From: Synechococcus sp.
GTDB lineage: Bacteria > Cyanobacteriota > Cyanobacteriia > Thermostichales > PCC-7336
Length of the DNA stretch: 64,000 bases
NCBI GenBank assembly: GCA_051439605.1
Contig: JBFRWN010000032.1
Location: 32,001 to 96,000 of the forward strand
Direction of reading: 5' to 3'
Under the pieces are notes generated by a model that worked only from the letters and a program-made list of their open reading frames with translations, had not been told where the DNA came from and did not search any database. Below are positions 1-64,000 of this stretch, piece by piece (the first letter of the stretch is position 1; every line of letters starts with the position of its first letter). The translations under genes were made by a program, and so were the position numbers.

Positions 1-30
1 TCGCTGGACAATTTTCTGAATGAGACTTAA

Positions 31-58
31 GACCACCTAAGATTTAACTTAGGTGGTC
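31..58. terminator. 11-bp perfect hairpin, probable terminator of a gene entering from the left edge
   Basis: GACCACCTAAG-atttaa-CTTAGGTGGTC directly after an in-frame TAA at 28-30. Confidence 0.45.
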
Positions 59-265
59 GAAATATTTATATGCCAGCCCATTATCGAGCGATTGCTAGCG
101 GAATTAAAGCAAAGTAGTACGTACCAGTACTTAGGTTAGAGGAAGAGATAGATACAAAATGAGGGGGTTTACGATTCTTCATTGATGTGTCGGGCGATAC
201 ACGACAGTCCGGGTGTAAGTTTTGCAGTTTGTTTCAACTCTCCGTATAGTAGTTATGGGTTTAAC

Positions 266-601
266 TCATGACTTGCTGGGCTGGTTCCAGACATGCTTAT
301 ACTTGGATTTTGATCGAGCATGCTTTCCTGCCGAGACGGGCCGATCCGAATTTGTGCTAATGGCAACTACCGACTGTTTGCGTTTGCTGGAAGTTCGTTG
401 TCGGTTACGACGACCTTCGGCCTTTATCCGGAACTGGGAGTGGATCTTTCCGTTTCGTCCATTCCGATGGGGCTCTACCCAAGTACTGGGATCCGGCTCG
501 TAATTCTCCAAAACCACCTTGAGGATCTTGCGTTTCAACAGTCGCTCGATATCCCGTAACAGCTTGTACTCGTCTACACACACCTAGGAAACCGCTTCAC
601 C
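266..601 (-). pseudogene. Remnant 3' end of an RhlE-type DEAD-box RNA helicase
   Basis: Minus strand reads [31 protein letters not shown] then a basic low-complexity tail, matching the RhlE C-terminal GEAxSLVCVDExKLLRDIE; in-frame TAG at 584-586; no helicase core upstream. Confidence 0.7.
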
Positions 602-614
602 CCCTACAATACTT

Positions 615-1604
615 TCATCTCGTTTGGAAAATATTTTGCACCATTTGTTTGGGTGATCTTGCAGCAGCTTTGTCTAACGCCTCCATCTCCGCCGCCGTCA
701 ACTGCCACCCCAGCGCCCCAATATTCTCCTTTGCTTGAGTCAACGACTTTGCCCCCGGAATCGGAATAGCCCCTTTTGTCAAACACCAATTAATAGCTAT
801 TTGGGCCATAGACTTCCCCCGAGTGGCAGCCACCTCATGCAAAACATCCAACACTGGCCCAATCCCCGGCAAAATCTTCCGAAACACCCACCCCCGCAGT
901 CCGGAGGGGAGTTGCTCCCGCACCGAATACTTCCCCGTCAACAACCCCAGTGCAAGAGGACTGTAAGCAATTAACCTAATCCCTAACTCGTCGCACAGGG
1001 ACCTAATATCCAATTCTGTATCGGGATAGGTGGACAGCAAAGAATACTGTACCTGTAACGTCAAAATCGATATCCCGCGATCGCCCAGTTGCTTGTGTGC
1101 TCGCCGCAATGCCTTGGGTCCGTAATTCGATAATCCAATCCCCTTTACTAATCCGCGGTCACACAAATCCGCCAGACCATCCAGCAGCGGTTTCTCCTGC
1201 CAAGGAGCATAATTCGACGGCGACCAATGCATCTGAGCCAAATCCACCGGTCGTTGTAACCGCCGAGCCGAACCTTCGCAAGCTGACACCATCGATCTCC
1301 GCGTCAATCGCCAAGGATAGGCGGCCAGTTTAGTCGCTATGCAAATGTGTTCGGCATTTAGCCCTTCATACTCTCTTGCAAACTTGCCCAGTAACTGCTC
1401 GCTGCGCCCGTTCAGTCGTCCTGTCCCGTAAGAATCCCCCGTATCGAACAGCGTCACCCCCCGTTCCACACACAGGTTAAAGACCTGCTGCAATTCCGCA
1501 TCCATTTCGGGGCTGTACCCCCATAGCAGCCGATTCCCCCAAGCCCACGTGCCGCAACCCATTGTAGGGAGCGCTAGGGTCGATGAAGTCTTTCTCGCCT
1601 GCAC
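615..1604 (-). CDS. Aldo/keto reductase
   Basis: GCGTWAWG, FDTGDSYG, IATK, IGLSNY, QVQYSLL, IAYSPLALGLLTGKY, IPIPGAK motifs; 2 nt downstream of carB stop. Confidence 0.92.
   Translation of the reverse strand: MQARKTSSTLALPTMGCGTWAWGNRLLWGYSPEMDAELQQVFNLCVERGVTLFDTGDSYGTGRLNGRSEQLLGKFAREYEGLNAEHICIATKLAAYPWRLTRRSMVSACEGSARRLQRPVDLAQMHWSPSNYAPWQEKPLLDGLADLCDRGLVKGIGLSNYGPKALRRAHKQLGDRGISILTLQVQYSLLSTYPDTELDIRSLCDELGIRLIAYSPLALGLLTGKYSVREQLPSGLRGWVFRKILPGIGPVLDVLHEVAATRGKSMAQIAINWCLTKGAIPIPGAKSLTQAKENIGALGWQLTAAEMEALDKAAARSPKQMVQNIFQTR
1077..1084. repeat. HIP1 octamer GCGATCGC (one example; many copies across the window, e.g. 21091, 43618, 52334)
   Basis: Recurrent perfect palindrome typical of cyanobacterial genomes. 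Confidence 0.9.
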
Positions 1605-1606
1605 TG

Positions 1607-4600
1607 CTATCTCTCGTGATACTCCTGAATTGACTTCACATCTAGTTCACCCGACTGCAGCGAACGAATTGCCGCCACTGTCGCCTTTGCCCCCGCCAGC
1701 GTTGTCACTAATGGAACTTTGTACAGCAGCGCGCTGCGTCGAATACGTCGTCCATCCTGATGAGCCTCACCCCCTGATGGAGTATTGATAATCAGCGTCA
1801 CCTCGCGATTTTTAATGGCATCTACCACGTGTGGACGGCCTTCGTGCAGCTTCAGAATTCGCTCCACCGGCAATCCGCGATCGCTCAAAAACTTCTGGGT
1901 GCCTTCCGTCGAAATCAGCGAGAATCCCAGATCGACGAGTTCCTGGGCGAGCTCAACAACAGGGGGTTTATCGCGATCGCTGACGGTAATAAATACCTTT
2001 CCTGATAGAGGTAGCGGTTGGCCGGCTCCCAACTGAGCCTTAGCAAACGCCAGTCCAAAGTCTGTATCGATGCCCATCACCTCGCCGGTCGATCGCATCT
2101 CTGGACCCAAAATCGTGTCGGTCCCAGGGAATTTATTGAAGGGCAGCACCGCCTCTTTGACCGAAATATGGGTGGGGATGACCTCTTCGGTAAAGGCAAT
2201 TTCATCCAGCGTCTTGCCGCTCATCATCAAAGCTGCGTAGCGTGCCAAGGGTACGCCAATCGCCTTGCTGACAAAGGGGACTGTACGGGAGGCACGCGGA
2301 TTCGCTTCGAGAACGTACACCTGCTCGTCCTTAACGGCATACTGCACGTTCATCAGACCCACTACACCAAGCTTCTTCGCCAATTTGTGCGTCCAACTGC
2401 GGATGGTTCCCAGCACTTCTGGTGACAGAGTGCGGGTGGGCAGGATACAGGCCGAGTCGCCGGAGTGGATGCCCGCCTGTTCGATGTGCTCCATAATGCC
2501 CCCAATGGTCACTGCGCCAGTACGATCCGCGATCGCATCTACATCTACCTCAACAGCATTTTCTAGGAACTTATCCACCAAAATCGGCCGTTCGGGATCC
2601 ACCTCTACCGCTGCTTCGATATAGCGTTTTAGGTCCGTATCGGAATAGACAATTTCCATCGCCCGTCCCCCCAGGACGTAGCTGGGACGCACCACTACCG
2701 GATAACCCACTCTCTGGGCGATCGCCAGCGCTTCCTCGTAAGAGCGCGCAATTCCGTTGGCCGGCTGAACGATGTCTAGCTCCCGCAAAATCGCCTCGAA
2801 CCGCTCTCGATCTTCTGCAACGTCGATCGCATCTGGTGATGTCCCCCATATGGGGGCCTCCGCTTCTGCTAAACCTTGAGCAAGGTTTAAGGGGGTCTGA
2901 CCGCCAAACTGCACGATGATGCCAACAGGCTTTTCCACTTCAATCAGGTTAAGGACATCTTCGTGGGTTAGAGGTTCAAAGTAGAGACGATCGCTGGTGT
3001 CGTAGTCCGTGGAGACTGTTTCGGGATTCGAGTTCACCATCACTGCTTCGAAGCCGGAATCCTGCATGGCATAGGAGGCGTGACAGCAGCAGTAATCAAA
3101 CTCGATTCCCTGACCGATGCGGTTTGGACCACCCCCCAAAATCATCACCTTAGGGGTGTCGGAGGCAAAGATTTCGCTATCTTCCTCATAGGTGGAGTAT
3201 TGATAGGGGGTAAAAGCTTCGAACTCGGCTGCGCAAGTATCCACGGTCTTGTACGCTGGCACGATCCCCAGCCCTTGTCGAGTGGCCCGCACTTCCGTCT
3301 CGCTAGATCGCGTTAGATGGGCAATTTGGCGATCGCTAAATCCTAGTCGCTTGAGTTCTAGCCAGTCATCTACCTCTAAGTCTACGAGGGGTTTCCCCTG
3401 CATCCACAGTTCCATCTCCACCAGCTCCTGCATCTTATCCAGGAACCACGGATCGATTTTGGTGAGCTTAAAGATTTCGGATGCATCTATACCGGCGAGG
3501 AAAGCGGTGCGCACCATCAGCAACCGCCCCGGATTGGGCACCCGCAATGAAGTGCGGATTTCATCCAAAGGTGGGAGTTCCTCAGCTTTATCCGCCCCAA
3601 ATCCGTAGCGACCAATTTCAAGCGATCGCAGTGCCTTTTGCAGCGACTCCTGAAACGTTCGCCCAATGGCCATTGCCTCCCCCACGGATTTCATTTGGGT
3701 GGTCAGCACTGCTTCGGAACCGGGGAATTTCTCAAACGCGAATCGAGGGGCTTTCACCACGACGTAATCAATGGTGGGTTCGAAGCAGGCGGGAGTCTTT
3801 TGGGTGATGTCGTTCTTGATTTCTGGCAGAGTGTAGCCCACCGCTAATTTCGCGGCAAATTTGGCGATCGGGAACCCGGTTGCTTTGGATGCCAGTGCCG
3901 ACGAGCGGGATACCCGGGGGTTCATCTCGATAATGCGAACTTCGCCGTTGTCGGGATTGACTGCAAACTGCACGTTCGAGCCACCGGTCTCCACCCCAAT
4001 TTCTCGAATGATGGCGATCGCGTAATCCCGCAGCCGCTGATATTCTTTGTCAGTTAGTGTCTGGGCCGGAGCCACAGTGATGGAGTCCCCCGTGTGAACC
4101 CCCATCGGGTCGATATTTTCGATCGAGCAGATAATAACGACGTTATCTGCCAGATCCCGCATGACCTCCAGCTCGAATTCCTTCCACCCGATGATGGATT
4201 CCTCCACCAAAATTTGGGAGACGGGACTGGCGTCCAAACCAGAGGAACAGATGGCTTCAAATTCTTCTTGGTTGTAGGCTACACCACCGCCGGTGCCCCC
4301 CAGGGTAAAGGCAGGTCGAATAATCAGGGGATAGCCAATATCTTTGGAGATCCGCCGCGCTTCGTCCATCGTGGTTGCCAAACCTGAACGGGGGACCGAC
4401 AGACCAATCTTTTGCATCGCCTGCTTAAATAAATCGCGATCCTCCGCCTTTTCAATTGCCTCGAAATTGGCCCCGATCAGCTCTACATTATATTTCCTAA
4501 GAACGCCGCTCTTAGCCAGGGACACGGCCACGTTCAGGGCTGTTTGCCCCCCCATGGTGGGTAAAATTGCATCTGGACGCTCTCGCTCGATAATGCGTTC

Positions 4601-4822
4601 AACACATTCTGGCGACACCGGTTCAATATAGGTGCGATCCGCCGTTGCTGGGTCAGTCATAATCGTGGCGGGGTTGGAGTTGACCAGCACAACCTCGTAG
4701 CCTTCTTCCCGCAATGCCTTACAGGCTTGCGTCCCCGAATAGTCAAATTCACATGCCTGACCGATTACAATCGGGCCAGCCCCAATCAACAGAATCTTCT
4801 GTAGGTCATTGCGGCGCGGCAT
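1607..4822 (-). CDS. carB: Carbamoyl-phosphate synthase large subunit
   Basis: [30 protein letters not shown] start, duplicated ATP-grasp domains, MGS-like C-terminus; start trimmed from 4969 to the ATG at 4822. Confidence 0.98.
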
Positions 4823-5107
4823 GGACGTCTCCCAATATTTTATCGATGTAGCACTCGCTACCTTTTTTCGGCGAGGCAAAACTATCCCATTGTATGGGCC
4901 ATTGGCACATCTTTCTCTCTCGAGATTCTCGTTTATCCCCGATTTTCCGACCCGTTCACTACGGGACAAAGTAACCGCTGTCTAAACCACCTACATGTTA
5001 CTGTTTAAGGCTAACCCACCTGGCTGATTCACTATCCCAAGAGGAAAGGTTGTCACTGTGACAATGTCTTATAGTTAGTTATCAAACGATCAAATTTGGA
5101 GTTTTAC

Positions 5108-5278
5108 ATGCCCTACACCAAAGATGAGCGCGGCATCGTGAACAACTTCCCGATTGAGACCAAAGATCGAGTTGCTGAGCCCCCCACCAAACAGCAAAAA
5201 ATTCAGTATGCTTTTTTTGCGGCAATCGGTGCGGCTCTAATCGGTGGCGTGGTTTGGGTAGCGGTTGCTGTTTCCTAA
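5108..5278 (+). CDS. psb34: Photosystem II assembly factor Psb34 (Ssl1498 family)
   Basis: MPYTKDERGIVNNFPIE..AEPPT..Q plus one C-terminal TM helix ending AVAVS; 56 aa. Confidence 0.85.
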   Translation: MPYTKDERGIVNNFPIETKDRVAEPPTKQQKIQYAFFAAIGAALIGGVVWVAVAVS

Positions 5279-5473
5279 GTCCCTCTCCGCTACTAAAGAG
5301 GTCCCGCGACAACGTTATATAGTGGCTAAGAATTTTGGCGTATCCTTAGAGCGGTTCCCCGATACGGGAAGGTTACATTGCTCATTTTTTTGATGTACAT
5401 CAGGGAAGGGAATAGCCCTTCCCTGCGTTTTATCGATTGGGCGTTAATTGCCGATTGTGGGCGCAAATCTTGC

Positions 5474-6085
5474 CTACATCGTCGATTTTAGAGGAGTACG
5501 ATGGCGTTCGTGGACAATGCGTCGAATACTCAACTCATCGGTCTGTTGCATCGGATTGCCCGGTTTTAAAGGCACAATATCTGGAAACAAAGAGCGGCAT
5601 AAGGTAATTCCCTCATCGGTAAGGACGAATCCTAAGTTACCCTTGTTGCGAACCCAATTTTGAGCCGATAACTGCTGTAGCGATCGCCGCACTTCTGCAA
5701 ACGCAGCATCGCAAAGGTCATCACCGATCGCTTTACGGTCAAAAAAACGTCCTGGGTACATCAGACGATACCCCAACAGATCCCGAAACGGGACTGTACC
5801 TGCCAAGTAGTTTTCAAACCACTCTAAGTGCTCGCTGGAGTTCCATTCCTGTAAGGTACACAACCACTCAAATTGTTCCTCCAGCTGGCTACGCAGAAGT
5901 TTGCGATACCTGGGGTTGATAGAATTTCGATGTTGCTCGAAGGTAGGGAAGTGCTGGGTCAATAACTCGTTGGTCAGCGCATCAACATCTTCATCGCAGC
6001 CTAAATGGCTCCAAGCGATCTTGAGGGCATTGAGCTTTAATGTTGAAAGCGATTGTTCTGTTGTTCGATTTGATACAGTCATCAC
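5474..6085 (-). CDS. Hypothetical protein (203 aa)
   Basis: Long ORF with protein-like composition; no family recognised. Confidence 0.6.
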   Translation of the reverse strand: MMTVSNRTTEQSLSTLKLNALKIAWSHLGCDEDVDALTNELLTQHFPTFEQHRNSINPRYRKLLRSQLEEQFEWLCTLQEWNSSEHLEWFENYLAGTVPFRDLLGYRLMYPGRFFDRKAIGDDLCDAAFAEVRRSLQQLSAQNWVRNKGNLGFVLTDEGITLCRSLFPDIVPLKPGNPMQQTDELSIRRIVHERHRTPLKSTM

Positions 6086-6431
6086 CTAATACAGCAAAGC
6101 GCTGTTGATGTTATCTGAATAGCTTGCCCTCTTTTAAATCGGACCGTATCCTTTGCTGGCAATAAATTAGATTGTTTTAAGATCTTTCCGTCCCACATTA
6201 CTCAACGTAGAGTTCTTCACCTGGGGACTGCCTCTATTGGCAGCAATGACTTGTTTCGTGGCGGTCAAAGTTGCTGCTGAGTGCGTTCATCAATCAAAGC
6301 CTTCACCGAACCCAGCCCCCACAATTCTAACTGCCACAGTTAACTGCCTGACAAACAGTTGCCCATTCTCGTCAGACTTCAATTTCATTTGAAGAGGATT
6401 GGGAGAAAGATCCGCTAGAGAATCTTGGATA

Positions 6432-6504
6432 TGGGGCGTGAGGGACTTGAACCCCCGTAAGGCAAATTATGAGTTTGCTGCCTAAACCACTCGGCCAACG
6501 CCCC
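6432..6504 (-). tRNA. tRNA with CAU anticodon, most likely tRNA-Ile2 (lysidine) rather than Met
   Basis: GGGGCGT-TGGCCGAGTGGTTTAGGC-A-GCAAA CTCATAA TTTGC-..GGGGG TTCAAGT CCCTC-ACGCCCC-A cloverleaf; D-arm and anticodon arm resemble cyanobacterial/plastid trnI-CAU; no encoded CCA. Confidence 0.9.
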
Positions 6505-6685
6505 ATGTGCGATCGCCACTAGATGCCTATTAAGACTAGCGCTTGTTCTCTCAAAATCTCAACCACATGAGAAAACTCTTTGGCTTCGGGAGACTCATAG
6601 CCCCGCTCTTCAGAAAAATTCTTGCATTCAAAGCTTCTTTTCAGTAGAAAGATGACTTGAGCATCTCCGACAGATGTCAGCATTG

Positions 6686-7495
6686 CTACTGGTTGTTGTT
6701 GGGAACCTGCGATACCTGAGTACTCAGCGACGGGTTATTTGCGACTGAATTACTGGTCTCTGATCGATCTGGAGTATCAAACAAAACAGTAGTGATATAT
6801 CGTTCAGTCCATTGCTTTCCAAATGCTTTCTCAAGGACTCGGCGAGTTTTATCGTTTTGCTGCTGGCGATCGCAATATCGTTGTTGACCCGCTAGTATGT
6901 CAGCTTCTTGTTCGCAAGTTACGGTTTGCGATGACTTCGCCTGTAGACAATGCAGTTTTAGATAGGCGGAAGTAGCTTCTAGAAACAGTTCCTCTTCCTC
7001 TGCTCCGATGGGTCGCACAAACAAGCAGTAAGGGGAAAAAATATTCCCCCACTGGGGTAGTTCACGTGGCTGGCTAAAGGCCTCTTGACGTTTGAGCCAA
7101 GGGTCCAAATTACTTTTATAGTCAGATGGAAGCGTAGACTGAACCGGGCTGAGGTCGGCAATGGCCGCGCTAATTTGCCCGCGTCCCCCCACTAAATCGC
7201 AGCCGAACATTGGCAAATCAAATTGAGGCCTGGGGAACATCACGCAATGCAGGATATTGAGGGAATTGCCAACCTTTGCGAGTTCCAGATGGAGTTTACG
7301 GAATTGTGGGGTTTGAAAACATCGATTTACAATCGTCAGGCGTTCCCCTTCCAACTTGCCTTCGACATAGCCTAGATCCCCTGGTAAATGATAGGGGGAT
7401 AGCTCCAGCGTTTCCTCCCAAGTAGCCAAGATTGTGTTGGCTAATGTCACAATTAGAGGGTGCTGGTGCTCTTGCGAAGGAATTGGACTCATCAC
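6686..7495 (-). CDS. pcyA: Phycocyanobilin:ferredoxin oxidoreductase
   Basis: FRKLHLELAKVG..LNILHCVMFPRP.FDLPMFGCDLVGGRGQISAAIADLSP, QQQNDKTRRVLEKAFG. Confidence 0.96.
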   Translation of the reverse strand: MMSPIPSQEHQHPLIVTLANTILATWEETLELSPYHLPGDLGYVEGKLEGERLTIVNRCFQTPQFRKLHLELAKVGNSLNILHCVMFPRPQFDLPMFGCDLVGGRGQISAAIADLSPVQSTLPSDYKSNLDPWLKRQEAFSQPRELPQWGNIFSPYCLFVRPIGAEEEELFLEATSAYLKLHCLQAKSSQTVTCEQEADILAGQQRYCDRQQQNDKTRRVLEKAFGKQWTERYITTVLFDTPDRSETSNSVANNPSLSTQVSQVPNNNQ

Positions 7496-7671
7496 AATAG
7501 GACACAGAAGGCTCGTTTCACTTTACCGCAAGAGCTACCCTACCATTAGTCATTTGCAACTGGACTTCACTACTTTGTTCAAGTGAAATGGTATGTGATG
7601 GTGAAAATTTCACATCTAGGTGCCGGGCAACTGGACATAGAGCTGAGGTTATTTCAATAAGGATCGAGCGA

Positions 7672-7730
7672 TCTATCTCCGGTCAGGGGTCTGGGTAGCT
7701 GAAATGTCCAAAGCGACTTAACGCTAGCTA
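7672..7730 (-). repeat. Degenerate dispersed repeat, copy 1 (copy 2 at 41868-41926 on +)
   Basis: 45/59 ungapped identity by manual alignment, 30/35 over the first part. Confidence 0.6.
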
Positions 7731-7752
7731 TGCATCCAGACAAACCTAATCA

Positions 7753-7810
7753 GACATTCAAATGAAAAACCGCTGTTGGGCTGCCCACAGCGGTTTTTCA
7801 TTTGAATGTC
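7753..7810 (-). terminator. 24-bp perfect inverted repeat downstream of psbT (terminator or 3' stabiliser)
   Basis: GACATTCAAATGAAAAACCGCTGT (7753-7776) / ACAGCGGTTTTTCATTTGAATGTC (7787-7810). Confidence 0.8.
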
Positions 7811-7851
7811 GAACTGTTGACCGCGAAAGAATCTGTTACTCGTAGATTCTA

Positions 7852-7962
7852 TTAGTCATCAGAGCGAGGGACGTCGATCTTAGGCGTCTCGCGAAATGCG
7901 ATCGCGAAGAACAGCAGACCGATTGTCAAAAAGAGAATGAAAACGTAAGCCAAAGCTTCCAT
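7852..7962 (-). CDS. psbT: Photosystem II reaction centre protein T
   Basis: [29 protein letters not shown]; directly downstream of psbB. Confidence 0.96.
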
Positions 7963-8040
7963 AGCTAGCTCCCTAAAATAAACCAACTCGGATAAAGGTG
8001 GGTCCACTGAGTTAACAGTAAGGAACCACCTCAATTGTAC

Positions 8041-9576
8041 CTAGGCCTTGGCCTTCTTCTTTCGGGTAGATGTGTCTGCTAGTTTCTGGAATACACCCCA
8101 TTCGACCATCTCTTCATCAAGATCTGGGTCGACACCAGCAAATACATCGCGGTAAAGGGTACGAGAGCCGTGCCAGATGTGGCCGAAGAAGAACAACAGT
8201 GCAAAGCAAGCGTGACCGAAGGTAAACCAACCGCGCGGACTGGTGCGAAATACACCGTCAGCATTGGTTGCTTCACGATTGAATTCGAATGCTTCACCCA
8301 ACTGAGCGGTACGAGCATAACGCTTCACGGTCGGAGCATCTGTGAACTGCTTGCCATCCAACTTGCCACCGAAAAACTCAACGGTCACTCCAGCCTGCTC
8401 GAAGCTGCTCTTGGCTTCCGCACGACGGAAGGGGATGTCAGCACGAATCAAATTGTCAGAGTCGCGAAGAATAACGGGGAAGGATTCAAAGAAGTTGGGA
8501 AGACGCTCAACAGTCAGCTCGCGACCATCTGCATCGCGAAAAACGGGCTCGCCTAGCCATTCCACGGCCAGACCATCGCCATCGTTCATGGGACCTGGAC
8601 GGAACAAACCACCTTTAGAGGGGTTGTTCCCGACGTAGTCGTAGAAGAGTAAGTCGCGAGGTACGGAATCCCAAGCTTCGCTGCGGGAGGAGCCGTTTGC
8701 CATTGCATTTTCAACGCGGCGAGATACCTCCTGCTGATAATAGCCAGAGTCCCACTGATAGCGAGTAGGGCCAAACAAGCTTACCGGTGTCGTTGCGTTG
8801 CCATACCACATGGTGCCGGCAACAACGAAGGCCGCAAAGAATACAGCTGCAATGGAACTGGACAATACGGTCTCGATGTTACCCATGCGCAATGCTCGAT
8901 ACAGGCGCTGGGGAGGACGCACGGTCAGGTGAAACAAACCCGCAATGATGCCCACAATACCGGCCGCAATGTGGTGAGCCACCACCCCGCCAGGATTGAA
9001 GGGGTCAAAGCCTGCTGGGCCCCACTCGGGAGCGACGGGCTGCAGGTGACCGCCGAGGCCAAATGCATCGTTCACCCACATACCGGGACCAAACACACCG
9101 GTCAAGTGGAAGGCTCCGAAACCAAAGCACAATAATCCGGACAAGAACAGGTGAATACCGAACATCTTCGGTAGGTCGAGTGCTGGCTCACCAGTACGGG
9201 GATCGCGGAACAGTTCTAAGTCCCAGTAAACCCAGTGCCAAACAGCTGCTAAGAACAGCATTCCAGACAAAATGATGTGGGCAGTTGCCACACCTTCAAA
9301 ACTCCAAAATCCGGCGTTTTCTACAAACTCACCGGCTAAATTCCAGCCGTTCCAGGAATTTTCAATTCCCAGGCGAGCCATAAACGGCATAACGAACATG
9401 CCTTGACGCCACATCGGGTTCAGTACGGGGTCGGTGGGGTCATAAATTGCCGACTCGTACAGTGCCATGGACCCAGCCCAACCCGCTACCAAAGCGGTGT
9501 GCATTAGGTGAACTGAGATCAGGCGTCCCGGATCGTTAAGCACGACTGTATGGACCCGGTACCACGGTAGTCCCAT
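8041..9576 (-). CDS. psbB: Photosystem II CP47 chlorophyll-binding protein
   Basis: [46 protein letters not shown] ribosome-binding site upstream. Confidence 0.99.
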
Positions 9577-9868
9577 AAAGCGCGATCCTCCCTTGCGATT
9601 ACACAGCCTTTATTTAATGGTTTAGAAAGCAGCCTTCGAAGCCCGATCTCCGCCTCTGAGCAGATGCTCTGAAAACTAAAACGTTTTGGGGGGAGTCGGA
9701 GGAGATTCAAGAACCTCATCTCAAGCTTTGCGATATCTGCATGCTTCAAAGACTAGATATAAAGAAGCTCCCCGATCGCTCGAGAAACATCAAATTGCCA
9801 ACTGAACAGAGGTGTCCAATTGTTAAGCCTTGAGAACAGTATGCAGTAAGCCGTAGACTTACCTCAGC

Positions 9869-9886
9869 AGTATAACGGAATGTAAC
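9869..9886 (-). promoter_or_regulatory. Possible HLR1 (RpaB) direct repeat overlapping a TATACT -10-like box upstream of psbB
   Basis: Minus strand GTTACATT-CC-GTTATACT vs consensus (G/T)TTACA(T/A)(T/A)-N2-repeat; second half imperfect. Confidence 0.35.
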
Positions 9887-10123
9887 AGGGGGACTTGAGA
9901 CAGCGCAAGATTTCTCAGAGGATTTGGCCAAAAGCAGTCTAGCCTGCTGAGGTCAAGCCCAATTTCGCAGGAATGATTTACATAAGTTAATATATCAGCG
10001 GCAGTAAGTAGCCCTGGTGACGATCAGGGCATGTCTGGACCGGTTTCCTGCCACCGATATGAGATGTTCAATCACTGGACCGTTAGCAAACTGGCCACTT
10101 GCGTCAAGAGAGAGGATAAGCAG

Positions 10124-10420
10124 ATGCCAACGATTAACTTTTTGAACGAGGGCAAGAGTATCACTGTGGCAGACGGAGCAAATCTGAGAAGAGTTGCTTT
10201 GGAGAATGATATTGATATCTACAAGATGGTTGCCAAGTTGATGAATTGTGGAGGGGCAGGCCAGTGCACCACCTGCATTGTTGACGTAGTCGAAGGCGCT
10301 GACAATCTATCTGAAAGAACGACCCCAGAGGTGCGCAAGTTTAAACGCAAGCCCGATACCTACCGTCTAGCATGCCAAACAAAGGTGATGGGGGACATTT
10401 CTGTCAAGACCAAGCCATAG
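10124..10420 (+). CDS. 2Fe-2S ferredoxin
   Basis: [11 protein letters not shown]...RLACQ; start at ATG 10124 after AGAGGA; divergent from psbB. Confidence 0.92.
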
Positions 10421-10868
10421 CTTGTTTCGACACCCGCTTTGGATTGGGGCATAGGCTCACAGCGAGCCTGACAGAATCCTTCCGCACAAGCTTAAAGCCT
10501 ATTAAAAGTATCTAATCGGGATATCTCCTGAGCGGCCGCCGAGCTACTCAGGACTTTTATTAAGTGAAGGACTAGCGCTGATTTTTCCCCGCAGAACTCG
10601 CGAGGGCTAGAGAGTTGCATTTTGGGAGATGGTTAGTAAGTCAAACGATTGACGATCGGTGAAGCAATCGTGAATCTTTCTAGTGTAGTTTCGGTAGTTT
10701 GGGAGTGCTAAGGCTAGTCTGGTTGCGTTACAGTTTCGGGCAACTTTGACTTTGTAGGCGGAGATTTAGCAGACGGGGTCAGCTTGTTGAATCCTCTTCC
10801 TGTCATTCGTCCATTAAGGGCGAGGCATACAGGCCCGAGTCATCCAACTGTACGCTGAGGAATAGCAA

Positions 10869-12320
10869 ATGGACTGGGGAAGAGCCACTCTAGGATGCTT
10901 TGCAGGCTGGATGCTGCTGATGGCACCTATAGCCGCCAATGCTAGGCAGCTGGTTCAGCGATCGCAGCATACGGAGCCCAACTCCATCGAGGAGAGTGAG
11001 ACTACTACTCAACGAGCATTCCAGTTGCAGTTATCGACCACCGCAATTCAACTACTCGATACCAATGAATCCGAAGTGTGGCTGGATCTGTTTTTGGGGA
11101 GCGGTCAAGACCTTGCAGGTAGACAACCGACGCTGGTGTCAACAACCCAGCATTTCATGCCCTTATACCTGCATAGCGTTCAAAATCTCGATCAGAGACG
11201 CCTAAGCCTATCGGTTAATGGCATCGGTAGCATTCGGGATACCGAAAGCTTGCTAGAAGACTTCTCAGACGCCCACCAGTGCCAAGTGAAATTGCATTTC
11301 CCCGAGCAAATGTTGCTCCCCGGTCTGTTAGCCCAAAATAAGTTAGACATTCATCGTACCCGTCTGCCTGGATCGAACCTTTGTCAGCCGATGCGTGGGG
11401 TCGAAAAACTCCAATTATCAACTCGATTGAGAGTCTTTCCTGTCTCGATTGGAGAAGTTGCCTCATTAGATGTGGGGACGATGGACTACAAATTGCGGCG
11501 GGATGTGGATGGAGAGGTAATAACGTCACTGCAAGTTGCCCCCAAGCTCGCTTTCACCCCCGTGGACGATATACAGCTGGAGTTAAGTTACGACCTCAAG
11601 CTGGAGAGCCCACAACTGCTGCCAGAAGATTGGGGGGCCGCCACTCGGACTCATCGGGGAACTGCTCAACTAAATCTAGGGCTGCCGCAGTTTCTGGGAA
11701 ACAAAATTGAATGGCAATTTAAAGGGGAATATGACTGGTTAACCGCAGAGTTGAAACCGATTGATGTGGAGATGACTTGGCATCTTCTGCCTCTAGACAT
11801 TCGCTGGCTGGCATCCACCGAATACTCTCTTGCCGCAAAAAACAATCATCCGATCCTATTCGAGCTCCATCACGAATTGCCCTGGGGAATCGGTTGGGGA
11901 GTCAGTACCGATTACCACATCAGTAATGGGCAACTCGGTCCGCTGAAGCTCAGCCTCGACAACAATATTTCTTTACTACAGTGGCTGTTTTCTCCGCAAT
12001 CTTTGGGCAAGCAGATAGGGATTCGCTATGGCCTAGAGGCTCGGCAGCGAGAACGGGACGAGAGTATGGAGTACGCATTAGAAGCTGGGATTGTGGCAGG
12101 CGATCGAGAGCGTGGGCTGTGGGGTTTTGATGTAGATCTCGATGACAGTAGTATCCAGTCTTTCGATGCAAGCTATAGTCGCCATGATTGGCAGTTTCAG
12201 ATGCGAATCGTACCGAATCTCGATGCCCACCAAGTGGAGGGTCGCATTACTTTTATGCCCGAGAATCGTCTTCCAGGAAGGCTTCCCCTCTCACATCGGA
12301 TGGAGTTAGGAGCACTGTAA
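10869..12320 (+). CDS. Exported hypothetical protein, beta-strand-rich (possible outer-membrane beta-barrel)
   Basis: GAGGA RBS, signal peptide (..APIAANA), many alternating hydrophobic/aromatic strands in the C-terminal two-thirds. Confidence 0.6.
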   Translation: MDWGRATLGCFAGWMLLMAPIAANARQLVQRSQHTEPNSIEESETTTQRAFQLQLSTTAIQLLDTNESEVWLDLFLGSGQDLAGRQPTLVSTTQHFMPLYLHSVQNLDQRRLSLSVNGIGSIRDTESLLEDFSDAHQCQVKLHFPEQMLLPGLLAQNKLDIHRTRLPGSNLCQPMRGVEKLQLSTRLRVFPVSIGEVASLDVGTMDYKLRRDVDGEVITSLQVAPKLAFTPVDDIQLELSYDLKLESPQLLPEDWGAATRTHRGTAQLNLGLPQFLGNKIEWQFKGEYDWLTAELKPIDVEMTWHLLPLDIRWLASTEYSLAAKNNHPILFELHHELPWGIGWGVSTDYHISNGQLGPLKLSLDNNISLLQWLFSPQSLGKQIGIRYGLEARQRERDESMEYALEAGIVAGDRERGLWGFDVDLDDSSIQSFDASYSRHDWQFQMRIVPNLDAHQVEGRITFMPENRLPGRLPLSHRMELGAL

Positions 12321-12659
12321 GAGACCCTTGTCTTTTGACTCTTATTTGCTTTGAGTACGGTGAAATTCATCAATCCTGGCCTATGGTTTTCGCTCTGAAA
12401 AAACTCAATTGCCACGATCGAGAGATTTTTTCTACAATTTTCTAACAAACGCGATTAATATCGGTTAAATTCTAAGCTAATGAGGTGATTGAATATCTAT
12501 TAATTAGTGATGGTCATGTTAGTTGGCACAGCTAGATACAGACCTATTGTGGGTTTTCGGCTGATGCAAGTTTCAAATCAAATTGACGATCGCTATGGAG
12601 AAGCCATGCGAGTGGTGGATTGAGTGAGTCTAGCAGGCCTTAGGCCATCGAAAAAAACT

Positions 12660-15600
12660 TTGATTCCCCTCAAGCTATCCCTACAGCAATTTTTGAGCTA
12701 CGGTCATGCGAACTTAGACTTTCGCCAACTCCATACTGCCTGTATCTGTGGTGAAAATGGAGCAGGTAAGTCTGCCATTTTAGAGGGGCTAACTTGGGGA
12801 ATTTGGGGGCAATCTCGGGTTGGTAGCGAAGACAATCTGATTCGACAGGGGGCAACAGAAGCCTTTGTTGAAGTGGTCTATCAATCGTTTGGGCAAACCT
12901 ACCGCATTTTGCGGAGTCGAGCCCTTGGTGGCCAAGGCACGCTGGAATGGCAAATTCAAACGGAGCAGAGATGGCGTTCGCTGACCCAGAAAGGGATTCG
13001 GACAACCCAACAGGCGATTCAAAAGCAGTTGCGGTTGGATTACAACACGTTTATTAATTCGGCCTACTTGCGGCAGGGGAGGGCAGATGAATTTACCCTC
13101 AAGCGTCCTGGCGATCGTAAACGCCTACTCGCAGAGATGTTGCAACTGGAACAATACGATCGCCTTGCAGAGCAATGCCGGGAGCGAGTACGGGCGGCGA
13201 AAGTGGAGGTTGATTTTTTTCAGCAGCAATATCGGCAACAGCAGGAGCAGTTGGAGTGGCGGCAGGAGGTACATGCGGAACACGAGCGGCTTAACCAGCA
13301 ACAACAGCAACTCACTGAAGCACAAACCCGCGATCGCCAATTGTTGGAGGAAACCATCGCCCGCGAACAACAGTTACAACAGGCGCAACAACAGGTACAG
13401 CTTCTACAAGAAAAAATAGGGACGGTGCGCACGTCACTACAACACACCGAAATGCAATGGCGGCAACAGCAGGAACGACATCGGCAAATCCAGGAACTGG
13501 TCAGCCAGGCTGTGGCGATCGAACGGGGTAACGGTCAGTATCGCGAGGTGGTAGCCCAGGTTGAATTACTGCAGCAGCAGTTTCAATCTCGTCAATCTCT
13601 GTTGCAAACTCAGCAGGAACTGCAACAGAATTTGTCCAGACTGGAGCACCAGCATTTGCTGTCTTTGCAACGGTATCGGGCCCAGCTAGACCAATTACAC
13701 AAATCTGAGACCGCCGATGGAGAATTGGTTGCCGATGGCCAACGGATTACCGGCGCGTTGACCTACTATCGCCAAGCACAGGCAACATTAACCCGCCTAG
13801 ATCGCATCCAAACCCAAGCCACCCCGCTGTTGGAACAAATCGGTACCTCTCAACGGCAAATCGAGCAAGAACGCGAGCGATTGCTTGCAAGGAAGGAAAG
13901 CCTGCAGCAGCAGCTAGAACGGCTGCAATACGGCATCCAATACCAGCAGGTGGAACAGGCAGTTGTGGAAGTAGAAGGGGAGCTCAAGGAACTTTCCAAA
14001 CAGAGAGTGTACCAGCAGCGGGTGCTGGAAAAATGCCAGGAGCGAAGGTCGTTTGTAGAACAATTACAGGAGCGGCAGCGGGCGTTACAGCGGGAATGGC
14101 AAACCTTAGAAGATCGCTGCCACCAGCTGTTGATGCCGGGCCAGTCTTGTCCTCTATGCACGCAGGTATTGCAGGGGGATCTTCGGTCTACGGTGCTGGA
14201 AAAGCAGCGCACCCAGCAGGACGGTTTATCCGAGCAATTGTGGGTGATTCGCGAGCAGTTGGCGGTCACCGATCGCGAGATTGGGCTATTACAAACTGAG
14301 TACGAAGAGCTATCGGAAACGCTGGCCACTTTTGATGAACGCCTACAAGTTCAAGGTCGATTGCACCAGCAGTTAGAATCCAGTCAGCTTCAGGTGGAAC
14401 AGATTAACGCTTGGCAGGAAGAGCTGCGGACAATTGACCGCGATCTAGAAGAAGAAACCTACGCTTTAGCAGCGCGCGAGCGTCTAGCTGCAGCTGAACA
14501 GGATCTCGAGCAACTGAACTACAACGATAAAGATCACGCCCTCTGCCGCTCGGAGGTGGATCGTTGGCGCTGGGCCGCCTTCAAACACAGCGAGTTGCGC
14601 AAGGCAAAGCAGCGGTTGGAACGAAACCAACGCACCATTCAGGAATTGGAAACCCAAATTGCCCAGCTATCTTCCTCCACAAATCCCACGCAACAGGAAA
14701 TTCAGCAGCTCAACGGCAAGCTGGAAACCGTCAGCGAGCAACTCAAAGCTATTGCCTACGACGAATGCTTCCACAATCAATTGCGGCAGCAACTGAAAAC
14801 GTTAATGACTTGGAAAGCCCAAGCAGAAGCCCTGAAAGATTCGCGGCAGCAATTGCCGCAATGTACCATCCGCTGCCAACAGCTCAAAGCCCTCTTGCAG
14901 AAGCATCGCCAGTCATTCACCCAATGTCAGCGGCAGTTGGACGTGGCCCAAAATACCCTTAAAATCCTGGGGGATAGCGCTCCAGATTCCGGTCAAGCTA
15001 CCGCCGAGCAATTGAGGCAAACCATTAATAAAAGAAGGCGTTTGCTGGATCGCATCCTGCCGCAATTGGGAGCTACCCAACAGCAGCTAATACAGTTTGA
15101 TGCCTTAGAGAAAAAGCAGTCAGAGACTCAGCAAAATTTGCAGCAGGCTCGCCGACAACTGCAGGTGTATAGAGAGCTGGCGGTGGCCTACGGGTGCAAC
15201 GGCATTCCCGCTCTTGTGATTGAAAATGTGCTGCCAGAGCTGGAGGCAGAAGCAAATCAGATACTGAGTCGGCTGACCAACAATCAACTACATCTGCAGT
15301 TTGTCACGCAGCGTTCGGGACGCAGCAGCAACAAAACCATCGACACCCTAGACATTCTAATTGCCGATCCCTGCGGCACACGCCCCTACGAGACCTATTC
15401 TGGCGGGGAAGCGTTTCGGATTAACTTTGCCATCCGACTTGCTTTATCTCGGCTATTGGCCCAGCGGTCCGGAGCTAGTTTGCAAACATTGCTGATTGAC
15501 GAAGGATTTGGCACTCAGGATACAGCTGGTCGAGAGTCTCTTGTCGCTGCCATTAACGCCGTAGCAAGCGATTTCGCCTGTATCTTGACCATTACCCATA

Positions 15601-15683
15601 TCCCCAGTCTGCGCGATCGCTTCCCCACCCGCATCCAAGTAACACGTACAGCAGAGGGGTCAGAATTGGAAATTCTCAATTAG
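12660..15683 (+). CDS. sbcC: SbcC/Rad50 SMC-family ATPase
   Basis: GENGAGKS Walker A, AYLRQG Q-loop, long coiled coil with CPLC zinc hook, YSGGE signature, LLIDEGFGTQD Walker B; TTG start inferred. Confidence 0.95.
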   Translation: MIPLKLSLQQFLSYGHANLDFRQLHTACICGENGAGKSAILEGLTWGIWGQSRVGSEDNLIRQGATEAFVEVVYQSFGQTYRILRSRALGGQGTLEWQIQTEQRWRSLTQKGIRTTQQAIQKQLRLDYNTFINSAYLRQGRADEFTLKRPGDRKRLLAEMLQLEQYDRLAEQCRERVRAAKVEVDFFQQQYRQQQEQLEWRQEVHAEHERLNQQQQQLTEAQTRDRQLLEETIAREQQLQQAQQQVQLLQEKIGTVRTSLQHTEMQWRQQQERHRQIQELVSQAVAIERGNGQYREVVAQVELLQQQFQSRQSLLQTQQELQQNLSRLEHQHLLSLQRYRAQLDQLHKSETADGELVADGQRITGALTYYRQAQATLTRLDRIQTQATPLLEQIGTSQRQIEQERERLLARKESLQQQLERLQYGIQYQQVEQAVVEVEGELKELSKQRVYQQRVLEKCQERRSFVEQLQERQRALQREWQTLEDRCHQLLMPGQSCPLCTQVLQGDLRSTVLEKQRTQQDGLSEQLWVIREQLAVTDREIGLLQTEYEELSETLATFDERLQVQGRLHQQLESSQLQVEQINAWQEELRTIDRDLEEETYALAARERLAAAEQDLEQLNYNDKDHALCRSEVDRWRWAAFKHSELRKAKQRLERNQRTIQELETQIAQLSSSTNPTQQEIQQLNGKLETVSEQLKAIAYDECFHNQLRQQLKTLMTWKAQAEALKDSRQQLPQCTIRCQQLKALLQKHRQSFTQCQRQLDVAQNTLKILGDSAPDSGQATAEQLRQTINKRRRLLDRILPQLGATQQQLIQFDALEKKQSETQQNLQQARRQLQVYRELAVAYGCNGIPALVIENVLPELEAEANQILSRLTNNQLHLQFVTQRSGRSSNKTIDTLDILIADPCGTRPYETYSGGEAFRINFAIRLALSRLLAQRSGASLQTLLIDEGFGTQDTAGRESLVAAINAVASDFACILTITHIPSLRDRFPTRIQVTRTAEGSELEILN

Positions 15684-15789
15684 GAAACGTAAAGACCGGC
15701 AATCTTATTCGAATTCAACTTTAATTGTCTTGACGATACAATAACTAGACTTCTAATGAATTCCATCAATCATAATCATTCGGGGAAGA

Positions 15790-16087
15790 AGCATTGAATC
15801 AAAGGCAGATATTCATCATCCCATCCGGCTCGTTGGCACTTAATTTTTGACTCCAACCTTTAGCATTTTCTCTTGGTTTAAGGCGCTCAAGGCTAGATGT
15901 CTGAGTAGGTGAATTGTTTGGTGCATGCCCAGTGCGAATACGATACTCGTCTTCACCGAAAGCCACATTTTCCCCAAGGTCAGGGATTCTCAATGCTCCA
16001 GTGAGTGCGCATCGACTCGGCTAAGAGCTGGGCATGGGAGGGAAACGAACTGATTTAGTAGCGCACTTCACGGCTGGTTTGTCCATC
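15790..16087 (-). mobile_element. Degenerate ISAs1-family transposase 3' fragment
   Basis: Across frames: GQTSREVRY*ISSFPSHAQLLAESMRTHWSIENP* / VAFGEDEYRIRTGHAPNN / KVGVKN / QRAGWDDEYL; stops and frameshifts. Confidence 0.8.
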
Positions 16088-16254
16088 ATCTCTTCGCCAG
16101 AATGACTCCGCCTTGACAATGCTGGGGAGCTGAGCCCATTGGTCCCCATCGAGTAATCCCTCCACTTGACCCAAACCCCAATGCCAATGGCAGTATATTT
16201 TCGCGAAGCCAGGAACTTGCGACTCTAACTGAGAGGATCGCAGCTATGAGATCG

Positions 16255-16295
16255 CAAAAAAGCTCGCGTAGCACCTTCTAAATGGCACGCGAGCT
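16255..16295 (-). terminator. Intrinsic terminator of the small heat-shock gene
   Basis: AGCTCGCGT...ACGCGAGCT stem followed by TTTTT on the minus strand. Confidence 0.6.
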
Positions 16296-16321
16296 GACTT
16301 GCTGGAAACACCTCTAGGAGA

Positions 16322-16765
16322 TTAATGAACGCTAACTTTTACCGATTTGCGGGCCTCCGACTCGATTTTTGGCAGCGTTAGACTCAGTATTCCATCTTGA
16401 TAATCTGCTGCAACGGATTGGTTGTCTATGTTGCCCAACAAAGGAATCACTCTACGGAAATGGCCGTAGTGGAATTCGGTACGGGTGATCCCGCCTTCTT
16501 CTGCTCTACGTTCCGACTTGCGTTCACCACTAATCGAAACGGTGTCTTTAGTGACTTCGATATCGATGTCTTTCGGGTCTATTCCTGGAACCTCTAACTT
16601 CAGGATATAACTAGTGTCGGTCTCTTCGAGCTCAGCCGATGGCATAAATGCCTTCTCGGCTTTTTCTAGAGGGCCAAATGATGTGAACATGTCGTCAAAC
16701 CAACGGTTCATATCCCGTTGTAGACCGTACATTTCCCGGAACGGCTCCCAACGTGCAAGTGCCAT
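16322..16765 (-). CDS. hspA: Small heat shock protein Hsp20/alpha-crystallin
   Basis: MALARWEPFRE, LEVPG, ISGER, EFHYGHFRRVIPL, ADYQDGILSLTLPK; GGAGG RBS. Confidence 0.93.
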   Translation of the reverse strand: MALARWEPFREMYGLQRDMNRWFDDMFTSFGPLEKAEKAFMPSAELEETDTSYILKLEVPGIDPKDIDIEVTKDTVSISGERKSERRAEEGGITRTEFHYGHFRRVIPLLGNIDNQSVAADYQDGILSLTLPKIESEARKSVKVSVH

Positions 16766-16983
16766 TCTGTACCTCCGCGAAATAATCTCTTGAACTCTGT
16801 ATATATAATATTAATTTCCTCACTTTTTTAGGTCGAAATTTGCGAACCGTAATTTACGGATCGCCGTATTGTTTTAAAGTGTGTCGATTTGGATTTATGC
16901 GAAATATTTCTTTATTTTAAATTGACAGCCTGATTCAAAATCTATCAATATCTGCTGTCAAAGAATGAATTTGGAGCATGTTT

Positions 16984-17664
16984 TCAAACGATTAATGAGG
17001 TCTCTGTCAAAGCATCCAATAACATTGCGACTGTACTCGTCCAACCAATAATCCCCCCCTGAGCCCGGACCATCTCCACTGTGGCCCGCTTAAACTCTGG
17101 GAAATAGCTTTCTGTTGCATCCTCAAGCAATAGGCACTCGTAGCCGCGATCGTTGGCCTCCCGCATGGTGGTCTGGACGCACACCTCAGTTGTTACCCCG
17201 GTAAAAATCAAGTGGGTAATACCTTGGTCTTGCAAAATGCTTTCTAAATTAGTGTTGTAGAACGCCCCTTTCCCGGGCTTGTAAATCACCGTTTCCCCCG
17301 CCAGTGGAGCCAGTTCGGGAATAATCCCGTTCCCCGGTTCCCCTTTGACGAGAATGCGACCCATGGGACCTTCATCGCCAATTTGGAGGGCACAGTTGCC
17401 TCTGGAACGTTTAGCGGGTGGGCAGTCAGAGAGGTCGGGTTGGTGGCACTCTAAAGTGTGAATGATGGGCAACTGGCGATCGCGAAAGACCCCGAAAAGT
17501 TTCTGAACCGTCGGGATGATGGCCCGCAGCAAGCTGACATCGTTACCCAATGCAGCCCCAAAGCCCCCTTCCTCCATAAAATCTCGCTGGAAGTCGATCG
17601 CCATCAGCGCGGTACGTTCTAATGGAAACCCGTAATCGTAGGGTCGGGCAGATACTACTGGCAT
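16984..17664 (-). CDS. trtA: Cysteine hydrolase (isochorismatase family) with triuret hydrolase signature
   Basis: D-K-C triad (IDFQ, KPGKG, TTEVC); [21 protein letters not shown] give the F/L/N/E/Y/I set that distinguishes TrtA from BiuH; start trimmed to ATG 17664. Confidence 0.8.
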
Positions 17665-18035
17665 AGCTGAACGGGTTTCTCCCAAATGGTGAGAACGATG
17701 CATCCTTCATGGCTGACAATGCTGTGCTGGCTGAGAGGGGGATTAATGACGAGCGAACCCGACCGATAAGTGCCATTGGCGTCAGTTTGAGAACCGCTGA
17801 GCACGAACACGTGCTCGTATCCACTGTGGACATGGGGAGGGACCGTTGCCCCTGGCTGGTAGCGCAATAGTGCCGCTGACGCTTGGGACTCATCCTCCAG
17901 CCCCGCTCGATAGAGATAGTGAATGTCTACCCCCTCTCGAAACGGTTGCCAAGAGATATCTGCTTGCCAATCTGCCACCTCTGTTAGGTTCTGCAGCAAG
18001 AGGGATGCAGTCAACGGTAGCGCTGGAGCCTCCAT
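17655..18035 (-). CDS. ChrR-like cupin domain protein
   Basis: [40 protein letters not shown]; overlaps both neighbours (translational coupling). Confidence 0.85.
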
Positions 18036-19600
18036 CAGTGACCCGCCATGCTGCGACCGATCGCCGCAAAATCCGCCTCATCCACCGAACTTTCGTAGGC
18101 CAGCTTGCCTTCGCTCATCACCAAAATGCGATCGGCTAGCGCCAACAACTCGTCAAGATCTTCGCTGACTAACAGCACTGCAACGCCGCGATTGCGAGCT
18201 TCTACGATCTGTCCGTGAACATAGTCCACCGCATTAAAGTCCAAGCCAAAACAGGGATTAGCGGCAATCAGCAGGTTGATACTGTCCCCAGACAGCTCGC
18301 GGGCCAGAACCGCCCGCTGCACGTTCCCACCCGATAGGTTGACGATCGGGGTGTCGGGGGAGGGGGTTGTGATGGAAAAGGTCTGGATCAGGGTGGATGC
18401 CATTTGGCGAATGGCTTTCAACACCAGCAGAATGCGGGCATGGGCTTGGGGGGGGCGATCGAATGTGCGCAGCGCCATGTTCTCTGCCACGCTCATGTGA
18501 GGCACGCAGGCATTGCGCAGCGGTTCCTCTGGCAGAGAAAACACCTTGTGCTCGTACATTTCTGCCCGTGTCGCACCGTAGGTTTGTCCGTTGATGTGAA
18601 TGGCTCCCCCCGTAGGCTCTCGCTGCCCTGCTAGCACCTCCACAAATTCCTTTTGGCCGTTCCCCGAGACTCCGGCAATGCCGACAATCTCGCCAGAATG
18701 AACCGTCAAGCTCACCCGATTCACCGCAGGAAGGCCGTTATCTTTGTTGGCGCAAATCTCGCTTGCCACCAATACGGGTTTTCGATCGGCAATGGCCTGC
18801 TTGGCCACTGGCTTCGGTTCCCGAGCCTCCCCCAACATCATGGCCGCAATATCAGAAATGCTTAAGTCTGCAACGTGTCCTTGTCCCGCTAGCTGACCTT
18901 TGCGTAGAACCGTTACCTCGTCCACAAACGCCTGCACCTCTCGAAACTTGTGGGTAATCAGCAGCACGCTCAAATGTCCGCCGGATACCTCCTCCCGCAA
19001 TAGCCCCAGTACTTCATCTGCCTCCCCCGGTGTCAAGACGGATGTGGGCTCGTCCAAAATCAAGATTTTGCTTTCCAGATAAAGCTGCTTAAGAATTTCC
19101 AGCTTTTGCTTTTGTCCCGCCGCCAATTGCGCGACGGGGACATCGAGCGGTACCTGAAAGGGCGATCTCGCCATAAATTCTGCCAGTGCTACCTTCTCCG
19201 CCTTCCAATGAATCAGTTGCGGACTGTCGTAACGGGAAAGCACTAGATTTTCCGCAACGGTCATGGCGGGCACTGACGTGAAGTGCTGGTACACCATGCC
19301 AATGCCGTATTGGTGGGCATCTTTGGGACTGTCAATCGATCGCGAGTGCTTCCCCACCAGCACGTCTCCCGAAGTGGGCTTGTAAAACCCCATGATGCAC
19401 TTCACCAACGTGCTTTTTCCGGCCCCGTTTTCCCCCAACAGACCGTGGAAGGTGCCCGGCTTCAGGGTCATGGAAACGTTGTCGAGGGCAGTGAAGGTGC
19501 CGAACTTTTTGGTCATGTTGACCGTTTCTAGTTCGGGGGGAGAGCTGGGGAGAATGGCCGGATCTCGAGCGATCGCAGAAGAAGTTCGGAAGTGACTCAT
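18035..19600 (-). CDS. ABC transporter ATP-binding protein, double-domain sugar/nucleoside (CUT2) type
   Basis: [15 protein letters not shown], second domain [23 protein letters not shown]. Confidence 0.93.
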
Positions 19601-20277
19601 GCGATCGCCTCTAATAAGTCTTGGGAGGGGGCGACGGCTCCGAACACCCCCCCTTGCATTTCAATCATTTTTAAGGCGGCTTGATAATTGCCATAGTCTG
19701 TGGCGCCGGTGCAATCTGAGAGCAGTAGACATTCGTAACCGCGATCGTTAGCATCTCGCATGGTGGTATGAACGCAAACGTCTGTGGTGATGCCCGTCAA
19801 AATGATGTTCTGAATGCCCCAGCGGGAGAGGATTAAATCGAGGTCTGTGGCGTAAAAGGATCCTTTTCCAGGTTTGTCGATGATGGGTTCTCCTGGTAGC
19901 GGCGCCAGTTCGGGGATAATTTCCCAGCCCGGTTCCCCCCGCACGAGAATTTTGCCGCAGGGGCCAGGATCGCCAATACCCGCTCCAATTTGCTGCGATC
20001 GCCAGCGTTTGTTAGCGGGTAAATCAGCTAGATCTGGGCGATGCCCTTCGCGGGTATGGATGATGCGGTAGCCCTTATCGCGCATTACCGAGAGCAGTTT
20101 GCGGATGGGCTTGATAGGGGCGCGGGTGAGGGACAGGTCGTACCCCATCTTGTCCACATACCCCCCTTTGCCGCAGAAATCCGTTTGCATGTCGATGACA
20201 ATCAGGACGGTGTTGTCGGGGCGCAAATCGCCGTTAAAGGGGTAAGGATAAGGAGTGGATTTAACGTAAAGGCCCAT
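19597..20277 (-). CDS. biuH: Biuret hydrolase (cysteine hydrolase)
   Basis: [61 protein letters not shown] give the Y/M/Y/D/T/V BiuH signature. Confidence 0.88.
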
Positions 20278-20537
20278 GTCGGTATAAATCCAGTCTGATA
20301 CTGGTGTTCAGTAAAGCTTTGGAGTCGGGTGCTGTTGAGATAATCAGTGCTGAATGGTTAAGAACACATACCTGACTCTATGGGAAGGGATTTTGGCAAG
20401 CTGTTTGCAGCGAACTTACATGAACGCGGAGCTTGCTCGCGATCGCACTCATTTCAACCAGTTAACGGACTCACTGTTCCATCTCCTGTGAGCATTTTCT
20501 AAACTATGGTGATCGCAGCAGCTAGAGCAAAAAGAGG

Positions 20538-20942
20538 TTGTCTATGATGCGGTTCCCCATCAGCACGATTGCGATCGCGGGCCTATCCCTCCTTACTCTG
20601 ACTCAATGCACCCAGTCAATTCCCGTTACTTATCACTTCACGGTTGAGGTGACTAAGGGAGGCTTAGCTGGCAACACCTTCACGGGCGAATTTACCTACG
20701 ACGAATCTGCACTATCGGGTGAGGGAAGAGAGATCCTGCGGGTGGAGGATGGGCTCAGCGTCAGCATGACCATGCTGGGTGAGACCATTACCGAAACTGA
20801 GGATGTGGACTACCCGGATTTCCCTCAGCTTCAATTTGAAGATGGCGAAGTGAAGCGATTAGAATTCTGGGCTGAGTCCGAGGAACGGGGGAGCTGGTGG
20901 GGCTTACCAGGGTGGGAGGTCACCCTGGAACTGCAGGAGTAA
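20538..20942 (+). CDS. Exported or lipoprotein hypothetical protein
   Basis: N-terminal hydrophobic stretch ending LTQC; acidic beta-rich body (GxFTYD, DYPDFP). Confidence 0.65.
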   Translation: MSMMRFPISTIAIAGLSLLTLTQCTQSIPVTYHFTVEVTKGGLAGNTFTGEFTYDESALSGEGREILRVEDGLSVSMTMLGETITETEDVDYPDFPQLQFEDGEVKRLEFWAESEERGSWWGLPGWEVTLELQE

Positions 20943-21102
20943 ATGTGGGTTAGATACCAGCGATCTCCAACGCCCACCGATCGTTCATGCAATTCATAGC
21001 GTTCTGTGAAAGGCAGGCAACCATGCTTAAATTGCGCTCAAGTCGGCTGATAGACTAGGTAGGCAGTTTTTGCCCACTGGCACTCCGAAGGCGATCGCGT
21101 CT

Positions 21103-23229
21103 ATGGTTTCTTTCTTATTTGAAGTCGGGACAGAAGAGCTTCCGGCAAGCTTTGTTCGCAATGCGATCGCGCGATGGCAAACCATCGTTCCCTCCAGTCT
21201 CACCGAGTCGAATCTCAAGGCTGAGACTGTGGAAGTGTTCGGTACCCCCAGAAGGCTGACGGTACTCATCAAGGGGCTACCCGACCGCCAGCCCGACCGC
21301 AGCGAAGAAATCAAAGGCCCCCCCGCCAGCATCGCCTACAAAAACGACGAACCCACCCAAGCCCTCTTAGGCTTTGCCCGCAAACAGGGGATTGACCTCG
21401 AAACGATCGAGCTGCGGGAAATGGGCAAAAAGGGGCAGTTTGTCTTTGCCACTAAACATCTAGAAGGTCGGCCCACCCGGGAAATTTTGCAAGAGATTGC
21501 CCCCAGCTGGGTGACGAACCTTGAGGTCGGTCGGGCCATGCGTTGGGGGGATGGAGAGTTTCGTTTTCCTCGTCCCATCCGTTGGTTGGTCGCTTTGTGG
21601 GGCGATCTCGTCTTACCAGTGCAGCTTGCCGGGATTGATGCCGGACGCACCTCTGCATGCCATCGCGTCTTGCATCCCGAATCGCTTGAGATTCCCGATG
21701 CCGACAGTTACGTGACAACTCTGGAACAGGGATTTGTCAAAGTTGACCGAGCCGCTCGCCAAGCCTCCATTCTGGAGCAGGTAAAAGTTTCGGCTCAGCA
21801 GGCAGGCGGTGAAGCGTCGATTCCGGAGGATTTGCTGGAAGAAGTTACCGACTTAGTGGAATGGCCCACAGCGGTGTTGGGACAGTTCGAAGAGGAGTTT
21901 TTAGAGTTGCCGGTGCCCGTGATTGAAAGCGTCATGGTGGAGCACCAGCGCTATTTCTCGCTGCACCCAGCTGGTAATCTCGATACTCTACTTCCCTATT
22001 TCATTACTATCTCCAATGGCGATCCCGCTCAGTCTGAGGCGATCGCTGCCGGTAACGGTCGCGTGATTCGCGCCCGTTTGGAAGATGGTCGCTTCTTCTA
22101 CAAAGAAGATCTGAAGCAACCCCTCGCTGCTTTTGTGGACAAGTTGGAGCAAGTGACCTTCGAGCAATCGTTGGGGTCCATGCTGGCCAAGGTGGAACGG
22201 ATTGAAGCCATCAGCGGCTGGATCGGCGATCAGCTTCGTCTCAGCAATGGAGAGCAAGTAGCCGTAGCAAAAACAGCACGGCTGTGCAAAGCGGACCTCA
22301 TGTCCCAAATGGTGTACGAATTCCCCGAGATGCAGGGGGTGATGGGACGCGACTACGCCCTGCGAGGGGGAGAGTCCGCAGCCGTGGCGGATGGCATCGA
22401 ACAGCATTACTGGCCGTTAGGGGCAGGCGATCGCCTGCCGGAGACGATTACAGGCCAGGTGGTGGGCATTGGCGATCGCATCGATAGCTTGGTGGGTCTA
22501 TTCAAAATCGGCAAGATCCCCAGCGGTTCCTCAGACCGCTTTGCTCTGCGACGCGCCGCTAACAGTATTGTCTCCATTGTCTGGAACGCCAATCTTCCCC
22601 TCGATTTACTTGCTCTGCTCGAGCAAGCCACCAACACCTTTGCTGCAGAATCCCCCGATACCCTTCCGGCTCTGGTGGAGTTTTTCGGGCAGCGCCTGCA
22701 AACCCTGTTGCAGGAGGACTACCACATTGATTACGACTTGGTGAATGCCCTAGTGGGGGTTGGTAAACCCGATATGCTGCAGCGATCGCTGCGGGACCTG
22801 CGGGGCACCCGCCAGCGGGCGGAATACCTGCAGCAGTTGCGCCAGGACGGAACCTTGGCTCAGCTGTATCCCACCGTGAATCGCACCGCTCGTTTGGCGG
22901 AGAAAGCCGACTTGGCTGCGGATATTCTCGACCCCAGCATGGCGGTGGTTGCATCTTTACTGCAGGAAGCTGAGGAGAAAGCCCTATTCGAGGCTGCCAA
23001 GAGTATCTACACCAGCGGGCAGGCGGCGATCGCCAATCATGATTACAGCCTACTGGTTACAGCTTTGTTGGATGCCGCTCCTGCAGTGACGGATTTCTTC
23101 GAACAGGTGTTAGTGATGGACAAAGATCCCTCCGTGCGTACCAATCGACTGCATCTCTTATCCGCCCTCAGCCACAACGCTCAGCTATTGGCTGATTTTG
23201 GTGCCGTTGTGATATCTGGAGATGCTTAA
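21103..23229 (+). CDS. glyS: Glycine--tRNA ligase beta subunit
   Basis: FLFEVGTEELP, TPRRL, MRWG, RPIRWLV, EFPEMQG, GSSDRFALRR. Confidence 0.97.
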   Translation: MVSFLFEVGTEELPASFVRNAIARWQTIVPSSLTESNLKAETVEVFGTPRRLTVLIKGLPDRQPDRSEEIKGPPASIAYKNDEPTQALLGFARKQGIDLETIELREMGKKGQFVFATKHLEGRPTREILQEIAPSWVTNLEVGRAMRWGDGEFRFPRPIRWLVALWGDLVLPVQLAGIDAGRTSACHRVLHPESLEIPDADSYVTTLEQGFVKVDRAARQASILEQVKVSAQQAGGEASIPEDLLEEVTDLVEWPTAVLGQFEEEFLELPVPVIESVMVEHQRYFSLHPAGNLDTLLPYFITISNGDPAQSEAIAAGNGRVIRARLEDGRFFYKEDLKQPLAAFVDKLEQVTFEQSLGSMLAKVERIEAISGWIGDQLRLSNGEQVAVAKTARLCKADLMSQMVYEFPEMQGVMGRDYALRGGESAAVADGIEQHYWPLGAGDRLPETITGQVVGIGDRIDSLVGLFKIGKIPSGSSDRFALRRAANSIVSIVWNANLPLDLLALLEQATNTFAAESPDTLPALVEFFGQRLQTLLQEDYHIDYDLVNALVGVGKPDMLQRSLRDLRGTRQRAEYLQQLRQDGTLAQLYPTVNRTARLAEKADLAADILDPSMAVVASLLQEAEEKALFEAAKSIYTSGQAAIANHDYSLLVTALLDAAPAVTDFFEQVLVMDKDPSVRTNRLHLLSALSHNAQLLADFGAVVISGDA

Positions 23230-23287
23230 GTCTCCTTTCATTTCATTTGCCTATCGCTGTTTGTCCTAGCCTTTAAGTCAGAGTCAC

Positions 23288-23731
23288 ATGCAAGTTGAAT
23301 TTCGGGAATGTAACTGGTCGGATCTGTGGATTTGGTTTGAATTTGCCAATGTCCCGTTAGAGGGGGAAAAGCAATATATCGAACAGGTGCTTGAGTCTTG
23401 GTACACAGTCGGGATGTTGGGGGGCTACAACGCCACCTTTATGCCAGTGCAGGACGAAGGACTGGACATCAGCTACATGAACTACGACTCCGAAGCCGAA
23501 CGACTGCCGTCCCTGATGCACAACATGGGAACTGTGGAATACGAAGGCTGCTGGGGCCGCTGCTGGTTCGATCTGGGGACCGCCGATGCGATCGCCCTCG
23601 ACATCCTGATCAATGCGGTCAATCGCCTCAGCCTTGAATATGTCGGCATCGAGAGAATGGTGATTGGTGGTCAAGGGGACGACTGGCCGACCCCAGAGAA
23701 CGAGCCCGCGTCCAGCGCTCACCTTAACTAG
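23288..23731 (+). CDS. DUF3531-family conserved cyanobacterial protein
   Basis: FRECNWSDLWIWFEF, SWYTVGMLGGYNA, MHNMGTVEYEGCWGRCWFDLGTADAIALDILINA. Confidence 0.8.
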   Translation: MQVEFRECNWSDLWIWFEFANVPLEGEKQYIEQVLESWYTVGMLGGYNATFMPVQDEGLDISYMNYDSEAERLPSLMHNMGTVEYEGCWGRCWFDLGTADAIALDILINAVNRLSLEYVGIERMVIGGQGDDWPTPENEPASSAHLN

Positions 23732-24301
23732 CTGGAATCCTGTTGCCGCTCTCTCTCAGTTCGCCACAACACCAGGGTGGCGAGCAATTGTTATTCTGTG
23801 GCGGCCATCAAACCACCGAAAAGATTTCAATCGCTAGAGGATTCAACCCTCAGCCCCAAACAATCTTGACGCCCATTCCATGCTGTGAGGGTGGAAGTTC
23901 CTAATTCACGCTGCCACTTGACATCCTTATGTTTCTTCACAATAATTGACACACATGTTAACCAAATCACTTTTACGCAATGGAACTTTATTTCTCTCCA
24001 ACTTGGTGGGTCTACGCGGCCATTGCAGGTGCCTTCGCATGGGGCATCTGGGGCAACTCGGATGACATCACGTTCTAGTGTTGAAGCCACCCAACTAGAG
24101 CTTTCCTCTTCCCCAATATTGTTTGAACTCCTCCGTTTACGGGGGAGTTTTTACCTTACCTGCCTGTATCGTAAAAGGTTTCTCGCAGAGGTCTCTCATG
24201 TGGATGGCGTTATCAACTTGGGGTCAGTGGATATTTTTCGCCCCCCGCGATTGCTCGGAAATCCTCTCTACCGCTAGACTCGATCGGGGATTTTGGAAGG
24301 A

Positions 24302-25594
24302 ATGACTGTGCTCGACATCAAACTGCTGCGCGATCGCCCCGATGAGGTGCGTCAGGCGATGGCTAATCGCAACGCAAAGGTGGATCTAGATGAAATTCTC
24401 GATCTGGATGGCCGCAGTCGAGATCTCGCCAAAACCCGAACGGCACTTCAAACCGAAAGCAACAGTATTGGCAAGCAGGTGGGGGCTGCCATCAAAGGGG
24501 GGGCCGATCCTAAGGGAGAAGAAGTAGCTGCCTTGCGTCAGAAGGGGAGCGACCTCAAGACTCAAATTGCTGAGCTGGAATCTCAGGAACGGGAGCTGCA
24601 GCAGAACCTAGACCAGCTGCTGTTGACGGTACCGAACCTGCCTCTGGCGGAGGTCCCAGTGGGAGCCAGCGAAGACGACAACGTGCAGCGGCGGATTTGG
24701 GGGGACGAATATAAGCCCCAACACGAGGTGTTGCCTCACGACGATATTGCAGCAAACCTGGGGCTGTTAGATATCCCTCGGGCTGTGAAGGTGGCCCAAA
24801 GTCGCTTTATCGCCCTTAAAGGGCAAGGGGCCGCGTTAGAACGGGCACTGGTTAACTTTATGCTCGATCGCCATATCAAGGCTGGTTACACCGAGGTGAT
24901 GCCTCCACTGCTGGTGAATAGCTCTACCCTGCAAGGCACCGGTCAATTGCCCAAGTTCGCGGAAGACAGTTTCAAATGTCAGGATGACGATCTGTGGCTA
25001 ATTCCCACTTCTGAGGTCCCTCTGACAAATCTCTATCGGGATGAAATTCTGACTAGCGACATGCTGCCCCTGCACATGACAGCCTTTACCCCCTGCTTCC
25101 GCCGAGAGGCGGGCAGCTACGGTCGCGACGTCAAGGGTCTGATTCGCCTGCACCAGTTCAACAAAGTAGAGATGGTCAAAATTGTCCATCCCGATACCTC
25201 TGAGGAGGAACATCAGAAACTAGTTGCCGATGCCGAGGATATTCTGCAGCAGCTCAAATTGCCCTACCGCGTGATTGAACTCTGCACCGGAGATTTAGGG
25301 TTCTCCGCTAGCCGCTGCTACGACCTAGAAGTGTGGCTACCGTCCCAAAACACCTACCGAGAAATTTCCAGCTGCTCCAATTGCTGGGATTTTCAGGCTC
25401 GCCGAGCCGGGATTCGCGTTAAAGAGGCTGGAAAAAAAGGCACGCAATATTTACATACCCTGAACGGCTCTGGTTTGGCGATCGGTCGTGCCATGGCAGC
25501 AATTTTAGAGAACTACCAACAACCGGATGGCAGCATTAATATTCCGGAGGTATTGCAATGTTTCATGGGGTGCGAGGTCATCAAACCCGCATAG
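24302..25594 (+). CDS. serS: Serine--tRNA ligase
   Basis: [51 protein letters not shown]. Confidence 0.98.
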
Positions 25595-25683
25595 GGGTGC
25601 CTGATTGATTTCGTCTTGGAAGGGTCTCCCCACAAAACGCGATAGGATATCCAGGGTTTTTCCCCTCATCCCCCCTGCAAATC

Positions 25684-27006
25684 GTGCCAATACCCAGCAA
25701 TTCTCCCCTCAAGATCTCTGCCTGCCCCACCCTCAAAGGTACTATCAGCGTGCCTGGAGACAAGTCCATTTCCCACCGATCGCTGATGTTAGGGGCACTG
25801 GCAGAGGGAGAAACTACCGTACGCGGTCTTTTATTGGGGGAAGATCCTCGCAGCACTGCCGCCTGTTTTCGGGCGATGGGAGCAGAGATTTCCGAATTGA
25901 ATTCCGAGCTGGTCACCATCCGAGGGGTGGGCTTGGATGGCCTAAAAGAACCCCTACAAGTCTTAGATGCAGGCAACTCCGGCACCACACTGCGACTGAT
26001 GTTAGGGATTTTGGCGGCACAATCCGATCGCTTTTTTGTCGTCACTGGCGACGCTTCGTTGCGATCGCGCCCCATGGGTCGGGTGGTCAAGCCGCTGCAG
26101 CAAATGGGAGCACAGATTTGGGGGCGGGCAAATGGCGATCGGGCGCCTCTTGCCGTGAACGGGCAGAAGTTACAAGGCATTCATTACCAATCTCCCGTTG
26201 CCTCTGCACAAGTGAAATCCTGCATATTGTTAGCAGGTCTCTGGGCAGAGGGAGAGACTAAGGTTACAGAGCCAGCCCTGTCCCGCGATCATTCCGAGCG
26301 CATGCTGACGGCGTTTGGGGCCAATTTGACCGCGAATCAGGCGACGAAAACGGTCAGCATACGCAGCGGCTCTCAGCTTTACGGCCAACCCGTAGTTGTT
26401 CCCGGAGACATTAGTTCCGCTGCCTTCTGGCTAGTTGCTGCTGCGATCGCCCCCGAAGCAGAGTTGTTAATTCAGAACGTTGGCATCAACCCCACCCGCA
26501 CTGGTGTACTGGATGCTTTGGAGGCCATGGGGGCAGACATTACAGTGGAAAATCAACGGGAGGAAACGGGCGAGCCGGTGGCAGATTTGCGGGTACGTTC
26601 CTCCCAGCTCAAAGGGTGTGCAATTGGCGGCGAGATCGTTCCCAAGTTGATTGACGAGATTCCAATTTTAGCGGTCGCGGCAGCGTTTGCAGAAGGGACA
26701 ACTGTCATTAAGGATGCCGAAGAACTGCGGGTGAAGGAGAGCGATCGGATTGCCGCCATGACCAGCGAACTCACCAAGATGGGGGTGAATATTCAAGAAC
26801 GCCCTGATGGCTTAGAAATCATCGGCGGACAGCCGTTGAAAGGGGCTGCGGTAGAAGCATTTAGCGATCATCGCATTGCCATGAGCCTGGCGATCGCGGC
26901 ACTGCAAGCAGAAGGAACCACGGCCATTTCCGGAGCCGACTGCGCCTCAATTTCTTATCCCACCTTTGTGCCCACCCTCCAACAAGTGGCTCCTAACTGC
27001 TGCTAG
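25684..27006 (+). CDS. aroA: 3-phosphoshikimate 1-carboxyvinyltransferase
   Basis: [43 protein letters not shown]. Confidence 0.98.
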
Positions 27007-27144
27007 GGCAGTCATTGTCTGTCTCCATATTTCATCAAGCGATAGGACCTCAATTCGAACTCAATCGCTTGGCCATTCCCCTTCTGGCTACCCTAGTGGA
27101 ACGGATGAATAGCCCATCTGGTACCCACACGAGTTAGCAGCGCT

Positions 27145-28389
27145 ATGGAATTTGGCCAAACCAACCTATTTGCGCCTCCTTCCCCTCTCGCAGAACGACT
27201 TCGCCCGCATTCACTAGATGAAGTGATTGGGCAGGGGCACCTCCTGAAACCGGGGCGTCCGCTGCGAGCTTGGTTAGAAAAAGGAGCCCGCCGCTCTGTG
27301 TTGCTGTGGGGGCCACCGGGAGTGGGAAAAACCACTCTGGCTCGACTGGCGGCTGACTACAGTCAAACGTCTTATCGGGAACTGAATGCAGGGCTCAGTG
27401 GAGTCGCGGACATTCGCAAGTGCGTGGAGTTGGGGCGACAGCAGGGGGGGTTGTTGTTGGCCGACGAGCTACATCGCTGGAGCCGATCGCAGACAGAATG
27501 CTTGCTTGAAGCGGTGGAGAAGGGCTGGATTACCCTGATAGGGGCCACTACTGAAAATCCGTTTGTGGCGATCGAGCGGGCGTTGCTCTCGCGGTTGCAG
27601 GTGTTTGAACTGCGGGGACTGGGGCCACAGGGATTATCCAAAGCGCTGGAGCGAGTGTTGGCCCATCCAGAAGGACTGCATGTCACGTTTGAAGAGGCTG
27701 CCAAACAGGTAGTACTGCAAAGCTGTGGGGGAGATATCCGCAGACTCTATACTCTATTAGAAGCCTGTAGCGAGCTGGGGGATTGTATTACAGAGGATGT
27801 GGCCCGCGAAGTATGCTCGTCAATTTATGTGGGCTGCGACGACACCGTGTATTACGAGCTGGTGTCTGCACTGCAAAAAAGCATTCGCGGTAGCAGCCCC
27901 CAAGCCGCTGTATTTTATCTCGGACGGTTGTTGGTGGCTGGAGCCGATCCGGTGCGGGTGGCTCGGCGGGTACTGGTGACAGCCAGTGAAGATATCGGTC
28001 TGGCCGATCCCCAAGCCCTATCCGTCGCCAATGCAGCCTGCCAAACCGCCGCCACCCTCGGCATGCCCGAATGTCGCTACGCCCTAGCAGAAGCCGTTCT
28101 GTATTTGGCCCATGCCCCTAAAAGCAATCGCGTGGCCGCTGCCATCAACCAAGCCATGCAGGAGGGGCGCTATCCCCACCCGGTGCCCAGCCATCTCAAC
28201 CGCGATCGCGCCACTCAATACCGGTATCCCCACGACTACCCTGGAGCCTATGTAAAACAGGAATATTTCCCCAAAACCCTAAAAGAACGAGATTTCTACC
28301 AACCCTCCGATCGCGGATGGGAAGCCCAATATATCGATTGGCAACCCGACTCTACAAAAGCCGAGGGGCAGGGTGGTGAATTAAATTAA
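27145..28389 (+). CDS. rarA: Replication-associated recombination protein A (MgsA AAA+ ATPase)
   Basis: PLAERLRP, GPPGVGKTT, DELHR, ATTENP, KSIRGS, ASEDIGLADP, YRYPHDY. Confidence 0.95.
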   Translation: MEFGQTNLFAPPSPLAERLRPHSLDEVIGQGHLLKPGRPLRAWLEKGARRSVLLWGPPGVGKTTLARLAADYSQTSYRELNAGLSGVADIRKCVELGRQQGGLLLADELHRWSRSQTECLLEAVEKGWITLIGATTENPFVAIERALLSRLQVFELRGLGPQGLSKALERVLAHPEGLHVTFEEAAKQVVLQSCGGDIRRLYTLLEACSELGDCITEDVAREVCSSIYVGCDDTVYYELVSALQKSIRGSSPQAAVFYLGRLLVAGADPVRVARRVLVTASEDIGLADPQALSVANAACQTAATLGMPECRYALAEAVLYLAHAPKSNRVAAAINQAMQEGRYPHPVPSHLNRDRATQYRYPHDYPGAYVKQEYFPKTLKERDFYQPSDRGWEAQYIDWQPDSTKAEGQGGELN

Positions 28390-28457
28390 TACCAAACCCG
28401 TTTTAAAGCTGCCCACAGGAATTCATCCCAACCCTGGGAAGTCTAGCGTGGGGGGCT

Positions 28458-28518
28458 CCAAGGGACGCGCTTCGTCCCTTGGTCGTGGGAGCGGTAGGGG
28501 GCGCGACCGCCCTCTCGC
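28458..28518. repeat. GC-rich double hairpin (REP-like or bidirectional terminator) between convergent rarA and ccsA
   Basis: CCAAGGGACG-cgctt-CGTCCCTTGG perfect 10-bp stem, then an imperfect GCG..AGGGGGCG-cgac-CGCCCTCTCGC stem. Confidence 0.6.
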
Positions 28519-28573
28519 AATCAAACGGTTCTGATTGGCAATCGTAAAACATGCGGATCGGACAGAGATAAGC

Positions 28574-30310
28574 TCAGCAATCCGCTAGAGCAGACTCAGC
28601 ATTGCCCATCCCTACAGCAACACCAGTCGTCTCAGCCTCCTGTGCATCACTGTTAGAGGATTCTGCCACTGCCAACTTGTACCGCAATGCGGTAGCCAAC
28701 ACAAAGGCAAGATCCAGACCCACCAAAACCGCAATTCCTGCCGAGCCCCCTGTGCCAAAACCGTAACTGTGCAGCCCCTGTCCCAAGACAAAATTGACCC
28801 CGTACCAAGCCATCAGTACGGCATTAAACGAAACAATGCTAGCCACCGCCATTCCAAAGTTATTCACCCAACCCACAAATCGACCATGCAGCGGAGCTAA
28901 GTAGCACAGCAAAGCGATCGCCGCCCAAGTCTCCTTCGGGTCCCATCCCCAAAAGCGTCCCCAAGAAAAATGCGCCCAAATCCCCCCCAAAATAATTCCA
29001 GCCGCTAATAGTAGGACACCCACCTGCAAAACGCTGTAGTTGAGCTTTGATAATTGACCCGCTCGCTTGCTCCCCTGCGGTGTCACCCAATAATGGGCCA
29101 AAATGATGTGCCCCAACCCCATCGCCAATGCGAAACACGCGTAGCTTAGGGTGATGGTGGGGACGTGAATGCTGAGCCAAAAGTTATCCCGCAGTACAGG
29201 TACCAGCGGCTGAATGCTAGCATCCAAAACCGCTGGCAAATGATCCGCAAGTACCAGTGTCAGGATAGATAGGGGGGCCGCCGCTAGCAAGTAATAGCGG
29301 GCACGGGTTCTAAGTTCGAACGCCATTGCCAAAGCCGCAATCCCGAAACCGACCCAGACAACGGATTCGTACATGTTGGTGACCGGAGGGCGATCGGCCA
29401 CCTGCACCCGCAGAACAAATCCGTACAGCTGTATTCCCAGCCCAGCCGCAAATGTACCCATCGGTAGCCAGTACCAGTTAGAGAGCGGCCAGAGTGTTAT
29501 TGCCAGCATGCCGACAAACGCCAGAGCGAAAATCTGCCACCCTTTGGCAAAGGCGTGCAGGCGATTGAAGAATACCTCCCTAGACATGACGCGATCGCCC
29601 GGATACACCGTCGGACTCAAATCCTGCAATTGGGTATGCAACTGCCGAGCGAGGGGATCGATCGCCTCCACTTGACGATGGCGAGCGTAAGTCACCTTCA
29701 TCATTTCCAGCGTGCCAACCAAATCAGCGGCATCCTCAGCAGAATAAGCTGCGGAGGTCTCCTGGATACCCGTCCAGCGACCCTTTAGGTCGGAGGGGTG
29801 GGGCACTAAAGGCAGCTCGTCGCGGGCCACCGTGTCCAGCATCAAAGACATCCGATCGGCCACTATCAAAGCTTCGCGATCGTCACGGCTTAGACCCAGG
29901 TCAGCCGCTTGCTTTTCCCGCACCTGTCGCAACGTCATAGGCAACGACGACTGCATTAACTCCCTAAAGCTGAAGTATTTCTGTTCTGGATCGAGGCCAG
30001 CAGCTTCTTTGAGGGGGCGGTAGTTGAACAGGATGTAGGGTTCTTGGTTCCAGTCGCGATCGTTAAACCACAGTCCCAAAAAAGTAGTCAGATAGTCTTC
30101 TTTACTGCCATCCGATTGCCGATAGGTAGTAGATCCGTGGATTTGGGTGACAGTTTCGCGGGCTACCGTATCCAGTGGCTTTTTACGGCCATCCAGCTGC
30201 ACCGCAAGGGATTGCAAACCGGCAGTGGGGCCAGGTTGCCAAGTGCTAAAGGGGGTGAGGGCGATTGCCAGACCCAGCAGTAACCCAAGTGCAAATTTTA
30301 GAAATTTCAT
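28574..30310 (-). CDS. ccsA: Cytochrome c synthase CcsA/ResC with long N-terminal extracytoplasmic extension (system II)
   Basis: RPPVTNMYES, LVPVLRDNFWLSIHV, WWD domain GGIWAHFSWGRFWGWDPKETW, NFVLGQGLHSYG; N-terminal DGRKKPLDT. Confidence 0.92.
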   Translation of the reverse strand: MKFLKFALGLLLGLAIALTPFSTWQPGPTAGLQSLAVQLDGRKKPLDTVARETVTQIHGSTTYRQSDGSKEDYLTTFLGLWFNDRDWNQEPYILFNYRPLKEAAGLDPEQKYFSFRELMQSSLPMTLRQVREKQAADLGLSRDDREALIVADRMSLMLDTVARDELPLVPHPSDLKGRWTGIQETSAAYSAEDAADLVGTLEMMKVTYARHRQVEAIDPLARQLHTQLQDLSPTVYPGDRVMSREVFFNRLHAFAKGWQIFALAFVGMLAITLWPLSNWYWLPMGTFAAGLGIQLYGFVLRVQVADRPPVTNMYESVVWVGFGIAALAMAFELRTRARYYLLAAAPLSILTLVLADHLPAVLDASIQPLVPVLRDNFWLSIHVPTITLSYACFALAMGLGHIILAHYWVTPQGSKRAGQLSKLNYSVLQVGVLLLAAGIILGGIWAHFSWGRFWGWDPKETWAAIALLCYLAPLHGRFVGWVNNFGMAVASIVSFNAVLMAWYGVNFVLGQGLHSYGFGTGGSAGIAVLVGLDLAFVLATALRYKLAVAESSNSDAQEAETTGVAVGMGNAESALADC

Positions 30311-30425
30311 GATGCGAATCGATAGGGAGTTCGGAATTGTTGTAAGCACACTCGCTCAGTGCTGCAAATTTTTTGGGGTTGGGAAGGCCAAGATCGAAGA
30401 CAACGGTTTAGTTTCTTTGAATGAC

Positions 30426-32294
30426 TTAGGCACTCGCTTGTGGTGTCAATTCTGCGGTTTCTGCATCCTCTGGATCTGCTTGCTTGTTGACGTTTGGCCT
30501 AGAAGGCTTTAAGCCAAACAGCGTGCGATAGTGTTTCGCCAACTCTTGTCCGTAGAACATGACACCAATGCCAGCAACCACTAACAGCGAGCCCGTCCAC
30601 GTCAGGGCGGTGACCCAGGCTGGTTCCCGCTTTACCTGCAGGGTTGACTGTCGCAAATCGCCAGGATTCCAGGACGCTTGCGCAATTTTCCAGCCGCGAT
30701 ACCAAGTGGGGTGGTTCATCCATACCTCGCGAAACGCATGCACTCCCTGTTCGGGATCGTCAATCCGAATTTGGCTGGTCCACATGGCTACAGAGTCAGA
30801 GCCTTCGTTGCGTTCAACGATAAAATCCTCCAGCGCCACCGCAAACGGCAGTTCCATTGACTTCGGGCCATAGACTGCATATACCTCGCCGTCCGGGGTG
30901 TCGATGGATTGAGGTTCCCCCCACTGCAACCACTGCTCTTGTCCGCTTGTAGATTTCACCAACACGGCAGGCACCGCATCCGCTGATGCCCCTGCCCCGA
31001 CTAGAAATGAGGCATCGACAATTTCCCGTTCAGTCCGGGCATTGGGTATATACTCGGCCACCTCTAGCTGGAAATCTGCCCACCCCAAATCAATCGGGTC
31101 TTCAAGAGTCAAAGGCCCAGACTGAAACCCCTTTGCATTGTTGACGGTGTAATACAGCTTTCCTGACGGAGTCGTGATCGCCTGAAACACATTGTCCTGA
31201 GGTGCAGGAGCCTGGTAGGTGGCAACAATCCCTGAGGGCTCACCAGCCACCAACGTTCTGACCGGCTCTAGATCGGTACGACCAAACACAAACCAGCGCT
31301 CTACCCCCTGAGGACTCTCTATCTGCAGTTGCAAAGCGGGATTGCGTAGGTGTTGGGAGGTGGTTTCTGGTTCATTGTTACCGTTCAATCGAAAATCTGG
31401 CCAAAAGTTGACCAGCCTTACTTGCACGTCGTCAGACAGGCCGAACGTTGCCCCCAAAGACTGTTCGACGTCAAAGGATTGCCGATCGCCGTTCCCCGCC
31501 AATAAGACGCTCCCCCATTTCCCTTGGATTTCTGGAGGAGGGGCCATCATCGCATCTAATTCAGACTGAGACCGAACTGACGCAAGCTTTAGGGTGGCTG
31601 GCCCGAGGATCACTTGTTGGGCACTGGAGGGGGCGATTGCCAGCCATTTTTCAACTGACTGACCCATTTTCTGACTGGTCAGGGTGAAGTGCAGGGCAGG
31701 ATTGGGGGCTAAACCATCGGGAAGAAACCGATTCTGAGCCAGTGTACGCTCTCGATACTGCACCAGCTCCAAGCTTGCGATGCTCTCGTGCTCGATCGAT
31801 CCATCTGCTCCTACCTGCACGTCTACCGCAGACGAAGAACCGTTAGCAGTCAGCACCTCAAGCAATTCCCCCTGCAATCGCAACAGGCGATTCCCTCCAA
31901 TATCGGTGCGCAGGGGCAACATGCCCTCCACTCCCAGGTGAATCACAGCGGCAGAACCGGCAATCAAAATCACCAAGCCAAAGTGGGTCAGGGCAAATCC
32001 AACCTTGCGGGCTCCTCGCCAGGGAAAGCGGCTCATCGCAGAAACCGACAGGTTTACAGCCAGCAAGAACATCAGAAGCCCGAACCAAGCGCTCTTATAG
32101 ATATCCCGCTGCACAATCTCTGAACCCACCCGCGACTCGTAGAAGGTGGTCCCCATCAATACAGCCGCGATCGCCATCAACAGCGGGACAGCGAGCTGTA
32201 TGGATCCCAAAAACTTAATCAAAGGATTTTTGACGCTGGAAGGGCTGTGTTTCGCCGGCATAAGCTTGCCAATCAACTGCGATCGTATACCCAC
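30426..32294 (-). CDS. ccsB: Cytochrome c biogenesis protein ResB/CcsB-like
   Basis: LGSIQLAV..GT..ES, IYKSAWF..L..NL, conserved TM His (ALTHFG), large soluble domain, MNHP.WYRGWKIAQAS, C-terminal TM; upstream of ccsA; start may be ATG 32261. Confidence 0.85.
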   Translation of the reverse strand: MGIRSQLIGKLMPAKHSPSSVKNPLIKFLGSIQLAVPLLMAIAAVLMGTTFYESRVGSEIVQRDIYKSAWFGLLMFLLAVNLSVSAMSRFPWRGARKVGFALTHFGLVILIAGSAAVIHLGVEGMLPLRTDIGGNRLLRLQGELLEVLTANGSSSAVDVQVGADGSIEHESIASLELVQYRERTLAQNRFLPDGLAPNPALHFTLTSQKMGQSVEKWLAIAPSSAQQVILGPATLKLASVRSQSELDAMMAPPPEIQGKWGSVLLAGNGDRQSFDVEQSLGATFGLSDDVQVRLVNFWPDFRLNGNNEPETTSQHLRNPALQLQIESPQGVERWFVFGRTDLEPVRTLVAGEPSGIVATYQAPAPQDNVFQAITTPSGKLYYTVNNAKGFQSGPLTLEDPIDLGWADFQLEVAEYIPNARTEREIVDASFLVGAGASADAVPAVLVKSTSGQEQWLQWGEPQSIDTPDGEVYAVYGPKSMELPFAVALEDFIVERNEGSDSVAMWTSQIRIDDPEQGVHAFREVWMNHPTWYRGWKIAQASWNPGDLRQSTLQVKREPAWVTALTWTGSLLVVAGIGVMFYGQELAKHYRTLFGLKPSRPNVNKQADPEDAETAELTPQASA

Positions 32295-32445
32295 ACAAAC
32301 AAATCAAAAGCAAAGGAGTTTGTGCCTTTGAGTACAAATCAAAGGAATTACTATGCTTGGATGAATAATTATTATGCAATTTCTGCAATAGAATCAAGCC
32401 GGTCGTTTGATTTCTGTTGCCGAATTCGGAACAACTGGCGATTTT

Positions 32446-32461
32446 TGTATTTATGGTTACA
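32446..32461. promoter_or_regulatory. NtcA-binding consensus in the divergent ccsB/globin intergenic region
   Basis: tttt-TGTA-TTTATGGT-TACA-gaaaaa is a perfect TGTA-N8-TACA with A/T flanks; no canonical TAN3T about 22 nt downstream on either strand. Confidence 0.6.
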
Positions 32462-32974
32462 GAAAAATAAACTGTTGTGTTTATTGCGTGGCTTGAGAGA
32501 TTGCCATACAGTCAGATTTCCCACAACCAACTAACCAGCAATCAGAAAATTGGGCAAAAATACGTAAATGCAAAGAACGTATTTAAGAAATGTAAAATCT
32601 ACAAAACCTTCGCGATAAACCTAAAAATGGTATTGCTGGCTACGATTCCTGGTCTCTGAAGCGCCTAAATTTCAGACTTAACGCACCAACGTGCAATTCA
32701 AGCTCCCACTTTGTTTAATGCGGTTTATCAGTAGAAATACTGGAAAATCTTACACTGTTCGATTAATTCCTGCTCTAAAGCAAAGCCTACTCGATGCCAA
32801 CGTTGGCAGAAAATCTGGCGATTTCTATGTTGGATGGCGGGTTTCTAGTGGATATCTAACAGGACTTAGAGGAAGTGTTTTAGCCGGTGTGACAATCACT
32901 TGCCGAGTTTCCTTTACTGCGTAAAGAGCTCTAATTGTTTGTCCGCAGTCTCACAGTAACGAGGAAACAAAGAC

Positions 32975-33505
32975 ATGTCTTTGAAGGTTGAGCTCTTAGA
33001 AAGCAGCTTTGAGAAAGTGAAGCCCAACGCTGCAGCTTTTGCAGACTCTTTCTACAGCAATTTATTCACAACTGCTCCCGAAGCAAAGCCCCTGTTTGCG
33101 AATACAAACCTGGAAGAACAGAAGAAGAAATTGCTGGCCTCTTTGGTTTTAGTGGTGGAGAACCTTCGCAACGGCGATGTCCTCGGTTCTACTCTTCGAG
33201 GGCTAGGGGCTCGTCACGTCAAGTACGGAGCATTACCTGCCCATTACCCTATTGTCGGCGGAGCGCTGCTGGAAACCTTCGAGCAGTACCTGGGAGACGA
33301 TTGGACTCCCGATGTCAAGCAGGCCTGGGTGGATGCCTACGGGGCTATTACAGAACTCATGCTGGATGGTGCTGACTACTCTTCTGAAGAGGTTGCTCTG
33401 CCACCCGAGCCTTCCGTATCCGTTAGCGATGGCGATCGCAGTGGAATGCTTCCCATTGCTGGGGCTGTCATTGGGTTTTTGATCCTGGGTCTTTTCCTTC
33501 TCTAG
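32975..33505 (+). CDS. Globin (flavohemoglobin-type globin domain) with C-terminal transmembrane anchor
   Basis: SFYSNLF (B10 Tyr), KPLF (CD1 Phe), EEQKKKL (E7 Gln), LGARHVKYG (F8 His), HYPIVG, AWVDAY; tail IAGAVIGFLILGLFLL; GAGGA RBS. Confidence 0.92.
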   Translation: MSLKVELLESSFEKVKPNAAAFADSFYSNLFTTAPEAKPLFANTNLEEQKKKLLASLVLVVENLRNGDVLGSTLRGLGARHVKYGALPAHYPIVGGALLETFEQYLGDDWTPDVKQAWVDAYGAITELMLDGADYSSEEVALPPEPSVSVSDGDRSGMLPIAGAVIGFLILGLFLL

Positions 33506-33643
33506 GTCTAAGGCAATAGAGTGTGCGTTCTTCCACTGGCATCCAGTCCACGTCTGTCTGGACATAGACGCTAACGGCAGACCGAACTCATTCGATGAGC
33601 TGAGGGCTTCTAGCTCCGTTGTGTTTGTGGTTATCCAGTTTGC

Positions 33644-34264
33644 ATGTTGAAGTTGAGAACGGCGGCGATCGGAATAGCGTTGATAGCGCTTACTGCTTGG
33701 GCCGTTATTTTTGCCCTCGGGCTCGACCAACGCATTGCCTTCTTGCCCGGCACCACCTCTTCAGGACACCACTTGTTTGAGGCCTCCTGCCAATCCTGCC
33801 ACCAAGGATTTCAGAAAGTCTCAAATGACACCTGCAACCGCTGCCACGAAGCGGAGCTAGCAGAAGATATTCACGGCCGGAAAAAATTCCGCGATCCCCG
33901 TTGGGCGGTCTACATAGAAGAGATTGATGTGTTGACCTGTACCACCTGCCATGAAGAACATATGCCCATGTCTGGCAGGGGCGTCAATCTGCCGCCAGAC
34001 CTATGCATGAGCTGCCACGACCACATTATTGAGGCGGGCAACTCCGACAGCTTAGATAGTCATCTTGGCTTTACCCCCGATGGATGCTGGACTGCAGGCT
34101 GCCATAACTTCCACGATCACCGCTCGATCTCAACAGGGTTCTTGAGGACAAACCTGGACCAGCCCAACTGGTTGCCAGAACCCGATCGCCTAGAGCGCGA
34201 CATTCAGCCACAGGTGGCAGTGGCTCCTGCCCCCGATCTCAATCGCGAGTTATGGGGGAACTGA
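33644..34264 (+). CDS. Membrane-anchored multiheme cytochrome c (4 CXXCH + 1 CX4CH)
   Basis: N-terminal TM; CQSCH, CNRCH, CTTCH, CMSCH, CWTAGCH; extra His residues as candidate distal ligands. Confidence 0.9.
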   Translation: MLKLRTAAIGIALIALTAWAVIFALGLDQRIAFLPGTTSSGHHLFEASCQSCHQGFQKVSNDTCNRCHEAELAEDIHGRKKFRDPRWAVYIEEIDVLTCTTCHEEHMPMSGRGVNLPPDLCMSCHDHIIEAGNSDSLDSHLGFTPDGCWTAGCHNFHDHRSISTGFLRTNLDQPNWLPEPDRLERDIQPQVAVAPAPDLNRELWGN

Positions 34265-35130
34265 TCGTGCATTACCTTTCTCGGCTGCGAACTAGATGCT
34301 TGAGTGGTAACTTACCCCTTCACTCCTCATTAGCCACAGTTCTTGTCGTGGGGCTCTGCTGCTGGCTGAGCTTGAGTTCTCCTTCATCAGCCCTAACTTT
34401 TGAAGAGGCGACAGAACTCTGGACCGGCAGCACCCATTCTCTTCAGAACGTGAATTGCTCCAGCTGCCATCAGGTAGAGGATAGCGGTGCATTCGTCACA
34501 GCACCCAATCGCGAGAGTTGTCAGCAATGCCACGAATTTTCAACACAAACGTTTCTATTGGGCAAACACGGTATCCGGATGTTGGAGGGGCAATCTGCAC
34601 TCACTCCAGAGATGGCATTACTTCCCATGAAACCGGCATCCCACGGACTAGAGATGAACTGCAACGTTTGTCATGACGTGCACGCTCAGAACGTGCGGAC
34701 TGCTGCAGTGGATGCCTGCCTCACCTGCCACAGCGACCGACATTCTCTCAACTACGTCAATTCCAAGCATGCAGGCTTGCTTGTAGGGAATGAAGATTTG
34801 CCCAGGCCGGGGGGGGCTGAAGTGACTTGTGCAACTTGTCACCTACCGCGCCAAGCAGTCAACGGAGCTGTAATGGTGAATCACAACAACACCTATACCC
34901 TGAAACCGCGCGATCGCATGGTGGCGGATGTTTGCATGAATTGCCACGGCATGGAATTTGCCTACAACGCCATTTTTGACGATGAGCTGGTCACGGGTAA
35001 TTTCGACCGTTTCCCTGACATGAAGCACCAGTCGCTGCAAATGTCGCGGGCGGAGCGAGACCGAAGACAATCTCGCCACCCCCCACAGATTTCCAACCCT
35101 AACAAGTTGGTCGCTTCTCCACCGAATTAG
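34252..35130 (+). CDS. Exported hexaheme cytochrome c
   Basis: Signal peptide (..LSLSSPSSA); CSSCH, CQQCH, CNVCH, CLTCH, CATCH, CMNCH; start uncertain (34252 or 34267). Confidence 0.9.
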   Translation: MGELIVHYLSRLRTRCLSGNLPLHSSLATVLVVGLCCWLSLSSPSSALTFEEATELWTGSTHSLQNVNCSSCHQVEDSGAFVTAPNRESCQQCHEFSTQTFLLGKHGIRMLEGQSALTPEMALLPMKPASHGLEMNCNVCHDVHAQNVRTAAVDACLTCHSDRHSLNYVNSKHAGLLVGNEDLPRPGGAEVTCATCHLPRQAVNGAVMVNHNNTYTLKPRDRMVADVCMNCHGMEFAYNAIFDDELVTGNFDRFPDMKHQSLQMSRAERDRRQSRHPPQISNPNKLVASPPN

Positions 35131-35155
35131 TACTCTCTCTCAAGGAAAAACAACC

Positions 35156-35833
35156 ATGGATGTCTTGACTTCTATCAGAGCCTGGATCGGGCGTTTTAAG
35201 CCCCGCACTCTGGCGATTTCTACCTTCTTAGTAGCAGCGGTTTTCACCGTTGTGGCATGTGGTGGTTCTACCCCGACAGCATCTGCCCCCACTGGCATTC
35301 CCCCCGAGCAAGTGGTTGACTACATTGCCGTTACAGCAAAAGGTGCCCGTACCGCCTACGTGAAACACGTCGTCAACCGCGTAACCGAGTTGGAAGGGGA
35401 GCCTGTGGCGCGCGAAGGTGCAGTCGTTGACGCCAACTCCACCGAATTCTGGCAAGACGAAGATGGTATTCCTTTACCGGCTCAAATGTTCCGCTTGGCT
35501 TCTGAAATTACCTCTGATAGCGATCTGGCCAGTGGCATGACCATCGGTCTAATTTCTAGCTGGAACATCAACGACGCCCACTCCCCCAAAACCGAGTTTG
35601 AGAAAACTGCCATTAAGGAGATGGAGGAAACTGGCGAGCCTGTGAAGATCGAACAGGAGATTGCCGGTCAGCGCTTCATGACTGCGATGTATCCGGATAA
35701 GGCTGTAGCCGAAGCTTGCGTCACTTGCCACAACACCCACCCCGTTCACCTCGAGCGCTACCCCGACAAGGTATTTGCTCTTGATGATGTCATGGGTGGC
35801 GTCGTTATCAATCTGCCCTTAGGGGACGCATAA
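35156..35833 (+). CDS. DUF3365/Tll0287-like monoheme c lipoprotein
   Basis: Lipobox VVACGG; LPAQMFR, LISSWNIN..P.T.FE, DKAVAEACVTCHN, DVMGGVVI; AAGGA RBS. Confidence 0.85.
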   Translation: MDVLTSIRAWIGRFKPRTLAISTFLVAAVFTVVACGGSTPTASAPTGIPPEQVVDYIAVTAKGARTAYVKHVVNRVTELEGEPVAREGAVVDANSTEFWQDEDGIPLPAQMFRLASEITSDSDLASGMTIGLISSWNINDAHSPKTEFEKTAIKEMEETGEPVKIEQEIAGQRFMTAMYPDKAVAEACVTCHNTHPVHLERYPDKVFALDDVMGGVVINLPLGDA

Positions 35834-36043
35834 GCCGATTTGTAGAGCAGGTTGCTCGTTCGGCGGGTGGCCTGTTCATTTGGAATTCCCCCTTGGCGAG
35901 TTTTCTGAACCCTAGACTGTGCAGAAGTTTTATAAGTTGTCGCTTGCGCTATGGGTGGCAATTTTAATCGATCTTGTTTCAGGGGAAGTATCGAATATTC
36001 CTACTTTGCAGAGTCGAGACATCTAACAGTCCAAGGCTGCTCT

Positions 36044-36631
36044 ATGAAACCCACATTCCCCACCCTTTCCGTACTGGCTGCAATCTCGGTTTTATTGGTC
36101 GTACCCTTTATCATCAGTGACTGGTACGTTCCTGCCATCCGCGACACTGTCTTTTACACCCATCAAATTTTGCGTCGCGGACTGTACAAAGAAATAACCG
36201 GTTTCGTTTGTCTGGGATTTTTTGCCATTGAAATGGTCCTTACCCTGCGCAAGCGCGGGGGACGCTGGAAAATTAAGTTGCCAGGTTCAATTTTCTTCTG
36301 GCGTAGCTTGCATATCTTTTTGGGAGTGGGTTTTATTGCTGCTACCCTCATCCACAGCGTCGGGGTACACGGCAGCTTGTTCAATCATGTTTTTCTGGCT
36401 GTCTTCATCGTGCTTTCTTTGATTGCCATGATGGGCGTTGCGCTAGAAACTCGTCTCGTGGGGTTGACCGCTCGCAAAGTGTCTTTACTGCCCGTCGGAC
36501 TTCCTGCGATCCCTAAAGGTCAATTAATTCGGCAGCTTAGATCCGTATGGTTAGGGGTGCACATTGTCTTGGTCAGCCTGTTTACTGTGTTATTGGGCTT
36601 TCATGTCCTTTTGGCTTTCTACTACGAGTGA
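36044..36631 (+). CDS. Integral membrane protein of ferric-reductase-like / di-heme cytochrome b type
   Basis: About five TM helices; LRKR after TM2; two H-X13-H pairs (HIFLGVGFIAATLIH; HIVLVSLFTVLLGFH); start trimmed to ATG 36044. Confidence 0.75.
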   Translation: MKPTFPTLSVLAAISVLLVVPFIISDWYVPAIRDTVFYTHQILRRGLYKEITGFVCLGFFAIEMVLTLRKRGGRWKIKLPGSIFFWRSLHIFLGVGFIAATLIHSVGVHGSLFNHVFLAVFIVLSLIAMMGVALETRLVGLTARKVSLLPVGLPAIPKGQLIRQLRSVWLGVHIVLVSLFTVLLGFHVLLAFYYE

Positions 36632-36700
36632 AATTCTGCTTACGAGGACACTTTTCAGATAACACTCTAGTCGAGTTCTCTGTTTGTCAATCCATCAACT

Positions 36701-37186
36701 ATGTTTACTCAGCTCTCTTCCCTAAGAAGCCTATCTGTCTGTTTAATTATCGTTGTAAGTCTTCTGCTGATGCTTCAGCGCCCTTCTCGTGCTAACTCGC
36801 TGCTGTCTGGGTATGCAGCCCTGAAGCAAGCCGTAAACGATTCCGTCCTCTTATCTGCAGCAGTCGCGGACAATAAGCCTGCGCTAATAGAGTTCTATGC
36901 CGATTGGTGTAGCGTCTGTCGATCCATGGCCCCCACAGTAGGACGATTGCGCGCACATTATGGAGAGCAGATTAACTTTGTCATGCTAGACATTGACGAT
37001 CCGAGATGGAGCAAGCAGGTGCAAGACTTTGGGGTTATCGGAGTTCCCCATTTTGCATTTATCTCCGACCTGGAATCCCCGTTTGGATCTCGCCAATTGC
37101 AGCAGACCCTAGTGGGCAGGCAACCCGCCTACGTGATGGCCGCCGCCCTCGAAGGCTTGTCAATCGCAGACCCCACGGCAAACTGA
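36701..37186 (+). CDS. Exported or membrane-anchored thioredoxin (TxlA/HCF164/CcsX-like)
   Basis: N-terminal hydrophobic helix; KPALIEFYADWCSVCRSMAP, INFVMLDIDDPRW, GVPHF. Confidence 0.85.
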   Translation: MFTQLSSLRSLSVCLIIVVSLLLMLQRPSRANSLLSGYAALKQAVNDSVLLSAAVADNKPALIEFYADWCSVCRSMAPTVGRLRAHYGEQINFVMLDIDDPRWSKQVQDFGVIGVPHFAFISDLESPFGSRQLQQTLVGRQPAYVMAAALEGLSIADPTAN

Positions 37187-37220
37187 ACCCACAGACTCTA
37201 TCGAATTTCAGTCTATAAGT

Positions 37221-38147
37221 TTACGCTGGAACGTTAAGGGCTCCCCGCTTGCGCAGATCGGCCTTGAGTTCATCTGTCAGGCCCAAAACGTCCGTCATGC
37301 TGGTACCGCTGACATTCGCCCCCTCAAACAACGCCCCTCGCAAGTTGGCACGCTCTAGGTTGGCATCAATCAGATTAGCTTGCGTAAATACTGCCCCTGA
37401 GAGATTTGCCCCCTCCCAGCTGGTACCAAACAACGATGCGTTTGTGAAGTCTGCCTGGCTGGCATAAGCGCCATCGGCGATCGCCGTATCCAGCTGGGCC
37501 TCGAGAAAGATACTGTCAGCCAAGTAAGCTTCACCCAAGTTAGTGCCGATTAAATCTGCAGAAGTCAGATCGGCCTTGGCCAGTCGCACCCGCGTCAATT
37601 TACTTTTATCCAGTTGGGTCCCCACGAGCTTGGCGCGAGTCAAATTGGCCCCATCCAAGTCCACCTGGACGAGCTTGGCACTGGAGAAATCAGCTTCTGT
37701 CCAGTCTGACGCTTTCATGTTTGCTTTCACTAAATGGGTGGCTTGAAAAACGGCTTTTCTGCCGCTGCAGTCCTCCAGATTCGCTCGATCCATCTGGGCA
37801 AGCGAGGCATCTGCACCATCAAAAATTGCCCCCAGGAACCGTGCGTTCGTCGCTGTTGCTTGTCTCAGGTTCGCCCGTTCCAGTCTTGCAGCAGTCAACT
37901 GGGCATGGCTTAGATCGGCCCCTTCTAATACAGTCTCAACCATCCAAGCCCGAATCAACAGCGTGTTGTTAAAGTTCGTCCGTTTGCATGAGGCTTGAGA
38001 GAGATTAGCCACTCGCATGTAAGCCCGCGAGAAGTCCCCCCCATCCAGACACCGGCCTTGCAACTCAATGTGGGCCAGCTCCTCTTTTGTTAAGGGCAGT
38101 CCCTTTTGAAGGCGATCGAGCACCTCTTCAGGGGCTAGTACGCTCAT
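37221..38147 (-). CDS. Pentapeptide repeat protein
   Basis: Continuous A(D/N)LXX repeats over about 250 aa. Confidence 0.92.
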   Translation of the reverse strand: MSVLAPEEVLDRLQKGLPLTKEELAHIELQGRCLDGGDFSRAYMRVANLSQASCKRTNFNNTLLIRAWMVETVLEGADLSHAQLTAARLERANLRQATATNARFLGAIFDGADASLAQMDRANLEDCSGRKAVFQATHLVKANMKASDWTEADFSSAKLVQVDLDGANLTRAKLVGTQLDKSKLTRVRLAKADLTSADLIGTNLGEAYLADSIFLEAQLDTAIADGAYASQADFTNASLFGTSWEGANLSGAVFTQANLIDANLERANLRGALFEGANVSGTSMTDVLGLTDELKADLRKRGALNVPA

Positions 38148-38329
38148 GGGCTAGATTTTCCTCACCAACCAATGTATTCAGCCCACTGTAAGCATAATCG
38201 GGGTCACGGTCGCCACTCGTATGTCAAAGGACGATAACTGCGATGCAACTTCGGCCAGGAATCCAAGCGAGTCGATTTTAAAGGGCAGGTTAGGGCAACC
38301 ATATAGTGGCAAAATCGATGAAGGCGAGG

Positions 38330-38779
38330 TTAGGACGGCTTAACATTAACAGTAATTTTTGAAGAAATCACCGGATGGTCATGGGGAACGTGCAAGTAGT
38401 TGCCCAGAACCAATTGGAGTGTGTGTTTTCCCGGGGGGAGGGTGATTTCTGCCTCGGTTTGCCCGCCTCCAAAATGGCGTACGCGATCGCTTTTGGGCAA
38501 AGAGGATTTCAGATCGGGTAATTCTGCTACATCAACCAATAAATGATGGTGACCGGTATTGGCTTTATCCACCCCTGCAGGTGCAACACCCATGCCCGAT
38601 AAGCCAAAGCTGACGGTAAAGGTGGGGGGGACGGTGTCACCATCTTTCGGAAAAATAATGTACTCCCGCGCTGTTTCAGGAGCATGGGATACAAATTCGT
38701 CAGCCAGTGCTTGGGTCGGAGATACCAGCCAGCAGCAGACGACAAAGATTACTCCCATTAGGACAGCAATACGGTTCAT
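38330..38779 (-). CDS. DUF4399 family exported protein
   Basis: Signal peptide; FGLSGMGVAPAG..TGHHHLLVD, HFGGGQTE, LPPGKHTLQLVLGN..HVPH. Confidence 0.85.
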   Translation of the reverse strand: MNRIAVLMGVIFVVCCWLVSPTQALADEFVSHAPETAREYIIFPKDGDTVPPTFTVSFGLSGMGVAPAGVDKANTGHHHLLVDVAELPDLKSSLPKSDRVRHFGGGQTEAEITLPPGKHTLQLVLGNYLHVPHDHPVISSKITVNVKPS

Positions 38780-39227
38780 CAGTCGATCTCTTGAGCACTA
38801 TTTCAGTAGACCATCAAGTGCCGAATTTCTCCAATCAGGGCTCTCGAATCAATTGCTGTTCGAGAGTCAATCAGCACTCTCGGATGAAGCAGCTGCCCAG
38901 GGACTTCATGTCCCAGCATAAATAGATGCTCAAAAATCTACTCTCATAGTTTCTTTTGACGCCCATTTTTGGTAAAACCTATGTCTGATTTCAGACCGTA
39001 CTGAATTCTGCCTAGAAATGATGCATGCTGTGCGCGCTGGGGCATTCTAGCGCTAAGCTTCGTCCGCTCCGGTAAATAAACCCTTCTCAACAAATTGTAT
39101 TGGGGAAAACGGTTTAGTATGTTGGTTCGATGCTTGAATCAGGCAATAGCTGGTGCAGTCTCAACTGCAATGGTAGCTGTTCCCATTTCGTATCTGCCTT
39201 CAACGGCAATCTCAATTAGCGCGCATT

Positions 39228-39452
39228 GTGGATAGCCCCATGTCAGATCCTAAACTCCAAGACAGCTTGTATGACCTACTGGAAGACTTCGGTTTAGAAG
39301 ATGTATTGTTTGCACTGTATCGATATGCCGATACCCAATCGCGATTAGCTGCGACGTTGCAACAAGCCCATGCAAGTGAAGACTGGGATCATAAAGCATG
39401 TGCGATCGATGTTGCTTGCGAAGCGATCGACACCGCCCATCGAGGAGTTTGA
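39228..39452 (+). CDS. Small hypothetical protein
   Basis: 74-aa helical-looking ORF filling the intergenic space; start may be ATG 39240. Confidence 0.5.
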   Translation: MDSPMSDPKLQDSLYDLLEDFGLEDVLFALYRYADTQSRLAATLQQAHASEDWDHKACAIDVACEAIDTAHRGV

Positions 39453-39776
39453 ATCTTTCGTGAAATGGGTGAATACCCATTATCTGCTGTGGCTTTGACC
39501 TGCTAAGTTCGGGTGGTGGGGTGATACCACCATTTCCTCTCTTCACATAAAGTATTTACAATGACGGACAGAAACTACAGCTTTCTCTCCACAACGAGCT
39601 GATGAAGTCTATCCGTATTGCTTTACAATCAGCAATGTTGCTGTGGGCGTCTAGAAGGATTCTTGTGGAGGTCGGTGGCTGGTCTATCCTGCCTTTCCCG
39701 AAGACTTTCTGAAACCCCAATCGCACCTGATGGTGGTCGCCAATAGGTATGTAGCACTGACTCGTAGAGAACAAAG

Positions 39777-41861
39777 ATGAAAGACCTTTCCAGCTATCGC
39801 AATATTGGTATCTTCGCCCACGTGGACGCGGGCAAGACGACCACGACCGAGCGCATCCTAAACCTCACCGGTAAGATTCACAAGATTGGTGAGGTGCACG
39901 ATGGGGCAGCCACCACAGACTTTATGGAACAAGAGCAAGAACGCGGTATTACAATTCAGTCCGCTGCTACCTCTTGTTTCTGGAAGGATCACCAGCTCAA
40001 TATTATTGACACCCCAGGTCACGTCGACTTCACCATCGAGGTTTACCGCTCCCTGAAAGTGCTGGATGGCGGTGTTGGTGTGTTTTGTGGCTCGGGTGGT
40101 GTAGAACCCCAATCCGAAACCAACTGGCGTTACGCCAACGAGTCTGAAGTTGCGCGGATCATCTACGTCAACAAACTTGACCGTACGGGTGCAGACTTCT
40201 TCCGTGTCGTTAAGCAGGTAGAAGAAGTCCTGGCCGCCAAGCCACTGGTGATGGTGTTGCCCATCGGTATTGAGAACGAATTTATCGGTGTGGTAGACCT
40301 GCTAACTGAGAAAGCATGGGTTTGGGACGAATCTGGAAAACCCGAAAACTATACGATTGAAGATGTCCCCGCCGATATGGTGGATGACGTTGCCACTTGG
40401 CGCGAACTGCTGATCGAGACGGCGATCGAGCAAGATGACGATCTAATGGAGAAGTACCTTGAGGGCGAGGAACTCACCATCGACGAGATCAAGTCTTGCA
40501 TCCGTAAGGGCACCCGCGATCTAGCATTCTTCCCTACCTACTGTGGTTCTTCGTTTAAGAACAAGGGTGTTCAGCTCGTGCTTGACGCTGTAGTCGATTA
40601 CTTGCCCAGTCCTGTTGAAGTCAAGCCTCAGCCTGAGGTGGACCTGGAAGGGAACGAGACAGGTAATGTGGCTTACGTCGATCCTGAAAAGCCTCTGCGC
40701 GCTTTAGCGTTCAAAATTATGGACGATCGCTTTGGAGCTCTGACCTTCACTCGCATCTACTCCGGTAAGGTCTCAAAAGGTGACACCATACTCAACAGCG
40801 CCACTGGAAAGAAAGAGCGGGTCAGTCGCTTAGTGGAAATGCATGCCGATTCTCGGGAAGAAATCGATACCGCTCAAGCTGGGGATATCGTCGCCATTAT
40901 TGGCATGAAGAATGTCCAAACCGGACATACACTCTGTGACCCCAACAACCCTGCCGTTCTGGAGCCCATGGTGTTTCCTGATCCGGTAATCTCCATTGCC
41001 GTCGCTCCCAAAAAGAAAGGGGACTCCGAAAAGATGGGTCTGGCGTTGAGCAAGATGGTTCAAGAGGATCCCTCCTTCCAGGTGGAGACCGACCAGGAAA
41101 CCAACGAGGTGATCATGAAGGGAATGGGAGAACTCCACCTCGACATCAAGGTGGATATCCTCAAGCGCACCCACGGCGTAGAAGTAGAAGTGGGTAAGCC
41201 TCAGGTGGCCTACCGCGAATCCATTACCAAGCTGATTACAGACAGCTACACCCATAAGAAACAAACGGGTGGAGCAGGTCAGTTCGGCAAGATCGATTAC
41301 ACGATTGAGCCCGGCGAACCCGGTAGCGGCTACACCTTTGAGTCCAAGGTCACGGGTGGTAACGTACCTCGCGAATACTGGCCTTCGGTTGAGAAGGGCT
41401 TCGGCACTAGTCTGGATAAGGGTGTTCTAGCTGGATTCCCCTGCGTAGACATGAAAGTCACCTTGATGGATGGTTCCTACCACCCTGTTGACTCTTCTGC
41501 TGTTGCCTTCGAAACGGCAGCACGAGCCGCTTACCGCCAGAGCGTTCCCAAGGCCGGGCCTCAACTCCTAGAGCCCATCATGAATGTAGATGTGTTCACC
41601 CCCGATGACTACGTGGGTGACGTCATTGGTGACCTGAACCGTCGTCGCGGCATGATTAAGTCTCAAGATGCAACACCCACTGGTGCCCGCATCAAAGCTG
41701 ATGTCCCCTTAAGCGAAATGTTTGGCTACATTGGCGACCTGCGTACCATGACCTCCGGTCGCGGTCAGTTCTCTATGTCCTTTGCCAACTACGCACCCTG
41801 CCCTAAGAACGTGGCAGATGTGGTTATTGCCGAAGCCAAGGAGCGCGCAGAATCGAAGTAA
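39777..41861 (+). CDS. fusA: Elongation factor G, stand-alone copy
   Basis: [58 protein letters not shown]; no rpsL/rpsG/tuf adjacent. Confidence 0.96.
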
Positions 41862-41867
41862 TGCCTA

Positions 41868-41926
41868 TAGCGACCGTCAAGTCGCTTAGGACATTTTAGC
41901 TATCCCAATCCATTACTGGGCATAGA
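41868..41926 (+). repeat. Degenerate dispersed repeat, copy 2 (see 7672-7730)
   Basis: TAGCGACCGTCAAGTCGCTTAGGACATTTTAGCTA.. vs TAGCTAGCGTTAAGTCGCTTTGGACATTTCAGCTA.. Confidence 0.6.
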
Positions 41927-42238
41927 GGCTTACGTCCAAACTAAAATCTCAAAGACCATAACTGCGAATGGGGTGTTTTGGCACCACCGCTGTATTTTCG
42001 TACGTTTGTCTCTGCTGGCTTGTTTGCTGGCAGGGACATTGATTTATTGTCGAGCAGCTGGCTCATAAAATGTTCCGAGTAACTCGACAGCCACAGCGAG
42101 ACCTAATTTCTGTAGTTTTGAATTTGGAGATCGCAGTATACTAAGCTTCGAACAGTTTTTTGCTGTAAGGTTTCTGCCCATGATGGCTACCGGATTGCAG
42201 CTCAATATCCGAAAGCGTTTTCGACTTGAGACCTAACC

Positions 42239-42712
42239 ATGAAGCATCTTCTTTCCTTATGTGTCGCTCTATTCGCGAGTCTGACGCTGGCGATCGCCCC
42301 TGCCGCTGCTGCAGACCGGTCAGCTGACCTTATGCCAGACAATGCTGTTTTTCCCCATACCTCCACGCAGACTGTGATTACAACTGATTCCGGCCTCCAA
42401 TACGTCGATCTTGTAGAGGGCAGCGGCCCCAGCCCTGAAACGGGTCAAACCGTAGTGGTTCATTACACCGGTACCCTTGAAGATGGTTCTGTCTTTGATA
42501 GCTCGGTTAAGCGCAATCGACCCTTTGAATTTACGCTCGGTATTGGCCAGGTTATTAAGGGCTGGGACGAGGGTGTTGCCAGCATGAAAGTGGGCGGAAA
42601 GCGCCAACTGACCATCCCGGCCGACTTAGCGTACGGATCTCGCGGAGCAGGAGGTGTCATTCCCCCCAATGCCACCCTCAACTTTGAGGTTGAGCTCCTC
42701 GATATTAAGTAA
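42239..42712 (+). CDS. FKBP-type peptidyl-prolyl cis-trans isomerase, exported
   Basis: Signal peptide; [40 protein letters not shown]. Confidence 0.95.
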
Positions 42713-42990
42713 GTGCTCCTCTGAGGTTGGGAAGCAGTCAGAACCCAGAAGTATTGATGTATTAATTAATCCAAGTTGCTTCCCGAAGGTCGGAATACTT
42801 GCCATTGTTATTGCACCATCCCGGCCTCGTATCATTTCGACATATTCTTTGCAGGGGATTTGACAGCGATTTTTTCGCGCTGTTAAGCTTACTATTCGCG
42901 TCTTGAGGATGCCCTTGATGCTGGATGCAGACATTCGGCAAGTCAGGGGAATGTTGAGTTTGCGCTGTTAAACAGGAGAGCAATAACACT

Positions 42991-44355
42991 TTGGCCAACG
43001 TAGTAGTGATCGGCGCCCAATGGGGTGACGAGGGTAAAGGCAAAATTACCGACCTCCTGAGCGAAAATGCCGACGTTGTTGTCCGCTACCAAGGGGGGGT
43101 TAATGCTGGGCATACGGTGGTAGTTAACGGCCAGACTTTCAAGCTACATCTCATTCCATCTGGCATTTTGTATCCCGATAAACAGTGCGCGATTGCCAGC
43201 GGTACAGTCATAGACCCTAAAGTACTTCTCGGTGAAATCGACCAGCTACATGGTCTCGGCGTCTCCACCGATAATCTCTATATTGCAGAAACTGCCCACG
43301 TCACCATGCCCTATCACCGCTTGATTGATAGTGCTGAGGAAGCACGGAAGGGACACCAAAAAATTGGGACTACCGGTCGAGGTATTGGCCCTACCTATGC
43401 TGACAAATCTGAACGCACTGGAATCCGCATTTTAGATTTGATGGATCCCGATGGATTGCGTGAACGTCTAAACTGGGCCATCCCCTACAAAAATGTCCTC
43501 TTAGAGAAGCTATACGGTCTTGAACCGTTGGATCCGGAAGACATCATTGAAGAGTACTTAGGCTACGCTGAACGACTAAAACCCTACGTCACCGACGTTG
43601 GCATCGAGCTCAGCGAAGCGATCGCCAACCGCAAGAATATTTTGTTTGAGGGGGCACAGGGAACCCTTCTCGATTTAGATTACGGTACGTATCCGTTCGT
43701 GACCTCCTCCCACCCAATTGCTGGGGGCGCATGTATTGGTGCTGGCGTCGGTCCGACCATTGTCGATCGCGTGATTGGGGTGGCCAAGGCCTACACTACC
43801 CGCGTAGGGGAAGGTCCCTTTCCAACCGAGCTCATGGACGAGCGAGGTAACTATCTTTGTAAGGTGGGGGCCGAGTTTGGCACCACCACCGGTCGCCAGC
43901 GCCGCTGTGGATGGTTTGATGCGGTGATTGGCCGCTATGCGGTTCGTGTGAATGGCCTTGATTGCTTAGCCATCACCAAGCTAGACGTATTGGACGATTT
44001 GGACGAGATTAAGGTGTGTGTGGCCTACGAATACAAAGGACAGAGGGTGGAGCACTTCCCCAGCGACGCCAACGTCTTTGCCCAGTGCACCCCCATTTAC
44101 AAAACGCTACCTGGATGGAGTACCCCAACCAGTCATTGCCGCTCGATTGACGATTTACCCCCTGCAGCCTACGACTACCTTAAGTTTCTGGCTCAATTGA
44201 TGGATGTTCCCATTGCGATTGTGTCTTTGGGGGCCAGTCGCGATCAAACCATCATTGTGGAAGATCCCATCCACGGTCCTAAGCGAGCTTTGCGTTATGA
44301 AAAAGGTCAGACCGGTGACCATGCGCTTAGCCCAACCCCTGTTGAAACGGCATAG
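42991..44355 (+). CDS. purA: Adenylosuccinate synthetase
   Basis: [45 protein letters not shown] start after AGGAG. Confidence 0.98.
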
Positions 44356-44412
44356 AGCTTCTCGTATCAGAGCTATGCGCTTACTGTCACCAATATAGAT
44401 AGGGGTCACTTT

Positions 44413-45201
44413 TTAATGGCTCCTGGCCGGGTGTGGCCGGAATAAATGGACATGGTTGGGGTGATACAGGCGCGATCTCCGATCTCCACTGACGTTCAGT
44501 GCCGGGCTAATGAGATAGAGCACAGTGCGATTGAGTCTCTGAGCTTTAGTCAGTTCGTGGAGCTGACTGAGGGAACCCGTTAAAATCTGTTCGTCTGGCC
44601 ACCCAATGCGATAGCAAATGGCGATGGGGGTATCTGATTCGTAATGCTCCAGAAGAGTCGCCTGAACGTCTTTGGAATGATGGGCACTCAAGTACAGGCA
44701 AAGGGAAGCCCGATGGGCAGCCATCCCTGCCAAATCCTCTGCGCTTGGCACTGACGTTCGGCCGGTTGCCCGCGTCAAAATAATGCTTTGCACCAAGTTG
44801 GGCACCGTTAATTCAACTTTTAACCGTGCCGCTGCCGCCTGGAACGCACTCACCCCTGGGATAACCTCGAACTCCACTCCCGCCTCCAGGAGCGCTACCG
44901 TCATCTCCTGTTGAGCCCCATACAAACAGGGGTCCCCATCCTGAAGTCGCACCACAACTTTCCCTGATTTAGCATGGGAAATCATGCTGGGTACAAGGGT
45001 TTCTAAAACCTGCGATCTAGTATCGATCGCTTCGGCACCGGGGCGACAATAACGCAACATGCCTGCGGGAACTAGCGAGCCTGTATATACCACTACGTCT
45101 GCTGCTTGCAACAGGCGCCAGCCTCGCACTGTAATCAAGTCGGGATGTCCCGGTCCTGCACCTACGATGTATACCCGCCCGGGAATAATGTCTGTTGCCA
45201 C
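44413..45201 (-). CDS. cobM: Precorrin-4 C11-methyltransferase
   Basis: VGAGPGHPDLITVRG, YTGSLV, RLQDGDP.LYGA, PGVSAF, ELTVP..VQSIILTR, RSRLY; GTG start inferred. Confidence 0.92.
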   Translation of the reverse strand: MATDIIPGRVYIVGAGPGHPDLITVRGWRLLQAADVVVYTGSLVPAGMLRYCRPGAEAIDTRSQVLETLVPSMISHAKSGKVVVRLQDGDPCLYGAQQEMTVALLEAGVEFEVIPGVSAFQAAAARLKVELTVPNLVQSIILTRATGRTSVPSAEDLAGMAAHRASLCLYLSAHHSKDVQATLLEHYESDTPIAICYRIGWPDEQILTGSLSQLHELTKAQRLNRTVLYLISPALNVSGDRRSRLYHPNHVHLFRPHPARSH

Positions 45202-45741
45202 TGTCCATCTCCAAAGATGTTTACCCAGCATACTGATGGGAACAGATGAAGCCAAGAGTTGTCCTTAGATTCAATAACTCTAAACGAGGATAGGCCGTAC
45301 TTCCGCATGTCAAGAATTCAGTTCATAAGCAACTCCTAATGGAATGGGGAATTGCACGTATATTTACGGGAGACCTAGGGACAAGGGGCGGTTAAATAAT
45401 TCGTCAGTATGGGCAAGGTAATTTTGCTGCTGGAACTACCGAAAACTATGACCATAGCTTTTGATACTCCCTTACCGATATCAAGCTGAATCTTGAATAA
45501 CGAACATTTCTAAATCTCAAATGCCTGAGAAAAAATAGACAAATAAGTTAAATAGAGTAATATCTGTTGAGGTTCAAAATGAAAAGTACTAAAGCAAGTC
45601 AAGTGATTCTGCCAAAAGTAATCTGTGACGGTAGTTTCTATTGGGAACGAATTTTTAAAACTAGTAAATATGCACCTCATTTCGATCTCGAATGTATGAG
45701 ACCAGTTATCGATTGCGATGGTAGCTTTCCCATAAAAAACT

Positions 45742-48219
45742 ATGATACATTATCTCGATTTGATATCAGCGCTGCTACCGTTGAATCCCAATTATAGCTG
45801 GGATAGTCACTGGCCATTATCTAAAGACCTCCCGGACTTCGATGGGTTTGTTGATCGAACTGTCAAAGATGTATTATTTCAAGTAGATATTGCTGGAAAA
45901 TGGAAGTTTCTCAGCCCCGACTGGTCCCAGCTATCTGGATTTAAATTAGAAGAAAGTTTAGGATTGTCTTTCCTAGATTTTATCTGTCTTAATGACAGGA
46001 GAGTTGTCCACAATCTATTTCAGCAATTAATTTCTGGGCACCAAACCAGCTTTCGCATCAATACACGATTGCGAGTAAAAGATAGCGACTACCGCTACGT
46101 AGAAATATGTGCCTGCTTACTCTTGAGCGATCGGCAGAAGGTTGTAGGAATGACTGGAACCCTCACTGAAGTAGCTGGACGGAAGTCAGAACTTTGGTCT
46201 AAAAGCTCGCTAAGCTGTTCCAACCGCCATCTGGAAAATTTTTTTCAATCACTTTCCTTTCCTGCGAGTATCATTGAACCATTCGATACTGACATCCTAT
46301 TTCTCTATACCAATAAAGCTGCAGAGGATTTCTACACCCTTTTTCCCGAACAAGAGAATCAGCGTTTTGCTCGAAGATTGGGCATTCCTCAACATTATAT
46401 TTACCCATTGCTAGAATACTGTCATCGCAGCCAGCAGTCTGGCCTGCCAACACAGTTTGAGATTAAGTATGAAAATGGCACAGAATCCAAATGGCTAGCT
46501 CACACAGTTTGCCCCCTAGGCAGAACTGCCAGTGGCAAGCCTATGTTCTCGTTCACTGCAATCGATATCACCGAAAGCAAGCAGACTGTGGAGACTTTGG
46601 TCGCGAGTGAGGCTCGTTACCGTTCGGTTCTAGAAGCATTGACAGAGTATGTCCATTGTTGCTCTCCAGATTACAAATTCACATTTGCTAATCATGCATA
46701 TTGCCAGTTTAGGCAAAAATCTTCAGACGAGCTAATTGGCATCGGAATCTTCGATGATGTTTCACCTGAGGATAGAGAACTAGTTCGTAAACATTTTGAT
46801 TCACTTACACTTGAAAAACCGATTGCAGTTGGTGAGAACCGTACGGTTTCTCCTGAAGGTCAGGTGCACTGGCACCAATGGATTGATCGGGCAATTTTCA
46901 ATGAAAGGGGTAAACTTGTCGAAATTCAATCTGTCGGCAGAGATATCACCGATCGCAAGCGTTCCGAAGAGACTCTTAAACTTCTGAATTCAGAACTTGA
47001 ACAGCGGACTAGTGAATTACAAAAGGCTCTAGAGTTTGATGCCCTTCTCAAACGCATTATCGATCAAATGCGCGACAGTCTCGATGAAAGCCAAATTCTC
47101 AATGTTGTTGTCCGAGAATTGGGCCAGGCTCTCGGTGCTGAATATTGCAATACTGCCCTTTACGATAATGGAAAGATCATATTTGAGAGCCTGCACGAAT
47201 ATTCTAGGTCTAAAGCTCCTATCAACTTGATTCAGATTGCACTTGCAGATTTTCCTAGAGCTTATTATCAGGTGCTTCAAGGAAAGAATGCTTGCTTTTG
47301 CTGGGCGCAACAGTCTGCCGTCCAACAACCTCAGTCGCGATACTCTGTTTTGGTCTCTCCGATCGTTGACGATCGGGGGGTCTTGGGCAACCTGCGGATT
47401 TTTAAACAAGCTGATAGGATTTACGAGCCGTCTGAACTGCGATTGGTTGAGCAAGTGTCAACTCATTGCGCAATTGCAATTCGTCAAGCCAGGCTCTTCC
47501 AGGCAGCCCAGGCACAGGTTCAGGAACTGGAACGACTGAACATCATGAAAGATGATTTTCTCAGTACTGTCTCGCACGAATTAAGGACACCAATCACTAG
47601 CATGAAGATGGCAATCCAAATGCTGAAGGTATCTGATTCGGAGGAGAAAAGGCAGCGATATCTTGCTGCTCTGGAGTCCGAGTGTCAACGAGAAGCCAAT
47701 TTGGTTAACGATCTTCTCGATCTACAGAGGCTGCAATCTGGAGCTAGTCCTCTAGAGATAACCGAAATAAACCTCCAGGCCTGGATTCCCAAACTAGTAA
47801 AGTCATTCACCCCTCGCATTGAACAACGACAGCAGCAGTTAGACATAACAATCAACCCATCCATTGCGCCACTTCGAACGGATGAAAAGAGTTTGCATCG
47901 GATTTTGGCAGAGCTAGTCAATAATGCCTGCAAATATACGCCTGATGGAGGCTCGATCTCTGTTGTCGCTGACACTAGCGTAGATAGTTGGGGACTAATC
48001 AGCGTCAGCAATTCTGGAGCAGAGATTTCACCGGCGGAAATAGAGCGTATTTTTGACAAGTTTTATCGCATTCCCAGTGGCGATCCCTGGAAGCAAGGAG
48101 GTACTGGATTGGGGCTCGCGCTAATCGCGCAATTAGTAGACCATCTTGGTGGATCGATCGAGGTCTGCAGCGAGGATGGACAAGTCACCTTCTCTGTTAG
48201 ACTACCAAGCAATAAGTAG
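45742..48219 (+). CDS. PAS/PAS/PAS-GAF sensor histidine kinase
   Basis: PAS-PAC repeats (DITESK, GRDITDRK), GAF (RDSLDE..IL..V..ELG), H-box STVSHELRTP, ELVNNACKYTP, GGTGLGL. Confidence 0.93.
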   Translation: MIHYLDLISALLPLNPNYSWDSHWPLSKDLPDFDGFVDRTVKDVLFQVDIAGKWKFLSPDWSQLSGFKLEESLGLSFLDFICLNDRRVVHNLFQQLISGHQTSFRINTRLRVKDSDYRYVEICACLLLSDRQKVVGMTGTLTEVAGRKSELWSKSSLSCSNRHLENFFQSLSFPASIIEPFDTDILFLYTNKAAEDFYTLFPEQENQRFARRLGIPQHYIYPLLEYCHRSQQSGLPTQFEIKYENGTESKWLAHTVCPLGRTASGKPMFSFTAIDITESKQTVETLVASEARYRSVLEALTEYVHCCSPDYKFTFANHAYCQFRQKSSDELIGIGIFDDVSPEDRELVRKHFDSLTLEKPIAVGENRTVSPEGQVHWHQWIDRAIFNERGKLVEIQSVGRDITDRKRSEETLKLLNSELEQRTSELQKALEFDALLKRIIDQMRDSLDESQILNVVVRELGQALGAEYCNTALYDNGKIIFESLHEYSRSKAPINLIQIALADFPRAYYQVLQGKNACFCWAQQSAVQQPQSRYSVLVSPIVDDRGVLGNLRIFKQADRIYEPSELRLVEQVSTHCAIAIRQARLFQAAQAQVQELERLNIMKDDFLSTVSHELRTPITSMKMAIQMLKVSDSEEKRQRYLAALESECQREANLVNDLLDLQRLQSGASPLEITEINLQAWIPKLVKSFTPRIEQRQQQLDITINPSIAPLRTDEKSLHRILAELVNNACKYTPDGGSISVVADTSVDSWGLISVSNSGAEISPAEIERIFDKFYRIPSGDPWKQGGTGLGLALIAQLVDHLGGSIEVCSEDGQVTFSVRLPSNK

Positions 48220-48582
48220 CATTAGTGCTGGTACTATTTCCTCATACTAAAGAGAACTACGATTTTTACTAAGCAAACAAAGGCTTCATAGCCTGTTGGA
48301 ACCAACTACTGCTTTCGGTAGCAAGGTTGTTCAAGTCAGTTCGATATTGGCCACCTAATGCAAAATGAGCGACTTCTTGAACAAAAATGTCGGTATTCTC
48401 GGTATTCTAGGCTCTTGTTCCCCTTTCACGAGCCGGCGGGGGACCATCGAACTCAGACTGTTCAGGTGACATTATCCTGCAAATAACCAAATTTTACTCC
48501 GAACGCTAGTAATCGGTGGTCGTTCCAAGCAAACAAGAATTTCTCCTTTGCCAATCGTTACACATCCAGCCTCTGTAGCCAA

Positions 48583-49428
48583 CTACTCCAGCCCACTGTT
48601 GGGAAGATCCGATACAGAGATTAACGGTAAGTCCCATTTTTCTGCAATTTTAGCTAGCTCGCCATTTTCTTCTAGTACCGCAATAGCTGCATTGAATGCT
48701 GAGGTGAGTTCAGGGGTTGTAGGCTGCACTGCAATCCCGTAATACTCGGATGTAAACGGCTCGCCTACCATTGTCAAGGTAGAAGGAAACTGCCGATTGA
48801 TAATATCGGCGGAGGTGGGAGCATCTGTAATCACGGCATCAATATCACCCTGTGCCAGGGCTTGCATGGCTAGGTCGATTGTCTCGAATCGCATGATATT
48901 GCCGTTGGCACTATAGTCAGTGGCGACAAGATCGCCCGTTGTGCCAAGTTGCACGCCCACAACCTTGTCCTCCAGATCTTTCGGACCAGCGATATCGCTA
49001 TTTACTGGAACGGTGACAATCTGACCTGCCTTGAGATATGGCCGAGTAAAGTCAACCACTTGTGCTCTCTCTGGAGTGATCGTAATGGCAGAGGCCACCG
49101 CATCGAACTCGCCTGCTGCTAGGGTTGTAAAAATACCATCGAAACTCGTGCTCTGGAATTTGGGGATACAGTCAAGTAGCTCGCACAAGGCAGCCAGTAA
49201 ATCAACATCAAAGCCTTGAATCTCATTGTCGGCTGTGACGAATCCGAATGGGGGGTACGTTGTATCGGACCCAATCGAAATATCTCGCCCTCCTAGAGTC
49301 GGAAGAGTATTGGAGGGGAGTTTGGCTGTCCTATCTGTAGATGAATTATCTAAGGCAGAAGTCTGTAAAGAGCATCCATAGTTAGCCAATGCTAATGCTA
49401 GGGCCAAACAATGTGAAAGATATTTCAT
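48583..49428 (-). CDS. Polar amino-acid ABC substrate-binding lipoprotein (family 3)
   Basis: Lipobox-like ANYGC; TYPPF, GFDVDL, ITITPERAQVVDFTRPY, VGVQLGTTG, EYYGIAV. Confidence 0.92.
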   Translation of the reverse strand: MKYLSHCLALALALANYGCSLQTSALDNSSTDRTAKLPSNTLPTLGGRDISIGSDTTYPPFGFVTADNEIQGFDVDLLAALCELLDCIPKFQSTSFDGIFTTLAAGEFDAVASAITITPERAQVVDFTRPYLKAGQIVTVPVNSDIAGPKDLEDKVVGVQLGTTGDLVATDYSANGNIMRFETIDLAMQALAQGDIDAVITDAPTSADIINRQFPSTLTMVGEPFTSEYYGIAVQPTTPELTSAFNAAIAVLEENGELAKIAEKWDLPLISVSDLPNSGLE

Positions 49429-49978
49429 GTTAAATGAGATCGATTGGGAAAAAGTAAAGTTGTTATTCTCAAGCTCTATGCCAACTTGTCATAACTCTTC
49501 CCAATTCAATGAGCTTTATGACACAGAGCAGGATTACAAATGAATTCTGAAGTGCTAGATCGTTTTATCGGCTGCTTTGTGAAAATTAGATATGAAGCCA
49601 ATATTTGAATTAGAGCTGAAGAAGTTACGATCTAATCCTTATCTGAAAGGGATTGTGAGTCATCACAGACTCTCTAACACCATAATATTTCGTTTGAGTA
49701 AGAGCACAAAATGAGTTCGTCATTACATAGGGAACGATGTTATCAATTCTTGCATTCCAGAAAATCTGCAAGTATTAAATTATATGCCTATGCAGCATTT
49801 ATCATACTATGCGATGTTTGTAATGGGTGAATATACTGGTTTTTTTAGGCTTTTCCATCCTCTATCCGTATAAAATCCATCTATAAACGTTACGGTTGTA
49901 GCTCGTTTAGCTGCAGCCTAGTATCGAATCGGACAAATAATTATACCCAAGTGCATCGATCGCAGAGGATTATCTATC

Positions 49979-50749
49979 ATGAAATCGCTAGAACCCCGGT
50001 TTATCTATGCTGAGTGCGAACGCCATGCTCTTGAGCAGATGGAAAAACTGTTTGATTCAGTCCTGTTTACGAGAGAATTTCATCTAGGTCAGGCAACCGA
50101 TCGCGAATATTACAAGCGTCATCTTCTTGAAGCAGTCATTCGAATCGGACTCAATAACGATGTCGATACCTACTGTTTGCACAAAATTGTTAGCAGCAAT
50201 GCTTCAGTAGCTAAAAAATTGCTTGATTATTTGAAAGAGGAATATGGCCACGATAGTATGATTGCAAAGGATTTGGAGAAATTTGGTATTACTGAGACAG
50301 AAATACTGGAAACAAAACCTTTGTTCTCGACTAAGCTGTTGATCTCTTTTATGTACTATGAGATAGATAAAGAAGGGGCAATGCCTACTGTGGTTTGGAA
50401 TTGGTTTGTTGAATGGTACTCTCACCGGTATAATATGACAATTACTCAGAAGGCAGAGCAAGAGTTTGGGCTCAATAAAGTTCGAAATTCTCTGGCTCAT
50501 CTCAGGATTGATGAAGAAATGACTCATGAAGACGATATGACTTCTGCGCTCTCTCTTTTGATTCACGATGAAAGCGAATTGGAAAAGTCCAAGAGTTACC
50601 TGACGAGCTACATTCAATTGATTGGTATGTACTTCCAAGAGCTATACAACCTGACAGTGGGTGCAACTACTGATGTAGATCTTTCTCGAATGTCCTATTT
50701 TGAAACTTGTTTAGGGAACGATAGTAAGCAACAGGTAGTTGCTCGATAG
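49979..50749 (+). CDS. Heme-oxygenase-like (TenA/PqqC/CADD fold) putative diiron enzyme
   Basis: All-helical; YLKEEYGHD..IAKDL..FG, FVEWYS, AHLRIDEEMTHED carboxylate/His ligand pattern; AGAGGA RBS. Confidence 0.65.
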   Translation: MKSLEPRFIYAECERHALEQMEKLFDSVLFTREFHLGQATDREYYKRHLLEAVIRIGLNNDVDTYCLHKIVSSNASVAKKLLDYLKEEYGHDSMIAKDLEKFGITETEILETKPLFSTKLLISFMYYEIDKEGAMPTVVWNWFVEWYSHRYNMTITQKAEQEFGLNKVRNSLAHLRIDEEMTHEDDMTSALSLLIHDESELEKSKSYLTSYIQLIGMYFQELYNLTVGATTDVDLSRMSYFETCLGNDSKQQVVAR

Positions 50750-50879
50750 ATTCCCTTCTGGTCAATCTGCGAAGCGACCTCCGCCAGGAGATCGCTTTGT
50801 GATATTGAGAAGTATTGACTGTCTCTACGCATCAGTTCAAAACTCGGTAATTCCGCGACCAAGAAGTGATAGGAGATAG

Positions 50880-51806
50880 ATGAATCTAAGAAAATCACTT
50901 CATTCAGACTTGATCTTGCTTTTTGTTGCATTCGTCTGGGGATCTACCTTTACGATTGTCAAGGAGGCAACAGCTTTAATCCCCCCATTTTCATTCTTAG
51001 GAATTCGGTTTCTCATCGCATCTGTTGTGTTGGGATTTGGTCTATTACTCAGACCAAAACTAAGAGTGCTGCTAGATAGGGATCTTGGACAAGCAGGAGT
51101 CTTCTTAGGTATATGGCTTTTCTTGGCCTACTCCGTACAAACCATTGGTTTACAGTACACCTCAGCTGGTAGAACAGGTTTTATTACAGGTCTCTCAGTT
51201 TGCCTTGTACCGTTTGTTGCAGTGAAAATTTTGCGGCAGAGATTGCATAGGTACTCGTTCTTAGGTGTGACTTTAGCTGTTATTGGTCTAGCATTTCTTT
51301 TTTTATCTCCGCATTCTCTAGCGATGAATTGGGGGGATGTGCTAGTTGGCTTATGCGCAGTTGCCTTTGCCATCCATATTGTATTGGTCAGTAAATTTGC
51401 CAATACCTATCATCCCCTACTGCTGGGATGGGTACAGCTATTTACAGCAGCAACCTTAAACCTGTTAGCGGCCCTGGTACTAGAGCCTTTAGATAAGGCT
51501 TTAGATCCAGACATACTGTTCCAAACTCAAATACTACAGGCTTTTTTCATTACTTCCTTGTTTGCCTCCGTACTGGCATACGTCGCACAAATTTATTGTC
51601 AGAGGTACACGTCTCCAGTACGAGCGGCTCTTATGTTTTCTGCTGAACCTGTGTTTGCGATCGTAACTGCCTACTGGTGGGCAGGAGAGGTTCTCACTGG
51701 ATGGAATCTCCTAGGCTGTGGTTTGATCTTGAGCGGAATGATAGTACCCGATCTGTTTAGGGTTAGGGAATTATCTCTTTCAATGGAGGACCTGACTAGA
51801 AAGTAG
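50880..51806 (+). CDS. EamA/DMT family transporter
   Basis: VWGSTF..VK, RFLIA, GLQYTSA..GFITGL, GD.LV..CA, AEPVFA; about 10 TM. Confidence 0.92.
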   Translation: MNLRKSLHSDLILLFVAFVWGSTFTIVKEATALIPPFSFLGIRFLIASVVLGFGLLLRPKLRVLLDRDLGQAGVFLGIWLFLAYSVQTIGLQYTSAGRTGFITGLSVCLVPFVAVKILRQRLHRYSFLGVTLAVIGLAFLFLSPHSLAMNWGDVLVGLCAVAFAIHIVLVSKFANTYHPLLLGWVQLFTAATLNLLAALVLEPLDKALDPDILFQTQILQAFFITSLFASVLAYVAQIYCQRYTSPVRAALMFSAEPVFAIVTAYWWAGEVLTGWNLLGCGLILSGMIVPDLFRVRELSLSMEDLTRK

Positions 51807-51948
51807 GCTCCATAGGGTTGCCAAGAAACAATTCATGATGGCTTTCTTGCATCATTTCTTTTAGGTTATAAAAACTAGCCAGAGGATGGGACCAACTTGT
51901 TCTTTTGCGCTTATTTCGTTCAGCAAAGTCAAAAGCTATCCGGATTTT

Positions 51949-53265
51949 TCATTCATCCAGCCAACATTCCTCATCGATCAATAAACTGAGCTGCTCATGC
52001 TCGGGAATCCATGCGGTTTCTTCTTCTACCCAATTGCCCCAGTTAGAAAGGGTGTCTATTGCCAGTTGGCGAGCAGCTTGCAGCATATCTTGCCTCAATC
52101 CACTCAGGTCCTCGCGAACCTGCAGGTAATGTTCTAGGGCCTCGATAGGGCTGAGGTCGGGGGCTGCCAAGCTGGGTAGACGGGTGCGACTGGGGGTGAT
52201 GACTTCTGGGCTGATGGAATAGTTGGATGCTGAGGTGAGTAAGTCGTGCAATTGTCGATCGCTAATTTCGTCTACACGGTCGGAGCGAATACGATAAATT
52301 AGTCGCACGACAGCATCGGCAATCTCTTGGCTGGCGATCGCCTGCTGTAGGATGCGCATGGGTGAATCTTCTAAGTTCGCTTGGGTTAAGTCCACCCGAA
52401 TAGTGCAAAAGCGACGGACATTGAGGGGAATAAATTCGTAATCGGTTCCCTCGGCAGTAACCTCCGCTAATATAAATCCCTTTTCCTCTTGTTCTTCGCC
52501 AAAATCCACCCGCTCGATGCTGCCAGGATAGATGACAGGAGGATTGTCGCAGAGTACTTGATGGCAGTGAATGTGGCCGAGTGCGACGTACTGGTAGGCC
52601 GGACGAGCCACTAACTGCAGAGGAACGGTAAAGCCTTTGCCCACCGCTAGGTGGCGCTCGGCTCCGAATCGAGCCCGATCGATTGTGGTGTGGGCCAGCA
52701 GGATGGCTGGGATAGCAGGATCTAGATTGCGGGTTTCAGCTTCGAGAGCAACGTCCAGCTTTTTAAGCAGATTTTGAGCGAGGGCAATTGAGGACATTCC
52801 CTCTGTTTCAGGACGGGTGAGCAACGCAGAGCGGTTGAGCCAGGGAAGAGTCGTCACCTGAATAGGGCCATTTTGGGTCTCCACTTTGAGGGTGCGAAGG
52901 CGATCGCCAACGAAAAAGCCCGGTACCGAGAGGGTGCGGTAGATGCTGAGGCTGTTGCCTTCCAGCCCTTGAGCCTGCTGATCGTGATTGCCCACCAGCA
53001 ACACGGTAGGGATCTTTGCGGCGGCAAGGCGACTAAATTGGGTCGCAAAAGCTTCTTGGTGAAGCGGAGGAGGCGTGGCATCAGGAAAGGCGTCGCCACC
53101 AAATAGAACTAGGTCAACGGGTTCTGCAATGGCGCGATCGATGCAGCAACTGAGGCTGGCAGTGAAATCTTCGAAGCGGGTGTTGAGTCCAGTTTGGGGG
53201 TTAATACAACCGTGCTTGAGACCGCTGCCGAGATGAATATCAGATAGATGCAGAATCTTGACCAT
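51949..53265 (-). CDS. sbcD: SbcD/Mre11 nuclease
   Basis: HLSDIHLG, FGGDAF, LVGNHD, LAH, ALGHIH, YPGSIERVDFGE. Confidence 0.95.
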   Translation of the reverse strand: MVKILHLSDIHLGSGLKHGCINPQTGLNTRFEDFTASLSCCIDRAIAEPVDLVLFGGDAFPDATPPPLHQEAFATQFSRLAAAKIPTVLLVGNHDQQAQGLEGNSLSIYRTLSVPGFFVGDRLRTLKVETQNGPIQVTTLPWLNRSALLTRPETEGMSSIALAQNLLKKLDVALEAETRNLDPAIPAILLAHTTIDRARFGAERHLAVGKGFTVPLQLVARPAYQYVALGHIHCHQVLCDNPPVIYPGSIERVDFGEEQEEKGFILAEVTAEGTDYEFIPLNVRRFCTIRVDLTQANLEDSPMRILQQAIASQEIADAVVRLIYRIRSDRVDEISDRQLHDLLTSASNYSISPEVITPSRTRLPSLAAPDLSPIEALEHYLQVREDLSGLRQDMLQAARQLAIDTLSNWGNWVEEETAWIPEHEQLSLLIDEECWLDE

Positions 53266-53477
53266 GATGAGGAAACGGAACGGGCAAATGCGATGGATGG
53301 GGCCATTGAATCAAAATTCGCCTGCCACAAGTCGCTCCCTTCCCGTGGGAACCATGCTTCAGTTTTGCGATTGCTTAGCTTGCGCGATCGTCATCTGCAG
53401 TCCATATCTCTCTTTCTCGCTTGCATCCCCCCTCTACACTGTCTGGCAAAGGTTTGAGTGCTGGGAAATGTTTGCCC

Positions 53478-53650
53478 ATACTGGCTAGTTGGCTGTGGAT
53501 TTTATTGGGGGGCTGCTGGCCGGACAACTTGCTCGTCGATCGGGGGTACCCCCTTTGTTGGGGGCGTTTGTGGCTGGACTGCTACTGGCTTGGGGAGAGG
53601 GGATTTCTCCCGATGTGATGGAATGGACCAGGCGGATACCCTGCGCAACG
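53478..53650 (+). pseudogene. Frameshifted N-terminal fragment of a cation:proton antiporter
   Basis: Pieces in three frames join as ILASWLWILL / GGLLAGQLARRSGVPPLLGAFVAGLLL..ISPDV / ADTLR, the CPA TM1-TM2 pattern; nothing follows. Confidence 0.5.
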
Positions 53651-53784
53651 GGTTTAACGTCCTGTCAGAATAGAGTTATGAGCGCTGATTGCGAGGGTTG
53701 AGGAATGGTTTCGCTCAACTGTGGATTTTTGAGAGAATTTGCTCGCACCCACCACTTCAATAATTTTTTTAGGAGAGCGATCGC

Positions 53785-54288
53785 GTGCTACCCTCCAACG
53801 GCCAGCCCCACAAGTTCCTGACTCAAGACCTGCTCGATTCGGTGACATCCGAAGCTATCAAGAGCTCAAGACTGCGCAAAAACTATAACTTTCATCAGCT
53901 GGATGAGCCGGTGCAACGGATGCTCAACGTCATGCAGCCGGGTACCTACGTTCGCCCCCACCGCCATGTACGTCCCGAAACCGCGAATGGCTTCGAATTT
54001 TTCTTGGTGTTGCAAGGGAAGGTGGGGATCTTGACATTTAACGAGCAGGGCATCATTCAGGACCGGCTTACCCTTTCGGCAGCAGGCCCTACCTACGGCA
54101 TTGAACTGCAGGAAGGGGAATATCATTCGCTGGTATCGTTGGCCCCCAACACCGTTATTTTCGAACTCAAAGAAGGCCCATACAATGCTGCCACTGACAA
54201 AGATTTCCTGCAGATGTTTCCCCCGGAGGGCACTGCATCCGCAATGGAACTTGCAAGCACAACCTGGCCCCGCGAATTTGCTGATTAG
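53785..54288 (+). CDS. WbuC-family cupin-fold metalloprotein
   Basis: SSRLRKNYNFH..VQRMLNVMQPGTYVRPHRH, EFFLVLQG, YHSLV, ELKEGPY. Confidence 0.85.
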   Translation: MLPSNGQPHKFLTQDLLDSVTSEAIKSSRLRKNYNFHQLDEPVQRMLNVMQPGTYVRPHRHVRPETANGFEFFLVLQGKVGILTFNEQGIIQDRLTLSAAGPTYGIELQEGEYHSLVSLAPNTVIFELKEGPYNAATDKDFLQMFPPEGTASAMELASTTWPREFAD

Positions 54289-54433
54289 TATCCCTCTTTG
54301 GGATCGCTTGATTTGTCCCCGGAACATTTTTAGAGTGATACGGCGTGGAAATCCCCTGCACGCTTTTTATGCTGCGAGATTTTTTCACTCTTAGCCGTTT
54401 CAATCCCTCTTGCGAGATAGCGCATCGATACCG

Positions 54434-55417
54434 ATGGAAGAACAACTAGCCACACTGAAACAAGAACTCACCACCGTGCTATCTCAGGCGCAAACGTTGG
54501 AGGAGTTGGAAAAAGTCCGCATCGACTTCCTGGGCAAAAAAGGCAAGCTATCCAAGATTTTGGCCTCCATGGGCAAGTTATCTGCGGAAGAGCGACCCCG
54601 GATGGGTGCCTTAGCTAACGAAGTCAAAACCCAGCTGCAAACGAATCTTGAAGAGCGCAAGACCGCTCTGGAAGATGCAGCGTTAGAGGCTCAAATTGCT
54701 GCAGAGACTTTGGATGTCACGATGCCCGGTCCCTACATTCCCATCGGACGAGTGCATCCTCTGCAGTCCACGATCGATCGCATCCTCGATATTTTTGTGG
54801 CCATGGGCTACACCGTTGTCCACGGCCCCGAGATCGAGACGGAATACTACAACTTCGAAGCCCTCAACACCCCTGAAGACCATCCTGCCCGCGATATGCA
54901 GGACACCCTCTATCTAGAGGATGGTTACCTACTGCGCACCCAAACCTCTTCGGTCCAGGTGCGCTATATGGAGGAGCACACCCCCCCCTTCAAGATTATT
55001 CACGCGGGGCGAGTGGTACGCCGCGACACCGTTGATGCTACCCACTCGCCGGTATTCCACCAAATTGAAATTTTGGCTGTCAGCGAAGATGGCCTCACGT
55101 TTGCCGATCTTAAGGGCACCCTGAATACCTTCATCACCAAGCTGTTAGGGGAGCGGGAAACCCGCTTCCGCCCCAGCTACTTCCCCTTCACCGAACCGTC
55201 AGCAGAGATGGACGTGAAATTTGGCGATCGCTGGTTGGAAATTTTCGGTTGCGGCATGGTGGATCCCAATGTGTTTAAGTTCGTTGGTTACGACCCTGAA
55301 AATGTCACTGGATTTGCGGCTGGTTTTGGTGTCGAGCGATTGGCTATGGTGCTGCATGAAATTGACGACATCCGCAATTTCTATAACAGCGACCTGCGTT
55401 TCTTGAAGCAGTTTTAG
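54434..55417 (+). CDS. pheS: Phenylalanine--tRNA ligase alpha subunit
   Basis: [53 protein letters not shown]. Confidence 0.98.
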
Positions 55418-55500
55418 TGGCTGTATTTCAATAACCCACACGTGACTTTCGCCCCGTCCCGATCTACACTGCCTGCGGCCATCTGGAAGGGTAGCGAGAC

Positions 55501-56220
55501 ATGAGAGCCACCATCGTGGGTGCGGGACGTATCGGTACGGCATTGTCCCAAATGGGGGATGCAATCGTCGTGCGCCGGGGGGAGCCAATTCCCTCTGAGG
55601 AAGGCCCGATTTATGTCTGTGCTCGCAATGACGACCTAGAAGCCGTTTTAGGGGCTACGTTGCCGCAGCATCGGAAGGATTTGGTGTTTTTACAAAACGG
55701 CATGTTGCAGTCTTGGCTGGAAAAACATGGACTGCAGGACAACACCCAGGCATTGATTTATTTTGCGGTGCAGAAGCTGGGGGATAAGCCGGTGGACGGG
55801 GGCGGTTCTGTGGTGTGCGGGCCTTGGGCAGAGACGTTTGCTCAGATGTTGCAGTCCGCGGGGATTGAATGCACGGTGGTGGATCGCCCCACCTACCAAC
55901 GGCAGATGGTGGAAAAACTGCTGTGGAATTGCATTTTTGGTCTACTCTCCCAACGGCATGCAACCACGGTTGGGGATGTGGTCGATCGCTTTAGCAGCGA
56001 GGTCGATACGTTGGTTAGTGAATTGGTTCCGCTAGCAGAGAAGGAATTGAACATTCAGCTAGAACCCGGCGTATGCCAGCGCCTCTGTGACTATTCCAAA
56101 TCCGTTGCCGATTACCGGGGCGCAGTCAAAGAATTGCCCTGGCGCAACGGCTGGTTCCTCAACATCCAAAAGACCCCCAAGCACGTGCAGTGGCTGCAAG
56201 AAGTTGGAGTTGACATCTAG
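55501..56220 (+). CDS. Ketopantoate-reductase-like NAD(P)-binding protein
   Basis: IVGAGRIG Rossmann motif, VFLQNG, EKLLWN; shorter than canonical PanE. Confidence 0.6.
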   Translation: MRATIVGAGRIGTALSQMGDAIVVRRGEPIPSEEGPIYVCARNDDLEAVLGATLPQHRKDLVFLQNGMLQSWLEKHGLQDNTQALIYFAVQKLGDKPVDGGGSVVCGPWAETFAQMLQSAGIECTVVDRPTYQRQMVEKLLWNCIFGLLSQRHATTVGDVVDRFSSEVDTLVSELVPLAEKELNIQLEPGVCQRLCDYSKSVADYRGAVKELPWRNGWFLNIQKTPKHVQWLQEVGVDI

Positions 56221-56265
56221 TAGTAGGCTGGAAAGCCGAAACCTGTGGACGAGGAGAACTGAACA

Positions 56266-56745
56266 GTGACGTTAGAACCGGGGACATTAAATATTGGCGA
56301 TCGCGCCCCCGACTTTACCCTGAAAGACGGAGAAGACAACGAGGTTAGCTTGAGTGACCTCAAAGGCAAAACTGTAGTTCTGTATTTCTATCCCCGCGAC
56401 AACACCCCTGGCTGCACCAAAGAAGCCTGCAACTTTCGGGATAATTACTCCAACTATGAAGCAGAAGACATCGCTGTTTTTGGAATCAGCACTGATTCCG
56501 TCAAGTCCCACAAAAAATTTGCCGATAAATACGATTTACCCTTCCCGCTACTGTCGGATGAAGATACCAACGTCTCCACCGCCTACGGCGTCTACGGCCT
56601 CAAAAAGTTCATGGGCAAAGAATACATGGGCATCAAACGCACCACATTCGTCATTGCCCCAGACGGAACCATCGCCAATATTTATAAAAAGGTAAAAACC
56701 GCTACCCATGCAGAGGATATCCTACCCGACTTAATCAATCGTTAG
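56266..56745 (+). CDS. bcp: Peroxiredoxin Q / BCP
   Basis: LYFYPRDNTPGCTKEACNFRD, GISTD, FPLLSD, RTTFVI. Confidence 0.95.
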   Translation: MTLEPGTLNIGDRAPDFTLKDGEDNEVSLSDLKGKTVVLYFYPRDNTPGCTKEACNFRDNYSNYEAEDIAVFGISTDSVKSHKKFADKYDLPFPLLSDEDTNVSTAYGVYGLKKFMGKEYMGIKRTTFVIAPDGTIANIYKKVKTATHAEDILPDLINR

Positions 56746-56946
56746 GTTTAGGTAGAAACTCCTTAAAAAATGTAATCTAGCCCCGCAGTCCGCCGTTTGC
56801 ATGTGTTTAGCTGAAGACTGCATGAAGCCTGCGGAGTTGAAAAGCCCAAAGACTACAATAGTTTGCGGATTGTGTAAGCTAACGGCGCGCACGATTCAGT
56901 CAGTCCAGAGCACTTCAGCTCAAACCGCTTTCTAACCAGGAACCCT

Positions 56947-59076
56947 ATGGAACTCGCCTATCAATATGTGTGGCTGATTCCCCTCTACCCGCTAATTTCA
57001 GCGTTTGTAGTCGGAGTAGCCATCCTGACCGCCAATAGCTGGATTCGTTCGATCCGCAAGATTGCATCCGGCTTCTGCGTCTTTTCCATCGGCACCGCGA
57101 TGGTTCATTCCTTTTCCATCTTGATTGACCAAATCAAGGGTGGAGAAGCGTTTCGCCAAACCTTCACCTGGGGTCAAGCCGGAGACTTTGTTCTGCGCAT
57201 GGGATTCGGTGTGGATCACCTCGCAGCCATGATGCTGGTGGTTGTTTCCACGGTGGCCTTTTTGGTCATGGTGTACACCGACGGCTACATGGAACATGAC
57301 GATGGCTACGTGCGTTTCTATTCCTACCTCAGCCTGTTTAGTTTCTCGATGCTGGGGCTGGTACTCAGCCCGAACCTATTACAGGTTTACGTGTTCTGGG
57401 AATTGGTGGGGGTTTGCTCCTACCTGCTGATTGGCTTCTGGTACGACCGTCCGTCTGCAGCGGAAGCTGCCCAGAAGGCCTTTGTCACCAACCGAGTGGG
57501 AGACTTCGGCCTACTGCTCGGTATGTTGGGTCTTTACTGGGTGACTCGTACCTTCGATTTTGAAGCGATGGGACGTGCAGTCGAGACAGCAGTCCAGTCT
57601 GGAACCGTCAGCGTTGGCTTAATTACTCTGTTCTCTATCTTGGTATTCCTCGGCCCTATGGCTAAGTCCGCGCAGTTCCCACTGCACGTTTGGCTGCCGG
57701 ATGCGATGGAAGGTCCAACACCCATTTCAGCTCTCATTCACGCTGCCACAATGGTCGCGGCGGGTGTGTTTTTGGTTGCACGCATGTTCCCCGTGTTTGA
57801 AGGGGTGTCCGTTACCATGCAGACCATTGCATGGATTGGTGCTGCCACTGCATTCTTGGGAGCCAGTATTGCAATCACCCAAAACGACATCAAGAAAGGG
57901 TTAGCTTACTCAACTATCTCCCAGTTGGGCTACATGATCATGGCGATGGGGGTAGGAGCCTATGGTGCAGGCCTATTTCACCTGATGACCCACGCCTACT
58001 TCAAGGCCATGTTGTTTCTCTGCTCTGGTTCTGTGATTCATGGGATGGAAGGGGTTGTAGGACACAATCCGGCGATCGCCCAAGATATGCGCGTCATGGG
58101 GGGCTTGCGCAAGTACATGCCGATTACAGGCACCACGTTCTTGATTGGCACCCTGGCCATCTGCGGGATTCCTCCGTTTGCGGGCTTCTGGTCCAAAGAC
58201 GAAATCCTAGGCTCCACCTTTGCCGTTAACCCCGCCCTGTGGGCAATTGGGTTTGCTACGGCGGGCATCACCGCGTTCTACATGTTCCGCATGTATTTCC
58301 TTACCTTTGAAGGGGACTTTCGCGGTAACGATGAGGAACTTTGCGCCCAAGTCATGGTGAGCGATGGTCAGCCGGTACCGGCCTACAGCCCTGCCTTCGG
58401 CAGCTTCAGCGCTTTTGAGGCTGCTGCTAGCAGCCATCATGACTCCCATACTCATGACTCGCATGATGGCGAGCACGAGCATGCCCACGAGCCCCACGAA
58501 TCCCCCTGGACCATGACCCTGCCGCTGGCAACGCTAGCGGTGCCTTCAGTCATGATTGGACTGTTGGGAACGCCCTTTGCCAACTTCTTTGAAGGGTTTA
58601 TTTATCCCCCTAGTGAAGTCGTTGAAGGAACAGCCATCGCCTTCGGACTCGAAGAATACGCCCATTTTGTCACTGGCGAGTTTGAGTGGTCAGAGTTTCT
58701 GCTCATGGGCGGTAGCTCTGTAGGCATCGGCCTGATAGGGATTACGCTTGCCGTGCTGATGTACGGCAAGCGCAGCATCGACCCTGCCGCCATCGCTGCC
58801 AAGATCCGCAGCTTCTACTTCTTCTCACTCAACAAGTGGTACATCGACGAGCTGTATCACAACGTGTTTGTGAAAGGGACCCGCTTTGCGGCCCGAGAGG
58901 CTTTGGAGGTGGATCAGCGTATTGTCGATGGTGTAGTCAACTTCACCGGGCTTGTTACCATGCTCTCTGGCGAAAGCCTGAAGTATTTTGAGAGCGGTAA
59001 AGCCCAGTTCTATGCCCTAGTAGTGTTTGCCTCAGCGATTGTCATCGTTGTGGCCTCCGGTAGTGGCCTATTCTAG
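56947..59076 (+). CDS. ndhF1: NDH-1 subunit 5 (NdhF1)
   Basis: YQYVWLIPLYP, KSAQFPLHVWLPDAMEGPTPISALIHAATMV, THAYFKA; followed by ndhD. Confidence 0.96.
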   Translation: MELAYQYVWLIPLYPLISAFVVGVAILTANSWIRSIRKIASGFCVFSIGTAMVHSFSILIDQIKGGEAFRQTFTWGQAGDFVLRMGFGVDHLAAMMLVVVSTVAFLVMVYTDGYMEHDDGYVRFYSYLSLFSFSMLGLVLSPNLLQVYVFWELVGVCSYLLIGFWYDRPSAAEAAQKAFVTNRVGDFGLLLGMLGLYWVTRTFDFEAMGRAVETAVQSGTVSVGLITLFSILVFLGPMAKSAQFPLHVWLPDAMEGPTPISALIHAATMVAAGVFLVARMFPVFEGVSVTMQTIAWIGAATAFLGASIAITQNDIKKGLAYSTISQLGYMIMAMGVGAYGAGLFHLMTHAYFKAMLFLCSGSVIHGMEGVVGHNPAIAQDMRVMGGLRKYMPITGTTFLIGTLAICGIPPFAGFWSKDEILGSTFAVNPALWAIGFATAGITAFYMFRMYFLTFEGDFRGNDEELCAQVMVSDGQPVPAYSPAFGSFSAFEAAASSHHDSHTHDSHDGEHEHAHEPHESPWTMTLPLATLAVPSVMIGLLGTPFANFFEGFIYPPSEVVEGTAIAFGLEEYAHFVTGEFEWSEFLLMGGSSVGIGLIGITLAVLMYGKRSIDPAAIAAKIRSFYFFSLNKWYIDELYHNVFVKGTRFAAREALEVDQRIVDGVVNFTGLVTMLSGESLKYFESGKAQFYALVVFASAIVIVVASGSGLF

Positions 59077-59189
59077 CGACCCCTAGAGCTCTTGTTGCTC
59101 TAGCGATCGCTGCCAAAAAGAGTCTCACCACCAGAGAGTGCTCAGTATTTCCCTAGTGTTATTGGACGTTTGAATACTCGGAGCGCGTA

Positions 59190-60803
59190 ATGGAGTTTCC
59201 CATTCCCCTAAACGAGTTTCCCTGGCTCACCACCATCATCCTATTTCCGGTGGTGGCAGCCTTGGCAATTCCTTTTATTCCGGACAAGACGGGCAAAGGT
59301 CGCCCCATCCGCTGGTATGCCCTGGTAATTGGCCTGATCGATTTGATGATGGTGGTGGTTGGCTTCTACAGCAGCTACGACCTTGGTGCTGCGGGCATGC
59401 AAATGTCAGAACACTACGATTGGGTCCCTCAAGTAGGCCTCAGTTGGTCGGTGGGGGCTGACGGCGTTTCAATGCCTTTGATCCTGCTAACTGCTTTTAT
59501 TACCACCCTGGCAATCTTGGCCGCTTGGCCTGTAACATTTAAGCCCCGGCTATTCTACTGCCTGATTCTGTTCATGTACGGCGCTCAAATTGGTGTGTTT
59601 GCCGTACAGGATATGATCCTTTTCTTCTTGATGTGGGAGCTGGAGCTGATCCCCGTTTATTTGCTCCTGTCCATTTGGGGTGGCAAGAAGCGTCTCTATG
59701 CAGCAACCAAGTTTATTCTCTACACTGCGGGGGGCTCTCTGTTCATTTTGGTGGCAGCCTTGGCAATGGCCTTCTATGGAGGCACCACCACGTTTGATAT
59801 GACAGAGCTGGCTAATAAATCCTATCCGCTGCAGTTACAACTCTTGCTGTATGGTGCCTTCTTAATTGCCTACGGAGTCAAACTACCCATCTTCCCTTTG
59901 CACACTTGGCTGCCTGATGCCCACGGTGAAGCGACTGCCCCCGTGCATATGTTGTTGGCAGGAATTTTGCTCAAGATGGGTGGTTATGCTCTGATGCGCA
60001 TGAACGTTGGCATGTTGCCTGAAGCGCACGTGTATTTTGCTCCTATCTTGATTGTACTGGGGGTAATTAACATTATTTATGCAGCCCTGACATCCTTTGC
60101 CCAGCGCAATCTCAAGCGCAAGATCGCCTACTCTTCCATTAGCCACATGGGATTCGTTCTCATTGGTATAGGATGCTTGACCGAAATCGGGATGAGCGGT
60201 GCCATGCTCCAAATGATCTCCCACGGATTGATTGGTGCCAGCCTCTTCTTCTTGGTAGGAGCAACCTACGATCGCACCCACACGCTGCAACTGGAGGAGA
60301 TGGGTGGAGTGGGTCAAAAGATGCCGCGCATTTTCTCGATGTTCACCGTCTGCTCGATGGCATCTCTGGCATTGCCTGGGATGAGTGGATTTGTGGCAGA
60401 GGTGATGGTCTTCTTAGGATTAGCCACAACCAAGGCCTTTACCCCTGGTTTCACGACGGCCATGGTGATTTTGGCGGCGATCGGCATCATCCTGACACCG
60501 ATTTATTTGTTGTCTATGTTGCGTCAGATTTTCTTTGGTCCCGAAAACCAGGAGCTGGTGTCTCAGGAAGAGCTCGTGGATGCAGAGCCCCGCGAAGTCT
60601 TCATTATTGCCTGCCTATTGATCCCCATCGTTGGTTTGGGCATTTACCCTAAGATGATGACTCAGGTCTACGACATCAAAACGAATGCATTGGTCGCAGC
60701 TTTGCAGGAATCTGTAGAGTCAAATACTGCCACTGCTGCATCATTAATTGATGGTCAACCGGCTTTGTCTTCCGCTAACGTGCTCAATGCACCAACTCTG
60801 TAA
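59190..60803 (+). CDS. ndhD1: NDH-1 subunit 4 (NdhD1)
   Basis: [48 protein letters not shown]; ndhF1-ndhD1 order. Confidence 0.95.
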
Positions 60804-60931
60804 AGGGATTGCCTCAGTTTCTGGGTGTTAGTCCTGCAAAATTGAGTGTACATACCTCGACTGATTGAGTCGACTAAACGCTCGCCATAACTGGCAAATC
60901 TCGATTCATTGAGTGATTGAAACTTACAATC

Positions 60932-60966
60932 CAAAACCGCCAGTAGGATTAACACTGGCGGTTTTG
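60932..60966. terminator. Bidirectional intrinsic terminator between ndhD1 and the GH57 gene
   Basis: CAAAACCGCCAGT-aggattaac-ACTGGCGGTTTTG, 13-bp stem. Confidence 0.8.
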
Positions 60967-61106
60967 TTATGTCTATTTAATAGACGATTAATGGATTGGC
61001 AAAGCCGCAATTCAACGACAACTCTCGGACTCTTGAGGATGGCGGGCACTATCACATAGCAGCATTCCCCCCCCTCACATAGTGCAGTCTCGAGCTGCTG
61101 CTTGGT

Positions 61107-63707
61107 TTAACCTCGCGATGCACGATATTCAAGACAGGAAGACACGTTGATTTTCAGACGATCTCCCAGCTGCGTAAGCTCCGAAAGGGGAACCGCAGCA
61201 CCCGAATAAGCTGATGCCTGCAGATGCTTAGCCAAACAGCTCAGGTAGTTTTCTTGAACGCGATCGCTGTCAATCGGCAAGTTGAGTAATTCAACCACGT
61301 CTAGACAGCGATGAATAACGGGTAGTGGTTGAGCAATGTTCTCTAACTCTCTTGCGTTTAGCACCTGCCAAAACTGCTGATGCAAAATGCGATTGAAGGT
61401 GTCAGTTGCTTCCTCCAGCTTTAACTCGCAGCCCAGTTCCTGCACCTCTTGAATCAGTGTTTGCAGATCCTTTAGGGCCTGAGTGGACTCTAATACATCA
61501 GACTCAAAGCTTTGGATCAGACTGCTGAGTCGCTGATTCAAGGTGATGTTGGCAGCTACCTGCAGTTCCATTGGAACCTGTAAACCATCTCTGCGGAACG
61601 CCAGTAGAACCCGATAGTTATCGCGATAAATCTGGGAATAAAAGCGGTTAAGTTGACCCAAGGTGGTTTGGGTGAGCATGCGCATGATCTCGTGGCGATC
61701 GCGCATCATCAGATCGTCGAGGGTGTAGTACTCTTTGCCAAAGGATTCTTGCATGGCGATCGCAGCTTGAGCCCTGTGCTCCAAGCAACCAAAAAGGCGC
61801 TGTTGAATCTCCTCAAATCGCCTTTGACCGGGAAAGGGCTGTACGCAGCAATGGAAATCCCAGCCCCCAAAGTGCAGAACGCCAAACATCAGGTCGTGGG
61901 TATTCAGGGTGATGCTAGAACGTACCAGAATTCGCCCCACGGCCAGCGTGTCGCCGCCAAAGGTGGCCCGATGGGGAGCAGCATCCGCATGCTGTTGTTC
62001 TACGGAGTAGCTATACACCTTAGTAGAGCGAGGATAGGAAGAGAATAGGGATTTCATTGCATAGTGAGCCGCCACCCGCTCGGGGGTTACAGAGGAAGGC
62101 AACACCAGCTGGCGATAGACATCAGCCCCATGTTCGTAGAGGTCCTTGTAGTTACTGGGGGCTTCGGCCAAGCGCTCCAAAAATTCTGGTTCTAAATATT
62201 GTCCGGAGACCTCTGCGGCCAACTCGAGGGCTCGCGCTGCATAGCGCAAGATTTGTACCCCCTCCGGCCGTGATAGCTCTTCGAAAAACCAGCCACAACT
62301 GGTAAACATTAATTGGCTGTTGCGTTGCATTTCAAGCAACCGCAAGCAGTCAATCTCCTCTACTGAATTCATCTCGCGGCGGCGATGTTCCCGGAAAAAA
62401 CGCGCAATCGTTTCAGGGGTACGGTTGAGGATAACTGATATGTATGCATCTCGAGCCTCCCAGGGATCTCGTAAATACACGGAGGAGCGAGTTTCATAAA
62501 TCTGGATGAGGCGATCGCGCAGCCAATTGAGGGCATTGCGTAGCGGAGCACGCCATTGCTGATGCAAACCCGATTCGCTGGCACAGCCACAGTCTCGCTC
62601 CCATCGGCCCACTCCATGGACGCAGCTCCAAGAGGAAACGGGTTTGAGTTCCACCTCCCACGTGGGGTGATATAGACTCAGATAGTGACCGTAGTTAGTG
62701 ACGACAAACCCCTGTTCGGGGAAATCTCGCGCAAAAGCATAGGCCAGCGTGCGCTCTTTGAAAGCCTTGTGGTGGCCAAAGGTCTCACCATCGGTTGCGC
62801 AATGAATCAATTGGGGACGATCGGTATCGTGCAAGCATTGCTTGAGACGACCCACGAAGTTCTGGCTACTGTCCACCACATCGTTAAAGCTCATGTCGGC
62901 GGAGACAGGACCGTCGTAGAAAAAGATATCGATAAACTGACGTTCCCCAGCGATCCCCGTTCTATAACTTTCGGGCAGGTAGCAGCGATAAGGTTGTGTC
63001 GGATCGATTTGACCGTTCCCCACCTCTAACCAGTCCGATCGATCCGCATTCTCACCGAAACCATGCATGGGGCGACAACGCTGGGCTTGAGACGGGGCCA
63101 AAATAACAAAGCGAACGCCCTCGGCAATCAAAGCCGCAACCGTTGCGAGATCGATCGCAGCCTCTGCAAGCCACATCCCCTCAGGGCGCCGCTGAAAGCG
63201 ATGTTCAAAATCTGCGATCCCCCATCGAATTTGCGTCACGCGATCCTGCTGATTGGCCAAAGGCAAAATCACATGATTGTAGGGTTGGGCGATCGCATTT
63301 CCGTGGCCGTTCAATCGACGGGCACTGGTGCGATCGGCGGCCAAAATGCGCTGGTAAACCTCGATGTCGTGTCGTTCTAACCATGACATCAACGTAGGAC
63401 CAAAGTTAAAGCTCAGGTGCTCGTAATTATTGACGATTTCTATCACTCGACCGCGTTCATCTAAGATGCGAGCAAACGCATTGGGCCGATAGCATTCTGC
63501 CAAAATGCGCTCGTTCCAATTTTGGTAGGGTGCTGCAGAGGGCTGTGGTTCAATCGCATTTAGGTAAGGATTCTCACGGGGGGGCTGGTAGAAATGCCCG
63601 TGAACCGTGATGTAAACAGCGTGACGTCCTGGGGCTGCCTGAGCTTGTTCGTTCGCCACTCCAAGAAAGGCTAAAGAACCGCCTGCTGGCTGACTCGAAG
63701 TATTCAT
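61107..63707 (-). CDS. Glycoside hydrolase family 57 protein with DUF3536
   Basis: HGHFYQPPRENP, SFNFGPTL, HGNAIAQ.YNH.ILPL, GMWLAE, ATDGETFGHH, SWSCVHGV.RW, MFTSCGWFF. Confidence 0.92.
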   Translation of the reverse strand: MNTSSQPAGGSLAFLGVANEQAQAAPGRHAVYITVHGHFYQPPRENPYLNAIEPQPSAAPYQNWNERILAECYRPNAFARILDERGRVIEIVNNYEHLSFNFGPTLMSWLERHDIEVYQRILAADRTSARRLNGHGNAIAQPYNHVILPLANQQDRVTQIRWGIADFEHRFQRRPEGMWLAEAAIDLATVAALIAEGVRFVILAPSQAQRCRPMHGFGENADRSDWLEVGNGQIDPTQPYRCYLPESYRTGIAGERQFIDIFFYDGPVSADMSFNDVVDSSQNFVGRLKQCLHDTDRPQLIHCATDGETFGHHKAFKERTLAYAFARDFPEQGFVVTNYGHYLSLYHPTWEVELKPVSSWSCVHGVGRWERDCGCASESGLHQQWRAPLRNALNWLRDRLIQIYETRSSVYLRDPWEARDAYISVILNRTPETIARFFREHRRREMNSVEEIDCLRLLEMQRNSQLMFTSCGWFFEELSRPEGVQILRYAARALELAAEVSGQYLEPEFLERLAEAPSNYKDLYEHGADVYRQLVLPSSVTPERVAAHYAMKSLFSSYPRSTKVYSYSVEQQHADAAPHRATFGGDTLAVGRILVRSSITLNTHDLMFGVLHFGGWDFHCCVQPFPGQRRFEEIQQRLFGCLEHRAQAAIAMQESFGKEYYTLDDLMMRDRHEIMRMLTQTTLGQLNRFYSQIYRDNYRVLLAFRRDGLQVPMELQVAANITLNQRLSSLIQSFESDVLESTQALKDLQTLIQEVQELGCELKLEEATDTFNRILHQQFWQVLNARELENIAQPLPVIHRCLDVVELLNLPIDSDRVQENYLSCLAKHLQASAYSGAAVPLSELTQLGDRLKINVSSCLEYRASRG

Positions 63708-64000
63708 ATATAACTACCGCCGATGCGAATGAGAGAAGAATTATTTTGACAGACACATTGAAGAAGTCCTCAAGGGTAGATAGAGCTACCCCAATTAAGG
63801 CCAGATAATTTGTTGCGTCTCCAATCCCCAAGCTATGCCAAGACTTGCGATAAGTTCGAAAAATCAACAAAAGAAATAGAAAGATCGCAATAAAGTTTAA
63901 CTCTTTTGTTTTTCTTAATATTCAAGAAATGCATTTGTATTGTATGGGCAAAGTCCTGTGCTGCAGATGGACTATTTAATGTTGATTGCCTCGCCTTGCG

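Follow-up and report, generated by a model that had tools for sequence, protein, structure and literature searches.

What does a cyanobacterium do with a gene cluster that encodes multiheme cytochromes, a globin and its own maturation enzymes, when cyanobacteria are, to our knowledge, generally held to be without multiheme c-type chains? The cluster lies in a stretch of 64,000 nucleotides from a Synechococcus sp. genome (hereafter the window).

Organization and distribution of the gene cluster

Reading of the window confirmed the eight open reading frames, the total of 12 c-type heme motifs and the NtcA box that a sequence-only reading had reported (Table 1). The adjoining pentapeptide-repeat gene is probably part of the cluster: 29 of 49 loci have a relative, mostly of about 308 aa, with the limit that repeat proteins cross-match and orthology may not hold for each row. 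In every count given here, related genomes and loci are kin and not independent.

Table 1. Features of the cluster, in coordinates of the window.
Feature	Position	Strand	Basis
CcsA/ResC-type System II cytochrome c synthase, dedicated, 591 aa	28574..30349	-	PF01578; TIGR03144 below cut-off
CcsB/ResB-type maturation protein, 622 aa	30426..32294	-	PF05140
NtcA-type box TGTA-N8-TACA, upstream one	32446..32461		motif
NtcA-type activated promoter GTA-N8-TAC-N22-TAAATT, towards globin operon	32630..32671	+	motif layout
Flavohaemoglobin-type single-domain globin, C-terminal membrane anchor	32975..33505	+	profile, structure-relative and helix evidence
Membrane-anchored pentaheme cytochrome c (4 CXXCH + CX4CH)	33644..34264	+	motifs
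Hexaheme cytochrome c, HAO/ONR-family scaffold	34252..35130	+	6 CXXCH; alignment and fold comparison
Stand-alone sCache_heme (DUF3365/Tll0287-like) lipoprotein	35156..35833	+	PF11845; 1 CXXCH
Five-helix membrane protein, predicted di-heme cytochrome b	35951..36631 (probable start 36044)	+	four invariant His
Membrane-anchored thioredoxin (WCSVC)	36701..37186	+	family match, motif
Pentapeptide-repeat protein, probable member	37221..38147	-	family match; neighbour count

The operon is syntenic in 47 cyanobacterial genomes, mostly marine benthic, which form one clade, and its gene order is shared by about 5% of the sampled Gammaproteobacteria. Cultured carriers are Acaryochloris marina MBIC11017 and Synechococcus PCC 7335 and PCC 7336. 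The earlier suggestion of long residence in cyanobacteria agrees with this single clade and with the presence of the cluster in five of the six other genomes of the host family. It had been drawn from HIP1 sites, of which five were counted in 8.6 kb against about seven expected from the genome mean of one per 1160 bp, a host-like density. The cluster also occurs outside cyanobacteria and hence is not specific to them. In the literature searched we found neither a characterised equivalent of the cluster, as had been anticipated, nor a heme chain of this kind described.

Relatives of ccsA, ccsB and the thioredoxin gene are present in 27, 28 and 35 of the 49 loci, respectively, and a second, shorter housekeeping ccsA is located on another contig (C47) of the same genome. 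The thioredoxin is a probable apocytochrome thiol reductant. Judging from their families, the dedicated CcsBA and the thioredoxin would mature the 12 c hemes on the outer side of the cytoplasmic membrane.

Predicted nitrogen control

The divergent spacer holds two GTA-N8-TAC boxes. The one at 32630 is followed 22 nt on by TAAATT, a full NtcA-type promoter layout facing the globin gene, and fits GTA-N8-TAC-N21-23-TAN3T, which we take to be the NtcA promoter consensus. Boxes were found in 27 of 39 orthologous upstream regions, which is beyond chance since 300 Markov nulls gave a mean of 3.0 and a maximum of 8. The full promoter towards the globin is present in 18 of the 39 regions (null mean 0.25), versus 1/39 in reverse orientation and 13/2489 in the genome control. 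The motif is nevertheless an imperfect marker, because the 550 nt surrounding the start codon region of the host's own nirA contain no exact box. Among 21 gammaproteobacterial loci, a NasT-type ANTAR gene accompanies the cluster in ten and an nrtABC-type transporter in seven; each is present in 11 of 32 long metagenome loci. Predicted nitrogen control of the cluster by two unrelated regulators is well supported, and activation of the unit by NtcA, presumably through binding at these boxes, is strongly favoured by the sequence statistics. Synteny, NtcA promoters and the nasT and nrtABC neighbours bear out the claim of a conserved, co-regulated and membrane-spanning heme chain with a nitrogen link.

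Expression values from Acaryochloris, in a table covering two operon genes only, are 109/42/215 for the globin and 416/70/1567 for the sCache protein in control, microoxic and hyperoxic cultures. This runs against the analogy to anaerobic respirers drawn from the sequence alone. The glnN gene shifts the same way, so the pattern may merely follow nitrogen status; it fits either O2-dependent chemistry or nitrogen demand.

The membrane-tethered globin

The closest solved relatives of the globin are 3S1I, 1VHB, flavohaemoglobins and 2WY4. The flavohaemoglobin-type domain possesses the TyrB10/GlnE7/HisF8 set of NO-dioxygenase-type single-domain globins, at residues (Tyr27, Gln49 and His81) whose labels we assign by presumed analogy to the Vitreoscilla hemoglobin. 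It has a single C-terminal hydrophobic helix (residues 158-176) and, given the absence of a signal peptide, probably faces the cytoplasm. Such an anchor is common among cyanobacterial upstream globins (32 of 39) and missing from proteobacterial ones (0/80), and the globin domains number from one to five in tandem. The tether occurs where a flavin domain is absent. The globin is a near-obligate partner of the module: it is present in all 32 long metagenome loci, and a globin, truncated globin or hemerythrin in 18 of 21 gammaproteobacterial genome loci.

Probable electron input through the membrane protein

The membrane protein contains two pairs, H121-X13-H135 and H204-X13-H218, and these four His are invariant in 36/36 sequences. 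Its translation probably starts at Met32, a Met in 34 of 44 alignment rows. Pfam matches are weak (PF01292 in 16/36, PF01794 in 2/36), with no solved relative. Its gammaproteobacterial counterparts carry a fused NirB-type NAD(P)H-flavin/BFD ([2Fe-2S]) domain, in all 32 long loci. This fusion points to outward electron flow from a cytoplasmic reductant, and not to the quinol-linked chain previously suggested. The fusion shares the Pyr_redox_2, Rubredoxin_C and BFD domains with assimilatory NirB (30-38% identity), but a membrane cytochrome replaces the siroheme/[4Fe-4S] half, and true NirB or NirA is retained elsewhere. The predicted arrangement also resembles what we take to be the design of MsrPQ/Fre and ferric-reductase-type conduits, in which a cytoplasmic reductant feeds an exported acceptor by way of a membrane protein that has two hemes and two H-X13-H pairs; the acceptor here, however, is a multiheme chain and not a molybdoenzyme or Fe(III), and PF01794 matches few of the sequences.

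The pentaheme-hexaheme cytochromes and the sCache_heme lipoprotein

The CX4CH motif of the pentaheme cytochrome is CWTAGCH. In Gammaproteobacteria, the pentaheme and hexaheme proteins are the N- and C-terminal halves of a single 11-heme protein. The hexaheme half displays the heme-packing scaffold of the HAO/ONR/NrfA family, keeping the order and spacing of HAO/ONR hemes 2, 3 and 5-8 while the catalytic heme 4 is absent. Assignment as an HAO enzyme was rejected: the heme-4 motif of Kustc0458 aligns with a segment that is free of Cys in 99/99 and 47/47 sequences. The same holds for an NrfA/ONR nitrite reductase, with CXXCK in 0/99 and an NrfA NCBIfam score of 15 against a cut-off of 595. Eleven invariant spare His stand against eleven hemes, and the protein therefore looks like a wire. 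It shares with the octaheme HAO family, especially the reductive Kustc0458/0457 (PDB 6H5L), and with ONR and NrfA, the fold and the SKH and Asp-His motifs, but compared with the family as described in the consulted part of PMC8042395 it lacks heme 4 and CXXCK, has a much shorter C-terminal region and bears five additional hemes on an N-terminal module, which is either separate or fused.

The lipoprotein matches PF11845 (E 1.6e-17; 64.8 bits versus a cut-off of 24.1) and, with its CXXCH, belongs to the sCache_heme/Tll0287 type. Its cysteines are confined to the lipobox and CXXCH, leaving no Cys ligand candidate, and Met111 and His195 are invariant. The His/Cys ligation of Tll0287 was rejected on these grounds; Met111 is the probable axial heme ligand, judging from conservation. 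Domains of this type bind NO to varying degrees, and the sole characterised stand-alone member shows weak NO binding and behaves as a redox carrier (bioRxiv 10.64898/2026.02.01.703092). Like the stand-alone Cluster 1 of that study, our protein combines PF11845 with CXXCH and is exported without a signalling domain; it differs in the missing Cys ligand, the invariant Met, the extra His and a fixed operon context. The words 'operon', 'multiheme' and 'neighborhood' are absent from the main text of that study.

Relation to nitrate assimilation

Siroheme NirB is encoded in 20 of 22 module genomes versus 133 of 378 others; an Aliikangiella genome with the module gave no siroheme NirB match. Ordinary NirA is retained in 19 of 20 cluster-bearing cyanobacteria, and the cluster is no substitute for NirA/NirB. 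A search of the host genome for NO synthase found none. The host nirA-nrtP-narB genes are on a different contig, and the window cluster contains no flavoprotein; a Bjgb-Flp-NasC-type system was rejected accordingly. In the consulted sections of PMC4724949 and PMC6759348, the Bradyrhizobium narK-bjgb-flp-nasC operon likewise has a single-domain globin under common control with nitrate assimilation (NasT) and a flavoprotein electron source, and Bjgb-Flp removes NO arising in nitrate assimilation (PMC4724949), but those sections describe no membrane cytochrome b, multiheme chain, sCache heme or maturation genes. The reductase of our system is a NirB-like domain fused to the membrane protein; the cyanobacterial clusters have none.

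Proposed function and alternatives

We give an even chance to the reading that this is an NtcA-activated unit removing or salvaging nitrogen oxides, most likely NO, during nitrogen limitation and nitrate assimilation, in which a tethered globin would act as dioxygenase inside the cell and a heme chain would work reductively outside it. A low-potential cytoplasmic reductant would cross the membrane via two b hemes. The donor would be NAD(P)H in proteobacteria, as the fused architecture indicates, and probably ferredoxin in cyanobacteria, by parallel with NirB versus NirA. Electrons would then enter the pentaheme-hexaheme pair, which the ligand count suggests to be an all-bis-His 11-heme wire, and reach the putative His/Met sCache heme. 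In the weakest step, this heme would reduce NO or a related nitrogen oxide, or pass electrons to a partner doing so. Facing the cytoplasm, the membrane-bound globin would convert NO and O2 to nitrate for NarB/NirA, as predicted from its family, and might be re-reduced at the same membrane protein, as its anchor in the absence of the flavin domain suggests. This reading is favoured by the nitrogen-oxide-processing fold family of the hexaheme half, nitrogen control, NirB co-occurrence, the near-obligate globin and the NAD(P)H-flavin/BFD fusion, together with the Acaryochloris O2 response, the Bjgb-Flp precedent and NO binding by sCache_heme domains. It is weakened by the 11:11 His:heme ratio, which leaves no obvious open site, by the absent HAO catalytic heme and by the carrier behaviour of the characterised stand-alone sCache_heme. 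A globin and a small reductase suffice for NO removal elsewhere, which makes the exported 12-heme chain an unexplained excess; the lack of an NO synthase match, of an exact NtcA box at nirA and of siroheme NirB in Aliikangiella also counts against it.

The 11-heme protein itself might be a new periplasmic ammonia-forming nitrite or hydroxylamine reductase for assimilation, with one heme of its N-terminal half in the HAO heme-4 slot, Asp162 and His164 as distal catalytic residues and the globin clearing leaked NO. Both residues are invariant in 98/98 fused proteins and align with the Asp-His pair after heme 6 of Kustc0458, which we take to be catalytic. The pre-first-heme segment covaries weakly with the loop replacing heme 4 and the heme-6 region (Meff 149 for 399 columns, no control), a NirB-like input suits a nitrite reductase, and ESM Atlas labels some clusters 'nitrite reductase (cytochrome; ammonia-forming)', an automatic label only. 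Absence of CXXCK, the balanced ligand count and redundancy with the retained NirA and NirB make this unlikely. Wire-like ligation and expression rising with O2 would also suit a valve passing surplus NAD(P)H/ferredoxin under nitrogen limitation along the wire, with high-potential carriers and finally O2 as acceptors and the globin buffering O2; so would the recurrence of a c5-type monoheme protein (21 of 32 long proteobacterial loci) and of a Rieske lipoprotein (17 of 49 loci). We consider it distinctly unlikely, since nasT/nrtABC linkage in heterotrophs, the NO-dioxygenase-type globin and the HAO-family scaffold are left unexplained and the genes flanking the cluster loci include no recurrent oxidase gene. 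Inward flow is very unlikely: hydroxylamine, sulfide (presumably as for Tll0287) or another periplasmic donor would be oxidised, electrons would re-reduce the globin, and nitrogen would end as nitrate. It agrees with the HAO-family fold, a globin tethered where the flavin domain is missing and a nitrogen yield under NtcA control, but without heme 4 there is no heme to take the Tyr cross-link and hence no P460, sCache Cys are restricted to the lipobox and CXXCH, and with the fused NAD(P)H domain of proteobacteria the redox potentials make outward the downhill direction. Extracellular electron transfer or anaerobic respiration, the former also raised by the sequence-only reading, is highly improbable given nitrogen regulation, lower microoxic expression and a porin gene in no more than 1 of the 32 long loci; the 99.98% complete genome had no MtrB/PioB beta-barrel match, in a search that also gave none above cut-off in 14 control genomes and thus had no positive control.

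A broader idea, tentative and rather unlikely, is an unrecognised nitrogen-acquisition pathway of benthic cyanobacteria and marine proteobacteria, in which transmembrane electron flow from NAD(P)H or photosynthetic ferredoxin would serve to capture NO, nitrite or hydroxylamine that escapes from nitrifiers and denitrifiers nearby. A rebuilt HAO would take its catalytic heme from another module or the sCache protein, and membrane-tethered multi-globin arrays would turn NO into nitrate. If true, oxygenic phototrophs would hold a characterisable multiheme nitrogen-oxide enzyme, apparently from a deep cyanobacterial ancestor.

The chain is retained across distant benthic cyanobacterial lineages under predicted nitrogen control, and its presence in cultured strains makes it directly testable. 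Should the preferred reading of nitrogen-oxide removal hold, the cluster would represent a new route of NO/nitrogen-oxide turnover in sediments, mats and symbioses, provide a physiological context for stand-alone sCache_heme proteins and exemplify reuse of the HAO scaffold minus its catalytic heme. For biophotovoltaics, an 11-heme wire that is native to phototrophs and fed by ferredoxin would be of interest as well.

Content and distribution of the cluster

With each species represented by one genome, a scan yielded 49 loci, 47 of cyanobacterial type and two gammaproteobacterial, in which the gene order globin, pentaheme, hexaheme, sCache (a monoheme lipoprotein), membrane protein and thioredoxin is kept. 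Many loci are cut by contig ends; the numbers of relatives counted are sCache 48, globin 44, membrane protein 44, thioredoxin 35, pentapeptide 29, ccsB 28, ccsA 27 and ChaN 12. A short Rieske lipoprotein was found in 17 of the 49, once two long unrelated rows were removed. The cluster is rare phylum-wide (4/401 genomes, window genome counted) but common in near relatives: it was found in five of the six other genomes of its family, and 10 of the 31 relatives examined have it overall. A quick tree was built from 130 rows of the hexaheme half; in it, all 48 cyanobacterial rows fall on a single branch (SH-aLRT 99) and group roughly by family, which fits early acquisition and many losses. A hexaheme relative also occurs in PCC 7335.

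In the window genome, all eight ORFs proposed by the sequence-only reading are present, its count of 12 c-heme motifs was borne out, and its description of the two H-X13-H pairs, the thioredoxin with WCSVC and the membrane-anchored globin is correct. Apart from the cluster cytochromes, no protein of this 4.9 Mb genome exceeds two CXXCH motifs. The cluster CcsA/CcsB pair is an extra set beside a housekeeping ccsA, which lies on a separate contig. Five HIP1 sites occur in the 8.6 kb of the cluster, against about seven expected from the genome average.

The lipobox Cys of sCache is invariant (47/47); the protein has no Cys ligand, and Met111 and His195 are invariant. According to a preprint on the family (bioRxiv 10.64898/2026.02.01.703092), one stand-alone sCache_heme member binds NO weakly and acts as a redox carrier, whereas a member that is a receptor senses NO. 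Five helices are predicted for the membrane protein, in which four His are invariant, and family searches returned no confident match.

Proteobacterial form and globins

The module was matched in 23 of 401 gammaproteobacterial genomes, centre genome included. Of the 22 non-centre genomes, 20 had the surroundings of the match examined (G618 and G664 omitted), as did the Aliikangiella locus, 21 loci in total. In order, the operon carries NAD(P)H-flavin (Pyr_redox_2, Rubredoxin_C) and BFD [2Fe-2S] domains fused to the membrane domain, followed by a single 11-heme protein equal to both window cytochromes, then sCache. A c5-type monoheme gene follows in 9/21 loci; downstream lie a globin (13/21), a truncated globin (4/21) or a hemerythrin-like gene (1/21). 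Among 80 metagenome loci, 32 reach at least 12 kb; all 32 carry the flavin-membrane protein, cytochrome, sCache and globin, together with c5 (21), NasT (11), nrtABC-type genes (11) or a porin (1). An 831-aa protein, P0177, apparently fuses an MFS transporter to a multiheme cytochrome, possibly as a gene-calling artefact.

Taken with established potentials, the flavin-membrane fusion implies that the module exports cytoplasmic reductant. The flavin domain is absent from the cyanobacterial version; the parallel of NirB and NirA makes ferredoxin the likely donor there. The globin anchor goes in step with this loss: a C-terminal anchor is present in 32/39 upstream globins of cyanobacteria and in 0/80 proteobacterial globins. 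The former comprise one to five tandem domains, and the closest solved relatives of the window globin are bacterial single-domain globins and flavohaemoglobins. A second, unanchored globin of different type (176-190 aa) follows the membrane or thioredoxin gene in seven cyanobacterial loci (L006, L013, L019, L026, L028, L040, L042).

Nitrogen control and expression

The 700 nt upstream of the globin contain GTA-N8-TAC in 27/39 loci (null mean 3.0, max 8, n=300), and the full layout GTA-N8-TAC-N21-23-TAN3T occurs in 18/39 against a null of 0.25; reverse orientation gave 1/39 and other genes of the window genome 13/2489. In Acaryochloris the layout ends, by arithmetic, about 20 nt before the transcript start reported at 4432802. 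A point against NtcA control is that no exact NtcA-type box was found near the window genome's own nirA start. The siroheme NirB domain occurs in 20/22 module-bearing proteobacteria against 133/378 others, one background genome being unpublished (Fisher p 2e-7, overstated since kin are not independent). The module comes in addition to nitrate assimilation rather than in its place: NirA is retained in the window genome and in 19/20 cluster-bearing cyanobacteria examined.

In PMC5295598, the differential-expression table lists only AM1_4406 (globin; 109/42/215 in control/microoxic/hyperoxic cultures) and AM1_4409 (sCache; 416/70/1567) among the Acaryochloris operon genes. Because glnN shows the same trend (251/67/532), the underlying cause may be nitrogen demand and not O2 as such. 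The short transcript AM1_4405 is among the top 50 of control cells in those data (10,120 vs 109 for the globin), which points to attenuation or to a leader RNA. No conservation of the AM1_4405 sequence was seen outside Acaryochloris, and Rfam gave no match.

Mechanism and alternatives

The most likely reading, to which we give an even chance, is that under nitrogen limitation electrons would leave the cell through the b hemes and the 11-heme wire and arrive at the sCache heme, for the reduction of NO or a related N-oxide outside; on the inner side, the tethered globin would convert NO to nitrate as a dioxygenase. The regulation, the architecture and the ligand counts are what has been shown; the cyanobacterial donor, substrate, catalytic site and compartment are putative. 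A rebuilt ammonia-forming reductase is unlikely. Improbable too is a reductant valve, which would share the export of reductant, and slightly more so an inward electron flow, a direction opposite to that implied by the flavin fusion. The sequence-only reading had drawn on anaerobic respirers, but the Acaryochloris globin and sCache are lower in microoxia and higher in hyperoxia; whether driven by O2 or nitrogen, this argues against an anaerobic respiratory role, and such respiration or extracellular transfer is very improbable.

Closest in working is the Bjgb-Flp unit, which removes NO in connection with nitrate assimilation (PMC4724949, PMC6759348), here joined to an MsrQ-like conduit and an HAO-derived chain. 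The cluster nevertheless fails membership of HAO, NrfA/ONR, Mtr and the Bjgb operon. For nitrogen salvage linked to a globin, SyNOS of PCC 7335 (PMC6104048) offers a precedent. The passages searched in PMC3820574 make no mention of such an operon, and our literature search found no description of the system, which is real, conserved, undescribed and built of known parts, with a putative function.

Coordinates of the candidate promoter and of individual observations
Feature	Location	Remark
Candidate NtcA-type promoter	window 32630-32671	full-layout motif match
DUF4399 gene	window 38330-38779	adjoins cluster; second copy, 68% identical, on contig C115; none seen in related loci
Low-GC stretch	window 44001-52000	42-48% GC vs ~52% elsewhere; possibly acquired DNA
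Soluble single-domain globin	G000 (window genome), C111:1815-2342	second globin in genome
Exported two-CXXCH cytochrome	G000, C21:52555-53388
AM1_4405, Acaryochloris	L025:7845-8039	directly downstream of NtcA-type promoter
Aliikangiella locus	L046:6783-11294	hemerythrin-like gene in usual globin position; siroheme NirB not found in genome
Symploca tandem globin	L015:6687-9038	five domains, membrane anchor
Prochloron copy	L043:9968-14112	rearranged or decaying; pentaheme gene absent from locus; sCache in two pieces; unanchored three-domain globin after membrane gene
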